Shown one piece after another: positions 1-64,000 of a stretch of DNA of 64,000 nucleotides. How positions within the stretch are numbered: the first letter of the stretch is position 1; the number at the start of each line of letters is the position of its first letter. The stretch spans positions 81,220,001 to 81,284,000 of the forward strand of contig OZ024741.1 in the NCBI GenBank assembly GCA_964016885.1, written 5' to 3'. A program made the position numbers and the translations under genes. A model generated the notes under the pieces. The model searched no databases. It worked only from the letters and a program-made list of their open reading frames with translations, and was not told the origin of the DNA. The DNA is from Eledone cirrhosa (Eukaryota).

Positions 1-468
1 GAGTTAGAAAAACTTATGATGAGGTGATAATAGTTGACCTTGCACAATTGCATCTCTTGAAGGCAATGACACAAGATTGAGATCTCTGGTGTCATGCAGT
101 AATACAGAAAACCCACCTTTCCATGTGCATGGGTTGAAGCATACATCTTGTATGCACTACCTTCCCTCCCCTTTTTCATACACCCTCACATCCTAACACC
201 CCCTTGCACCTCCTACCTTTTAACACTCCACCCTTATCCACATAACTATAGCACCAATATTCTCTTGATAGGTGTCCACTTATCCCCATGTACTTGCTCG
301 ACCTCAGCCCCCAGTCCACACTGTAAATGAGGTTGGTGATAGGAAGGGCATCCAGATGTAGAAACCAAACCAGAAACAGTTCTGTATAAGCAAGACATGG
401 TCATCTAATCTGGCTTGTCTCACAGCCGGACAACTCATCAAACTCATGCTAGCATAGAAAAATGAATG
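1..468 (+). mobile_element. RTE-clade LINE 3' remnant (C-terminal ORF end + 3' UTR); its tail is split by a piggyBac and resumes at 1732-1742
   Basis: Translates RKTYDEVIIVDLAQLHL..MTQD.DLW..AVIQKT, matching the C-terminus of the RTE at 3685-4083. Tail motifs cagtccacactgtaaatgaggttggtgataggaagggcatccag and catgctagcat..aatgTTAA rejoin atgatgatg after the piggyBac. Confidence 0.75.
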
Positions 469-534
469 TTAACCCTTTAGCATTCGCATTAATTTTCAAA
501 CGTCATGCTTATCTGTTCGCATTATTTTCAGTTA

Positions 535-708
535 ATCGGTAGAGGGTTGGACGCCATGCTTTCTAGCACAGTTACGTCCCTTTACAGTCTGAGTTCAAAT
601 CCCGCTGCGGTTAACTTTGCCTTTCATCCTTACGGGGTCGATAAAATAAAGTACCAGTAACGTACTGGCTAATTGCTGGCCTTGTGCCTAAAGTAGAAAC
701 AATTATTT
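535..708 (+). mobile_element. tRNA-derived SINE carried inside piggyBac copy 1
   Basis: B-box-like gagttcaaatccc, core ttaactttgcctttcatccttacggggtcgataaaataaagtaccagt and tail ttgctggccttgtgcctaaagtagaaac, shared with many free SINE copies in the window. Confidence 0.85.
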
Positions 709-856
709 GTTAATTGTACTCAAGAGGGTTATCAATTTTATTTGTTTGTAATTTTCTTAATTTTCTATGTGCAGGCTTGAAATTTTGTCAGTAGATGTTT
801 AAATATCAATAATTTATAATTATATAATTTTACCTGACTTTAATGGGCAGGTGAAA

Positions 857-1466
857 TTAATTAATAGGGGCATTTGAAGTATCAATCAGGTGCAAATACT
901 GGTTTAATTTTAAATACGTTGTTTTCGGCATAATACTTGATATATAAGAATCACTAAACTTTATATCAGTGCTCCAGTAATTCCACAGTCTTGGAAATTG
1001 TTTTATACCGAACATAATATTTACGGTAAAAAATACTTGCATTTCCGCAACATCTGTTGGTCGCCATAACAGATCGGGTTTTCCTCGATTTGAAATCTGT
1101 TGTTGGGTATATCGATTAATCTCTTCTGCCACAACTTCGAAGAAAAGTTTGTGGTAAAAACAAAAAGAAATAATCCAGTGCTTTAGCATCGGGAGCTAAT
1201 GTGTGTTGTGGACCAGTATTTTGAATAAAATCGGGAACATATATTGGTGGTATTTTTCAACCACGTTGCTGTAATATTTTCAATGGCATCTGGAGACCTC
1301 CTTCATTTTCACTTTCAAAACAATCAACATAGGACGAAATTTCAGAAATGTAAACATCAGATTCATTTGAAGATAAATCACTAATATTATCTTTTGTTTC
1401 TTGTTTATTCTGAATGTCGATGTGTGTAAAACCTTCAAAGTCGGTATCACTACTTTCATAAGCCAT
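857..1466 (-). pseudogene. piggyBac (PGBD-like) transposase N-terminal fragment, frameshifted, catalytic DDD region absent
   Basis: Acidic N-terminus MAYESSDTDFEGF, then EEINRY..W.PTDVAEM..FF...I.FGIK..PRL..YWS....MPK..Y.KL..YLHL, typical of the piggyBac transposase N-terminal part. Confidence 0.85.
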
Positions 1467-1774
1467 GTTGATACAAAAAAAAAATTTGTTGCACTTTCAA
1501 AGTTAAAAAAACACTTGTTGTTTTAAGTTGTTCCACTATATTAAGTGTTAATTTTCACGGTAAGAGCCTAATCTCGCAGCAGTCTCGAATTGACGAGGTT
1601 TTGATGATGGTTTGTTTATTTTTAGAACAATATTTTAGTGTGGGTGTTATCGGCCGGTTTCGAGCGGTTTGAACAAATGAAGGGGAAATAATTTTGGCCG
1701 GTTTTGGGCGATTTGAACACTAAAGGGTTAAATGATGATGATATATCAATCAAAGAGAAATAACAAAGCAAATG

Positions 1775-1900
1775 ACAGTACAATGAAGAAATATATTAGT
1801 TTTATGCTTGATATAGTAGGAAAAGAGTCTTAACATTTTGGGTGCTAGTTCTTCATCAGAAAATAGAATGAGAAATTAAAGAAGAAATAGAAAGATAGAG
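1775..1900 (-). mobile_element. Short Penelope-type repeat with a decayed hammerhead motif
   Basis: Reverse complement is homologous to 28590-28730. CTGATGA on the minus strand at 1859-1853, but the GAAA box reads CAAAA. Confidence 0.6.
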
Positions 1901-2030
1901 CAGAATGCGCAATGGTAGAAACAAAAAAAAAAAAACACAAAAAAAAGAATAGGTCTATTTCAGTCTCTTGGAAAACTGTTGTATCTGGCATTGATAAATA
2001 AGAAAATCAGTTGGTCTTATTTTAAAAGAG

Positions 2031-2300
2031 ATCATCATCATCACCGTTTTACGTCCATTCTTCCATGCTAGCATGGGTTAGACGGGCTGTCCTGTTGTGG
2101 GCAGTGTCTGGTCGGCTGACCATGCCTTGCTCATACAGGAACTGATATTGGCTTGATTTCTACAGCTGGATGCCCTTCCTAACACCAACCTCATTTAGAG
2201 TGAGTGGTGGGTGCTTTTTCCGTGGCGCCTACACGTCCACTTTACAGTGTGGGCTGGGTGCTTTTTGCCGTGGCACCTCCACGACCACCTTGCAGTGGGA
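2031..2300 (-). mobile_element. RTE 3'-UTR/tail-derived short element
   Basis: (ATC)n then cgtccattcttccatgctagcatggg and ttctacagctggatgcccttcctaacaccaacc; related copies at ~39525-39690 and 41537-41712. Confidence 0.8.
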
Positions 2301-2384
2301 GGGTGTGCGGGCATATTGTCTATATGCTTCAGCTTGTACCCATGGGAGGTCGGGTACTCTTATATTATATATAAGATATATATA

Positions 2385-4460
2385 GAGGAGAATAAATGGG
2401 AGAAAGACAGTCTCCCCCACATCGACCCAATAGAGGGACCAGCAGTGTTAGTCGAAGGTAGTATAATAAGTAAGGCAATCAAAGATATGAAGATGGGTAA
2501 GGCGGCTGGGCCTTCGGAAATAGTTGCTGAGATGCTGAAACGGTGGGACACCCCATGGTCACCCGGATAGTAAACCAAGTCATACAGAATGGGGTTGTTC
2601 CGAAGGACTGGCGTAGCAGCATCATTATTAACTGTTACAAGGGTAAAGGAGATGCCCTAGTTAGGGGCATTAAATTAATCGACCAGGTCATGAAGGTCAC
2701 GGAAAAAGTAATAGCGCAACTAATCAGAGAGAGAATTGATCTAGATGAAATGCAGTTCGGGTTTGTGTCACGCAAAAGTACCACAGACGCTCTTTTCATT
2801 GTACGACAACTACAGGAGAAGTACCTACCTAAAAGTAAACCCCTATACTTAGCTTTTGTCGACTTGGAGAAAGCCTTCGACAGAGTCCCCCGTTCCATTA
2901 TCTGGTGGGCTCTTAGAAAACTAGGTGTTGACGAATGGCTTGTGAGAACTATACAAGCCATGTATAAAGAAACAGTCAGCAAGGTTAGAATTAACAACGA
3001 ATATAGTGAAGAGTTTAGCGTAAAGTTGGTGTTCATCAGGGCTCTGTTCTTAGCCCCCTACTATTTATTATTGCCCTTCAGGCTATAACAGTGGAGTTCA
3101 AGACCGGCTGCCCATGGGAACTCCTATACGCAGATGATCTAACACTCATAGCTGAATCAATGGCCGAGCTAGAGAAGAAATTCCAAACATGGAAGCTCGG
3201 CCTAGAATCAAAAGGCCTTAAAATTAACCTGGCTAAGACTAAAGTTCTAGTTTGTAGGAAAGAAAATAAGCCACCGGTCCCTTCCGGGAAATGGCCATGC
3301 TCAGTGTGTAGGAAAGGCGTAGGTAGAAACTCCATTTTATGTCCCAAATGCAAAGTATGGGTGCATAAAAGATGTAGTGGGATCACAGGTAAGCTAACTA
3401 AGAACATAGATTTTACATGTGGCCAGTGCTCTGGTGCAATAAGTAGCAGCAAGTGCCCACAAAATACTAGCTCTTTCAATTGCGCAGAGGGTTCTATAGA
3501 AATAGTGGACAGCTTCCGTTACCTGGGTGACAAAATCAGCAGTGGGGGAGGGTGCTCGGAAAGTACAGTAGCTAGAGTCAGAACTGGATGGAAAAAGTTC
3601 AGAGAGCTTATACCACTATTAGCCGCTAAAGGGTTCTCCCTAAAAATGAAAGGCAGGTTGTATGATGCCTGCATATGAACAGCAATGTTGCATGGCAGTG
3701 AGACCTGGGCATTGTGTGCAGAGGATATACGCAGACTAGAGAGGAACGAAGCTTGCATGCTCAGCTGGATGTGTAATAGTAATATACATGAACGGCAAAG
3801 CATAAACGAACTAAGGGAAAAATTAGAAATAAGAGGGATCAGATGTTGTTTACTCGAGAGAAGGCTACGTTGGTATGGTCACGTGATGCGCATGAAAGAC
3901 GACAGCTGTATAAAAAAGTGCAGGGCAATAAAGATAGACGGTAGCCACGGAGTAGGCAGACCCAGAAAAACCTGGGACGAGCTGATAAATTCCGACCTCA
4001 CACACTTACACCTCTCCAAGACAATGTCACTGGACCGAGATCTTTGGCGGTACTCAGTAATAGAGAAGACCCGCCTTGCCTAAATACAAAGTAAACCTAC
4101 TACAGTCAGTAGGCATCTCTAACAAAATACGCCCCCATCACACCACCCCACCCCATCCACACCATCAATGTAAAATTACGTTGGTGCCACAACATCCAGG
4201 CCGAAACAAATGAGATCGTGTAGGTGTCACGACAAAAAAACACACAGTCCACGCTGTAATGTGGCCGTGTAGGCAACACGGTAAAAACCTCCCAGTCCCA
4301 CACTGTAAATGTGGTTGGTGTTAGGAAGGGCACCCAGCTGTAGAAAACCCGCCAGACAGTCCTATGCGAGCAAGACAACCACTCTTGCCTCAAGTGGGAA
4401 AACTCCCGTCCAAACCCATGCAAGCGTGGAACATGGACGTTAAACGATGATGATGATGAT
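2385..4460 (+). mobile_element. 5'-truncated RTE-clade LINE (RT, PHD-like finger, C-terminal domain, 3' UTR, (GAT)n tail); disrupted
   Basis: RT motifs QFGF, FVDLEKAFDRVPR, GVHQGSVLSP, LYADDL, KTK, FRYLG; C-terminal RRLRWYGHVMR and GRPRKTW. Frameshifts and a CGA>TGA stop at 3676; ends ggacgttaaac(gat)n. Confidence 0.95.
3298..3429 (+). other. C4HC3 PHD-like zinc finger coded within the RTE ORF (also 34157-34288 and 63766-63897)
   Basis: CSVC-x10-CPKC-x4-H-x2-C-x14-CGQC spacing, located between the KTK and FRYLG RT motifs. Confidence 0.8.
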
Positions 4461-5650
4461 GTGTGTGTGTGTGCGTAGGAAACCACTGGCAATGTACACA
4501 TATGTAAAACTTAATACAAATACTCTCAACTTTTTACATTGTGTTGATTGCTCTTTTCATTCGCGCGCGCGTGCGTGTGATATATATATATATAATTATG
4601 TACTGGCAAAGTAGGAATCTACTAAAAATAGACATGTAAGCAGCAAGTGAACTAGCACTAATTTTGGAGTAAAGAAAAAAAATCGTAAACCAAAAAATAA
4701 AATAAAAAATAAGTGAAAAAAAAAAGAATCAACAAAAAGTAAGAAGTAAAATTGTAAAAATGTAAATAAAAAAGAAACCGAAATCAAAAATTAAATTTGA
4801 AAAAAAAAAAAACCCTCAACTTAACCCTCCACAAACACACATGCACACACACAAACAGAAGCACAGATCTTTCATTGCAATCTATAAAATTGGTGGGTTT
4901 TTATCAAGTTCATTTCCTCTTAACGAGCAGTTGCAGAATGTATCAATTAGATTATTCGATATATTGGTAATAGCCCGAGTATATTGAAAGAATCAATTAT
5001 TGATATTACGGACGCAGGTTCTGTTTTGGAAGTGAGGGCAAGATGTGGCTGTAGCAGAGAAGAGATGAAAAACACTCCTTGTTAAATGTAGCAGTTAAAA
5101 TGTCTATGATTTGACTTCTTTAAAATTAAAATAAATAAATAATACTAAAATAAAATTATATAAACTAAGACAAAAATGTCGACATTCAAATATTTCAATT
5201 TCACAAGCTAAGGACATTCCTTGGTGAAAATTAACCAACAATTTGTGTAGAATTTTTCACCAATATTTCTATTGATCATTCTTTAGCATCTTTCACACCC
5301 TTTCACACATCTTTATCTCTCCTCCCTGTCTCAAACCTATTTTTCACCAATTTTCTATCTCACTTTTACTCTCTAACTCTCCTTTTTCGCCTATCTTTCT
5401 GTCACCTCCTTCTCTCTATCCATCTATATTTTATTATAACTGTGAAGCTATACCTGTGTTCCTGGTATAGCTTCCCATATATAATAAAATATACAACAGG
5501 CTAAGCTTGTATTGAGTTTTGCACAAGTCAACAATCCATCCATCTATCTGACACGTTTTTTTTTCTGTCTTTCACCATTCTATATCAAACTTTTGCACTT
5601 CTATCTACAATGTTCTTCCTCTGAGTTATATCTCTTTCTTTCTCTCTCTC

Positions 5651-5750
<100 letters not shown>

Positions 5751-6904
5751 TAGTTTCTTTCTTGCTCATGTAGTGATAGGTTTCAAAGACCAAGAAAAAA
5801 AGTTCAACTGCACCATAGCCTAAACCTCAGTATGGCATATCACCATGACTACCACAGCCTATATCCATAAATAGGAAACTAACCAAACAGCATACCACCA
5901 CTACCACCACAGCCTATGTCTATAAAAAGAGGATATGGTGTGTGTGTGAGTATGTATGCAATATTTATTGGAGAAAAAAAATTCAATTTATATAAATGAA
6001 AGTGCCCCATGGGTTATGGCTAACTGTGAGTTGAAAATTTGTACCTAGAAAATTCTCTACAAAAATCAAGTGTGGGAAGTTTCTTTTTTCTTTTGTGAAA
6101 GACCTACAGTAGTCATTGCATACCAGCCTCCCTTCTCCATGCTACTAATGTCCAAAGGAAAAGCAAGGGTTTATACAGTTTGGCACCAGTGATGTCACAG
6201 GTAAACTAAGAACTCAGTCCAAAAGATTTTTGGTTTGCTTTTTTTTTACATCCATTCCATCTTTAACTACAAACATCCTGTAATGATTTAGCAGAAAATG
6301 TCTAAAAAGGGGTTTGTTAATTCAAATATTTATAGTACCTTTACCAGCAGTCAGTCTGTTGTGAAAATTTTGTATGTGATGCACTTTTGTACTTTTCATA
6401 AAATATCTTTCTAATGCGGTTTTATGTGGTACAGGACTCTCTAAGAACAATCCAAAACTTAAACAGTCACACAACTGTATCTTGAAGATCATAGTAGATC
6501 ATGGGGAGGGGAAAATTTGAATTTTGGGTGAGAAGGCTTCTTGACTTCAGCAAATATAGATGTAGTGTATAACATCCATAGGGGTGCTTACTTCTCACAG
6601 TTTCTGAAACAGTTACACATTAATATACTAAGAAGTAGGGGAGATAGAGATGGAGAGAGGCAGAAAGAAAGTGAGAGAAAGGCAGCAAGAGTGAAAGAGA
6701 GAGAAAGGTGACAAGAGAGTGAAAGAGAATGGGAGGACAATGAGAAAGAGGGGGAGAAAGAGTGAGGGAAAGAGAGAGAGAAAGAGGAAAAGAGTGGCAT
6801 GATGTCAGAAAAAAACTGTGGTCTCCAGTCAACAGTTGATTAAGGTTATGTCTCTGCAGTGCCAGCTGTATGTGCATGTGTAATGAAATGATAAATGACA
6901 TTTA

Positions 6905-7170
6905 CATCTCATAGGAGGTTTCTTGGGTGTTTTAATGAGAGGAGCTGCACTCTTGTCATGGTATTGTTATTAAAGCTCACCTCTAAGTGGGTTTACTTAG
7001 CCTCCTCTGAAGTTTTATTTTATAGGTTTCTTGAGTGTTTTAATAATAGGGACCCCACTCCTATCATGCTGTTGAGGCTAACACCAGTTTAGGTTTACCT
7101 AGCCTCCTCTGAATTTGCATTTTATAGGTTTCTTGTGTGTTTTATTGATAAGGGCTCTATTACTATCATG
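6905..7170. repeat. Degenerate ~100-110 bp tandem repeat, about 2.5-3 units
   Basis: Recurring aggtttcttg.gtgtttta.t...tcatg and ggtttac.tagcctcctctgaa. Confidence 0.75.
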
Positions 7171-7292
7171 GGAGACAACATGAAATGAAGAATCTTGCTT
7201 AAGGACAGAATGTACTGCTTGGTACAGGAATCAAACTCATGACCTTGTGATCATGAGTCCTAACCACTACCTAACCACTAGGCCAACTGCCT
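7170..7292 (-). mobile_element. tRNA-head SINE, second family (related pieces ~9985-10105, 28210-28510, 33530-33690, 35590-35800, 39720-39800, 61340-61605)
   Basis: caacatgaaatgaag..tcttgct.aaggac..aa...ggaatcaaactc...ctaaccactaggcca; reverse complement gives A/B-box-like tggcctagtggttagg...gagtttgattcc. Confidence 0.7.
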
Positions 7293-7629
7293 ACTAGATT
7301 TTATTACACAGGAGGTTTCTCAGATATATAAACGATATTTGCTCCCAGTCCTACACATAAACATACCTAGTCACATGTTATGCCATGCTGATTCAGATTT
7401 GGAATTACATTAAAGTTACATGTCTGTGGAAAACTCAACCACTTATACATTAATTCACAAGTCAGACACCCAGTTGATTGAATAACTCATGATGGAGGAT
7501 CTGCACCCCCACCACCACCACATAGGTTTGAGCTAAATGATAGAAATTTGCTGTTTGAATAACTGTAGCTTAAATAATCAAAGAAACGAAATCAAATTAG
7601 ATCAATGAATTGCTTGTTTGGTAAATGAA

Positions 7630-7820
7630 TAATTGTTTCTAACATTGGCACAAGGGGGGGGGGGGGGGGCAACATTTAACTGTAACTTATTTTATCAATT
7701 CCGGGAGGGTGAAAGGGAAAGATGACCTTGCAGGGATTTGAGCTCAGAATGTAGAACATCTTAACTAAATAGTTCAAAGCATTCCGTCTGATGCTTTAAT
7801 GGTACTAACAATCCACTGCC
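7630..7820 (-). mobile_element. tRNA-derived SINE (family of 535-708)
   Basis: Reverse complement of core (ttttatcaattccgggagggtgaaagggaaagatgacct...gatttgagctcagaa) and tail (tttctaacattggcacaagg). Confidence 0.75.
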
Positions 7821-7994
7821 TTTGATAAATTAATAATAAAATATGTGATGTCTATGATGGAGCCACTGTGGAATTGGCAAGAACAGGTCAGTACTCTGTG
7901 GTTTGGTGGGGACAAAAGCAAATTTAGATTGAAGATATACAACTTGAAAATGTATCACAAATCTGTATTTGGAATTACAATCGCTAAAAACCAA

Positions 7995-8790
7995 AATCTT
8001 TGGTTACCATATTTTAAAGGAAATACACTGTACATGGATTAATTACTGAAGAATTTGGAGAATTACTAAAATTATTAAATAATCTATTAATTAGATATTT
8101 GTAACATAACAAAAGGCACTTATATCAAATTATGTTGGAAGGCTTTAATGTGAAAAGGAACCCTATAAATGAATGGTTTTGTTTCATAAATCCAAAGATG
8201 GTTTTGGGTAGGTTGGTATCAAAAATATCAAACTGCTTGTGATTTTCAAATTATTTTGAAAATAATCAAGAATTTGGCAGGGTTTAGTAAAATAGCCTAC
8301 TTTCTCACTATTAAGCTGGTGTTTGCAACACATTGTAACAGATGGTTATAAAAACACCTTAAAATATAGTTTTGAATACCAGAACCAGGGGCATTTAATC
8401 TTTTTGTTACCATATTTGTATGACAGAAATTGCCAATTTTCAAAGTAACCAAGTACTTGGAGGGTTTTAGTAAAATAACTTTCCCTTTTAGTTGGTGTTT
8501 GGAATATAACTTAAAGATTTATACATGAGACATGAGGTTTTAGAAAAATATAAACACTAACTACTTTTATTACTATATTCCTTTCTAATGAAAGACACTG
8601 CCAATGATTTTGAATTCATTTTCAAAATGGTCAAGAATTTGAAAGGAATTTGAAATATAACTAAATTTCTCATTATTAATATATTTGGAGCGTAACATTA
8701 CGATAGAAAGCTTTCAGACAAATAAAAACATTTAAAAATAGATATTTCTGTATACCATGTTTTCAGATAATTTGATATTAAACAGGTTCT
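7995..8790 (-). mobile_element. Tandem cluster of 3-4 decayed TTAA-type MITE family B copies
   Basis: Repeated ttttgaaaataatcaagaattt..ttagtaaaata..tttctca.tattaag.tggtgtttg and agaaccaggggc..tt blocks homologous to 11187-11435 and 31890-32206. Confidence 0.65.
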
Positions 8791-10425
8791 CAATCTGCTA
8801 AGATGGAGATTTGGCTGCTATTTCTAGCAGGTTAAACAACCTCATCCTCTTGTTTACTGTATAATTTACTGTCAGAATGGATGAGATTAAGCAATATGGA
8901 TAGGATGGTGATATTCTCACTTTTGACTCAAGTAAACAATCATGATCATTCAAATTTACTTTAGGTTGTGTATATATGTATGTTAGATCATACAAAGAAG
9001 AAAAAGAAGATAGTGTATCTTGGAGGGTTTCCAAATTATAGAGGGTTGAATAACTGTTCAGTTTGGTCATGATCATCTTAAAAGATGGGAAAATGATACA
9101 GTAATAGTGAAGGAGAAAGAGGGACAGGGAAGAGGGATATGAGGAGAATGAGAGAGAAGAGTGAGAGAAAAAGAAAAGGAGAGTGGGTGAGAGAGAGAGA
9201 GATGAAAAGGAGAGAAAGTGAGGGGGGAGAGAGAGAGAGAGAATCACCACCACTAACTTCAAGTAGCAAAACAAATACCACCACAATCGCCACCACCATC
9301 ACAACTGCAATCATCACAATATCACTGCAACCACAACCACCTCAACTGGCACCATTACTACTACAACCACCACCACCACCACCACCACCTCTTCCACAGC
9401 TGATGGTAACAGGATTGTTATAATCACTATAAACACAATGATTAACAATATTGTTTGTTTGTTTAATATGTGAAAGAAAATGTACTAGGAGTCTGTCCAA
9501 ATGACTAACTGTTAAATTCTAATGTCACAGGTTTATTAACAAATCATCACCAAAAGCACAATAAAGCCAAAAAAGGTTAAAAAAAAAAATATATATATAT
9601 ATAAATGGAAATACAAAACAAAAACGAAAGGAAAACAAAGAAAAAGGTGGTGCCCCAGAATGGCCACAAATGAAAGAAGACAAACAATATAATTTTCAGC
9701 TCACATCTATGTAAATTTAACTGGCCTCCTACTAAATTTTTGACTTGTTTTAATGACTGAGGCCTTTGTTCTATCACGTGTATATGGTCATCATTTGACA
9801 TCTGTCTTGATGATACATATGATAGGCTTGGGGTCCCCTATCAATGAACCAGCCAAGAAACCTATGAGATTCAACTTCATTTATATGTATATGTATGTGC
9901 ATGTGTGTACATATGTATGTTGTTACAGCTCATACCTATGTAGGTTTAGCTGGATGGACTTCTACAAGGTAGCATCTAACAGATTTGAAGAGCAACATGA
10001 TATGAAGTGTCTTGTCTTGCTGAAGAATACAACATGCCGCTTGGTCCAGGAATCAAACACATGACTTTATGATAGTGAGTCTAACACCCAAACCACTAGG
10101 CCCCACACAGGAACAAATAAAACAAGTAAAAGAATGAACAGAATCACACAATTTTCCATCTAAAAATAAAACATTGTAGATATAGAGATATTGACTAAAA
10201 TTGCTGTTATATAGAGTATAGAGTTACAGATTTATTAACAAATGTCAGATAAAAACAAAGACAAAAGGGAAGCAAAGCAAATGGTAGTACCCCAGCATGG
10301 TCACGACCTAATGACTGAAACAAGTAAGAGAATAAAAGAAACAGAAATACATTTCCTCTTCAAAGAGAATAATAATCAGATATATTGGGAGAAACAGTGA
10401 TTATATAAAGTTGCAGATTTATTAA

Positions 10426-10665
10426 CCCTTTTGATGCCAAACTGCCTTTAACCACTCCTGGTTATATGATACAACACTGTTTTGAAGTGTTTATATCTGA
10501 CAACATTCTTGTCGTAATTTTATTTAAGAATCTTTGTTAAATTATGTTCCAAACACCAACTTAACAATGCGAAACTTAATTATATTAATTACTAAATCTC
10601 TCCAAATTCTTGATTATTTTCAAAATTATAGGCAAAGTCTCATTATAAATATAGCAATGGAAAAG
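10426..10665 (+). mobile_element. piggyBac-like MITE family B
   Basis: TTAA-CCCTTTTGAT start, GAAAAG-TTAA end; internal cctggtt.tatgatac and ttatgttccaaacacca.ctta shared with other copies. Confidence 0.75.
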
Positions 10666-11186
10666 TTAAACATTGGAAAAATGAAAAAAAGAAAACAGAA
10701 AACATAAATAAAAAACAAAACAAAAGGAAAAGCAAAGTGAAAGGCAGTGCCCCAGCATGACTGCAGCCTAATGACTGAAGCTAGTAAAAGAATAAAAAGA
10801 AACATATTCCGTCATCAAAGAGAAACCTTCCCTGTAAATAATAAATAATCAGAGATATTGGTGGAATAAACAGTGATTATATAAAGATAGCAACCCTTTA
10901 GGACATTTTCTCTTTGACTGTGTGCTTGGAATTAATCATGGTAGCTTACACTGCTGATTGCTTGTTTCTACAGAACAGGCTGGCTGATGTAATGACTTGT
11001 AATGATGACTTTGTTTGAAGAGGAGGTGAGGCAGAAGAAACAAGAAAGAAAACTATCAAGAAAGCAATGCCTGACAAAACTCTCTTAACAACGGCCTACA
11101 TCACTTTGAAATACAAATATCGGCTCATTAAGTTCTCCTACAAGACGACCATAGAGGAAAAGGTAAAAGAAATACAAAATTGACAA

Positions 11187-11435
11187 TCCTTTAGTGACCA
11201 TGTTTCTAATGAAAGACAGCCTATGATTTTTCAAATCATTTTGAAAACAATAAAACATTTGGATTGATTTAGTAATATAACTTTCTTATTATTAAGTAGG
11301 TGTTTTCAAGCATGACTTAAAGGTTCTTACATGAAATTATAATGGTAGGTGTTTAGATAAACATAAATACTTTAAAATATAGAGCTCTGTATTGTAGAAC
11401 TAGAAATGGTTTCAGGCGAATTGGAATCAAAAGGG
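11187..11435 (-). mobile_element. piggyBac-like MITE family B
   Basis: Ends atcaaaaGGG-TTAA; reverse complement of the 10426 and 31890 copies. Confidence 0.75.
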
Positions 11436-11879
11436 TTAACAATGTCCAATATCTCTTTGAAACACAAATATCAGCTGATTAAGTTCTGCAGCAGCCTGAA
11501 ACTACTGCAAGCTGAAGAGAGAACAGAGCAAAAGATAGGAGAAATATGAAATACATTTTAAAGAAACAGAAGGATGAGAGAATAAGGGAAAAGAAAAGAG
11601 ACAAAAGGAAATTTAATAGCTGATACATACAGATAAATTAAAAAGTTTGCCTTACAATCATGTGGAACTGAGTTTGATATCATACAGTATGGAATCTTAA
11701 GCAATAATTTTTTACCATAGACTCAGGTTAACCCAAACATTCTTAGTGAAACTGACTCAATGGAAATCGTGTGAAAGCCTATCAGATTGTAATTGTTATT
11801 GGGTGGCTAATTTTAACCCTTTCACTGTCACATTTCTAATGAAAGACACTGCCTATGATTTTCAAATAATTTGAAAATA

Positions 11880-13250
11880 CAACACCACACAGCGTCACAG
11901 CCCAGGAAATTTACTGATGTACCACCTTGGTGAAGAGGCAACAGAATGCAGATGCAGTACAGACTGTAGCAACAGAGCAACAATCTTTAGACAAGGCAAA
12001 AAAAAATTAGGACTTGGCAACATCAGATACAAAGCCAAAATCATTCATACCAACATCGAAGACCACCACAAATGATGGACCTAGGGTGGCCACTACTGAC
12101 ACCTACCCAAATGTCATGTCAGTGGTCACGGCTGTCACCGCAAATGTCACACCAGTTGTACTGATAAATGTCAAAGGTCTGGTAAAATGTACCAACATCA
12201 GTATAATCTATCTGAGAGACCTAGCCACAAGAAATCAAGCAATATGCTGGGCACTAACTGAAACACACCTCACATCTAGCATAGTAGATATGAAACTCAT
12301 GGCGGAGTTGCTTTGTACATCCATGATGATATCACACCCTTAGTACTGTTGACACATTCCAACTCATTCTGTGACATACTAATAGTACATATAAACTAAC
12401 TCACAAATAAATTAGTAATGTGTCACATCAGCCACTAAACACTCTTAGTCATTAGGACAAGTCTCAGGAAGATGGAAGTACTACTAACCAAACTAGATCA
12501 GTCTCAACATATTACTGCTGGGAGATTTTAAACTCTCCACGTTTACAGGGGGCACTGCTGCTTGGGGTGGCCCTCTCAGACATGCTCTCTGTAGTACAGA
12601 CCACCTCCCTTACTATCTAAGCTGATGACATGAAAGCAGCATAGGCAATTAAGCTCTAATGCCACTCTCTTTCAATAAGATTTGGATGCCGTATACAAAT
12701 GAGCTGAGAACAACAATATGCAAACACAAGGCTACACTGGACCAGGAGGAACTGAAATGCCTAAGTCGAAATTAAAACGAGACTTGGGTATTGACATGAG
12801 CAATGATGCATCATTTCATGCACACATCAGCAAAATGGCACCAATGTGCAGATGACTGGCTGGTTGGATTCTGAGGACTTTCAGGACAAGAGACTGGGGA
12901 ACTATGTTGATCCTCTGGAGGATATTTGTCCTCAGCCAACAGGATACTGCTTTTATATATGGCCACCGTACAGTGTCAAACTAACTGCAGAACTTGAAGC
13001 AATCCAATGAAGCTAAATCAAGAAGGTTGCCTCAACGGAGAAGATAAGTTACTGGGAAAGGCTGAAAGAACTAAAGTTCTACTCCATGGAATTAAGATGG
13101 GAGAGATATGCAGTGATATACATATGGAAGATCCTGGAATGACTAGCATCAAACATTGGCATTGAGAGCTGGATCAACCCTTGAAAAGGATGACACTGTA
13201 TCATGCCAAAGGTCTTATCCTAAAGACTAGATACAGTAATATTCTGTGGT
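11880..13250 (+). mobile_element. Internally deleted, decayed CR1-type LINE (APE endonuclease start + RT C-terminus)
   Basis: INVKGL...ALTETHL and LLGDF (APE motifs); then RDLGIDMSNDASFHAHISKM...AGWILRTFRTR...LEAIQ...YWERLKELKFYSMELRWERY..IYIWKIL with stops. Confidence 0.85.
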
Positions 13251-13254
13251 TCAT

Positions 13255-13670
13255 GTTTTTGTGTGTGATGTGTATTTGTGCATATCTTATGCATGTCTTT
13301 ATATGAGTGGAGGCATCTTTATCTGTATATGTGTGTGTGTGAGCATATCTTTATCTGTATATGTGTATATATTTATCTGTATATGTGCATATATTTATCT
13401 GTATATCTGCATATCTTAATATGTATGCATGTCTTTATATACGAGTTGGTGTATATCTATATATTTATGTGTGTGTCTATCTATATATGCATCCATGTCT
13501 TTATATATGATTTGGTGTATATTCATATCTATATATTTATGTGTGTCCTATCTATACATGTATCCATGGCTTTATATATATTTTGGTGTATATCCATATC
13601 TATATATTATGTATGCGTCTATCTATATATGTATCCATGTCTTTATATGAGTGAGTGCATATCTTAATGT
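13255..13670. repeat. Degenerate (TA/TG) low-complexity satellite
   Basis: Direct reading; explains the MCVYI-type ORFs. Confidence 0.9.
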
Positions 13671-14629
13671 GCGCATATGCAAGCATTACCTACTACAGTC
13701 AATGGCTGAGAAAAGTATCTAGTAATATTACCTTGAATGAATGAAAATGAGTACCCCACCCCCAAAAAAACAGTAAACAAAAAATAAATGAAAACTTAAA
13801 TAAACAAAAAAATAAATGAAAACTTAGTATTTAGAAGTGATTTTTGTTGAATTTTTGGATTATCTCAGATTTTTGAGGGGTGATGATGTTATTTTAATCT
13901 TTTCATACAAATTGTTATATCAAACTTTCTTCTAACTTTTTTTTTTATTTTTATCATATACTCATTTCCATTTTATTTTTATCCATTTTATTAATAAAAA
14001 AACATCTTCTGAATAACATCTATCTATATTTGAAAAATGGAGTAAAAAACAGCAGACAAGTATGCATCTACCTAGCCACCATAACACAGTAAGCACAGAT
14101 ATACATAAACATATATATATATATACATACATACATATATATATATATATACACAGACACACACATACATACATAGTAAAAGGCTGCGTTTTATACAATC
14201 AATTTAAGTTTCTCTGAAAGATCATGCAGTCATGTTCTTGGAGATCTTTTCCAAAAATAATATTCCTTAGGCAAGAATCCACATGCCAAACGAGGAGGAC
14301 AGAACATTTTGCAAACACTGATGAAATGCAGTTATAAGATAAAAAGAGAAAACAAAAACTCCAAAACAAAACAACAAAAAAGAAATTGTGAGATGATCAG
14401 GATTAGCTTTTCATGCTCCTGAGAGAGTTGCTGTCGAATTTAAATTAAATGAAGATATGCATGCACACGTCGAGTGGTAGGTGAGCTGTATCGCACACAA
14501 GTGGTATAAGTAGAATGGCGGTATTTAAAACTGACTCAAGTAGCTTATCCTCTGATTGGCAAGTTAATAAACAGCCAGTTTGTTAAGTTTAATAATAGGA
14601 GTTGGTTTATGCTAATTAAAAAGGTAAAT

Positions 14630-14908
14630 TTGTAGAGATCTTAGAATGTCAGCTAAAATGCTTTGTGGTATTTGTTCAGCTCTTTGCGTTCTGAGTTCAA
14701 ATCACGGTGTGGTCAATTTTGCTTTTCATACTTTTAACCTTTTAGCATTCACATTACTCTATATATACTATTGTATTTTGGTAGTAAACACTTTATCTTA
14801 CATAATTATCTCATATAATATCGAATCTATGAGATTTTGATGTTATTTATCTTGAGAACAATACCTTAACATCAGTATGAGTGGCTAGTTACAGCCGATT
14901 TGAACAAG
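14630..14908 (+). mobile_element. SINE 5' half interrupted at TTAA (14734-14737) by a truncated MITE family A
   Basis: SINE ...ctgagttcaaatcacggtgtggtcaattttgcttttcatac breaks into ccttttagcattcacattactct, homologous to 15529 and 19185. Confidence 0.75.
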
Positions 14909-15528
14909 TTTAGATGGATCCTTTATCAGTTTCAACAATGAGCATTACATTATTCACATCAATCAACTGAATATATGACTCATTAACCTTTTTGTTAATA
15001 CACTTCTTCAGTTTCAATTAATTTTGAAAATAATCAAGAATTTAGTGTGATCAATAATTTCATTATTTTGATGGTGAGTTGCACATAACCATTTTGCTAC
15101 GATATTTCTAAGGAAATACACTTTATGTTCTTAATTGATGAAGAATTTTGAGGGAATTACCGAAATTGATTATTTCATCATTAAAATAGAATTTGTAACA
15201 ACGTATTTTTTATATATATAAAATTATATTGGAAAGTCTTAATTAGAAAAAGAACCCTTTAATATGGGTGGGTTTGCTTCATAGAACTGATGTTGGTTTT
15301 GAAAAGGGCTAAAATAATCTGTAAAAGACTGAATATTCCACAAGCTTGTACCCATAATGTAATTCAAGAGCCAAATCAGCATAACACAAGATGTGACACG
15401 GTTTTACATTTGAATTACAGGTACAATACATCATACAGGCCCCCACTTAGCTTTTGTCTACCTAATTACACTCACAAAGTTTAGCTCAACCCAAGGCTAC
15501 GGTAAAGAAATTCATGAAAGACTGTTAA

Positions 15529-15750
15529 CCCTTTAGCATTTATATTACTCTACATATACACTATTGTATTTTTCTGGTAAGGCTTTATCTTACATAATTA
15601 TCTCACAAAAAATCGAATCTATGAGATTTTGATGCTATCTATTTTGAGAACGATACATTAACGTCAGTATGAGCAGCCAGTTATTGATGGCTTGAACAGA
15701 AAGAGGTGAGAAAATTCTGGCTGGATACGGCCTGTTTAAATGCTAAAGTG
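15529..15750 (+). mobile_element. piggyBac-like MITE family A (~220 bp)
   Basis: TTAA|CCCTTTAGCATTT...AAATGCTAAAGTG|TTAA; termini related to the 1.25-kb piggyBac. Confidence 0.88.
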
Positions 15751-17242
15751 TTAAAAGACATCTTGGCAGTGTCTTCTCGATTAGACTTGGGTTAAAAAAT
15801 TTGATGTTCTGAGTACAAATATTGTAAATTTGAGCAGCAAAATTTTGATTTGCATGGCACCAATAAAGTGACTGTGTGGCCACACATCTGCACATCTTAG
15901 AAGGAACGTTGGATAGATGGAAACAGAATGGATGTACAGCAGATGGGCTGTGCCTAAAATTTATATAAAAGCTCCACCTTCTCACACTGTATAATCTACT
16001 GAAGAATTACATGAAAAGTAATCCAACAAGTAAGGTTGTTAATTTGACTAAGCAACTGTTCTCAGTGGAAGAATCAATCATTTATTGAAACCGTTGTGGC
16101 ATCCATTCATATATATTATATATACACAAAAGGGTGTCTCTGACTGGATGCCTTCCTAATGCTCCCCCGCCCCACAATATATACATTATTCATAAACATA
16201 CATATATAATGTCCATCACACATCTGCTTGGAAGAACGCACATGTGATGATGGTTATAATAATGACACACACACACAAAGGAAGAAGGGGAAAAGAGGGA
16301 GGTTCAGAGAAGGAGAGATAGCAGAAAGGGAGAGCAGGAAAGATAGAAAGGGAGAGCAAGGGAAGGAGAATGGTGAGAGAGAGATTGTGTGTGTGTGCAT
16401 TTAAAATCCTGTTTTTTATTTCCCCCAGTGTAAATTAACCAAATGTTCCATAGTATTTCCACTGACCAAATATCCAATATCCCTCTCTCTTTATCTATCG
16501 CTCTCTCCATGTAAATAAAAAAAAAAATAGAGAAGGGACATTAAAGTAAATATTCAACCCAACAGATTAGATCTATAGCAATGTTACAGAATCCATAGCC
16601 ACAATACCAAATATACCACTTCTAAACTTCTACTGAGAACACGCATGCTTAAATGCACAAACACACAATTTCTAATGCAACCACCTTACTCACACAGATA
16701 GAAAAAGATAACGACACAGTATTCCATAAGCAACTTTACAATGTAAGTACAAACATATTTCTTACACACACACACACACACATATATGCAAAGAAAGACA
16801 GATAAAGTCATTTTACACGCACACACTTTATTTCAATTCCTTTTCTTGTTTATAGTCTTCAGATTATTTTTGTTTGTCTCATATATACATATATATATAC
16901 ACACTCCCATGGGGTCACATATATACACATAAATATATGTAAACATATACACACACCCAGCATTACAGACACTAATACCAACAAGCATATCAGTACATAC
17001 AACACATTTCTCTAAACTGTGATAGCCATGCCTTCCCAACTGTAATAAAAGTTACATTAAAGCAGCTTTTTATTACAGGTCAGAATACATTAAGATCCTT
17101 GGTTGTGATGTCAACCAGTTGGTTTTTGCCTATTTTGGTTCAATGCTCCCTTATCAGAGTCATCTTTGCCTAGGAATCATTGATTTCTAATATACAGCAG
17201 ATGGTCACAAATATTGAGGGAAGGGCTATGATAAGTGATTAA

Positions 17243-17805
17243 CCCTTTTGATACCAAATCATTTGAAACCACCCCTGATTCTATGATATAAAACTGTTTA
17301 TATTCATTTAAAAGCTTCACATCATAATTTTATGTAAGAATCTTTCTTAGTGGATTGGTGGATCAAAATGCATTATAGCATTTAGTTATGGCACTTTATA
17401 TTCTGAGGTCAACTTTGCCTTTCATCCTTTTGAAGTTGATAAAATAAAATACTGGTAAAGTATTGGTGTCAATTTAATTGATTTTCTCCTCCCCAAAAAT
17501 TACTGGCCTTGCGTTCTAAGTTAGAAACAATTTATGCTCCAAATGCCAGTTTAAGTCATTCATTACTATATTTCTTATAAGAGTCACTGCCTATTATTTT
17601 CAAATCATTCTGAAAATAATCAAGAATTTGAAGAGATTTAGTAATACAACTAACTTTCTCATTATTACAGTACTTTCTGGAACATAAATATTTCCATGTA
17701 AAATTATAATGGAAGATTTTTAGATAAATACAGTCATTTTAAAAATAAACAGCTTGTTTAACATAGAACCAGGGGCATTTTGAGGTGGTTTGGTCTAAAA
17801 AGATT
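17243..17805. mobile_element. MITE family B with nested SINE (~17350-17530), joined to an inverted MITE B copy
   Basis: TTAA-CCCTTTTGATACC start; SINE core ggtcaactttgcctttcatcctt; opposite-orientation MITE B from ~17575. Confidence 0.7.
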
Positions 17806-18821
17806 TGACGCATTCTCAGGGAGATTCAATATGACAGAGTGTGACAAGGCTGCATCGACCTGAGGCTATGATAAAAGAGACTTGCTAACAATGTCACACA
17901 ATGGGATCAAACTCAGAACCTTGTGATAGCCAAGAGAACATCTGGTCATCTATACAGGCCAATTAACATTAATGCACACAATCTAATCTGTAAAAAGCAA
18001 AACTAATTTGGTCATGTGGTGGTGTTTATGACAGCAGTGAAAGTGGTGTCGATGGTAGTGGTAGTTTTAGTGGCTACAAAAACACATATCACATATGCTC
18101 ACACAGAAAGATAGATATACACACACATACATTTATATACATACATATACGCATACATATGTACATGCATTTATCCATACATAAACATACACACACAGAC
18201 ATACATGTATATACATATAGAAATACATACATACATATATATATATATGCACACAGACACACACATATATATATAAACTGACACAGATGGATGTATATCC
18301 ATCTGTACATACACCTACATATACATATATACAAACACACACGCAGCTATAGATACATACACAAGTACCTACATTTATACATTCATGCACACAGTTTGCA
18401 TACAAAATTTGTGGTAGACAAACAATGAAATATGTAAACAGACTGGCCATTGTGATGATGATGATGATAGCAATGGTGATAATGATGGTAATAGTGGTGG
18501 TGATGAATATAGCGATGATTTTGATAATGATGATGATGGTGGTGATGATAATAATAACAGGTGACATCACTGCAGACCATTTCATATGTGAACTGAAATG
18601 GATGGGTGAGTGGATGCAAGGAGGTGGTGTCAGGGTAGAAAATAGAGGGGGATGGTTCATTAACTTTCTATAGTTTTTTTTTTTGTTATATTGATGAGGA
18701 TGGTATAGGTAGTCATGGTAACAATAATAGTGGTGGTGATGAAGAGATAGGAGAAGTAGATGTAGTGGTGATAGTGTAAGTAGTTATTGCAGTGGTAGTG
18801 GTGTTGAGGATGCTGTGGGTA

Positions 18822-18991
18822 GTGGTGGTGGTGGAAGGGAGAGGTGGTGGTGGTGGAAGGGAGAGGTGGTGATGGTGGAAGGGAAAGGTGGTGATGGTGG
18901 AAGGGAGAGGTGGTGATGGTGGAAGGGAGAGGTGGTGATGGTGGAAGGGAGAGGTGGTGATGGTGGAAGGGAGAGGTGGTGATGGTGGAAG
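18822..18991. repeat. 22-bp purine-rich minisatellite (GGAAGGGAGAGGTGGTGATGGT), ~7.5 copies
   Basis: ggaag recurs at 18833, 18855, 18877 and onward. Confidence 0.95.
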
Positions 18992-19184
18992 TGATATGCA
19001 CTGAAAGGGTGGATTAATATTCCGAATCTCATCTTAATTAGCTGATAGAATAAATAAGTAGGAACAGTGAGTTAGTAGCAAGTAAAATAAAAGTGGTGGA
19101 GATGGTGGTGGCATTGGTGGTGGTGACGACGCTCAGAACATCTGATGGAGTTGTAAGGGTGCTGTCATATCGCGGCCATTTTAA

Positions 19185-19391
19185 CCCTTTAGCATTTACA
19201 TTACTCTATATTTACTCTCGTATTTTCATGGTAAAGGCTTTACCTCACATAATATTGAAGCTACGAGATTTTGATGCTATTTATTTTGAGAAGAATATCT
19301 TAACATCAGTATGAGTGGCCAGTTACAACTGGTTTGAACAGAAAGAGGTGAGAGAATACTGGCCGGATACAGCCGGTTTAATGCCAAAAGG
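19185..19391 (+). mobile_element. piggyBac-like MITE family A (~207 bp)
   Basis: TTAA|CCCTTTAGCATTTA...TAATGCCAAAAGG|TTAA; homologous to 15529-15750. Confidence 0.88.
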
Positions 19392-19619
19392 TTAAACCTC
19401 TATGTTTGAGCAGAGTCAGAGAAAGATGACTCTGAGAGGAAGATGAGTATGAGGAGAAAGAGGATTACTGACTCTTGTACTGGACTGGTATTTTATTGAT
19501 CCTTCAAAGGAAAAGATGGCCTCTGGAATTTGAACTTAGAGCACAGAAAGCTGCAACAAATACTACAAAGCATTCTATCATAAAATTCTAATGACTCTGC
19601 TACTGAAGCATATACACAG

Positions 19620-19659
<40 letters not shown>

Positions 19660-19949
19660 GTGTATATATATATATATACACTGGCAGACTGGGGAAAACT
19701 ACATTAACCATTCACAAATAATTTTTTTCTTCCTCCATGTTTTAACCAGTAGAAATAACCTGTTCAGAATTTAATCTTCAGAACTTTCACTAGGGGGTTT
19801 TACTCTACCAATAGTTTATCAACCAATGAAAAGGTGACATCCAAAGTTGAACCCCTCATGATCTGAACTGAAAACTTAAACTTTTCATTCCCAAACTATG
19901 TCTATAATTTTTTAAATAACCAAGCATTTTGAGAATTCAGTAATACAAA

Positions 19950-20754
19950 TACTGTATATACTCGAATACAAGCCAAGAAACATGTGACAAAAAAATAAAA
20001 TAAAATAAAAAAAATCCATGGTAAAATGGGAGAGGGTGGTGGTGGCTTATATTTGAGGTCAGTATTTTGCCAATTTTCACCAACTTCAAATTCTATATAG
20101 CAATGTTTTTCTAATTTACATTGTTGTTATTTATGCATTCCCTTGAAAATATTTGAACATTCCAAAACATAAATATTCCATACACATGCATACACACACA
20201 TACATACATGTTTTTCTCTGACAATACTTTTTCTTTCAATCGTATGTTAGATTGAAATGTTACTTATTTTATTTTATTGCTCTCTTTCCCTTCTCGCTCT
20301 CTCTTTTTTTCGCTCAGCCTCTCATCTCTCTTCCTCAGCCTCTCCTCTCATCTCATCTCACTTGCTGTCTCTCCCTCCCTCTTCTACTCTAGGAATCCCT
20401 CTACAAAGTTCTCCATTTGATCTCTTGCTTTCAAAGTACTCCTAGCATGTGAGTGACTGAAAGTAAACAAATATTCCAGAAACTTGTTGAAACTCAATGT
20501 AATGAAAACTCATTATGTAATGGAGTTGTGAAACAAAAATATACTCTAACCATTAACCCATTTTAAACATCAAAATATTAAAATTTATAAATATATTTTA
20601 TACTCATGAGAAAACCTCACAATCTAAACAAAATGTGTTGTTGATTAGCTGCTTCAGCTTATAAATAGGGTTTGAAGTTTTGCCCATTTGTCAGACATAA
20701 AATAGGGGGTATCGCATTTTATTCAGATTCGCTTATATTCGAGTATATACAGTA
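19950..20754. mobile_element. Tc1/mariner-superfamily (Tc2/pogo-type) non-autonomous element nested in a MITE B copy
   Basis: Perfect 19-bp inverted repeat TACTGTATATACTCGAATA (incl. TA) at both ends; flanks rejoin as MITE B sequence (cagtaatacaaa-TA-agtttgtcattattaag). Confidence 0.88.
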
Positions 20755-20873
20755 AGTTTGTCATTATTAAGTTGGTGTTTTAGAGCATAATGTAATGAAG
20801 ATTCTTACATAAAATTTAAGTTTTGTAGTGTAGAACCAGGAGTAGTTTCAGGTAGTTTGGTAAATGTTAAACA

Positions 20874-21095
20874 ACATACCTTGGCAATATTTCCATGTCA
20901 CATTTATATAAATAGTTTCTTTCTTACAGAAATATGCTGAAATCATTTTATATCTTCAAACCTTCTTGTTTTAGTAAAACCATTTTGGAGGAAATACAAA
21001 AAAACACCAAAACATGGTATAACTTTCCAATTCTGAATCTGTGTAACTTACCTAGAAGAAAAAAAAAAAAGAAAAAGAAAAGCAATGTCAAATTT
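20874..21095 (-). other. Candidate recursive splice site (junction 21052/21051) with 172-nt cryptic exon and downstream donor
   Basis: Minus strand reads TTTGAC..ttttctttttc(t)n cttctAG|GTAAGT; second donor AAG|GTATGT at 20880/20879; cryptic exon has stops in all frames. Confidence 0.65.
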
Positions 21096-21298
21096 TATAA
21101 TAAACTTGTGTGAATATTTAAGAAATCCATAACTGAACTGTAATTACTAAAAAGAAATATAAAAGATTATATATTTTCAAAAGTGTGTGGCCTAGTGGTT
21201 AGGGGGACTGGACGATATGTAATTTACATAAAAAAAAAAAATCTGCTGTAACTCTACATTCAATACATTATCCCTCTGTAAATAGAGACAGACATAGT

Positions 21299-21343
21299 TA
21301 TCTTCTGATGAGGATACAAAAGTCTGTGAAATGCATAAAGGTA
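21299..21343 (+). ncRNA. Minimal type I hammerhead ribozyme motif (Penelope-type), weak stem II
   Basis: tatctt-CTGATGA-ggatac aaaa gtctgt-GAAA-tgca-TA-aaggta: 6-bp stem I, palindromic ATGCAT stem III. Confidence 0.55.
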
Positions 21344-21754
21344 TTCTGTTATGTTTTCTTGAATACACACACAGACATACACACATGCAGGTGGTTTTCC
21401 AGCATGTCAACTGTACAATGACTAAAACCAATAATACATATATAGACATTTACTTCATGATTAGCTTTATTTTTACAAATGTATTTGGAATCCGATGGTC
21501 TTGTCTACTAGATGCTTTGTTTATTGTTGGCTTTGTTTCCTGACTGTATTATGTGCATATAGGGCATTCAACGATTGCTTGCATTTGTTCTGGGCGTGTC
21601 TTCATTTGGATTTGTGTCTGAGGGTCCTACTTGCTTGATTATATATATATATATATAGTGTATATAAGTGTAGAGTGTATGTATGTGTATTTAGGGTAGT
21701 TATCGATGGTGAATAGACTGGTTGGAGCAATAACGGTCTTGTTTATATATATAT

Positions 21755-22294
21755 TATAAAAAAGTACAGGGCGATCAAAATAAACGGTAGCTACGGAGTA
21801 GGCAGACCCAGAAAAACCTGGGATGACTTGATAAAATCCGACCTCACACACTTACACCTCTCCAAGACAATGTCACTGGACTGAGATCGTTGGCGCTACG
21901 TAGTTATACAGAAGACCCGCCTTGCCTAAGTACAAAGCGAAACCTACAGTCAGTAGGCACCTCTTAACCAAAATACACTCCCGTCCCACTAACCCCACCC
22001 CCCACCACCATCTACACCACCCCTTTCGATGTAAAGCTATGTTGGTACCACAACATCTGGTCCTAAATAAATGGTGTCACGACAAAAAAAAACACAGTCC
22101 ATGCTGTAATGTGGACGTGTAGGTAACACGGTAAAAACCTCCCAGTCCACACTGTAAACGTGGTTGGTGTTAGGAAGGGCATCCAGCCGTAGAAAACCTG
22201 CCAGACAGGCCTGAGCAAGACAACCAATCTTGCCTCAAGTGGGACAATTCCCGTCCAGACCCATGCTAGCGTGGAAGATGGATGTTAAACGATG

Positions 22295-22300
<6 letters not shown>
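21755..22300 (+). mobile_element. Short 5'-truncated RTE copy
   Basis: Homologous to 3910-4460 (GVGRPRKTWD..., 3' UTR, (GAT)n tail). Confidence 0.92.
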
Positions 22301-22389
<89 letters not shown>

Positions 22390-22451
22390 CACACACACAC
22401 ACACACAGATGGAGAGCTAGACACAAACATAATACATACATACACTCACAC

Positions 22452-22773
22452 AGAAAGAAGGTACCAAATTTAACACAGGAAAGATCAACAATATGAAGAA
22501 AAACTTGCCAGACAGACAATACCACCACCATCACTATTACCAACACTAATACAATTGCTACCATCTTCACCTCCACATAAGGAATGATGATGGTGGGATG
22601 GAGGTAAAACAAGAAAGAAGGTACCAAATTTAACACAGGAAAGATCAACAATATGAAGAAAAACTTGCCAGACAGACAATACCACCACCATCACTATTAC
22701 CAACACTAATACAATTGCTACCATCTTCACCTCCACATAAGGAATGATGATGGTGGGATGGAGGTAAAACAAG
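22452..22773. repeat. Apparently perfect 160-bp tandem duplication
   Basis: agaaagaaggtaccaaatt...gaggtaaaacaag starts at 22452 and again at 22612. Confidence 0.95.
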
Positions 22774-23279
22774 ATGGTGGACAAGTTTATCAAAACCAAA
22801 GAGTGATGACAATGCTGATGAAGATAATCTCTAACAGATTCCATTTGATGAAAGAGTTTAAAAATAGTCTCTGAGGAGCATTGTGCTGGATAGGAGTGGA
22901 GGTCAGGAGGAGGTAAGGGTAGAGTGTGTAATGGAGGCAGATATCGCTAATAGGATATAGAATCAATATGGGATGTTATACAAACTAATTCACAGGTTGC
23001 ATATTCTACTGTTTTATATATATCAGCAGAAAATACACATCGTAAAACAGACAGCTGCATCTCTACCTTGTCAGCCACCTTGCTGGCATGCAATTTCATG
23101 CTTTAAGGTGGGACACACACACAAATATATATATAAAGCATGTATGCTGATGCCCATCTTTTTCAGTTCAGTGGGCTTATACGTCCCATTATTATTAGAT
23201 TATTTTATTTGGTCATAATTATGGCAAGATAAAATTCAATTTATTTATATGTGTGTGAGTGTGTGTATATATATACATA

Positions 23280-23809
23280 TCTTTCATTTTAAAGAGTTCC
23301 TAGATAATCCTTTCAACATAATCTCTGTCTGTCTTTTCCTTATGCATTCTCAAAGGGTTCGACCAAATCATATCAAATTTTACCAGGTAATATATTAGAC
23401 CCTGGAATTAACATGTAATTTTTATTTTCATTTGGATTAAAATAATATAACATTGTTTAATCCAAATAATCTAAAATAATCTACTATAGACAACTAAGTA
23501 AACTGATATTTTATAACACAACGACGGCGTCGTCACATTTTGTATATGAGTGCGTATGTGTCTGTGAGTGTGTTTGTGTGTTTGTTACGTACGTTACGCC
23601 TTACTAAGTTACACACACACACACACACACACACATCTTCATGTAAATATTTAATCAAATACACAGAGAATTGAACACACACACACATCTACACATATGT
23701 GTAGACTGACAAGTTAATGTGTGTGAGTATACATACATTTCTGTGATGACTGACATAATGAAATGCAGGTATATATATATATGTATATCATTGTCATGAT
23801 ATATACATG

Positions 23810-23856
<47 letters not shown>

Positions 23857-24421
23857 ATATTATGCTGGTACGACAAAACATCCAGTCCGCACTGTAAAGT
23901 GGTTGTGTAGGTGTCACAACAAAAAGCACCCGGCACAAAACTGTAAATGTGATTTTAGGAAGGGCATCCAGCCAGAAACACTGCTATATGAGTGAGACAT
24001 GGTCACCCGACCCAACTTGCCTCTGAATGGGACAAACTCGTCAAACCCAGGCTAGCATGGAAGATAGACGTTAATCAAAGATGATGATGATGATATATAT
24101 ACAAGTATATCTATGCACATATATATATATGCTTTTCCCATGGTCAACTCTATGTTGGTCACTCACAAGTTGGAAGCAGCAACAATTTATTCATTTGCAC
24201 ACCAACAAAAAATTACACAATGAATATTGTTTACCCTGAAGTGCTTCAAGATTGACAGATTTTCATTTCTAAATCCTATTATAATTACAATTTGGATATA
24301 TTTTTATAAAATATAGATATTTTAAAATAATTATGAGGAAAAAAATATATCTTCATATTTATTGTTTACTAATCTGAATAAGAACAGCAGTAACCCGGGT
24401 AACACCGGGTCATACAGCTTG
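23280..24421 (+). mobile_element. Probable non-autonomous Helitron-like element, with nested RTE-tail element (~23860-24095)
   Basis: 3' hairpin acccgg-gtaaca-ccgggt followed by cagCTTG|T (CTAG variant); possible A|TC start and ctgtctgtc..atgcattc..ccaaatc block near the 5' end. Confidence 0.5.
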
Positions 24422-25375
24422 TTATATATAAGAAACTTTTGTTACATTACAGATGCCATCTTAATCATGAAGCATTTAATAATTTTAGTAAATCCCCCCC
24501 ACATTCTTTCTTAATCAATCAGAATACAGTGTATTCTATAGTAATACAGTAATGAAAGGGTTAAATATTAGGTGAACACAAGTGATATTTGAATTCTGAA
24601 AGGAACGGGATACTGCTAGAAACTGTTAAATGTAGCTTCACACAAAATCATGTAACAGGATAATCCAACTCTGTAAAAATAAAAATGGGATGGTCATAGC
24701 TGGAATGTTTTTTTTTAATCCTAGATCTGTTAGACCAGTGCTGATTTTGAGCCTAAATACCATCTCACCATGATAATAATTGTGATGGTGATGTAGGTGA
24801 TGATCAGAATATTGGTCATGATGATGATAAAATTGACGCCGGTGAAGATGATAATGATTATGTAAGAAACAATCATCAACATTACCACAAAATCTCTACA
24901 GGTCAGGAACCAGAAAGGTTCCTTTGTTAGTTCAATATTCTTTATAGTGGTAGTATAACCTGCTGGAGGTAGTGTATTGGCAGAGCTGTTAGAATGTTAA
25001 ATAGAATGCTTTGCAGTATTTGTTCTGGCTCGTTCTGCTCTGAGAACAATTTACACCTTTCACCCTTTTGAGATCAATGAAAATAAAGTACTAGTTCAGT
25101 ACTTTGGTCGATTCTTCTATATTTCTTTCTCACTTACTTACTCTCTCCTTCTCGGAAGAAATTGGCTATGTTCAGAGCAGGAGAGAGAATGTGCATCACC
25201 AGGTTTAAAGTGACCAAGACATATCATATATCATGATGGTGCCCCTATGATTCCATCCAGAATTACAGATACATACATACATACATATATGACATGCAAG
25301 AAAAAGCAGCCAAATTGTGCACTTAACTTCTTCACCACTCTTTTAGAAATAAAGTAAATAAAAGTGATGCACTAG

Positions 25376-25781
25376 ACTAAAGCTTTCCAAAATGTCAATA
25401 TAACCAGCACACATTTAAAAAATATAATTCTTCATGACACAATAATTAAACTTTGTTGGCAACTTGTAATTAATGAAACTAATAAATAAACAACTGAATA
25501 TTGTATCACATGACATAACCCATGTGTCTAATTCGACACCAAATTGACGTTAATTGATCAATTTTGATTAATTCTATGACAAACCTAGAGATCAGTGGCA
25601 ACACACTAAAATGTCATGACACACCTGGAGAATATTGGCAACACACTAAAGATCATGGTCAACACACTAAAATGTCACAACACATCTAGAGATGCTTGAT
25701 GACATACTAGAATGTCACAATACACCTAGGGATGATTAGTAACACACTAAAGTGTCATGATGCATAGTTCAGAAACATATG
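25376..25781. mobile_element. Decayed hAT-like non-autonomous element with subterminal repeats
   Basis: Repeated caacacactaaa.tgtca.gacacac units ending gtgtcatgatgcatagttcagaaaca, resembling hAT/Charlie-type ends. Confidence 0.45.
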
Positions 25782-26905
25782 CATTAGACAATAAACTCTG
25801 GCCTTTAGAATAGGTACAGCATATTGCTACATGTCTTATAAGAAGCCACATGGATAATGTCCAACTATCTGAAAAAGAAAAAAGACATGGAAAATATAGC
25901 TATGAAACCAGTGGTGGTGATGGTAGTGGTATACCCATGCTTCAAAACGTCTTGTCCAATCCATCCAGCTATCATGGAAAAATAGCAAAGGAATTGATTA
26001 TAAGATCTGACCAAGAAAACTAGTTTTCATTGGTCTTTCCATTGCTGATTCTATCTGCCGGCCACAATTCCTGGCAGATGCTTCGGTGCTTTTCAAGAGA
26101 CATGAGGCAGGATTTGAATACCCAGTGGTGAAGCAGATACCAACAATATTGCCAAACCACCACCTCTGGATTAAATCTCTATCAACCCTGAAAGGATGAA
26201 AGGCAAAGTCGGCCTGGATGGGATTTGAACACAATTCACAGTGAGCTGAAACAAATACATTTCATTGTAAGAGACTAGGCTCAAACAAAGGTTAATTTTA
26301 CAGCTTGGAAAAGCAGCCATAAAACTAATGATGGTGATGGTTGAAGTGAAGAGTGGTGGTAGGAACACATATGACCTGAATAAAAAACTGACCTGAGGCT
26401 AAATAGGTACTTCAACAGCAGTGTAAACAATATGTATTTAGATTATTTATTCCACCCACAACATAACCACTACCACCACAACTGCTTCTACCACCACTAC
26501 CACCTACCAAAAACCAAATTAATATGTCAGGCACATTCTTTTCAATCACCTAACAACTACATCTCAAGAGAGGGGGGTGGGGGTAGATGGGGGGGGGGGG
26601 GGTACTGAGGAAGGGAGTTATTTTTCTTTCATAGAGTAATTACTATTTTTATCTTCTTTCTAATTACTGCTTTTAAAGTAAAGCACTGAATCAGTAAATA
26701 AATAGAGAAACAAGTAAATTAAAAAAAATAAAAATAAAAACACAATTTGGATACTATGACCACTTCTAGATAGATAGAACCATTATATCAAGAACTCTTC
26801 AACTATGAGGAGGAAAACAAGATTTAATGGTAAAGAGAAAAAAACAAATGCACACTAACGAACAAATGTATGTTTACAATGAATTCTTCAAATATTTTCA
26901 TCATT

Positions 26906-26949
<44 letters not shown>

Positions 26950-27291
26950 AGTACACATTCACCAATATTAATATATATATATATATTAAATAAAAAGATG
27001 TGAAAATAACAAAAATCACTTTATAATACATTGTATGTGTATATACACACAAAGTGTAAATGGGAAATCTAAACCATTATCATTTTGCTTAAGAACATTT
27101 GATGAGAGAAATAGGATGGCACTTTTGAATAACTGTAATATGTGTGTGTGTGTGTGTGTGTGTAACAAGTGGGAGTGGATAGTTATGTGAATTCAAACAT
27201 TAATATCACTGTCATATCACATACACACTCACACACATCTTTTATATCACACACACTTTCTAACGTTTTATCTCTCTCTAACTGTATCTTA

Positions 27292-27336
<45 letters not shown>

Positions 27337-27846
27337 TATTAAAGAAAAATGCTTCTTCAACAGCATGCTTTACATGTCTTTACACACACACACTTTTATG
27401 TAAGTATTTCTACCTACCAATACACACATATATATATAGAGAGAGAGAGATAGATAGATATATATACACATACACACACACATATATATATATATAGATA
27501 TACACACACATATATAGATATATACACACACACATATATATAGATACACACACATATATATATACATACACATATATAGATACAAACACACACACACAGA
27601 CATATATATATATATATATATACACATGAAAATCCTTTCATCTAGTATTTCACCACAGATCAATAACTATTATTGATTGATAGAGGAGAGAGATAGGTAT
27701 AGGACAATTGATTTGGACATTTCTTTAAAAATGTAAACAGCACATTTCTAATAGACAATAGGATATCAATAAAGACTGATTGAGAACATACAACATGCAG
27801 CTGAATGTTGGTGGTTGGGGAAGAAATGGAGTCATATAGATTTAAG

Positions 27847-27893
<47 letters not shown>

Positions 27894-27976
27894 GAGAGAG
27901 AGAGAGAGTGAGTGAGAGAGTGCAATGAATTACTTGTCAAGAAATATGTCATGGTGTGTGTGTGTATGTATGTATA

Positions 27977-28025
<49 letters not shown>

Positions 28026-28633
28026 ATATGTATGTATGTATATATTTAGTTAGATAGACGGAATACTTAAGAAATGTGTGTCAAAGAGTATGTGTGTCAA
28101 AGAGTATGTCTGTGTGTGTACACCATTATCATTATTTAACATCTTATATAAATACTAGAAATGTGTCTAGGGGGTATACATATATATGTGTATATATGTA
28201 TATGTGTTGTGTTGAACATCTATCAGTTCTGTTGAGTGTTTCAGCTAATTCATGAAATTAACATGTAAGTGGCTGAGAATTCCACAGATAACTGTATCTT
28301 TAATGTAGTTCTCAGGGAGATTCGGTGTGACACAGTGTGTAACATGGCTGGCCCTTTGAATTATGGGTATAAATTGTTTTTTTCATTTTTCAGTTGAGGG
28401 TACTGGAGCCACGTGAAATAAGGTGTCTTGCTCAAGGGCACAACACCACCACTGTGAATCAAGCTCACACTCTTGTAATAATCAACTGAGCTTTCTAACC
28501 ATTAATCCATGCAAGTTTCTCCAAAATAGTTGAATAAACACAAACTTACATTCACTCCACACACATTTTTTACTGTTTCTTCCTCTTCTTACCCTTGTCT
28601 ATCTTTCTATTTCTTCTTTTAACTCTCATTCTA

Positions 28634-28669
28634 TCTTCTGATGAAAGACATTAGTCTGAAATGTTAAGA
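28634..28669 (+). ncRNA. Minimal hammerhead motif within a short Penelope-type repeat (~28590-28735)
   Basis: tctt-CTGATGA-a-agac atta gtct-GAAA-tgtt-aaga; stem III probably ACGT with CpG decay. Confidence 0.55.
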
Positions 28670-28744
28670 CTCTTCTTTTTCTACTATATAAAGCATTAAG
28701 CTAATATATATCTTCATTGTACTGTATCGTTTCTCTGAGGTAAC

Positions 28745-29258
28745 ATCACAAGATGCACAACCCAATCCACTCTGTTAAGTGATCATGCTGGTGGCAAAAG
28801 AGGCTCCTTCTATAGTGGTTGTGTTGGTGACATGAAAAAAAATGACCCCAGTCCACCCTGTAAGGTGGTTGTGCTGGGGACATTAGAAAGCACCCAGTTT
28901 ACCCTGTAAGGTGATCAAGCTGGTGATGTATGAAAAAAGCACCCAGTCCACCATGTAGAGTGATTGTACTGGTGAAAAGAGAAAAAAGCAACCAGTCCCC
29001 CTGTAAGGTGGTTGTGCTGGTGACACAACAAAATATGCTTAATCCACCCTGTTGGTGTCATGATCAAAAACACCCAGTCCACACTAATGTGGTTGGCATT
29101 AGAAAAGACATCCAAACGTTGAAACAAAGCCAAAATACAGATCTGCATGAGGAAGATATGGTTACCTGACCTACCTATCTTATGATGTTATAACATGACA
29201 ACCCATCTAATCCATGTAAGAGTGGAAACAGACATTAAATAACAATGACGATGGTGAT
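28745..29258 (+). mobile_element. RTE-tail element with expanded ~45-bp internal repeat array
   Basis: About 7 units of cacccagtccaccctgtaaggtggttgtgctggtgaca...aaaaag, then the ttggcattagaaaagacatcca...atgacgatg tail; minus-strand relative at ~57460-57880. Confidence 0.75.
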
Positions 29259-29261
29259 ATA

Positions 29262-29475
29262 TAAGAACAGGATGCAAAAGGTTCAGAGAGCTGTTACTTC
29301 TGCTGGCAACAAAGACCTTCTCTTTAAGACTGAAGGACAGATTTTATGATGCTTGTATTCAAAGTGCTACATGACAGCAAGACTTGGGGCTTGAGTGCAG
29401 AAGATCTGTGCTGATTAAAAAGAAGTATGATATGTACATTCTGCTGTTGTGTAATATTAGTGTGCATGAATGACA
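29262..29475 (+). pseudogene. Decayed RTE ORF fragment
   Basis: RTGCKRFRELLLLLATKTFSLRLKDRFYDACIQS, homologous to RTGWKKFRELIPLLAAKGFSLKMKGRLYDACI. Confidence 0.85.
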
Positions 29476-30554
29476 CCACAAGTGGACTATATTTGTATGT
29501 TTATAATGTATACAGATTTGGTTATTGGAGTAGTAGCAGTACCAACAGTAGTGGTAATAGTAGCAGTAATAGTAAAGATAATAGTAGTTATAGCTGTTGT
29601 GACAGTATTTTAATTTCTATTATATGCATAAAACATTTGATCTTGTTGCTGGTGCAGGTTGCTGTAGCTTATAACAGTTAATGTAGTTGCTGCAGTTGTT
29701 GCAAATGTAGTTATTGTAACAGCTGATGTCTCTACCCCCACTCCCTCACCAACACCAACACAACCACCACCACCATATAACAATATATAACAAGTTTAAC
29801 TGTCAAAAATGAGATGAAATTCTTTAGGAAGAGATGGGAATGAAGAAGAAAAAGCTTAATGTAAATTGGTAAAGTCATCCATCAATTCCATAGAAAACAA
29901 CAGTAACAGTAATACAAGCAGCAACTGCAGCAGAATCAGCAACAACATCAAAAGCAACAGCAACAATATCAACAACAAACAAGAGCAGCAGCAATGACAA
30001 TGACAACATCAACAACAACAGTAGTAACAACAGTAGTAACAGCAGTTGTCATAGCATTGAAGGTTTCTTAATTTAAAAATTTCCAACTGCAATTTTTACA
30101 AGATAACTGTATTGTATTGTAAGAAAATTACTTAACAATGAGATTGATTCAGGGGAGGGGTGGGACGAGAGGAGTAATGGAGGAGAGGTTGATGATGATA
30201 ATGGCAGTGGTTAAGGTGGAGACTATTTTTCTTCCAGCAAGCATGATGCCTGGAGATGAAGGTAGAGAAGAAATAGGGATGGTGACAGCAAATGAAAATT
30301 ATTAAAATAAGAACAACAACAATAATAATGAGAATAATTATAATAACATTAACGATGACAAGTAATCACTAAACAACAGAAACAACAGAAACAACAGTAA
30401 TAATTATAACAACAGCAGCAGCAACAATAATAACAATAATGGTTTCTAGCATTTTTTTAGAGAGAAGGGTAAACAACCTCTCTAGTGCTGGTGCCATAAT
30501 AAAGTAGTGCTGGTACCACAATAAAATACTGTAAAATGGTGGTGCTGGAGTTAT

Positions 30555-30945
30555 GATAAAATGCACTCACAACTCTCTATAAAGTAGCATTACTGGAGCC
30601 ACGATAAAATGCACTCACAACTCTCTATAAAGTAGCATTACTGGAGCCACGATAAAATGCATCCACTATTCTCTATAAAGTAGCATTACTGGAACCAGGA
30701 TAAAATGCATCCACTATTCTCTATAAAGTAGCATTACTGGAACCAGAATAAAATGCATCCACTATTCTCTATAAAGTAGCATTACTGGAACCAGGATAAA
30801 ATGCATCCACTATTCTCTATAAAGTAGCATTACTGGAACCAGGATAAAATGCATCCACTATTCTCTATAAAGTAGCATTACTGGAACCAGGATAAAATGC
30901 ATCCACTATTCTCTATAAAGTAGTATTACTGGAGCCAGGATAAAA
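30555..30945 (+). repeat. 48-bp minisatellite (~8 units) inside an RTE-tail element (~30480-31119)
   Basis: ctctataaagtagcattactgg recurs every 48 bp from 30575 to 30911; followed by gtggttggtgttaggaagggcatccagcc...(gat)n. Confidence 0.93.
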
Positions 30946-31889
30946 GTCACCCACTGCACAATGAAATGATGCACCGAGGACACTGTGTAAAGTGGTTGGT
31001 GTTAGGAAGGGCATCCAGCCATGGAAACCATGCCAAAATGAGCAGTCTAGTCTTGCACCATGACAGCCTCTCCAACACACCCAGTTATAGCAAGCGAATG
31101 CAAAATGATGATGATGATATTGACAAGCCATCATAGCAACAACAATAATTATAACAATATTAACAACATTGAGGATGACAATCACAAGAAAAACAAAAAT
31201 AAGTTATAACAACAACGATATTAATAAAATTAACGATGACAAGTGATCATAAAGCAACAACAAAAACACCATATAAATTTAAAAAGACAAAATATATCTC
31301 ATCCTACTCACCCCTACCCTGTAATGAAAACTGTCAAAGCCAAACGTAATTTAAAAACAACAAAACGTATCAAGACGTGTCTTTATTAAATCCATAACAC
31401 ACATTAATCTTCTTAAATCCGTTAATCTGTGACACTTTTATCAACAACAGCAAATGTTTTAAAAAGGCATAAAAGGTACAAAGTCGTTCGTTTTCAGTTT
31501 TATGAATAAAAATTATATAACGGTGAGAGAGTGAGGAGGGAGGGATGGAGGGAAATGAAATCAGGGATTATAGCAATAAAAACTAAACAAAAACAAATCT
31601 AAAATAGTGGAGGATGTGTGGGTGGCTAATGGAGGTAAAATGCATTTGCAGTGCATCAAACATGCATGCACATGAACCCGCTGAAGAAATTGGAGGTGGG
31701 GTTGAAAAAAGATAAAACAAAATATATATTAACTACAACACTAGATGGGGAATGTATCAGAGCTGGGTCGCTAGATCGGGCTGTAAGTAGCAGATTATGC
31801 TAATTTCTTGAGTTGCACTCTACTATCATTTATTTATATTTTTTTCGTAAGGTGTTTTTCTTTTTTAATTTGAACTATTTGATATTTAA

Positions 31890-32206
31890 CCCTCTTGATA
31901 CCAAAGCGCATGAAACCACTCCTGGTTCTATGATACAAAATGGTTTATTTTAAAGTGTTTACAAATATCTCAGAAAAATTTCAACATAATTTTAAGTAAG
32001 AATATTTGTTGTTTCAACTTAAATGTTTACATTTATCTTAAAATCCTTACATCATAATTTTATGTAAGAATTTATGTTCCAAACATGAACTTGATAACAA
32101 TAAAGTTAGTTGTATTATGAAAATCCTTTTAAATTCTTAAAAAAATTTCTTAATTATTTGAAATTCAAAGGCAGTGTCTTTCATTAGAAACATAACAACA
32201 GAAGGG
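31890..32206 (+). mobile_element. piggyBac-like MITE family B
   Basis: TTAA|CCCTCTTGATACC...CAGAAGGG|TTGA. Confidence 0.8.
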
Positions 32207-32349
32207 TTGAAATGTTAATTTTAAAGGTAATTTATAACTGACCTTATATCACTTCATCCCAATCTTCTCTAGTATGTCACCTTTGAGCACCTTGCACCTT
32301 TTTATACAGCTGTCATCCTCCATGTGCCTCACATGTCAATACCACTGCT

Positions 32350-32540
32350 CTCCAACAAGTCGAGCCCCTAGCAGTGGAGACTTCTGGTGTCCTTGGCCCT
32401 AGGGCTACCTCCCTACTTACCACCATAAGCGCTAAGCTGGCTAGCCGCAGGTGTGAGCCTAGTGAGATGGAATGGCTCTTCCAGCTCATCTCCCTACCCA
32501 GCCTCTGGGGAAATGTCTTCTCCATTCTGTTTGCTGGGGC
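32350..32540 (+). mobile_element. CRE-like non-LTR retrotransposon C-terminal (restriction-like endonuclease) fragment
   Basis: EPLAVETSGVLGPRA..LL..I..KLA.....E.EWLFQLISL....GN..SIL matches the P.A.ET.G..G...QR.S.A.QRGN motif of RLE-bearing CRE elements. Confidence 0.7.
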
Positions 32541-33177
32541 CATGGGGCGGCCAGCACGTTGGACCCATTTGCTCATAATAGAGAGAGATGGGAAGGGCGA
32601 GAAAGATGGAGGTGATGACAGTGGGAGTTCGGCTCTTATGTGTTCGGACCTGGAGTGCAGCATCAGTTGTCCGTAAGGAGGTAGTGATTCGCCTTTCAAT
32701 GATGTCTTATAATTTCTAATCACTCCGGCCTCATTTCTTTTTCTCTTCTTTTTCCTCCTCCACTTCCCCTATCCACAATATATGAATTAAGTATGTTTTT
32801 TTGACCAGCCTTAATCCATCCTTTTTCTAAACTTCCTCTACTTACAACTCTAATATTCTTGTCATGATCGTTTTTGTTGTCAAATCACTGTAAACAATCT
32901 TTGAGAATGGAATTCGGAACATGGAAAGTTGAATGATTTGTAGAATAACAAAACTTTGAAACAACGATTTTTGCAAAGACCGTATAAATTATACTTCAAA
33001 ATAATTCCCAAAATCTCTCCTGCACACTGCATCTGACCCCTCTTAAGCAGTTTCTCTCTCAGATCACTGATACTTCACCATTCATGCACACTACTATTAC
33101 ACACCCATTGAAGCCGGCAAGCTTAATTTATTTCCAATCTTTCTAGGTCCTCTGCACTAACGCATTTTATTTTTGAT

Positions 33178-33455
33178 TATTACTCTTTTGCCGGTTTCAG
33201 TTATTACACTGTGGCACCACTTTGAAGGAATTTAGTCAATTATATTGACCCCAGTATCCTTTTACTGATTTTAGGGATTAGACTGTGACAATATAGGGGC
33301 ATCATTTTGAAGGGATTTAGTCAATGATATCAATGCCAGTATCCTTTTACTAATTTCAGTCATTAGATTGTGGCCATGCTGAAGCACTGCCTTTATTCAT
33401 TTAGTCAGTCATATCAACCACAATACATACTTTTTCAAGTCTGGTACATATTTTA
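33178..33455 (-). repeat. Three tandem partial SINE 3' ends
   Basis: Repeated tttac..tttcag..attaga.tgtg...gcac....ttgaagg.atttagtcaat.atat; same tail in + orientation at ~10290-10340 and ~10740-10800. Confidence 0.7.
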
Positions 33456-33999
33456 TAGATAGTCTATATTGTGTTCAACAATAAAAACTAAAAAACATGG
33501 ATGGACACACACACACACACACAAATATATATACAATGAGCTTCTGCAGTTTCCATTTAGCAAATTTCACTCACAAGGCATTGGGAAACTTGAGGTTATC
33601 GTAGAAGACACTTGTTCAAATTGCCACATACTGGGATTCAACATGAAAGCATGTGGTTACAAAGCTAATTCTGTAAACACACAGCCATGCCTGTGTCTGA
33701 GTGTGTGTTTATATATATATATACACCGCCACCCCACTCTCAAGAGCGTGAAACTAATAAACCTTTGTTCGTACTGCCTCTCTGTTTTGTTCCGGTTCCA
33801 TTTTTCACTATATATATATATATATATATATAGTAATAATAATAAATTTGAAGACTAAAATCCAAAGAGGGCTCGCTAAGGATAAATATATATCAAATAT
33901 ATAAGAACCGTAGAGCAAAAATTTATTTTTTTGGTTTCAGAAGATCCCGTTAAGGGTGAAAGCAGCGATTCTTTGCTTAAACTTTAATCTGTTATTTTA

Positions 34000-34045
<46 letters not shown>

Positions 34046-34046
<1 letters not shown>

Positions 34047-35449
34047 CATGGAAGCACGGCCTAGAATCAAAAGGCCTTAAAATTAACCTGGCTAAGACAA
34101 AAGTTCTAGTTTGTAGGAAAGAAAATATGGCGGCAGTCCCATCTGGGAAATGGCCATGCTCAGTGTGTAGGAAAGGCGTAGGTAGAAACTCCATTTTATG
34201 TCCCAAATGCAAAGTATGGGTGCATAAAAGATGTAGTGGGATCACAGGTAAGCTAACTAAGAACATAGATTTTACATGTGGCCGGTGCTCTGGTGCAATA
34301 AGTAGCAGCAAGTGCCCACAAAATACTAGCTCCTTCAACTGCGCAGAGGGTTCTATAGAAATAGTGGACAGCTTCCGTTACCTGGGTGACAAAATCAGCA
34401 GTGGGGGAGGGTGCTCTGAAAGTACAGTAGCTAGAGTCAGAACTGGATGGAAAAAGTTCAGAGAGCTTATACCACTATTAGCCGCTAGAGGGTTCTCCCT
34501 AAAAATGAAAGGCAGGTTATACGATGCCTGCATACGAACAGCAATGCTGCATGGCAGTGAGACCTGGGCATTGTGTGCAGAGGATATACGCAGACTAGAG
34601 AGGAACGAAGCTTGCATGCTCCGCTGGATGTGCAATAGTAATATACGTGAACGGCAAAGCATAAACGAACTAAGGAAAAAATTAGAAATAAGAGGGATCA
34701 GATGTTGTTTACTCGAGAGAAGGCTACGTTGGTACGGTCACGTGATGCGCATGAAAGACGACAGCTGTATAACAAAGTGCAGGGCAATAAAGATAGACGG
34801 TAGCCACGGAGTAGGCAGACCCAGAAAAACATGGGACGAGCTGATAAATTCCGACCTCACACGCTTACACCTCTCCAAGACAATGTCACTGGACCGAGAC
34901 CTTTGGCGGTACTCAGTAATAGAGAAGACCCGCCTTACCTAAATACAAAGTAAAAACCTACTACAGTCAGTAGGCATCTCTATCAAAACACCCCCCCATC
35001 CCACCACCTCCACCCCATCCACACCACCCCTTTCAATGTACAGTTATGTTGGTCCCACAACATCCAGGCCGAAACAAATGAGATCGTGTAGGTGTCACGA
35101 CAAAAAAACACACAGTCCACGCTGTAAATGTGGCCGTGTAGGCAACACGGTAAAAACCTCCCAGCCCCACACTGTAAATGTGGTTGGTATTAGGAAGGGC
35201 ATCCAGCTGTAGAAAACCCGCCAGACAGTCCACGCTGTAATGTGGCCGTGTAGGCAACACGGTAAAAACCTCCCAGCCCCACACTGTAAATGTGGTTGGT
35301 GTTAGGAAGGGCATCCAACTGTAGAAAACCCGCCAGACAGTCCTATGCGAGCAAGACAACCACTCTTGCCTCAAGTGGGAAAACCCCCATCCAAACCCAT
35401 GCAAGCGTGGAACACGGACGCTAAACCTGATGATGATGATGATGATGAT
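34046..35449 (+). mobile_element. 5'-truncated RTE LINE, very similar to 2385-4460, with open C-terminal frame (34127-34942) and ~113-bp tandem duplication in the 3' UTR
   Basis: Protein nearly identical to 3091-4083 and lacks the 3676 stop; cagtccacgctgtaa...cgccaga duplicated; (GAT)n tail. Confidence 0.95.
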
Positions 35450-36244
35450 ATCATTTAATGTCCATTTTCCCACACTTGCATGGACTGGGCCCAGGTTAGG
35501 GCACTTTGTTTTTATTGTGTCACCAGCATATATATATTTTTACTATTATATAGTTTAAAAAAAGGTTGATGGCTGTTCCAAGCCTGGAAGTTCATCAGAC
35601 TAAAGCTTATCCTGGTTTTATTGATGCTAAGCGACTGGAGGGACGAGACTCTTCCCCAGAGAAGAGACCAGTCCATCGCAGGTTTAAACTTCAAATAGTT
35701 ATGCATTTTTAGATGAGTGGACTGGAGCAACATGAAGTGAAGTGATTTGCTCAACAAATAAGCCATTTGGTTCAAGAATCGAACCCAGCACACTGCCATA
35801 CAATTATACACATTACCATTTTTTTTTTTTGCACCTTTATTTTTGCTTACTTAATCCATACAAACAGGAAAAAAAAATCACTGAAAATAATAAAAACAAA
35901 ATGTAAAAAATAATTATGCTTCAGTCATAAACCAAGAATATTTCCTCTTCATTTTCATCTCATTTCATCTCATCTAATCTCACCCCGTTTCATCCTACTC
36001 TTAAATTTTTTTCTCTCTTTGATATCAAAAGCAAAGCTTTGCTACAACTATGCAAAAAAAATAAAAGCTTTATGTTATTCTACTACTGCAAGTCAATATG
36101 TGCACAACATCACAATAAAACAATACAGAGAGAACACTGAGAAGAGCGCTGCAACCAACTGCAAACAAAATACTCTTGAAACAGTTTCGTTTGATAGCCA
36201 GGAGCTAGCAAAAATATATTTCTTTTTCTTTTTATTTATTTATT

Positions 36245-36705
36245 GGTTTCAGATTTAGGCACAAGCCAACAATTTTTGGGAGTAAAAAGTTAAATAAACT
36301 GACTCAAGTACATTACTGCTATCTTATTTTAAGGATGAAAGGCAAAGTTAACCATGGCAGAATTACCTTTGCTTTTCATCCTTACTGGGTTGATAAAATA
36401 AAGGACCAGTAACAGACTGGGGTCAATTTAATTGACTTTCCCCTCAACTATAATTGTTGGCTTTGTGTCTAAATCAGAAACCATTATTATCATTATTGGA
36501 TTGGTAAAATCATTTGAGCGTCGGGTAAAATTCTTTGCAGCATTTAGTTATGGCTCTTTATGTTCTGAGTTTAAATCCCACCAAGGTGACCTTTTCCTTT
36601 CATCTTTCTGTTGGTAAAATAAAGTACCAATCACGGACTGGATCAATGTAATCAACTTTTCCCTCAGCCAAAAATTGTTGGCCTTATGCTTAAATTAGAA
36701 ATCAT
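36245..36705. mobile_element. Cluster of three SINE pieces (one minus, two plus)
   Basis: ggatgaaaggcaaagtt followed by two ttt.catc.tt....gataaaataaag.accag cores. Confidence 0.75.
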
Positions 36706-37340
36706 TTGTTTAATATTATATTATCACTATGGTTACAACTAACACAACCACAATAGCTACTAATACTACTCCCACAACTACTACCACCATCATAACCACT
36801 ATCAACTGTAGATGGAATTTAAACCCAGGTGATGAATGGAAACAAAGGAAATACTATAAAATGTTACAGCAGCAGCAACAGGGATGTGGAAGGGTAGGGT
36901 GTATAGGTAATAGGGTCCATGTGGAGGAGTAGATAGGTCAGAGTTGGGGTGGAAATGAAAGAAACAAAAACTTTAGGGGTATAGATGTGTGTGTGTATAT
37001 GAGTGTATATGCATGTGTATGTACCATCATTGTATCCTCCCCCCCCTAAAATGGGCATGGAGCCTGCCATGGGGCTCTCACACAGCTGACTTCTTCATTA
37101 GCAGGGAAAAATTACCTTAAACCTTTCATATCAAATGCCAGCTTAGTAATGAGAAAGCTTGTTATATTAATAAAACCAACTACATTCTTAATTATTTCGA
37201 AAATTATTTGAATATAATAAGCAGTGTGTTCCATTAGAAATATCATAATGAAATGATAAGAGCCCTTATACATACATATACTCACACACACACGTGTGAG
37301 TGAGTATTCTAAGACTATCTATATGTGTGTGCTATTGTGT

Positions 37341-37385
<45 letters not shown>

Positions 37386-37662
37386 TATATATATATATAC
37401 ACAGATGTGAGTATGTCTGTGTGTATATGAATAGCCATATAATTTTGAACAATTTACAAACAATCTGTATTTCTACCCACTGCCAACACATAAACAGCAG
37501 ATGTAATAAAAAGTTCAGCTGAATCTTATTAACACAGCAGGAGATAGCTTTAAAGATTTCCTCCTATATCACACTGGAGTTTTACTCAATTAAAAGCATT
37601 TATATATTTTATAACACTAACAAATTATTGCATACATTGGGGAGAAGTGAGGGGTGAAAGGA

Positions 37663-37699
<37 letters not shown>

Positions 37700-37827
37700 C
37701 GTGTGTTTGTGAAAGTACGAATAATACAAAAACCATGTATTCATATACACAGACATATTTATCAATATATATTCATGTTTGTACTGAAATACACAAGACA
37801 CTACACCCCCAAAACAATACATATACA

Positions 37828-37886
<59 letters not shown>

Positions 37887-38859
37887 ATGATGTACTGGTG
37901 ATCAAATGTACAAAACACACACATGCTATAGAACATTCTTACAGAAAATAATCTCTGAAAGCTGTTCTTTCAACAGGAAGCTACTGGAAATGTTCTTTCT
38001 TCCATTTATATCATCACCCAAACCATCACCATCATAAACATCATTACCATAATAATCCTACCCAACACCATCATCATACCTATCATCCTCATAACCACCA
38101 CCATCATCACCTTCCACTATCATCATTATCATCTTAATAACCATCATCATACTCATGATTGTCATAACTATTATCATCATCATCATCATCATAATCATGA
38201 TCATGATCACCAGGTTTATTTTCTTATTCTTTCTTCAAACAACAAACAAGAACAACAATAACAGTAACAACAACAAACAAGAACAACAATAACAGTAACA
38301 ACAACAAACAAGAACAACAATAACAGTAGCAACAACAACAGAAATCAGCTGAAACATTATAAAAATACACACAAGGAACAATATATGAATTGTGCACAAA
38401 AGGTATGAAAAATACGAGACATACACATATATATATACATACATGTGAATGTGTGCAGGCGTATATGTATAGGTGTGTGTGCGTGCGCGTGTATATATAT
38501 ATGGTGTGTGCGTGTATATATATATATATGCACTGCTAGGTTTTGTGGGGAAAAGAGGCAAAGAGAAAAAGCAAAAAGTTCAAACGGATAATGGTTTCTA
38601 AAAGACACTGTTTTTTTATATCATTTAAAACAAAATTCTAAGAAAAAATCCCTTGTTTTGGTTTAGTGGCTGCTGATATTCATGGTTTTTTGTATCACAT
38701 TTTCTTGTTTTTCATAGTTGTAATTTTTCTTTAACAATTTCCATGAAAATCCCCACCTTTTTATCATTTCCATGAAAATCCCCACCTTCATGTTTGTAAA
38801 TTGTCTTTGTAATGTCTCCATCACCTCATACCCTTGTCACAAATAAAAGAAATTATTAC

Positions 38860-39305
38860 TATTGGCAGTGTCGGTGGAGCGTCAGACACAATGATTTGCA
38901 GCATAGGAGTTATGGCCCTTTACGTTATGGGTTCAAATCCTGCTGAGGTTAGCTTTGCCTTTCATCCTTACAGGAGTTGATAAATAAACAACCAGTAATG
39001 CATGGGGTAATTGCTGGCCTTATGCCAAAAATATTTATTATTCAAATCCTGCTGAGGTCAACTTTGCCTTTCATCCGTCAAGGGTCAATAAAATAAAGTA
39101 CCAGTTAAATACTAGTTTCATTTTAATTGACTTTCACTCTCCCGAAATTGTTGGACTTGCACCTAATTCAGGAGTTAGCTTTGCCTTTCATCCTTAAGGA
39201 GGTCGATAAAATAAACTACCAGTTAAGTACTGGGTTCAATTTAATCAACTTTCCCTCTCCCATCCCAAAATTGTTGGCCTTGTGCCTAATTCAGAAACCA
39301 TTATT
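38860..39305 (+). mobile_element. Tandem array of three SINE cores
   Basis: ctttgcctttcatcc core at ~38952, ~39062 and ~39179. Confidence 0.85.
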
Positions 39306-40195
39306 ATACCCTTGCAAGCAGGAAAATGATGATGATGATATCGTATTAGATTTATTGTTGCTATAGTTTATTACACCACACCTCCCACGTGCTTTATTTA
39401 TTTTATTTTACTGCTTTTTTATTAGTCTAACACATTGTTTTATAGTTTAGCTATGTTTTTTTTTCTATGTTTGTCAGAAGAAATCAATTTAAGTTTTTTA
39501 TACATATATATATACATATATCATTTCATCATCATTTCATTTTACGTCCGCTTTTCCCTGCTTGCAAGGGTGGGACGGGAACTGATTCTGGGTTGATTTC
39601 TACAGCTGGATGCCTTTCCTAACACCAACCTCATTTACAGTGAGTGCTGGGTGCTTTTTTGCCGTGGCACCTCCACGACCACTTTACAGTGGAATGATAG
39701 GGACCTCAGTCCTATCATCTCATTTCTACAGCTGAGTAAACTGGAGCAATGTGAAATAAAGTGTCTTGCTCAAGGAAACAACACATCACCCAGTCTGATC
39801 AGTATGAAGAAGGCTTAATGAAAAAAAAATTTAAGCTAATAACAAATGTTTTGACGATCCAAAACAGAGAAAGCAGTCTTTGTAACATCAATTTTTTATA
39901 CATGTTATAAAGATCCTTTTTATATATATATATATACAAGGTGCACTTTTCAAACCCTTGGTATTTATGATTTACCTTATGATCCGTATCTAACGTCCAC
40001 ACACGTTTTTTTTCATTATATATATATATATACCCACTCTGTAACTCCCCAGGTATTGAGTACTCCCATGATTAGTGGTCTCCTCGGTCTCAGCACCATA
40101 AACTGTCTCTCTCTGTATATATATAACGTTCAAAGTTATAGATATCAGGTTTGAGATAATATACATATTGAAAGGCAAACCAAAGCATTTGAAGG

Positions 40196-40227
<32 letters not shown>

Positions 40228-40669
40228 GACAACCAAACTAAAAGAAAAAGCAGCAGCTCCACCAACATCATCATCATTGTCAGCTGTATCACTACAACCA
40301 TCATTGTAGTCAGAGTAAAAATTAAAAATATTACTTTTAATGTGCTGCCAAACAATACAGTATTTACCACTAAATGAGATATTTATATTCCCTCTCTCAA
40401 ATTTTTTACAGCTAAGTAAAAAAAAAATTTTTTATTCACCTTCAGTTTTACTGGCTTCAGTAATTAGACTATAGCCATGCTGGGGCACTGCCTTGATTTA
40501 GACAATATGCCTCCTTCCTCACAGTACACTTTTTTTTTTTTCAAGAGTGGTACTTATTCTATTGATCTCTTTTTTGATGAACCACTAAGTTATGGGATAC
40601 AAACACAAACATGAATACACACACACACACACACATGGTGAAACTGCTTCCCAATATTTATTCTGGCCC

Positions 40670-42150
40670 ATCACCACATCTTGTATGTATCCTCCATCAT
40701 GTACGCAGTGACTGCGTACTTTAGATTTTGGCGGTGTGTGGTTGTACTGTTCTAGCGTTATAGATGATGCCTTGTGGTATATCTTACAATCATACCCATG
40801 ACATGGTACTTGTTGACGTCCATGCATTTACTCCGAACACAGTCCTCTCTCTTGCACACCACCAGATAATAGATTGAAGTTCTTTGCCAAAAGCCTTTTC
40901 TATATCAACAAAAGCTAAATAAATATAATGGCTTATTCTTGGCTAGCAACTTTTCTTCTAGTTGTCTCACTAAGAAGAGGGCATCAATAGTACTTTTGTC
41001 AGGCATGGAAACAAACTGCATCTCATCTAAATTTACTCTTTCCCTAATTAGTTGCGCTATAACTCTTTCCGTCACTTTCATAACTTGATCCATTAGTTTT
41101 ATTCCTCTATAGTTGTTCCTTTCTAGAACATCACCTTTGCTCTTGTAGCAATTTATGATTGTACAGTTGTGCCAGTCATTGGGTATGACTCCATCCTGTA
41201 TTACCTGATTGACTATGCAGGTTACTAGTTGGACTTCTACTTCTCCCAATGCTTTTAGCATTTCAAGCAACCATCTGACAGTCTCACAGCTTTACCATTC
41301 TTCATATCTTTGATTGCTTCTTTGACCCTAAAACTGTCAACTTCAATAGCTGTTCTCTGAGCAGTCTATATCTGTCATCTAACTTTTCTCTTAGCTGCCT
41401 GATACTGGTCTCTGCTACCCTCATTTTTCCAGTCTTTCCATGCTTGATGCTTGGCTTTAATGGCTCTATCCATTGTGCTGTTCCATTACCAGGTCACACT
41501 GTCTGGTTTGTGTTTTATTCCAGCCATAAGTCTCAACATCATCACTGTTTTATGTCCATTCTTCCACGCTAGCATGGGTTAGATGGGTTGTCCTGTTGTG
41601 GGCAGTGTCTGGTCGGCTGACCTTGTCTTGCTCATACGGGAACTGATTCTGGCTTGATTTCTACAGATGGATGCCCTTCCTAACACCAACCTCATTTACA
41701 GTGAGTGCTGTGGTTTGCAAAATGTTGTCACATAGGAATTTCCACTTATCTTCTAAGTTATATTTAGTCTGTCACCCCTCTCATCTACTGCACCTTATAG
41801 GACCATTCTAAACATATATATAACTGAAAGGTCCTATAGCTTCCAGACCCTCTGTCTCCATATTTTCCTGCATGTCTTGTTCTGTCTTGTGTTTATTTTG
41901 ATATTGTCGATAACTAACTTGTGTTGGGTGAAACATTCTTCCACAGGGAAGGCCTTAGTGTTTAGTATAGTCCCTTTATCTCGTCTTACAAGTAATCAAT
42001 TTGGCTTTGTTCACCTGATCGATATGAAATCAGGTGGCTGGCTGGTTTCCTGAAATTTGTGTTGCAAATGGTTAGTTCATTCATGTCATAGAATTCCAGA
42101 AGCCTCAATCCCTCTTCATTTCTAGAGTCATAACCATAGCTGCCATAAAG
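40670..42150 (-). mobile_element. Older RTE LINE remnant (APE endonuclease to RT), with nested RTE-tail element at 41537-41712
   Basis: YGSYGYDSRNEEGLRLLEF..NELTICNTNFRKPASHLISYRSG (APE), and ORF 40905-41270 (NYRGIKLMDQVMKV..QF..STIDALFLVRQL.EK). Confidence 0.9.
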
Positions 42151-42399
42151 TGGTTTCTGCAGTTTCTTTCTACCAAAGGCATTACTGAAAGAGAAGCTAT
42201 AGTAGAGGACACTTATTCAATATGTGGTGCTGTAGGACTGAATACAGAACCAAGTGGTTAGGAAGTGAGCTCTTCTAACCATCAATCACACAGTTATGCC
42301 CATTTATTTGGTTTATATTATTCTTTTTTTATATTGTTATTTTTTCCATATATTTCCCCACAAGATACTTTATCCTCCTATATTTTTATTTTACCCTAT

Positions 42400-42530
42400 G
42401 ACTGGAACCATCTGGTGTCTTGCTTACTGTGATTAGAATGGAGATGGCCATCTAGAAGATCAAGCCCTCTAAGTTGAACTGGCTCTTTCAGCACATCTCC
42501 ATTGCTATCATCCAGGGTAACACATTTCAC
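42400..42530 (+). mobile_element. Second CRE-like C-terminal fragment
   Basis: LEPSGVL...LNWLFQHISIAIIQGNTF, homologous to 32350-32540. Confidence 0.6.
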
Positions 42531-44329
42531 ATGAGACAACATCCATTTGATGTCTTGCAAAGGAAACGAGATGCTAGTGTTATCAATAAGTATTTTTTTT
42601 TTTTGTTATGCTTTGTCACAGTTTTGTTTTAGTTTTAATGTCTATTCTTCTCTCTAAATACAGTTGTAAAGTTCAGTGGTCCAGCACTTATTGAACACAA
42701 TACCCATTCCTCCCTCTAAACACAGCTAAAAATTTCAGTGATCCATGACACAGTGGATAAAGTACCTATTATTCTCTCTAAGCACAGCTGTAAAATTCAG
42801 TGGTTCATACATCAACACAGACATGTGTTGTTGGCCTCTACAAGATTGTCTCATAGATTTCACATAGTTTTAATTGCAGGGGTTCCAGTCCCACCATGGA
42901 AAGCAATATGAAATGTGTGAATCCCAACACAGATGAATATAATAATAATTGTTCATTATGAACAATAGTTGAAAAAAAAATCAAGTAATGTGATCATGGA
43001 AAAAGTGGATATATGTATATATATATATATATATATATTGGGAAACAGTTAGGAAATTCACTCCATTATTACTCAGTTTCACACACATTTATTTTGTATG
43101 AAACTTCAAGTAACATAAACCAACTGCTTTCTTATATATATCTGTGTGTGTGAGAGAAAGAGAGTGTAGACATAAACACATATATATATGCACTCATTGT
43201 CATAAAGACATGTTTTGTATACACCAACTTGTGAGAGCATTTATCTATATCTATGTGTATGTATATATATATGTGTGTGTGTGTGTGTTTACACACAGGT
43301 ATATACTCACACGAGTATATACACACACACATGTATATTCATTGAAATATAGCCAAAATATTAAAAGAAGATATAATCTAACTAGGTACTTAGTTTAATC
43401 TGAGTCCAAATTTCATGTTTCATATTTTTTAAATATTTGTATATATAAAAGTACATACACAAAGATTTACAAACAATTACACATATACACAGATGTACAT
43501 ACATATAGAAATACATGCACACAGAGATGTACAGACACATATACACCCACACACCAACTTCAGCTAAAACTGAGGTTTACACATTTCACAAACTAAATAA
43601 AAAATCTAATTATAAAACCCTTAGAGAAATTATCTATATTTTCTATAGTTGTGCGAGTATATATATTATATAAACATATGCACAATATACATACACACAC
43701 ACACACACATATATATATATTATATGCATTCTTTGCCCTAGGGTTAAGCTTACATTGCTTTGCTTATCTCCCACAGTGTGTGTGTGTGTGTGTAGCACTG
43801 TGCAAATGTGCATGTTTGAAAGAGAAAGGATAGTTAGAAAGGAAGAAAAGTATAGAAATGGAGAGAGAGGAGGAGAAAGAGAGAAAGGGGCAGGGAAGGG
43901 CACACACTATTCACAGCTACCTTTTAGGTTTGTGTGTGCATGTGCATTTATTTTAAAATTATCATTGTATCATCATGTAAAAATACTTGACAATCACCAT
44001 CCCCCTACCACCACCACCATCATCATTACCATTAACATAATCATCATCATCAATATGATCATCATTTTCATAATCGTCATTACCACCACCAACATCACTA
44101 TCAACATTGTTACATTGTCACCACCACTATTACCGACATCATCACCACCACCACCACCATCATCATCATCACGATCATGAACAGCTCATGTCTCTACATG
44201 CACTTACTGGAAGTCAGCAAATTTGTGAGAAAGTGTGTGCATGTTTGTATATCTTGTGTGTCCCGATGTTTGAGGAGGGAGCAGAAGAGAAGTGGGGGCA
44301 AGGATGGAGAGGGGAAAGAGATAGATAGA

Positions 44330-44780
44330 AAGTGTATGTGTGTTGGAGAGAGAAACAGAGATAGTGTGCATATGTGTGTGTCTGTGTGAATGAAAGAGAG
44401 TGTGCATGTGTGTGAGTGAGAAGTAGTGTGTATGTGTGTGAGAGATAGAGATAGGGACAGTGTGCATGTGTGTGTGAGTGAAAGATAGTGTGCATGTGTG
44501 TGAGATAGATAGACACAGTGTGCATATGTGTGTGAGTGAGAGGTAGTGTGCATGTGTGTATGAGAGAAAGAGAGAGATAGGGACAGTGTGCAGATATGTG
44601 AGAGAGAGAGATAGTATGTGTGAGAGAGAGGGAGTTAGAGAATATGTACATGTGTTTGAAATGAAATGTCTATATATATTTGCATGTGAGAGAGTGTGTA
44701 TGTGCGTGTGAGAGAGAGAGTATGTATAAGTGCATATGAGAGAGAGATAATGTGCAAGTGTGTGTGAGGGAGAGAAATAA
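44330..44780. repeat. Compound TG/GA degenerate satellite
   Basis: Repeated agtgtgcatgtgtgtgag..gagata units. Confidence 0.9.
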
Positions 44781-47499
44781 CGTATGCATGTGGTTGCATA
44801 TCTAAGAATGTGTGTGTATGTCCATGTTTGAGGACAGGAGAGTGAGATGGAGGGTGGAGATATAAAGTGTGTGGGGAGAGTGTATGGATGGTGGTGAAGG
44901 TAGGGTGTAAATGTGTTTGTTTGTAAAACAAAAAGCAAAAACTATATATAAAGTATAGATCAGAAAAAAAGAAGAAAATTAGTCAGTAACTTAGAAACGA
45001 GGTGAACCAGTGCAGATGTTTAAAATGTTTATATACAACCACCACCTACCACTACCATCGCAAATATAACTACATACATTACAATCACCACCATCACTAA
45101 TACAACTGCATACATCACAGCCACATCCACCACAACAGCATTTACAGATATCACCCCCACTGCCATTTCAAACACAGACATCACAAATCACACCCATTAC
45201 CACCACCACCAATATAACCAGAACCACGGCTACCATAACAGACACCACTACCAATAACCACAGCTACCACCGCCAACACTACTACAAATACAAACACACA
45301 ACCACTATTATTACTACAATTAACCACAGTCTTACCACACTCACTCTCAGTAATAATCCATACCAACAACAACAAACAGTCAGTTCTCAATCCAATTTCA
45401 CAGAACCTCCTCTTCTTCCTCCTCATATTGTCCCTCTACCTTCTCTTTATCTGTTGTATGATATAATCAACATTCCACTTTAACTACATCTGGCCATAAA
45501 CTGACACATTCATGCCCTGCCAATATGGGAGTCTATGTGGTCATTAGAGCTGCTAGAAATGGCCGCTAAATCTCCTCAAATCACACCTTACCATCTTAAA
45601 AAAACAAAAAAATAGGATACTGTAGACCCTAATAATGATGAGGAGGTTACTGTTGAAACACCTTTGACTATAGGTCTGAATCAGGACTGAGTAAACAACT
45701 TCAAAAAGACCAGCAACTGAAGGATCTCCCAAGTGGTTGCTCAAGCTGCTAGAAATAACAGCCATGTTTCTCTCTCTCTCTCATTACACATTTTGCCATT
45801 TCTTTAAAGATAATGTAATCTGAGGTTATTTGAGTCAAGGATTGTCATAATTGGAATCATTTTGATCATAGGTCTGCCCATGTGCTACACAACATGTATT
45901 GTGTGTATACATATCTAAAGCCATATGTTGATGCCCTAAGGGCAGACACTGGTCGGGGGGGGGGGGGGGGGGCACAGGACATAGCGGCGATGATGAAGGA
46001 CAGAGACTGCTGGAGAAAACTCGTCCATGGATGTTGGCAATTTTACCCAAGCTAATAAAAAAAAAAAAAAAAACTAAAGCTTAGCCACTTACACTACATA
46101 ACATGATAGGTAAACAGTAGATTCTGCTAAATTGCATACCAGAAAATTGCATAATTTGTGTAATTACGTAACTGTTCACAATACTGAACTGTTTAATATC
46201 AAATTTATGTAAAATCAATGAGTTATTTACATGTAAACAAAGTCAATTTTTATTATTTCCATAAATATTTTTTCTTCAGATTTTGAGTTGAAAAATTGGC
46301 AAAATGCAGCAGGAAACTGAACAGTTTACCATATTCCAGCTGATCCTGAGAAAATTTCATGATTTAATTAGAAACAACCACATTAAAGATCAATATGTCA
46401 TATTAAGTGTTTTATTAACAAGCTACAGATGTACACACAAATATATTAACAAATTATAAACTTTCAAAATGGAGTATTTTACCTATAATTTGAATATAAA
46501 CCATGTTTTTTTTAAAGCATAGACTTAAAAAAAGCAAAATTTCAACACTAACATATCCACGCCCCCTCTCTCTCATTCACACTCTTTCCCTCTGCTGTCT
46601 ATAAAAACAAAACTTCAGCATTTGCTACTGCCACCACCGCTTTCTCTGGCTGTATCACATGCACACTCTCACCATCCACATCATGACCAACAATTTACAC
46701 AACATGTCATCTATTATTAGCATTATAACCTTTAACAGTCGGCGACAATAGAGTAACCTCCCCTTAATACATAATGCAGTGTCTAGAGAAGCAATTCATA
46801 AAAAAATTCAGCATGCTGAAGGTTAATAAAACAGATACTCATGTATAAGTCTACTTCATGCATAACACAAAGATGCACACACATATGAGAAAGGAAAACA
46901 ACTATCATTAATTCTTCATTCATAAGAAGTTTCTGTAGATTTTTAAGTGGCATATATTAAGTGGTTTCCTTCTCTTGGTGGAGCTGAAGAAAAGATGAAT
47001 CTAAACTACAAAAGCAGGCCAAAGAATCTTATTAGGACTATTAAGACTTGATACCAATCCCTTGCAAAATCACTTCTGGTTCTATGAAACAACATCGTCC
47101 ATTTTAAAGGGCTCCTATTTAAATTAAAATCTTCCAACATAATTTTGGATTAGAACCATTTCTTGTTTATGTCCGTTTTTTATTGTGGACATTTGCTAAT
47201 ATATAAATACACATACACACATAGTGGGTGTTTTTACACAGGGGAGACTGGGTACTTTGTCATTGTACCTTACAGGGTCGACATGGTGGTTTTTATTGTG
47301 ATTAGTGTGTCAGGCTTGGGAACCAGATAGGAGTGGGGGTGTGAGCTATATGTGGCTTCTAGATATGGGAGACATCCTACCATGGGAGAAGGAAGCACCA
47401 GGTCATAGGACTGACCCTGAAGCAGTTAAGTGGTGTCTGACATATAGTGGGATTGTGCCTGGCTTTCTGTGCTGGTCTGGGTTGGACAGGAAAGGTGAG

Positions 47500-49240
47500 T
47501 AAGGTATGTGACTGTAAAGGGAGAGAGACCTGTGCTGGTCAAGGAATGTGAATTACAGAAGGTTTCCCTTATCTTTCTATGGTGGCATAGGTTGAACAAG
47601 GGAGGGAGGAGAAGGCCATGATTGGGCAGAGGTTAATGAGGAAGAGGGGTAATTGGGGTATACTGACAAGCAGGGATGTAAATGTTCCACCTCTCATCTT
47701 CTTGGGGTTTAAGGTGGGGAAAGTGAATGGGAGGGGAGTTGGAACCATACTAGCAGGTGGGGGACATCTTGATGCTTGATTTACAATGCTTGCATGGGAA
47801 GGTTTGACTTCTACTATATAGCATGTTGCCAGTCTTCTTGATCTTGGGTTATTTCTTTTGCGAGGTGCAGCTCTGTGAGACTGACCTTCACCACAATGTT
47901 CCAAATTTTCTTCGGTTTCTCCCTTCTAAAAATTCTGCATTTTTTTGTGCAGGTGTCATCCTCCATACGAATCATATATCTATAATAAGACAGTCTTCTT
48001 TCGTGCAGACTGCATCTGATTCCTCTTATGCACAGTTTTTCTCAAAGCTCATTATGCTCCTTTGTTCATGTATATTTGGTATAAGAACCATTTATTGTTT
48101 ATGTTCAGTTTTTTTTTTATGTGGACATTTTCAAATATATATATGCGCACGCACATACAGTAGGTGCCTTTTTTTTCATGGAACCAGCATGACAGGACAT
48201 GCTTCTGCATTTTCTTCCAATCTTTGTAAGTCTTCCATGAACTTCTATGCAGCATTACCTTTCACATAGGAACATAATACAATCTGCCTTTCGCTCTGAT
48301 GAGAAACCCTTTGTAGCCAGCAGTGGTAGCAGCTCTTTGGATGTTTTCACCCCATTCGCAGACCGGCTACTGCACTTTCAAAACATCCACCTCCACAACT
48401 AATTTGGTCCACCAGGTAGCATTTTATGGGACTTGTTTTATGTGATCTCTTGCTGTGCATCTGTTATAAACAAAGTCAACATTTTCTGCTAGGCAGCTTG
48501 AGATCCCACTACATCACCTGTGTACCCATAGCTTACATTTTGCACATAAATTGGAATTTCTACCTTCTCCTTTCCTGCATACCTAGCATTTCTTTTAAGG
48601 AATCAGAGCCTTATTTCTTTTTTACTTAGTCAACTTGGCAAAAGTCCTAGTGAGTCCAATTTTTTTCTATGTCTGGAATTCCTTCACTAATTCTACTGCA
48701 GTCTCAGTTATAAAAACTAGATCATTGGCATATAGGAGACCCCATGGGCAGCCAGTCTTTAATATTCTATATGTGTATGGATGTGTGTGTAGTAGTAGAT
48801 ACTGGCACTTGAACGCTAGCTGAGATATTTAATCACTGAAGGTGCACAACTATTCTTCAGGTTGTCAGTGCTATGTTTTTACATATATGTGGATTAAGAA
48901 ATTTGCAGGGCTTAGTAATTTAACTAACTTTCTCATTATTAAGTTCTCACATAAAAATATGACCATAGGTTATTAAATAAATGTAAACACTTTAAAACAG
49001 GTTTCAATCATAGAAGCAGGGGCGGTTCCAGGTGGTTTGGTATTGAATGGGTGCTTCATCATTCATGCACATTAACATTACACATCCAATGGAGCATGCT
49101 CGCTTCATTTCTCTCCAGCTTTCACATATCCTCTGCAATCACCACTCATGTCTCAATGCCATGCAACATTGCACTTATCACGCTGGCAGTGGCAAGAAAA
49201 TCCTTTTGTTGTCTATCAGTATGTGGAATACTCAGCCACT
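47500..49240 (-). mobile_element. Heavily decayed RTE LINE pieces (47500-48770, 49028-49240) interrupted by a MITE B piece
   Basis: Reverse complements give KTGCPWGLLYANDL, YLVDQISCGGGCFES, VKGNAA, RLSYYRYMIRM.D and MLHGIE..V.AEDM.KLERNEASMLHWMCN. Confidence 0.8.
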
Positions 49241-49414
49241 TACACTATAATTCAAGGAGCAGGTAGTAGTGTTGATCGAAGAACTGAAATACTAATGATC
49301 GTCACAACTGGTTGAAATCCTTTCACTTTACTTATGTTTATTAAAAAAAACTCAATATAAAAGGTTTGGTTCCTTTCAGCAAGCATGCTATTTTCACTTA
49401 ACTGATCAAAGGTG

Positions 49415-49472
<58 letters not shown>

Positions 49473-49781
49473 ATCTACACAAACACACACCCATGCACAT
49501 ACAAATATATACATTTCTGTTTGTGTATAAATATATATATCAGTTTTAAATGGGCATATATATATATATATATATAACAAATTGGTTGAAACAGCTTTCG
49601 TTGATTATACCACCCACCCACACCATTCTTTCCGTGGTTGGTTGGTTAGTTGGTGGTCAAGTTTGCAGTTCTGCTCCATTGAGTTTGGTTCTTCATTCAA
49701 CAAGCACCACTGGCAAACCAAAAATTGTGTTTATGTGTATGTGAATACCTATTACTTTTTATCTATGAGTACAAGTACATC

Positions 49782-49812
<31 letters not shown>

Positions 49813-50306
49813 GCGCGCGTGCGTGCGTGCGTGCGTATATTGAATACCTATCACTTTTTTTATCTATGCACATCAGTGTGTGTGTGCAATTGAGTGTTTA
49901 CTGAATACCTATTGCTTTTTGTCTATGCACATGATTGTGTGAGTGAATGACTTTATCGGATTTATATATGTACACGTGTACACATCTGTATGTGGGTGTG
50001 TGTATGTGCGCATGTGTTTATGAATATCCATATTTTTTTAGTTTATGTATCTGAGTGTGTGAAAATGCATCTGTTGTTTTATATGCATATATATTTTGTG
50101 ATGTGCGTGTGTGAGATTGTGAGTGTATTTATGAATGCCTTCTCTTTGTATAGGTGTGTGTGTATGTGTGAGCGCAATTGGGTGACTGCATTTGTTTCTG
50201 TGCATATACAAATTTTTTGTATATGTACACGTGTGTGATGTGTGTGTGTGTGTGTGTAAGTACTACTGTTTTGGGTGTGTACATATATATATATAAATCA
50301 TTATAT

Positions 50307-50346
<40 letters not shown>

Positions 50347-50437
50347 TATATATAAATACACATATATATATATACACATATATATAAATCGTTATATACA
50401 CATATATATATATATATATATATATAAATCATTATAT

Positions 50438-50495
<58 letters not shown>

Positions 50496-50809
50496 ATATA
50501 ATGATTTTGTGTGTGTTATACCTAGCAGTGTTGGTGGTGATGGTGATAGTATTATTAGTGGGGTGGTTGTGGTAATAAAAAGCTAGAGTCAATAGTAATT
50601 CCATTAGTACCTAAGGCTGCTGCGGTGGTGGTGGTGGGAGGTTTATACTGTCATTCATTCTTACATACTTTCTCACTTTGTTGTACAATAGGATGTCATA
50701 CAATGCTGGTGGTGGTGGTAACACAACAGTTGTGGGTTTGGTGATGGTGCTGATGGTGGTGCTGTGGTAGTTGTGAAAGCCACAATAATAGAATAAGCCA
50801 TAGCTGATC

Positions 50810-51330
50810 AGTGAAAACACACCCCTGGCCCTCAGCAATCCTGGATGGGTCGTGGGAGGGGGGGGGGGGGCTTCAAGCACGCCTTCCAGAAGTAACCATC
50901 TTCAGTTCATCTGGCTGGATCCCCAAGCGAGATCAACTAAGTTCATGGATGTCATGCTATCATCTTTCTTAGGGTCTACCTCTGCGTTTCCTGCTGGTTG
51001 GTTTTGCCGGTAAAATCTGTCCATTGATTCTTTCCTGTGACATTCTAACTACATATCAGTAGTATCAGAGTTGTGATCTCTCAATTCGGAGAAGTAGTGA
51101 CTCTATTTGAAGTGACCGCCTGATCTCCAAGTTACACACCCTATTGCATAACATTATTCCAAAACCCTTTGGAGGATCTACATTTCAGCCACATGTATTC
51201 GTGACCATATTCTTTGTCATTACCCAAGATTCATGACCATAGGTAAGGGTTGGCACGAATACCAAAGTGAAGATAGCGAGATTGGCTTTTACACCTGCCT
51301 CCCTTCTGATGACCATATGAGAATGCATAA
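50810..51330 (-). mobile_element. Rex3/Expander-like RTE LINE 3' fragment (distinct family)
   Basis: LAIFTLVFVPTLTYGHESWVMT; SLLLRIERSQL; VRMSQERI...RKRRGRP; SRLGIQPDEL. Confidence 0.8.
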
Positions 51331-53076
51331 AGAAACAGTTCAAAGACTGGGAAGACGACAAATCAGAGTCGTCCTCGATGCATCTTCTTGAGTAGCAGAG
51401 CAAGTATAATTTTCAGGTATAGATCCAACAGAAGGCACTCTCCATTTTGACTAAATGTTCTCAAGTCTCATCTAGCGAATTAATTCTCTCTTTCTCTCTC
51501 TTTATGTGTGTGTGTTGTTTTTCATTCTTTTTCTTTTTATTCAATTGTTTTTTTACATATCTACTTGTGCATGGTTCTTTAATACAAAGGTGTTTATTTT
51601 AAAAACCTTTCTTCATAATTTTATGCAAGAATATTTGTTATGTTCCAAACACCATCTTAATAATGAGAAAATTAGTTACGCTACTAAATCTGTCCAAATT
51701 CTTGTTTATTTTCAAAATATTAGGCAGTATCTTTTATAACAAAAAGGATAAAAAACATGCACACACATCGGATTATATTGTCTGAGGTACATTATTTTTG
51801 AAAATAAGACAAAGTGGTCATGTTGGGAATTCCATCTATCATAGGTCTGCTTGATCAGAGGATAACCTACAATACCATCAACCACTAGTAGGTAATCATA
51901 GCCACCATAAGGTCCTTTTACAATGCAATGTTTTACAGCCAGGTGCTTGCTCTTGGGAAAACTTTTAGTTAGCTCTTACAACATGCAGAGACACAGTGTA
52001 GCTCTTCTAAACTTAATACACACAAGAAAGATGACTAAAAATGACATAGCTACAGATGACAGAGGGCGGGAAAGCCAAGGCGTTAGAGAGGAGTTAGATG
52101 GGGTGAAATCTACCCGCAAAGCTAACCGCTGCTTCAACAGAGAAAATAAACTTAATCATATTTATACCAAACTGTCTGAAACTGTTCCTGGTTCTATGAT
52201 ACAAAAGTGTTTGTTTTTAAGTGTATATATTTATCTGAACATTTTCCATCGTAATTTTATATAAGAACACTTGTTCCAAACAGCAGATGAATAATCAAAA
52301 AGTTATATTAATGAATTTCTTGAAATTCTGATCTTTCATTAGATATAAGGCCATAAAAAGGTTAAAATACTTGTGTTGTAGGAGAAAAAAGTAATTCAGA
52401 AAGATACAAGGAAAACGTATGAAAGAAAAAAAAGTAAAAATGTATAGATGCATGCACATTATATATATACATACCTTCACAGACACACACACACACATTT
52501 ATATATATATATATAACCCCACAGACACACATATACACATACATATAAATACATTTATAAGTTGAAACCATTATAAATTGGATCATAACTATTAAGGTGT
52601 CTGGAGAATTGCAACACATCGGTGAACCAATTTCATAGATGATGAGATTTTAAACTAAGGTAAGCCAAAGAATTTCAATGTAAATTTTTGAGGGGGGAAA
52701 TTCTTAATGTAATAATAATAACAACAATAATAATATTAACGTCAATAATATAATATAATAGCAATAATAAATTAATAATAACGACGATAATAATAACAAT
52801 GACGATGATAATAACGATGTTGATAATCATAATAAAAAATATGAAGAGAGACTGAAGTTTAGAAGCAACAGGAACAAGTTATAGAAATAAAAAAGTATAT
52901 GAAGTGAATATAACAGCCAGTAGTAGCAGTAATCCAAGTGTATGTATGTGTGTGTATATATATATATATATTAGAGAGAGGGGGGAAGGGGGGGGGGAGA
53001 ATCTGAAATGTGTGTGTGTGTAAAAGGAAGAGAGGAGAGTTAGAGTAAAGAGAGGGAGAGAAGAGAAAAGGAGAAA

Positions 53077-53525
53077 AGTTAAACAAGTTTATAAATATGT
53101 TCTGCTTAATTTATATGCTGGATGGTGTCTTACACAATTTCCTGTCACACGCTTACTGTCAAATCAAGAAAAAGATTGACAAGAGTGAGAAAACTGAGAG
53201 AGACACACACAGAGGAAATGAAAGATTGGGGCAAAGTGAAGGTCTAGTAAACAAGACAGAGCAAAGTTATAAATACTTTCTACTTAATTCATATGCTGCA
53301 TGGCATCTTACACAATTTCCCCTCACATATTTACTGTCAAATCAAGAAAAAGAGAGACAGAGAGAGAGTAAACAAGAGAGAAAGGGAACAGCAGTGGGGT
53401 GAAGGGTTAACAAACAAGAACAAGAAAATCTAGGGCAAGGTTATAAATACTTTCTACTAAATCTGCATACTGGATGGTGTCTTATGGAATCCCTCCTCCC
53501 CCAGTCACACAATACAGTCAAATCT
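53077..53525. repeat. Degenerate ~180-bp tandem triplication
   Basis: ttataaata..ttct.ct.aat..atatgctg.atgg..tcttacacaatttcc...actgtcaaatc three times. Confidence 0.8.
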
Positions 53526-53559
53526 ATCATCACTATACAATTTATTATTATCATTATTT

Positions 53560-53762
53560 TGGCAGTATTGGTAGATCAGCAAACAATATGCATTAGTTAT
53601 TTCCCTTTATGTTCTGAATTGAAATCTTGCTGAGGTTAGCTTTACCTTTCATCTTTACAGGGTCGATAAAATAAAGTACCAGTATACATTGGGGTCGATA
53701 TAATGGACTTTCCCCTCTCCCTTCAAATTGCTGACCTTGTGCCTAAAGGAGAAACAATTATT
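53560..53762 (+). mobile_element. tRNA-derived SINE
   Basis: Core ttagctttacctttcatctttacagggtcgataaaataaagtaccagt and tail ccttgtgcctaaagga.aaacaatt. Confidence 0.8.
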
Positions 53763-53929
53763 ATTCAGACTAACAGAGTGAAGCTTGCATGGGTTCAACT
53801 GAAGAGATCTACCAGGTTGAAACATTGATTCATTTAAGGTGTTTCGAACCTAGTAGTTTCTCTTTCCCTGTAGTATTTATAACACCAAAAGTGTTTTGTG
53901 CAGCAATATTAAAAACATTTTCAAATAGA

Positions 53930-55175
53930 TACAAGAGTAAGTAAAAAAGTTTCCAAACTAGCTATTTATTTAAAAAAGGACTTTATTTACATAAGTTTAA
54001 ACACCATCTCCTTTGAAATAGTCCCCTTGCGCAGCAATGCACTGATCCCAGCATTTCTGCCACTCCTGGAATGTGGCCTTGAAGTCATTTTTGTAAGTTT
54101 GTCGAGAACCTTCTGTGATTTGTGCTGGATCTTGGCAAGGGTATTAAAATGGTGACCTTTGAGCTTGATTTTCATCTTTGGAAAAGGAAGAAGTTCGCAG
54201 AAGCTAAATCTTGTGAGCACGGAATCGATCGCTTGTGCTTGGCGAGAAACTCACGGATGATGAGTGCTCAGTGACATGGTATGTTGTTGTGGAGAATCCA
54301 GTTCTTCATGCACCACAGACCAGTTGCATTCACTGAATGTTCTCCCTAAAACCCCTCACAACTTTATAGTAAAATTCATTTTTGATGGTCTGGCGCAGGG
54401 GGACAAATTTTTGATGAACAATGCTGCAGATATAGAAAAAGATGATAAGCACGCTCTTGATTGAAGTGTGGCTATGTCTCACTTTCTTTGATCGTGGACA
54501 TGATGGACTCTTCCATTGAGTTGACTGCTGCTTTGTCTCTGGATCATACCCAAGACTCATCACTGGTGACGATCCTCGACATTAATGATGGCTCATCCAC
54601 TAGCACTCCGGCTGAGTTCTTGTCAAACTTTGAAACAATTTTCCTTCTGGTCATGTGTTAGCGATGGACAAACTTAGCAGTGACATGCTGCATGTTCAGT
54701 TGAAACGTTAGGATTGCCTGCACTGACCCATATGATACACCAACAATGTCAACAAAGTCGATCATTCTCCGACGATCCTCATACACAAGTTACCTAATTT
54801 TGTCAATATTTCCAGGACTGATGCTCGTCAAAGGTTTTCCAGATCCGTACCACTTGAAAAATTACAAACGGCCCATTGCCTCACAGCCATACACTTGCTA
54901 AAACATGTTCAATGTCTCTGTAGTCGATTTTCCAAGTTTAATACAAAATCTCAAATCGGCTCTTTGTTCCAACTTGATGTCCATGATGTAATCGCAGATT
55001 TGCACATAGACATCATCAGAAAAACACCAATTTAACAACTCAATGTAAATACAACAATGTCACTTGGTATACTGACTTATGACAGTTACAGCTATCACTG
55101 TGCACGCAACCCTGTGCTCCATCTGTTGGTGTGCTACAGAGTTAGTCCAGAAACTTTTTGATATCACCTCATGTA
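53930..55175 (-). mobile_element. Near full-length decayed mariner transposon
   Basis: GYDPETKQQSTQWKSP..PRSKK...K..LIIFF...IVH.KFVP..QTI and FPKMK.KLKG.HF; imperfect TIRs TAC..G.G...AAAAAGTTTC..ACTA flanked by TA; ~1.25 kb. Confidence 0.9.
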
Positions 55176-55204
55176 TCATCATCTTTATATGTATAATAAT
55201 AGTA

Positions 55205-56760
55205 TGCAATAATGACAAAGCATTAATGGGCTGAGAGAAAAACTGGGCATAAAAGGGTGCAGAGTACAAGAGAGAAGACTGTGATGATACGGTCTTGTGA
55301 TGCATATGAAGTATAAAAATTGCATAAAGAAGTACATGGTACTCAAACTTAACCCTTTAGTGTTCAAACCGCCCGAAACCGGCCGAAATTATTTCCCCTT
55401 CATTTGTTCAAACCGCTCGAAACCGGCCGATAACACTCACACTAAAATATTGTTCTAAAAATAAACAAACCATCATCAAAATCTCGTCAATTTGATAATT
55501 ACTGCGAGATTAGGCCCTTACCACGAAAATTAACACTTAATATAGTGAAACAAATTAAAACAACATGTGTTTTTTTAACATTGAAAGTAGAACAGATTTT
55601 TTGTGCAACAACATGGCTTGTGAAAGTAGTGATACCAACTTTGAAAGTTTTACACACGATCACATTCAGAATGAACAAGAAACAAAAGATAATATTAGTG
55701 ATTTATCTTCAAATGAATCATGTTTATATTTCTGAAATTTCATCCGACGATGATTGTTGTTTTTAAAGTGAAAACGAAGGAGATCTCCAGGACACCATTG
55801 AAAATATTACAGCAATGTGGTTGAAAAATACCACACCAATAATATGTTCCCGATTTTATTCAAAATATTGGTCCACAACACACATTAGCTCCCGATGATA
55901 AAGCACTGGATTACTTCTTTTTTTTTATCACAAACTTTCTTCGAAGTTGTGGCAGAAAAGATTAATCGATATGCCCAACAACAGATTTCAAATCGAGGAA
56001 AACCCAATCTGTTTGGCGACCGACAGATGCTGCGGAAATGCAAGCATTTTTTACCGTAAATATTATGTTCGGTATAAAACAATTTCGAAGACTGTGGAAT
56101 TACTGGAGCACTGATATAAGGTTTAGTGATCCTTATATGTCAAGTATTATGCCGAAAACAATGTATTTAAAATTAAACCATTATTTGCACCTGGTTGGTA
56201 CTTCAAATGCCCATATTAATTAATTTCACCTGCCCATAAAAGTCAAATTTAACCCAAAAAATCAGGTAAAATTATATAATTGTAAATTATTGATATTTAA
56301 ACATCTACTGACAAAATTTCAAGCCTGCACATAGAAAATTAAGAAAATTACAAACAAATAAAATTAAAAACCCTCTTGAGTATGATTAACTCAAAATAAT
56401 TGTTTCTACTTTTGGCACAAGGCCAGCAATTACCCAGTTCATTACTGGTACTTTATTTATCGACCCGATAATGATGAAAGGCAAAATTGACCTCGACGGA
56501 GTTGGAACTCAGACTGTAAAGGGATGTAACTATGCTGGAAAGCATGCCGTCCGACTCGCTACCGATACTGCCAATTCACCGCACAGATAAGCATGACATT
56601 TGAAAATTGGTGCGAATGCTAAAGGGTTAAGGCAACCTGAGAAAAAGGAAGACCTCGGAAATCATGGGATGAAGTGGTAAAGTTGGACTTCACAGAGATG
56701 ATGACAGAGAACCAAGAAGGTTGGTGATATGCCATACTAAGACTCCTATCCATACACAGA
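55205..56760 (+). mobile_element. RTE 3' remnant split by piggyBac copy 2
   Basis: ERRL..YGLVMHMK..NCIKK..LKL before the TTAA and G.LRK.GRPRKSWDEVVKLDF after it. Confidence 0.75.
55353..56626 (+). mobile_element. Non-autonomous piggyBac element, copy 2, including transposase N-terminal remnant and SINE passenger (~56395-56582, minus)
   Basis: TTAA at 55349-55352 and 56627-56630; CCCTTTAG...CTAAAGGG; colinear with the reverse complement of 473-1727. Confidence 0.92.
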
Positions 56761-58727
56761 TGTGATGAAAGACAAAGATGTAACAACACTCATCCCCTCC
56801 CCACCTAGTCTTCCATCCACTCACATACCTGACTCCATGAGCATGGGGAGTATGGCTGTAAAAGGCAGAATGATGTAACAACACTTAGGTTGCCTCTTCC
56901 ATCAGCCCTCCTCACTAGATATTCACCCCATTACAAACTTTATCTTCCCCACAATAATCCTTCCATTACTGACTTGTCTCAGCTCCCACTCACATCCCTG
57001 ACACATAAACAAAGGCAGGTGAACCTTCACTGTGCTTCCAGATGCTGCTTGCTCACTCCTCTCCAAAACTACCCTATTACCCAACACTCTCCAACAATTT
57101 GCACTTTTCTATGCTCCCCCACTCCACACTGCTGAACACCAGTCACTTAACCTAAGGCCACTTCACCTCACCCTCCCTCTAACAGGCAGCCTAGAAAACT
57201 GTTGTTGATCTGTCCTTTTTAAATCTCTGTTACCACTGTACAGAGTGGGATTGGTCCTGTGCAAGGTCTTCACTTCAAAAAGCTTTAAGCACAGGTATCA
57301 CTGATTTTAAAACTGGGGTAAATGTGATTCCTGAAACACCTTGGTGACAATCTTTCAAGAATCATGAACATAGAGCATTATATACACGAGTATTAGTGCA
57401 ATTACTCGTGGTCCCTCACCTTCAGCAATCAGGATTGGAGCAGACCAAGATATATATATCATCATCATCGTTTAATGGCCATTTTCCACACCTGCATGGG
57501 TTAGACAGCTTGTCATGTTATGAGACAATTCAGGTCAAGAGAGCACAGCTTGCTCACACAGATCTGTATTTTAACTTGGTTTCTATGGCTAGATGCCCTT
57601 CCTAACACCAACCACGTTACAAAAGACACAACTGCTGGGATCAGACGCATAAGTGAGAAAAGAACTACTAAAGGGTCAGGCTTTTTATAGTGGAACTAAA
57701 ACAGCTATCTAAGAGGATGGACTGGGTGTTTATTGTCGTCTCACCAGCGTGAACAAATTGCAGAGTGGATTGGACACTTTTTGTCATGCGATTAGCATCA
57801 CCACCTTACAAAATGGACTGGGTGTTTCTGTGGTGCTACCAGCTTGACCACCTTACAGGGTGAACTGGGCACTGTTTGTTGTGTCAATGTACATTTATTG
57901 ACTATGAAAAATAGTTTAATAAGTTCAAATATAAGCCTCTGGCGACAGAAAAAGGGGACATCACCACCCATGGAACTCAAACTCACAGCTACCATATACC
58001 ATTTCACCATTTTTTTACCATACAACATTTACCATTTTTCTGTTTTTTAAGCATTATCAATCAACAAGGAATGTAAAACAATCTATTTTTAGAACATTAG
58101 TCAAGAATAAATATGTTCATGAACATAATATTTTGATATGGAAAATGGTTTTAAATTTTGTTTATATAATTTTTGCTTCACAACTCCATTAGACAATAAT
58201 TTTTTACCATTTCACCTGTTTTACAGGTTTCAACATGTTGTAACAGGAATTTATGTATGTATGTATGTATATATGTGTATATATATATATATATATATGA
58301 GTTTATACATCCATTCACTTTCACTCATCCTCTCTACCAGTCTTCTCTCTTCTACCTAACTATTTCGTTACTATCTACTCTTACCCCACTTTCTTCCTCT
58401 CCCTTTCTCCCTCTCACCCCCCTCGCCTGACCCTTTAGTAGTTCTTTTCTCACTTACAACTGCTGGGATCAGACGCATGTCTTTTTTCTCTCGATCACTC
58501 AGTCTTGAACTTAAGTTCTCTTATCGAGTGGTCTTGGATTTTCTTACTTTAAGTTGCTCGCACATTACTCGGTTTGTTGTTTTTTTTCCGCTGTTTTTTC
58601 AGTTTTCTCTTTTCAGCCTTTTTGTTTTCCTTCCCTCCCTCCTCCGTTTTCCCAATAACTTATCCAGTTATTGACGCCCTGGGGATAGATATCTTGTCTT
58701 TAAAGTGTAGAAATATCCGAGAGAATA

Positions 58728-59915
58728 CCCGTGTAGGAGTTAGCTCTGGACAGTAAGCTCCAAGTAAGATTGTATGTTATTATCTTGGAGGTCCAGATGT
58801 GGCCTGAAAGTGTAGTGGCATGTCGCCGGACCAAGATAATAACATAACATACAATCTTACTTGGAGCTTACTGTCCAGAGCTAACTCCTACACGGGAGGA
58901 CGCCGTCCATGTAACTTATGCTCGGAGGTAACATTACAAATGCTGTTTACGAAGGACCAACTCCTAAACAAAAAAGACGAACTGGTAACTGTATGCAAAC
59001 ACCGATTGCGTAGGACTTACCTCGCCCTCAAACCCCCTAACAACCTGGGTGGGTAGACAATGGCTGAAACATCCCACTGCTGAATAAAATAGGCTTACAT
59101 ATGTAGATGTGCCTCTTTTTTTCCTCCCTGTTTTCTTCTTCACTTTATCTCCTCCTATTACTTCCTTCCACTCCCGATCTTCTTCCTTTTCTTTTTTTCC
59201 CCTTTCGCCTACCCCGAGGCAGCCCATCGGGCCTCTGTAGCCTCAGTACCTCCACCCCAGTAAATTAAAGATAGCATTGGCCGATAACGCAATACTAACT
59301 AATCATAGCAGCTGTGTTAGACCCCAGAGATTTTGTATTACTTTTTACTGCCCAATTCTATAATTTCAAAATTTCTTATTTAGTATCTTCTATTCTCAAC
59401 TTATTAACCTATTCTATAGCATTGGCCAAAAAAGCAACACCAACTAAATATAGCAGCTATTTTAGACTCCACAGTTTTTGTTTTTTATCACTTTTCACTA
59501 TCCAATTTTATATTTTTATATATCTTTCTCTTATTTTTTTTATTGTCTCCAAATCTCAATTTTATAGCGTCCCTCCTCTATTTTCTCCAGAACCCTTTTC
59601 CGCCTACTTCCTCTGGCCTACTTTCATACACAATCCTTAGAATTTGCTGTATAGATTTCACTTTCAAAGCTTGACCGGCTCCACCCACTCCCTCATTGCT
59701 CTACAGGCAAGTTCAGCCACCCCCACTGCCATGATAGATTTAATTGTGTTTACAAGAAATTCTGACCAATCCTCTTGACAACTACAATCTTCCCATATAA
59801 GGAAATACCCCTTGAAAAGTTTGGATATTTATTTACCAGGCTATAAATTCTAATTTAGTCCAGAAATAGCCATCGAAACGGATTGAGCTCTGCCGTCGGG
59901 GTCATACATTTTCAT
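58728..59915 (+). mobile_element. Penelope-like retroelement 3' fragment: GIY-YIG C-terminal end, 5' inversion, 3' UTR with hammerhead, ending at (TA)n
   Basis: YNLTWSLLSRANSYTGGRRPCNLCSE..L.ML...LLNKKDELVTVCKHR matches the W.I...A..Y..G...CNLC..EK...LLNKR.E....C.H end of Penelope endonucleases; 58728-58788 is an inverted copy of 58831-58896. Confidence 0.85.
59807..59902 (+). ncRNA. Type I hammerhead ribozyme, U3:A8 core variant, long stem II, GUC site
   Basis: acccc-TTGAAAA-g[tttggatattt...aaatagccat]c-GAAA-cgg...ccg-TC-ggggt; stems I and III pair; predicted cleavage after 59897. Confidence 0.7.
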
Positions 59916-60121
59916 ATATATATATATATAAATTTATATATATATATATATATATACATTTTTTGAGTATATGTTGGTTGTATACCAACACCTCAGTATG
60001 CAGATTGGAGCACTCGACGAAGTGCGCAAGTTGGTTTGGTTACTCCGGAGTAATGTAAAATAAAATAAAATAAATAAGTCAAATGTTTAAAATTTGGCTT
60101 CGTTTAAATGTTTAAAATTTG

Positions 60122-60173
60122 GCTATATATATTTCGGTGACAGCCATTTTTGGCTGTGACCTCTTCAGGCAGT
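60122..60173 (-). ncRNA. Hammerhead motif, minus-strand copy with disrupted stem I
   Basis: Reverse complement actgc-CTGAAGA-ggtcacagcca aaaa tggctgtcacc-GAAA-tatatata-gc; the gcagt arm is replaced by a local duplication. Confidence 0.65.
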
Positions 60174-61104
60174 CTGAATTAATTTACTTGATTTTTGATT
60201 CTTCATTTTTGATTTCTCATTATTCATTTGTTATTTGTTTTCTGTTTTCTTCACTTTATCACCTTATATTTATATTTAAGTTGAGATTGGTTATAACACA
60301 CACACATTTTATCTTATTTTATTTGAATCTTCATTTTTATTTTTCACTTTTCATTTTCCATATTAATTTTTCATTTATTCTCTATTATTTATTTTCTGTT
60401 TTCTTCATTTTATTGCCTTCTATTTCTTCATATACATGGCAGAACCCCCCTCACCACCACCATGGGAGATGGTGGCAGGAGGGATGAAGAAACACACACA
60501 TAGATACTTCTAAATTGTCAGCAGCAGCAAGACATAAGCTGACCACAACACTACCAAAATAAGGGTAGAGGTCAGATGTACTTAATAGCAAACACAAACA
60601 CTACAGGGAGCCTCACCCCAGAAAGAATTTCTATAGACTTTGGACTGAGGAATGCTCTCAAAACTGACCAATGGGAAGTTTGACCTTACAAATCTTTATA
60701 ACATTGAGATGGGTATAACACACACACACATTTTATTTGATTATTTTATTTTATTTTGTTCCTTTACCATCTTATTCCTTCTACCACTTTATCACTTTTT
60801 TTTGAGCTGACTCCAACAACAACACCACTACCAACATAAGAATAGAGGTCAGATGTACCTAACAACAACTACAGATTGGCTTGCCTCAGAACGAACTTCT
60901 ATAGACTTTTGACTGAGGAATGTTCTAACAACTGACCAATGAGAGGAGAAGAGGCCCTTTGACGCTGAAATTTGTTTGTTTAAATTCATATGATTCCAGT
61001 TTCTCAGTGAAATAACAACCCAACCAGGAACTGGGCATATCAGAGTATTGACGAAGTTATACACCTCAACAACATGTGTACTCGTCTCTACCACACTAAT
61101 TCGG

Positions 61105-61159
61105 ACTGCCTGAAGAGGTCACAGCCAAAGATGGCTGTCACTGAAATATATATAGCAGT
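61105..61159 (+). ncRNA. Minimal type I hammerhead ribozyme
   Basis: actgc-CTGAAGA-ggtcacagcca aaga tggctgtcact-GAAA-tatata-TA-gcagt: 5-bp stem I, ~10-bp stem II, palindromic stem III, AUA site. Confidence 0.82.
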
Positions 61160-61304
61160 AATAAATGAAGCCAAATTTTAAACATTTGACTTATTTATTT
61201 TATTTTATTTTATATATATATATATAAGTGTTTTCACATTCTTTCATACATACATGAATGCATGTACATATTTAAATATATATGCATGTATACACACATG
61301 TATG

Positions 61305-61343
<39 letters not shown>

Positions 61344-61609
61344 ACACCCTTCGGTCACAAATTACCATACCATGGGTTTTGTATTTAGAAAGTTCCTATC
61401 CGAGGTACAAGCTCGGGTAAAATTTTTGCAGCCCATGCACACCTCTCTCCTCACTCCTCTCTACCAATGTTGTTCAAGGGCAAGGCAAAAGCAGATAAGT
61501 TTGGCACAAGTGACATCACAACTCCAACAGAGTGAACTGCGGCAGGGTGAAATAAAGTGTCTTGTTCAAAAACAAAATGCACTGCCCAGTCCAGGAATTG
61601 ACTAACAAA

Positions 61610-61815
61610 CACATGCACCCTCGGATTCCTCTTAAACCCAGCTGGTCCCTCAGTTCATCCAAGCTTTGCCTTTCTTTCACATTTATGTTGCAAATCCAAT
61701 GAAACATAGCTGCTTGCTTTCTCTCCAGTCTACGCATGTCTTCAGCAGTTACAGTCCATCTTTCACTATCATGCAGCATCACACTTTGCACACAAGCGTC
61801 ACACAATTGTCCTTT
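61610..61815 (-). pseudogene. Decayed RTE ORF fragment
   Basis: LKGQLCDACVQSVMLHDSERWTVTAEDMRRLERKQAAMFHWICN..ERQSLDELRDQLGLRGIR. Confidence 0.85.
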
Positions 61816-61933
61816 TAAAAACATTCTAACACAATCTTTTCGAAGAACCTTTGTTAAGACCTTGTTCCAAACACCTGTGATGATTTTCAAGATTATAAAA
61901 AATGCTTCTGAAAGAGTTAATATATTTGATATA

Positions 61934-62045
61934 TTTTACCTCATGTATTCTCATTCCTCATTTCCAGCTGCCACCTCACAGGATTTTAAACAAAGAATAA
62001 TATATCTTACCTGAAAAATAACAAAAAAACATAAATATTAAAATA
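61934..62045 (-). other. Candidate recursive splice site (junction 62011/62010) with 71-nt cryptic exon and downstream donor
   Basis: Minus strand reads ttttaat..tttatgtttttttgttatttttcAG|GTAAGA; second donor GAG|GTAAAA at 61940/61939; stops in all frames. Confidence 0.55.
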
Positions 62046-62329
62046 AATACAAATATTCATACATATCCATATAAGAATTTATCTACATAATCTATCTTAC
62101 GGGCGATCTGTCGATTTTGAGAATGTAAGCAATACTTGTCTTTTCTTTTATCCGTAGTCTTCTCAATAAGCAGAGTTTTAAACTCCTATTTATGCCAGTC
62201 TAAAATTCAAATTCTCCGTTTTCCTCTCGGATTTTCAATTATTATTTTACATGTTTTGTTGGACCCTTCCTAAAAACTAACCTTCCTGCACCTCGCTCGC
62301 AAACATTGTAAACACTTTGCTCCTTCTCT

Positions 62330-64000
62330 GGAAGTTCTCTGGAAGTTGAAGGACCCCATAGCCAGTGACAAATTTAAAAGTTTATTATTTGATGGCTTTG
62401 ACAATAAGGAAGAGCAATTAGAGACGTGCGATATAGAGGAACAGTGGCAATTCTCGAAAGTGAACCTGCTGAAAGCAACGGATGAAATCTGTGGCTGGAG
62501 CAGACCTATTGGCAGGAGAGTAACTTGGTGGTGGAACAGTAAGGTGGAAGAGATAATCAAGGCCAAAAAGCAGGCTTGGAAAGTAGAGAGCACTATCAAG
62601 TGGCCAGGAGAGAAGCTAGGAGACAAGAGTACCATGCAAAAAGGATAGCAGAGGATAGAAAGTTCAAGCATGTTCTACCAAAAACGTGAGGTTTCAGGAT
62701 TGCTAGACAATGTGTCAAGGAAAACTGTGATATTGTCGGGGAGAAGTGTGTCCGTAATGATAACGGTGTACTTGCGCTCACTGATACTGATAAGAAGATA
62801 GCCTGGGAGTGTCACTACGAGAGACTATTAAATGAGGAGAATAAATGGGAAAAAGATAGTCTGCCCCAAATCGATCCAATAGAAGGATCAGCGGTGCAAG
62901 TTAAAGGTAGTATAATAAGTAAGGCAATCAAAGATATGAAGACAGGCAAGGCAACTGGGCCTTCGGAGATAGTTGCTGAGATGTTGAAGGCATCTGGTAT
63001 GGTGGGACACACTATGGTCACCCGTATAGTTAACCAAGTAATACAGAATGGGGTCATACCAAAAGACTGGCGTAGCAGCATCATCATTAACTGCTACAAG
63101 GGTAAAGGGGATGCCCTAGATAGGGGAAACTATAGAGGCATTAAGTTAGTTGACCAGGTCATGAAGGTCACAGAAAAAAGAGTTACAGCGCAACTAATCA
63201 GAGAGTGAATTGATCTAGATGAAATGCAGTTTGGGTTTGTGTCAGGTAAAAGTACCACAGGCGCTCTTTTCCTTGAACGACAACTACAAGAGAAGTACCT
63301 AGCTAAAAGTAAACCCCTCTACTTAGCTTTTATATAGACCTGGAGAAAGCCTTTGACAGAGTCCCCCGCTCCATTATCTGGTGGGCTCTTAGAAAACTAG
63401 GTGTAGATGAATGGCTTGTGAGAGCTATACAAGCTATGTATAAAGAAACAGTCAGTAAGGTTAGAATTAACAATGAATATTGTGAAGAATTTAGTGTAAA
63501 AGTTGGCGTTCATCAAGGCTCTGTCCTTAGCCCTCTCCTATTTATTATTGCCCTTCAGGCTATAACAGAGGAGTTCAAGACCGGCTGCCCATGGGAACTC
63601 CTATACTAACGCTCATAGCTGAATCAATGGCTGAACTTGAGAAGAAATTCGAAACATGGAAGCATGGCCTAGAAATCAAAAGGCCTTAAAGTTAACTTGT
63701 CTAAGACTAAAGTTCTAGTATGTAGAAAGGAAAATAGGGCACAGGTGCCCTCAGGGAAATGGCCATGTTCAGTGTGTAGGAAAGGAGAAGGCAGAAATTC
63801 CATTTTATGTCCCAAATGCAAAGTATGGGTACATAAAAGATGTAGTGGGATCACAGGTAAAATATCTAAGAACGTAGACTTTATATGTGGCCAATGCTCA
63901 GGTGCAATAAGTAGCAAGTGTCCACAGGATACTAGCTCCTTCTATTGCCCAGATGGTTCTATAGAAATAGTAGACACTTTCTGTTACCTGGGTGTCGCAA
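62330..64000 (+). mobile_element. RTE LINE, related subfamily, runs off the window end; disrupted
   Basis: WKLKDP linker, TWWWN, NYRGIKL, QFGF, DLEKAFDRVPR, GVHQGSVLSP and PHD-like finger; a ~10-bp deletion near 63606 removes ADD of YADD; stops and frameshifts. Confidence 0.93.

Follow-up and report, generated by a model that had tools for sequence, protein, structure and literature searches.

The window analyzed here, a 64,000-nucleotide stretch of the Eledone cirrhosa genome (contig C2, positions 81220001-81284000), was examined together with 400 kb on each side, for a region of 864 kb in total. Exon prediction combined with a motif search located a minus-strand class I alpha-1,2-mannosidase around the window, and a tblastn search with the Argonauta protein resolved the gene into 11 coding exons on that strand. 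The catalytic exons are mostly 80 to 90% identical to mannosidase IA of Argonauta hians, and the same protein is the best of eight matches to the first coding exon (63%). Pfam recognizes Glyco_hydro_47 (GH47) in the second coding exon and no family in the first, which encodes the stem region. By these sequence similarities, we identify the host gene as the Golgi alpha-1,2-mannosidase IA, with Argonauta as the nearest named relative. The host is thus a Golgi glycosidase, a glycosylation enzyme, and the neuronal-gene setting invoked in the initial annotation does not apply to it.

The first two coding exons are contiguous in two related proteins but lie 290,530 nt apart in E. cirrhosa, with an intron in phase 0 between them. 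In window-relative coordinates, the upstream coding exon ends at 175389 and the next begins at −115142, and this first coding intron, on the minus strand, contains the whole window (1..64000). Its sense strand is T-rich. Roughly 55% of the 864 kb consists of sequence that recurs in the same region, and the window also holds a perfect 160-nt tandem duplication (22452-22774; two copies, 100%) and a 48-nt minisatellite (30555-30945; eight copies, 97%). Broken reverse-transcriptase fragments, which from their motifs we take to be LINE-like, occur on the plus strand at 2531-4083, 34004-34942, and 62690-63208 and on the minus strand at 40905-41291, 61516-61935, and 63313-63609.

The feature of interest spans 20874..21095 on the sense (minus) strand, in the interior of the long intron and away from the coding exon boundaries. 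A branch-point-like word of the YTRAY type, TTTGAC (21087..21092), lies ≈37 nt before the end of the AG and would serve as the branch point. It is followed by an uninterrupted 28-nt pyrimidine tract (21055..21082) with TT at positions −5/−6, within a zone of 51 nt upstream of the acceptor that holds no other AG. The tract leads into a TAG 3′ splice site (21052..21054), the candidate ratchet point, which directly abuts the donor half GTAAGT (21046..21051), so that a strong acceptor and a donor meet as AG|GT at 21052/21051. The branch-point-like word, the tract, the TAG, and the GTAAGT had been described in the initial annotation and are present at 21092-21046, as is the second donor that it had placed 172 nt downstream, AAG|GTATGT (GTATGT at 20874..20879, GT at 20879), which is the sole donor scoring at least 1.5 within 400 nt. 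The piece between the two donors (20880..21051) is a candidate cryptic RS-exon of 172 nt; it is single-copy, and its length is of the form 3n+1.

The region of the motif is itself single-copy. Among 40 genome matches, the self match alone covers the motif, and the other 39 correspond to a repeat fragment at ≈20800-20877, outside of it. We considered whether the tract might be the poly(A) tail of a retroposon or otherwise be borne by a repeat, and this origin is ruled out by the single-copy character of the region and by the lack of an adjoining repeated element next to the tract. A search of Rfam with positions 19000-23000 of the window returned no matches. The DNA contigs X1-X3 cover 20904-21075 at a depth of 6 to 9; because X1-X3 behave like genomic DNA, and X4 comes from RAD-seq, this depth is uninformative with respect to expression.

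Donor strengths were compared with an approximate weight matrix that was not trained on the E. cirrhosa genome. By this measure, the donor that would be rebuilt by joining the upstream exon end to GTAAGT scores 8.1, whereas the gene's own donor reaches 6.1 and the downstream one 5.7. A donor as strong as the GTATGT is found by the same matrix within 200 nt of a random intron point in about 4% of cases, and the chance of meeting one is put at about 4 to 6% overall; we regard the 172-nt piece as a fair RS-exon candidate and its end at this donor as plausible from the sequence. The distance of 172 nt differs from the genome-wide mode of 40 to 80 nt described below. The host reading frame through the piece reaches a stop at codon 27, and retention of the piece would thus be predicted to truncate the enzyme before its catalytic domain.

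The initial annotation had called this piece a poison exon on account of its stops in all three frames. The stops are there, but they are uninformative, as 71% of 5000 random 172-nt pieces from the same intron have them as well, and the label is therefore an over-reading; fly cryptic RS-exons, moreover, are said to be out of frame as a rule and to be skipped in every case (PMC8605326). The piece might nevertheless be a regulated cassette exon, bounded by the AG at 21052 and the donor at 20879, whose occasional inclusion would direct the mRNA to decay, with the GTAAGT being secondary. A strong acceptor, a single good donor of a strength seldom met by chance, a length of 3n+1, and a stop early in the host frame would all suit such an exon. 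The stronger rebuilt donor speaks against it, and the other four sites introduced below share with this one the layout of an acceptor followed by GTAAG and not a strong exon end. Taken together, we consider a regulated cassette exon improbable as the main explanation, with the proviso that it is compatible with recursion and that both could coexist.

The noted site is one of five such sites in the mannosidase intron. In transcript order, these are a minus-strand acceptor with GTAAG at window-relative 131750; a second site at 62005..62045, in which a T-rich tract leads to a CAG ending at 62011 and then to GTAAGA (62010-62005), 41 kb upstream of 21052 in the transcript and with weak donors alone behind it; the noted site at 21052 with GTAAGT; and two further minus-strand acceptors with GTAAG at −46449 and −82026. 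The plus strand of the 64-kb window contains no such acceptor-donor site. Across the 864 kb, acceptors having at least 16 pyrimidines in 20 positions and followed by GTAAG number five on the minus strand and zero on the plus strand, and all five are in the mannosidase intron. Looser cuts give six minus and one plus (15/20) or seven minus and two plus (14/20). Within the intron, GTAAG stands behind 5 of the 159 strong sense acceptors, for which 0.22 would be expected, and behind none of the 123 antisense ones. If no tract is demanded, YAG followed by GTAAG occurs 15 times on each strand, and the strand asymmetry thus comes from the tract and the donor occurring together. All five sites have TT at −5/−6 and AG-free zones of 38 to 70 nt; the TT is also found in six of nine ordinary acceptors examined in the mannosidase gene. 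Two of the five sites have none but weak donors downstream.

The sites divide the intron into pieces of 43.6, 69.7, 41.0, 67.5, 35.6, and 33.1 kb. A shortest piece as long as 33 kb was reached in 0.3% of random placements (P 0.003), in a test that was devised post hoc. The local significance of the series is lowered by the fact that one module accounts, through copying, for three of the five sites and that another was picked by the earlier reader; the two independent further origins that are left, set against 0.22 expected, give a P of about 0.02 by hand calculation. The site at 21052 might also owe its form to chance, as a slipped run of T that came by accident to stand before AGGTAAGT in AT-rich intron sequence and is ignored by the spliceosome. 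The T-richness of the sense strand would make such a juxtaposition easier, and the control patterns described below yield a background of 21 to 33 for 120 strict matches. On the other side, the site is on the sense strand of an intron of 290 kb, and without it the evenly spaced series there would have a gap of 108 kb; it comes with a branch-point word, the TT, and an AG-free zone, and it does not form the tail of a repeat. Such a coincidence seems to us improbable, to about the same degree as the cassette exon.

We conclude that the site at 21052 is likely a ratchet point of the fly type, one of five co-oriented motifs that split the 290.5-kb first coding intron, and that removal of the intron likely takes six steps, as judged from the genomic sequence. 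The proposal of the initial annotation, a site of recursive splicing in a giant cephalopod intron on the minus strand, accordingly stands as a candidate, now backed by the host gene, the measured intron, four co-oriented sites, and a genome-wide signature. In the first step, while the polymerase is still within the intron, the branch point, tract, and AG would be read as a 3′ splice site, probably aided by the donor 172 nt downstream via exon definition. The upstream exon end would then be joined to 21051, which would remove the 41 kb that separate it from the preceding site. This join would rebuild a donor, GAG|GTAAGT, that is stronger than the downstream one, and we propose that splicing for this reason proceeds to the next site, 67.5 kb on, with the cryptic exon being skipped. 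Six such rounds would produce the normal exon-exon junction, and the mRNA would retain nothing of the site. Vertebrate recursive sites are reportedly accompanied by RS-exons as well, with exon definition through the cryptic exon (the work of Sibley in 2015).

We searched the genome for a strict pattern of twelve pyrimidines, any nucleotide, YAG, and GTAAGT. This pattern has 120 genome matches, compared with 30 for its reversed form. Exchanging the AG for AA leaves 33 matches (reversed, 64), and exchanging the G at donor position +5 for C (GTAACT) leaves 21 (reversed, 53). With controls at 21 to 33 against 120, about a fifth to a quarter of the strict matches may be noise. A looser pattern has 209 matches and its GTAACT version 46 (reversed, 137), but the reversed control of the looser pattern is about as frequent as the pattern itself (197) and thus fails to separate the motif. 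The strictest pattern, of 23 letters, has two matches in 3.0 Gb, one of which is the 21052 site, with one match for the reversed control. The excess over controls under two patterns amounts to about 90 to 160 sites in the E. cirrhosa genome.

Among the first 100 of the 120 matches, 19 neighbor pairs lie less than 1 Mb apart, against 5.3 expected from approximate contig sizes, and 18 of the 19 are on one strand (15 of 16 after removal of three copied pairs), with the fraction of same-strand pairs being 6 of 9 at 1 to 5 Mb and 28 of 56 beyond 5 Mb. Two further 200-kb regions contain two and three sites, all on the predicted strand, of which just one is new. On contig C4, four strict matches on the minus strand are spread over 1.2 Mb (227.98-229.16 Mb), probably within a very long gene.

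The flanks of the matches were compared for 67 sites (the first 70 of the 120 matches less three duplicates, the 21052 site included) and 45 controls (all 21 GTAACT matches and 30 of the 33 AA matches, with six dropped). TT at −5/−6 is present in 58 of 67 sites versus 21 of 45 controls, a branch-point word in 42 versus 13, and a donor scoring at least 4 at 40 to 80 nt downstream in 13 versus 2. AG-free zones have a median of 56 nt in the sites versus 47 and 36 nt in the controls, and reach at least 30 nt in 53 sites versus 34 controls. The two sets do not differ in upstream pyrimidine content (P 0.33), nor clearly in the presence of a donor scoring at least 5 anywhere in the 400 nt examined (19 of 67 versus 9 of 45).

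A comparison with flies is possible at this very locus. The Drosophila gene FBgn0259170, which is alpha-Man-I (PMC7933348), belongs to the same gene family, with 60% identity over the catalytic part between Argonauta and fly. In PMC6110457, it has a high-confidence ratchet point at X:10198454, with 64 + 57 + 30 + 1 = 152 junction reads, in a 44-kb intron (X:10173224-10217598, dm3), and this site is flagged there as also being in Duff's list ('in_duff'). A variant that falls within the 44-kb intron is assigned, for the isoforms of 643 and 667 residues, to intron 1 or 2, if the variant table uses dm3 as we assume. Drosophila isoforms with differing N termini have their last 461 residues exactly in common in nine of nine comparisons, and this shared part begins at the residue that marks the end of the cephalopod intron. 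Isoform pairs of a hoverfly and of Anopheles albimanus diverge at the same residue, and three culicine pairs break 1 to 4 residues earlier, through either chance shared residues or a shifted border. As the isoforms converge at the residue of the cephalopod intron's 3′ end, the 44-kb fly intron is likely the same intron as the 290-kb cephalopod one, the identity of the 3′ ends being deduced from isoform proteins. The two differ in that the fly intron has two sites in 44 kb, one of high and one of medium confidence, in contrast to five motifs in 290 kb, and in that the fly site has junction reads, whereas the E. cirrhosa sites are known from DNA.

The fly comparison also bears on whether AG|GTAAGT at 21052 could be a donor alone, marking where an alternative first exon within the intron ends. 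In dipterans, three alternative anchor-and-stem first exons are spliced to a single catalytic exon at this same intron junction, and the orthologs of fly and mosquito thus set a precedent for N-terminal exons in this position; AG|GTAAGT, for its part, is an ordinary donor consensus. In the phase that would be required, however, the last codon before the donor is a stop. We recognized no alternative first exon of the dipteran type in the cephalopod intron, nor any convincing frame with a start, an anchor, and a donor beyond the true exon, the other candidates being repeats or simple sequence. A non-coding version would presumably give an enzyme without its membrane anchor. An alternative first exon is accordingly the least probable of the explanations that we considered, and a ratchet point remains the preferred one.

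Recursive splicing is known from flies and vertebrates. Like the Drosophila ratchet points described in 10.1101/006163, PMC6110457, and PMC8605326, the E. cirrhosa sites juxtapose acceptor and donor behind a strong tract, with several sites per long intron; Drosophila luna has five ratchet points in 108 kb, compared with the five motifs in 290 kb of the mannosidase gene. The TT at −5/−6, present in 99.5% of fly sites (10.1101/006163), is matched by the E. cirrhosa set. Short out-of-frame cryptic exons with a weaker downstream donor are described in flies, at roughly 50 nt (PMC8605326), and are paralleled for the E. cirrhosa set as a whole by the donor mode of 40 to 80 nt, unlike the 172 nt at the 21052 site. 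The dimensions also differ in that pieces of 33 to 70 kb stand against a fly mean of 18 kb and maximum of 64 kb, and the 290-kb intron is over twice as long as the longest fly case (133 kb) in the same three sources.

In vertebrates, recursive sites are similarly found in very long introns, with a median of 329 kb for human saw-tooth sites, but only 9 to 16 firm intronic sites are reported for humans in PMC8605326 and PMC6110456. The excess of ≈90 to 160 in E. cirrhosa is nearer to the situation in flies. In the 12 of 15 data files covered, human MAN1A2 and MAN1C1 appear in a 36,870-row 'putative' table only and are absent from the candidate and saw-tooth tables. Our literature search, which extended mainly to open-access papers, returned no report of recursive splicing for molluscs or octopus. 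Those mollusc papers that name recursive splicing do so in passing and are unrelated by title and abstract, and papers on cephalopods or evolution have at most one mention.

If the interpretation is correct, a fly-like genome-wide signature in a mollusc would extend recursive splicing to the third major branch of the Bilateria and to genomes whose introns are very long. Recursive splicing is found in 6% of fly introns over 11 kb (Duff et al., 10.1101/006163), and long introns may gain recursive sites independently. With a matching intron in fly and cephalopod, the question of whether recursion is ancestral or is re-invented whenever introns grow becomes testable at one locus.

Three of the five intron sites, those at 131750, −46449, and −82026, are diverged copies of one module and are 65 to 76% alike over ≈170 to 500 nt; the 21052 site is not a copy of any of the others. 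Identity among the three is highest at the junction, reaching 0.90 at −10..+9, and beyond +130 it falls to 0.2 to 0.4 except for one window of 0.6. Each of the three is preceded by a copy of a common repeat. A genome search with one module recovered just two of the three known copies and is therefore a weak test of absence elsewhere. Among the strict matches elsewhere in the genome, 3 of the 19 neighbor pairs are sharp-edged same-strand copies, versus 4 of 3981 non-neighbor pairs. The copied neighbor pairs, on contigs C12, C2, and C3, extend over 200, 558, and 155 nt with 96, 94, and 89% identity and are 52 to 330 kb apart, and C4:108188561 and 108228116 are also among the copied neighboring sites. 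One control pair is duplicated as well, and a looser pair proves to be a duplication of at least 1.9 kb. As a source of the copied modules, ordinary local duplication was considered and set aside, since non-repeat intron tiles with a partner more than 20 kb away show no same-strand excess (29 of 1155 on the same strand, ≈5 of which are the modules, versus 39 of 1155 on the opposite strand).

These short copied modules suggest how new ratchet points are born, and the passages on fly ratchet points consulted in 10.1101/006163, PMC6110457, and PMC8605326 make no mention of short whole-site copies within an intron. A joint reading, which we put forward tentatively and hold to be doubtful as a whole, is that recursive splicing is widespread in cephalopods, with hundreds of sites; that stepwise splicing of the mannosidase IA intron dates back to the ancestor that flies and molluscs share; and that new ratchet points arose as introns swelled, via same-strand copies of 150 to 560 nt that carry the complete module (branch point, tract, AG|GT, and cryptic exon), land tens to hundreds of kilobases away in the same intron, and are kept by selection, which would constitute a birth mechanism for ratchet points.

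A repeat family with its own weaker acceptor and GTAAGT motif is also present, at window-relative 455396 and −137009. These two repeats were left out of the site count on account of their weaker tracts, with 14 to 15 pyrimidines in 20 positions. One copy of the motif-bearing repeat is found on the sense strand, 670 nt before a mannosidase exon.

Follow-up and report, generated by a model that had tools for sequence, protein, structure and literature searches.

The minus-strand site at positions 62013/62010 of the window, by which we mean the whole stretch of 64,000 nucleotides of Eledone cirrhosa DNA analysed here, is in our estimate, with a probability of about 0.72, a ratchet point of recursive splicing, second in a series of five acceptor-plus-donor motifs in the first coding intron of a MAN1A-type gene. 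Since the five motifs all lie on the sense strand and divide the intron evenly, this intron is likely removed piece by piece, with the site as one of the stepping stones. The initial annotation had read the segment as a recursive-splice motif, and sequence statistics support that reading: there is a host gene on the same strand, its intron is 290 kb long, and four further motifs of the kind occur within it.

Inspection of the window places every part of the candidate on the minus strand, which the initial annotation had not named. A predicted branch point, TTAAT (62037..62041, with its A at 62038, 28 nt 5′ of the junction), precedes a polypyrimidine tract (62014..62033) in which 16 of the 20 nt are T, and this tract falls within a zone of 71 nt without AG upstream of the 3′ splice acceptor CAG (62011..62013). 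The putative ratchet-point donor GTAAGA (62005..62010) follows directly, so the T-rich tract and CAG/GTAAGA (the slash marks the junction) described previously are indeed present, at 62013-62005. Next comes a cryptic exon of 71 nt (61940..62010) with stops in all three frames, closed by a second, weaker donor, GAG/GTAAAA (61934..61939, GT at 61939), which had also been noted correctly. The exon had been called purine-rich; its length, its stops and the purine run quoted for it were borne out, but it is not purine-rich throughout, the last 41 nt being 73% purine and the first 30 nt 43%. In the frame of the host gene, a TGA stands at codon 20 (61953-61951), and because 71 is not a multiple of 3, inclusion of the exon would bring a frameshift in addition to the premature stop.

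It had also been proposed that the first donor is the stronger of the two, which holds with a correction. Given that splicing removes the CAG, the donor would be rebuilt from GAG, the last bases of the upstream exon, and the comparison is then between GAG/GTAAGA, with a U1 pairing energy of -9.6 kcal/mol, and GAG/GTAAAA, with -6.9 kcal/mol; these energies assume the usual U1 5′ end. The donor at 61939 is the best U1 match in the 250 nt downstream, the runner-up (-6.7) being at +136.

To find the host gene, we examined about 600 kb around the window. An open frame on the minus strand, 111 kb past the window end, contains the membrane-anchoring and stem portions of a GH47 alpha-1,2-mannosidase; among named proteins it is closest to Argonauta hians MAN1A (64% identity). 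MAN1A is a housekeeping glycan-trimming gene. This first coding exon contains the anchor and stem only, and ten further exons were recognised by Pfam PF01532 and tblastn, the first of them starting at C2:81104858. Two homologous proteins pass directly from KVK[QE] to MMKF, which in this genome are 290,530 nt apart, and this defines by homology a phase-0 first coding intron of 290,530 nt (G000:C2:81104859-81395388, minus strand). The intron runs from GTAGGT to TTTCAG after an upstream exon that ends in AAAGAG, and the whole window (1..64000) is an inner part of it, both flanking exons lying outside. Because the homologous proteins continue directly across the intron, the 71-nt segment is not a constitutive coding exon; the collinear proteins are those of other species, and minor isoforms may still differ.

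Other splice-like signals were seen in and around this gene. A strong acceptor lies some 80 nt 5′ of the start codon (L022:2100-2130, minus strand), and for this reason the gene probably has an upstream non-coding first exon; no strong ratchet motif was found in the 198 kb upstream of the first coding exon. The top acceptor-like YAG/GT of the 664 kb scored (score 22) is on the sense strand of the same intron, at offset 206,600 (about window -31211), and continues with GTTGTT, a poor donor; it may be the acceptor of a cryptic exon or a T-run. We set aside TAG/GTAAGT at -137007 (C2:81082993, minus strand), a weak motif with 13 of 20 pyrimidines that lies some 670 nt short of exon 3, within the second coding intron.

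The five sites were defined by a rule that combines YAG/GTAAG with at least 15 pyrimidines in 20 nt and a 20-nt AG-free zone. The rule finds them at window coordinates 131752, 62013, 21054, -46447 and -82024 on the sense (minus) strand of the intron, a density of 1.7 per 100 kb, whereas antisense and flanking strands, 1,036 kb in all, have none. The pyrimidine cut-off was picked post hoc, with the data already in view, and the result of 5 versus 0 between sense and antisense strands is stable at cut-offs from 13 to 16, with three matches in other regions at 13/20. The sense strand of the intron is T-rich, containing 23 strong acceptor-like sites versus 8 on the antisense strand, and after correction for this the expected count for the class is 0.026. 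A matrix trained on 57 motif sites outside the host intron ranks all five within the top 10 of the 1,910 YAG/GT sites in 664 kb. The segments between the sites measure 43.6, 69.7, 41.0, 67.5, 35.6 and 33.1 kb, a spacing of greater regularity than chance would give (shortest segment, P = 0.003; longest, 0.014; spread, 0.008), and the 62013 site divides what would be a gap of 110.7 kb. The next candidate ratchet point downstream is the same-strand motif at 21054 that the initial annotation had already reported; it is real and single-copy, with 20/20 pyrimidines followed by TAG/GTAAGT (21046..21074, minus strand), and the best donor downstream of it is AAG/GTATGT at +172. At each of the five sites, U1 pairs more strongly with the rebuilt donor than with the one downstream, and among the rebuilt donors the one at 62010 is the weakest (-9.6 vs -10.7 to -11.5 kcal/mol).

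Not all of these sites are independent. Those at 131752, -46447 and -82024 (L051-L053) represent a single cassette of about 170-270 nt, present in three copies with 72-77% identity, so the five sites amount to three independent cases. Of 157 ungapped columns, 110 are shared by the three copies, which have all kept a stop in frame at codon 11; one of them is without the downstream GT and retains the tandem acceptor-donor. A short repeat piece sits ahead of the three cassettes. A genome search returned no cassette copies beyond the three in this intron, and a profile built from the three paralogues detected neither additional nor decayed copies across 664 kb, leaving 62013 and 21054 unmatched.

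The wider class to which such motifs belong is enriched across the genome. The pattern Y10-N-YAG/GTAAGT occurs 148 times, versus 38 for the GTAACT control (+5 G>C), which has the same dinucleotide expectation, with 32 given by a Markov model; the excess is thus about 110 (148 minus 32-38). Other controls gave 53 (RAG) and 80 (reversed pattern), and a stricter pattern gave 15 versus 4. Neighbouring pairs less than 1 Mb apart, among the 100 matches listed, were on the same strand in 16 of 16 cases, versus 35 of 73 for pairs more than 1 Mb apart; without three duplicate pairs the count is 13 of 13 (p = 0.0002; 0.002 with strand skew taken into account). The control sets contain few close pairs, on the same strand in 1/3 each, and say little.

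We took sequences for 60 of the 148 motif matches (28 from close pairs and 32 in list order) and for 20 of the 38 controls, and analysed 57 motif loci and 18 controls after removing look-alikes (L077, L081 and L132 among the motif loci; L139 and L146 among the controls). L132 resembled others through TA repeats only, and the homologous L090 and L091 are both among the 57. Where the pattern leaves positions unfixed, the median T content of the 57 sites is 0.57 versus 0.36 in controls, their T-tracts are longer (p = 7e-6), and the AG-free zone is 57 nt versus 26 nt. A YTAAY branch motif occurs at -15 to -45 in 32 of the 57, versus 4 of the 18 controls; shifted windows gave about 8.6. G/GTAA is found 21 times at +25 to +100 in the 57, versus 3.9 expected, with a peak at +30 to +70 and none at +10 to +30. 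The controls are themselves impure, with four G/GTAA versus 0.7 expected (p = 0.007), an effect that vanishes under six other donor definitions. Unlike coding exons, most of the motif loci are GC-poor, and their open frames are short.

If the mechanism described for flies and humans also applies here, transcription past 62010 would allow the 71-nt cryptic exon to be defined by its acceptor together with the weak donor at 61939, and the upstream exon, ending in AAAGAG, would be joined to the CAG with the removal of a 69.7-kb piece. The joining would rebuild GAG/GTAAGA, which would outcompete GAG/GTAAAA, and the next step would remove all 71 nt together with 41 kb, as far as the 21054 site, with no trace in the mRNA. 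Use of the weak donor instead would yield a premature stop and a frameshift upstream of the catalytic domain, and the product would presumably decay. Each of these steps, from exon definition and CAG joining to donor reuse, exon skipping and decay upon inclusion, is taken over from that fly and human model.

The same anatomy could serve another purpose. The 71 nt might be a regulated poison cassette exon, spliced in through 61939 in some cells and causing nonsense-mediated decay, with GTAAGA being incidental or acting only as a brake on inclusion. The segment does have the full anatomy of an exon, with a purine-rich 3′ half, an in-frame stop and a frameshift, and the 110 of 157 columns shared by the paralogous cassettes, with the codon-11 stop kept, exceed the needs of a bare splice signal. 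However, a poison exon needs no initial donor, yet all five sites have one, and the excess of the class hinges on the +5 G (148 vs 38); moreover, the rebuilt donor beats the downstream donor at 5/5 sites, and the paralogue that lost its downstream GT still retains the tandem site. We regard this explanation as unlikely.

We would likewise be surprised if the motif had arisen by chance, in the form of a T-run, AT-rich and in part derived from a repeat, that merely precedes CAGGTAAGA and that the spliceosome does not use, a reading under which the other four sites may still be real. The matrix score of the acceptor at 62013, 17.1, is reached by only 5 of the 26,498 YAG sites on control strands (1,036 kb), so that 0.002-0.004 sites as strong would be expected by chance per 290 kb, which speaks against an accident. 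This acceptor ranks third among the 1,910 YAG/GT sites of the 664 kb (both strands), and of the MAN1A gene's own acceptors, seven of which were placed approximately, six score lower. The rarity rests only on the octamer and the strong acceptor together and not on YAGGTAAG by itself, as the bare octamer occurs 6 times in the window versus 4.2 expected, no excess over chance. Also against chance are the branch motif at -28 and the donor at +71, both of which are in place, and the division of the 110.7-kb gap. What favours chance is that the GTAAGA class, that of 62010, is not clearly enriched genome-wide: Y10-N-YAG/GTAAGA occurs 53 times, or 45 with one tandem array counted once, against 48 for GTAAAG and 41 for the reversed pattern (p = 0.09, Markov-corrected). 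The 62013 site itself falls outside the Y10 pattern because there are purines in its tract. The T-richness of the sense strand (23 strong acceptor-like sites vs 8) points the same way, as does one GTAAGA match to the crude rule on the opposite strand in 600 kb of other regions, although that match scores only 2.6. A separate curiosity of this class is a tandem array at C24:5478383-5478844, in which nine polypyrimidine-YAG/GTAAGA motifs follow each other on one strand, 33-69 nt apart, like abutting mini-introns.

A repeat origin bears on the same question. A 351-nt query had 45 other matches in the genome, all of them starting at or beyond 62023 and most at 62074; none of the 45 covers the acceptor or the cryptic exon, and three extend into the upstream part of the T-tract (79-81% identity), which favours chance to that extent. 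Contig depth is about 9-12 over 61915-61996 versus thousands to either side, as measured in three DNA runs of one sample. A genome search without matches does not itself prove rarity, and the read depth is concordant with it: the acceptor and the exon are not multi-copy transposable-element sequence, in line with the initial annotation, which placed them in an island of non-repeat DNA. It described this island as lying between RTE fragments, a label of its own; the immediate upstream neighbour is a separate multi-copy element of about 210 bp (62074..62285, recognised by genome search and contig depth) that ends about 60 nt upstream of the acceptor; LINE remains lie beyond this element, away from the acceptor. 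Downstream of the cryptic exon there is a degenerate C-terminal fragment of a LINE reverse transcriptase (61540..61815, minus strand; 52% over 79 aa to the LINE ORF of the window). The T-tract of the 62013 site may be partly derived from the neighbouring repeat.

Elsewhere, the element at 62074..62285 occurs in direct pairs, in inverted pairs and in a five-copy tandem at C2:154.64 Mb, an arrangement that may point to Penelope-like terminal repeats. Pfam named none of three fragments flanking the site and only the LINE ORF at 3019. LINE copies are present at window positions 2199-4083, 34004-34942 and 62274-64000, the 3019 copy having, according to Pfam, a PHD finger after the reverse transcriptase domain, and this PHD-finger family is the source of many weak YAG/GTAAG matches on both strands.

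It is very improbable that the segment is an exon of something else, whether the alternative final exon of a truncated protein made up of anchor and stem or part of a nested non-coding RNA. In favour of this, anchor and stem are all that the first coding exon encodes, and the paralogous cassettes are conserved across about 170-270 nt; against it, Rfam has no match at the 62013 site or at the three paralogous cassettes, and the donor at the start of the exon, the even spacing and the genome-wide peak of second donors are left unexplained.

Returning to the ratchet-point reading, we can consider how such sites may originate. Among the 60 sites outside the intron, a sample enriched for close pairs, the only homologous pairs (at least 100 nt) are three, L080/L081, L076/L077 and L090/L091. 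In each of these, the two members are neighbours on one strand, separated by 52-330 kb, and their homology has the splice site at its centre. The pair 52 kb apart is 89% identical over -83 to +70, with only one other short match within 1 kb, the pair 330 kb apart is 94% identical over -133 to +424, and the pair 304 kb apart is 69% identical over -232 to +16. Together with the trio in the intron, these pairs suggest that new sites arise through short local duplications; alternatively, the pairs may be ordinary segmental duplications whose flanks then decayed. Even spacing is not general: in three held-out 200-kb regions around other same-strand pairs, where six seeds were found again by construction as part of the training set, there were no extra sites on the seed strand among 11 YAG/GTAAG, and the gaps are 112-169 kb. 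On the opposite strand of these regions, one of 22 YAG/GTAAG, a TAG/GTAAGA, meets the crude rule with a matrix score of only 2.6. We found no host gene in the three regions, as the top open frames resembled retroelement remains or noise. With somewhat less than even confidence, we can envisage that cephalopods use well over a hundred sites to remove their giant, repeat-inflated introns by recursive splicing of the fly type, and that new ratchet points arise through local same-strand copying of acceptor-plus-cryptic-exon cassettes of 150-550 nt over tens to hundreds of kb along the transcription unit, with selection keeping them as the intron grows.

The mechanism itself would be a known one, and it is likely only the lineage that is new. 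In vertebrates, Sibley in 2015 and Blazquez in 2018 are said to have described RS-exons in long introns, which are reportedly repeat-rich and hundreds of kb in length, and in which exon definition is followed by donor competition, with a premature stop if the exon is included. For mammals, the definitive count of fully suppressed sites is reportedly only nine; unlike these nine, the excess of about 110 for one strict pattern here is closer to the situation in the fly.

For Drosophila, the accessible portions of two sources describe ratchet points with cryptic RS-exons in Ubx, kuz, Bx and luna, the last with five sites in 108 kb (10.1101/006163; PMC8605326). The validated recursive exons of Ubx (mI and mII) start with GTAAGA (10.1101/006163), and ratchet points have cryptic exons of about 50 nt that are closed by a second donor (PMC8605326). 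The candidate shares with these fly examples the tandem acceptor-donor in a long intron, the presence of several sites per intron, the GTAAGA start, a branch point near -30, a short out-of-frame cryptic exon and a weaker downstream donor, and the genome-wide peak of second donors at +30 to +70 matches the layout of fly RS-exons (PMC8605326). Unlike in Drosophila, where the set described in those portions has introns of up to 133 kb and segments of 18 kb on average and 64 kb at most, the intron here measures 290 kb and its segments 33-70 kb; furthermore, it belongs to a mollusc, is filled with repeats, contains three paralogous sites and is known from its sequence.

An excess of ratchet-point sites has also been computed for the large introns of sea urchin, mosquito, bee, beetle and fly (PMC2773006), likewise with a logic of sense versus antisense strands; the 1.7 sites per 100 kb found here compare with 0.5-2.2 there, a comparison that is only rough because the scoring differs. 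That study covers 13 species, with no mollusc or other spiralian among them, and its accessible part contains no test of downstream cryptic donors or local duplication, unlike the present analysis. Recursive splicing is proven in flies and vertebrates, and in the open-access literature we found no study of recursive splicing or ratchet points in molluscs, cephalopods or octopus, where long genes are, according to the accessible part of one report, neuron-enriched (PMC7222433). The intron described here offers five exact junctions, and its paralogous cassettes hint at how ratchet sites are born. If true, the cephalopod case would fill the spiralian gap and, given that the accessible text of PMC2773006 contrasts the fly solution with repeat-stem folding in vertebrates, would mean that repeat-rich giant introns are able to use the fly solution.
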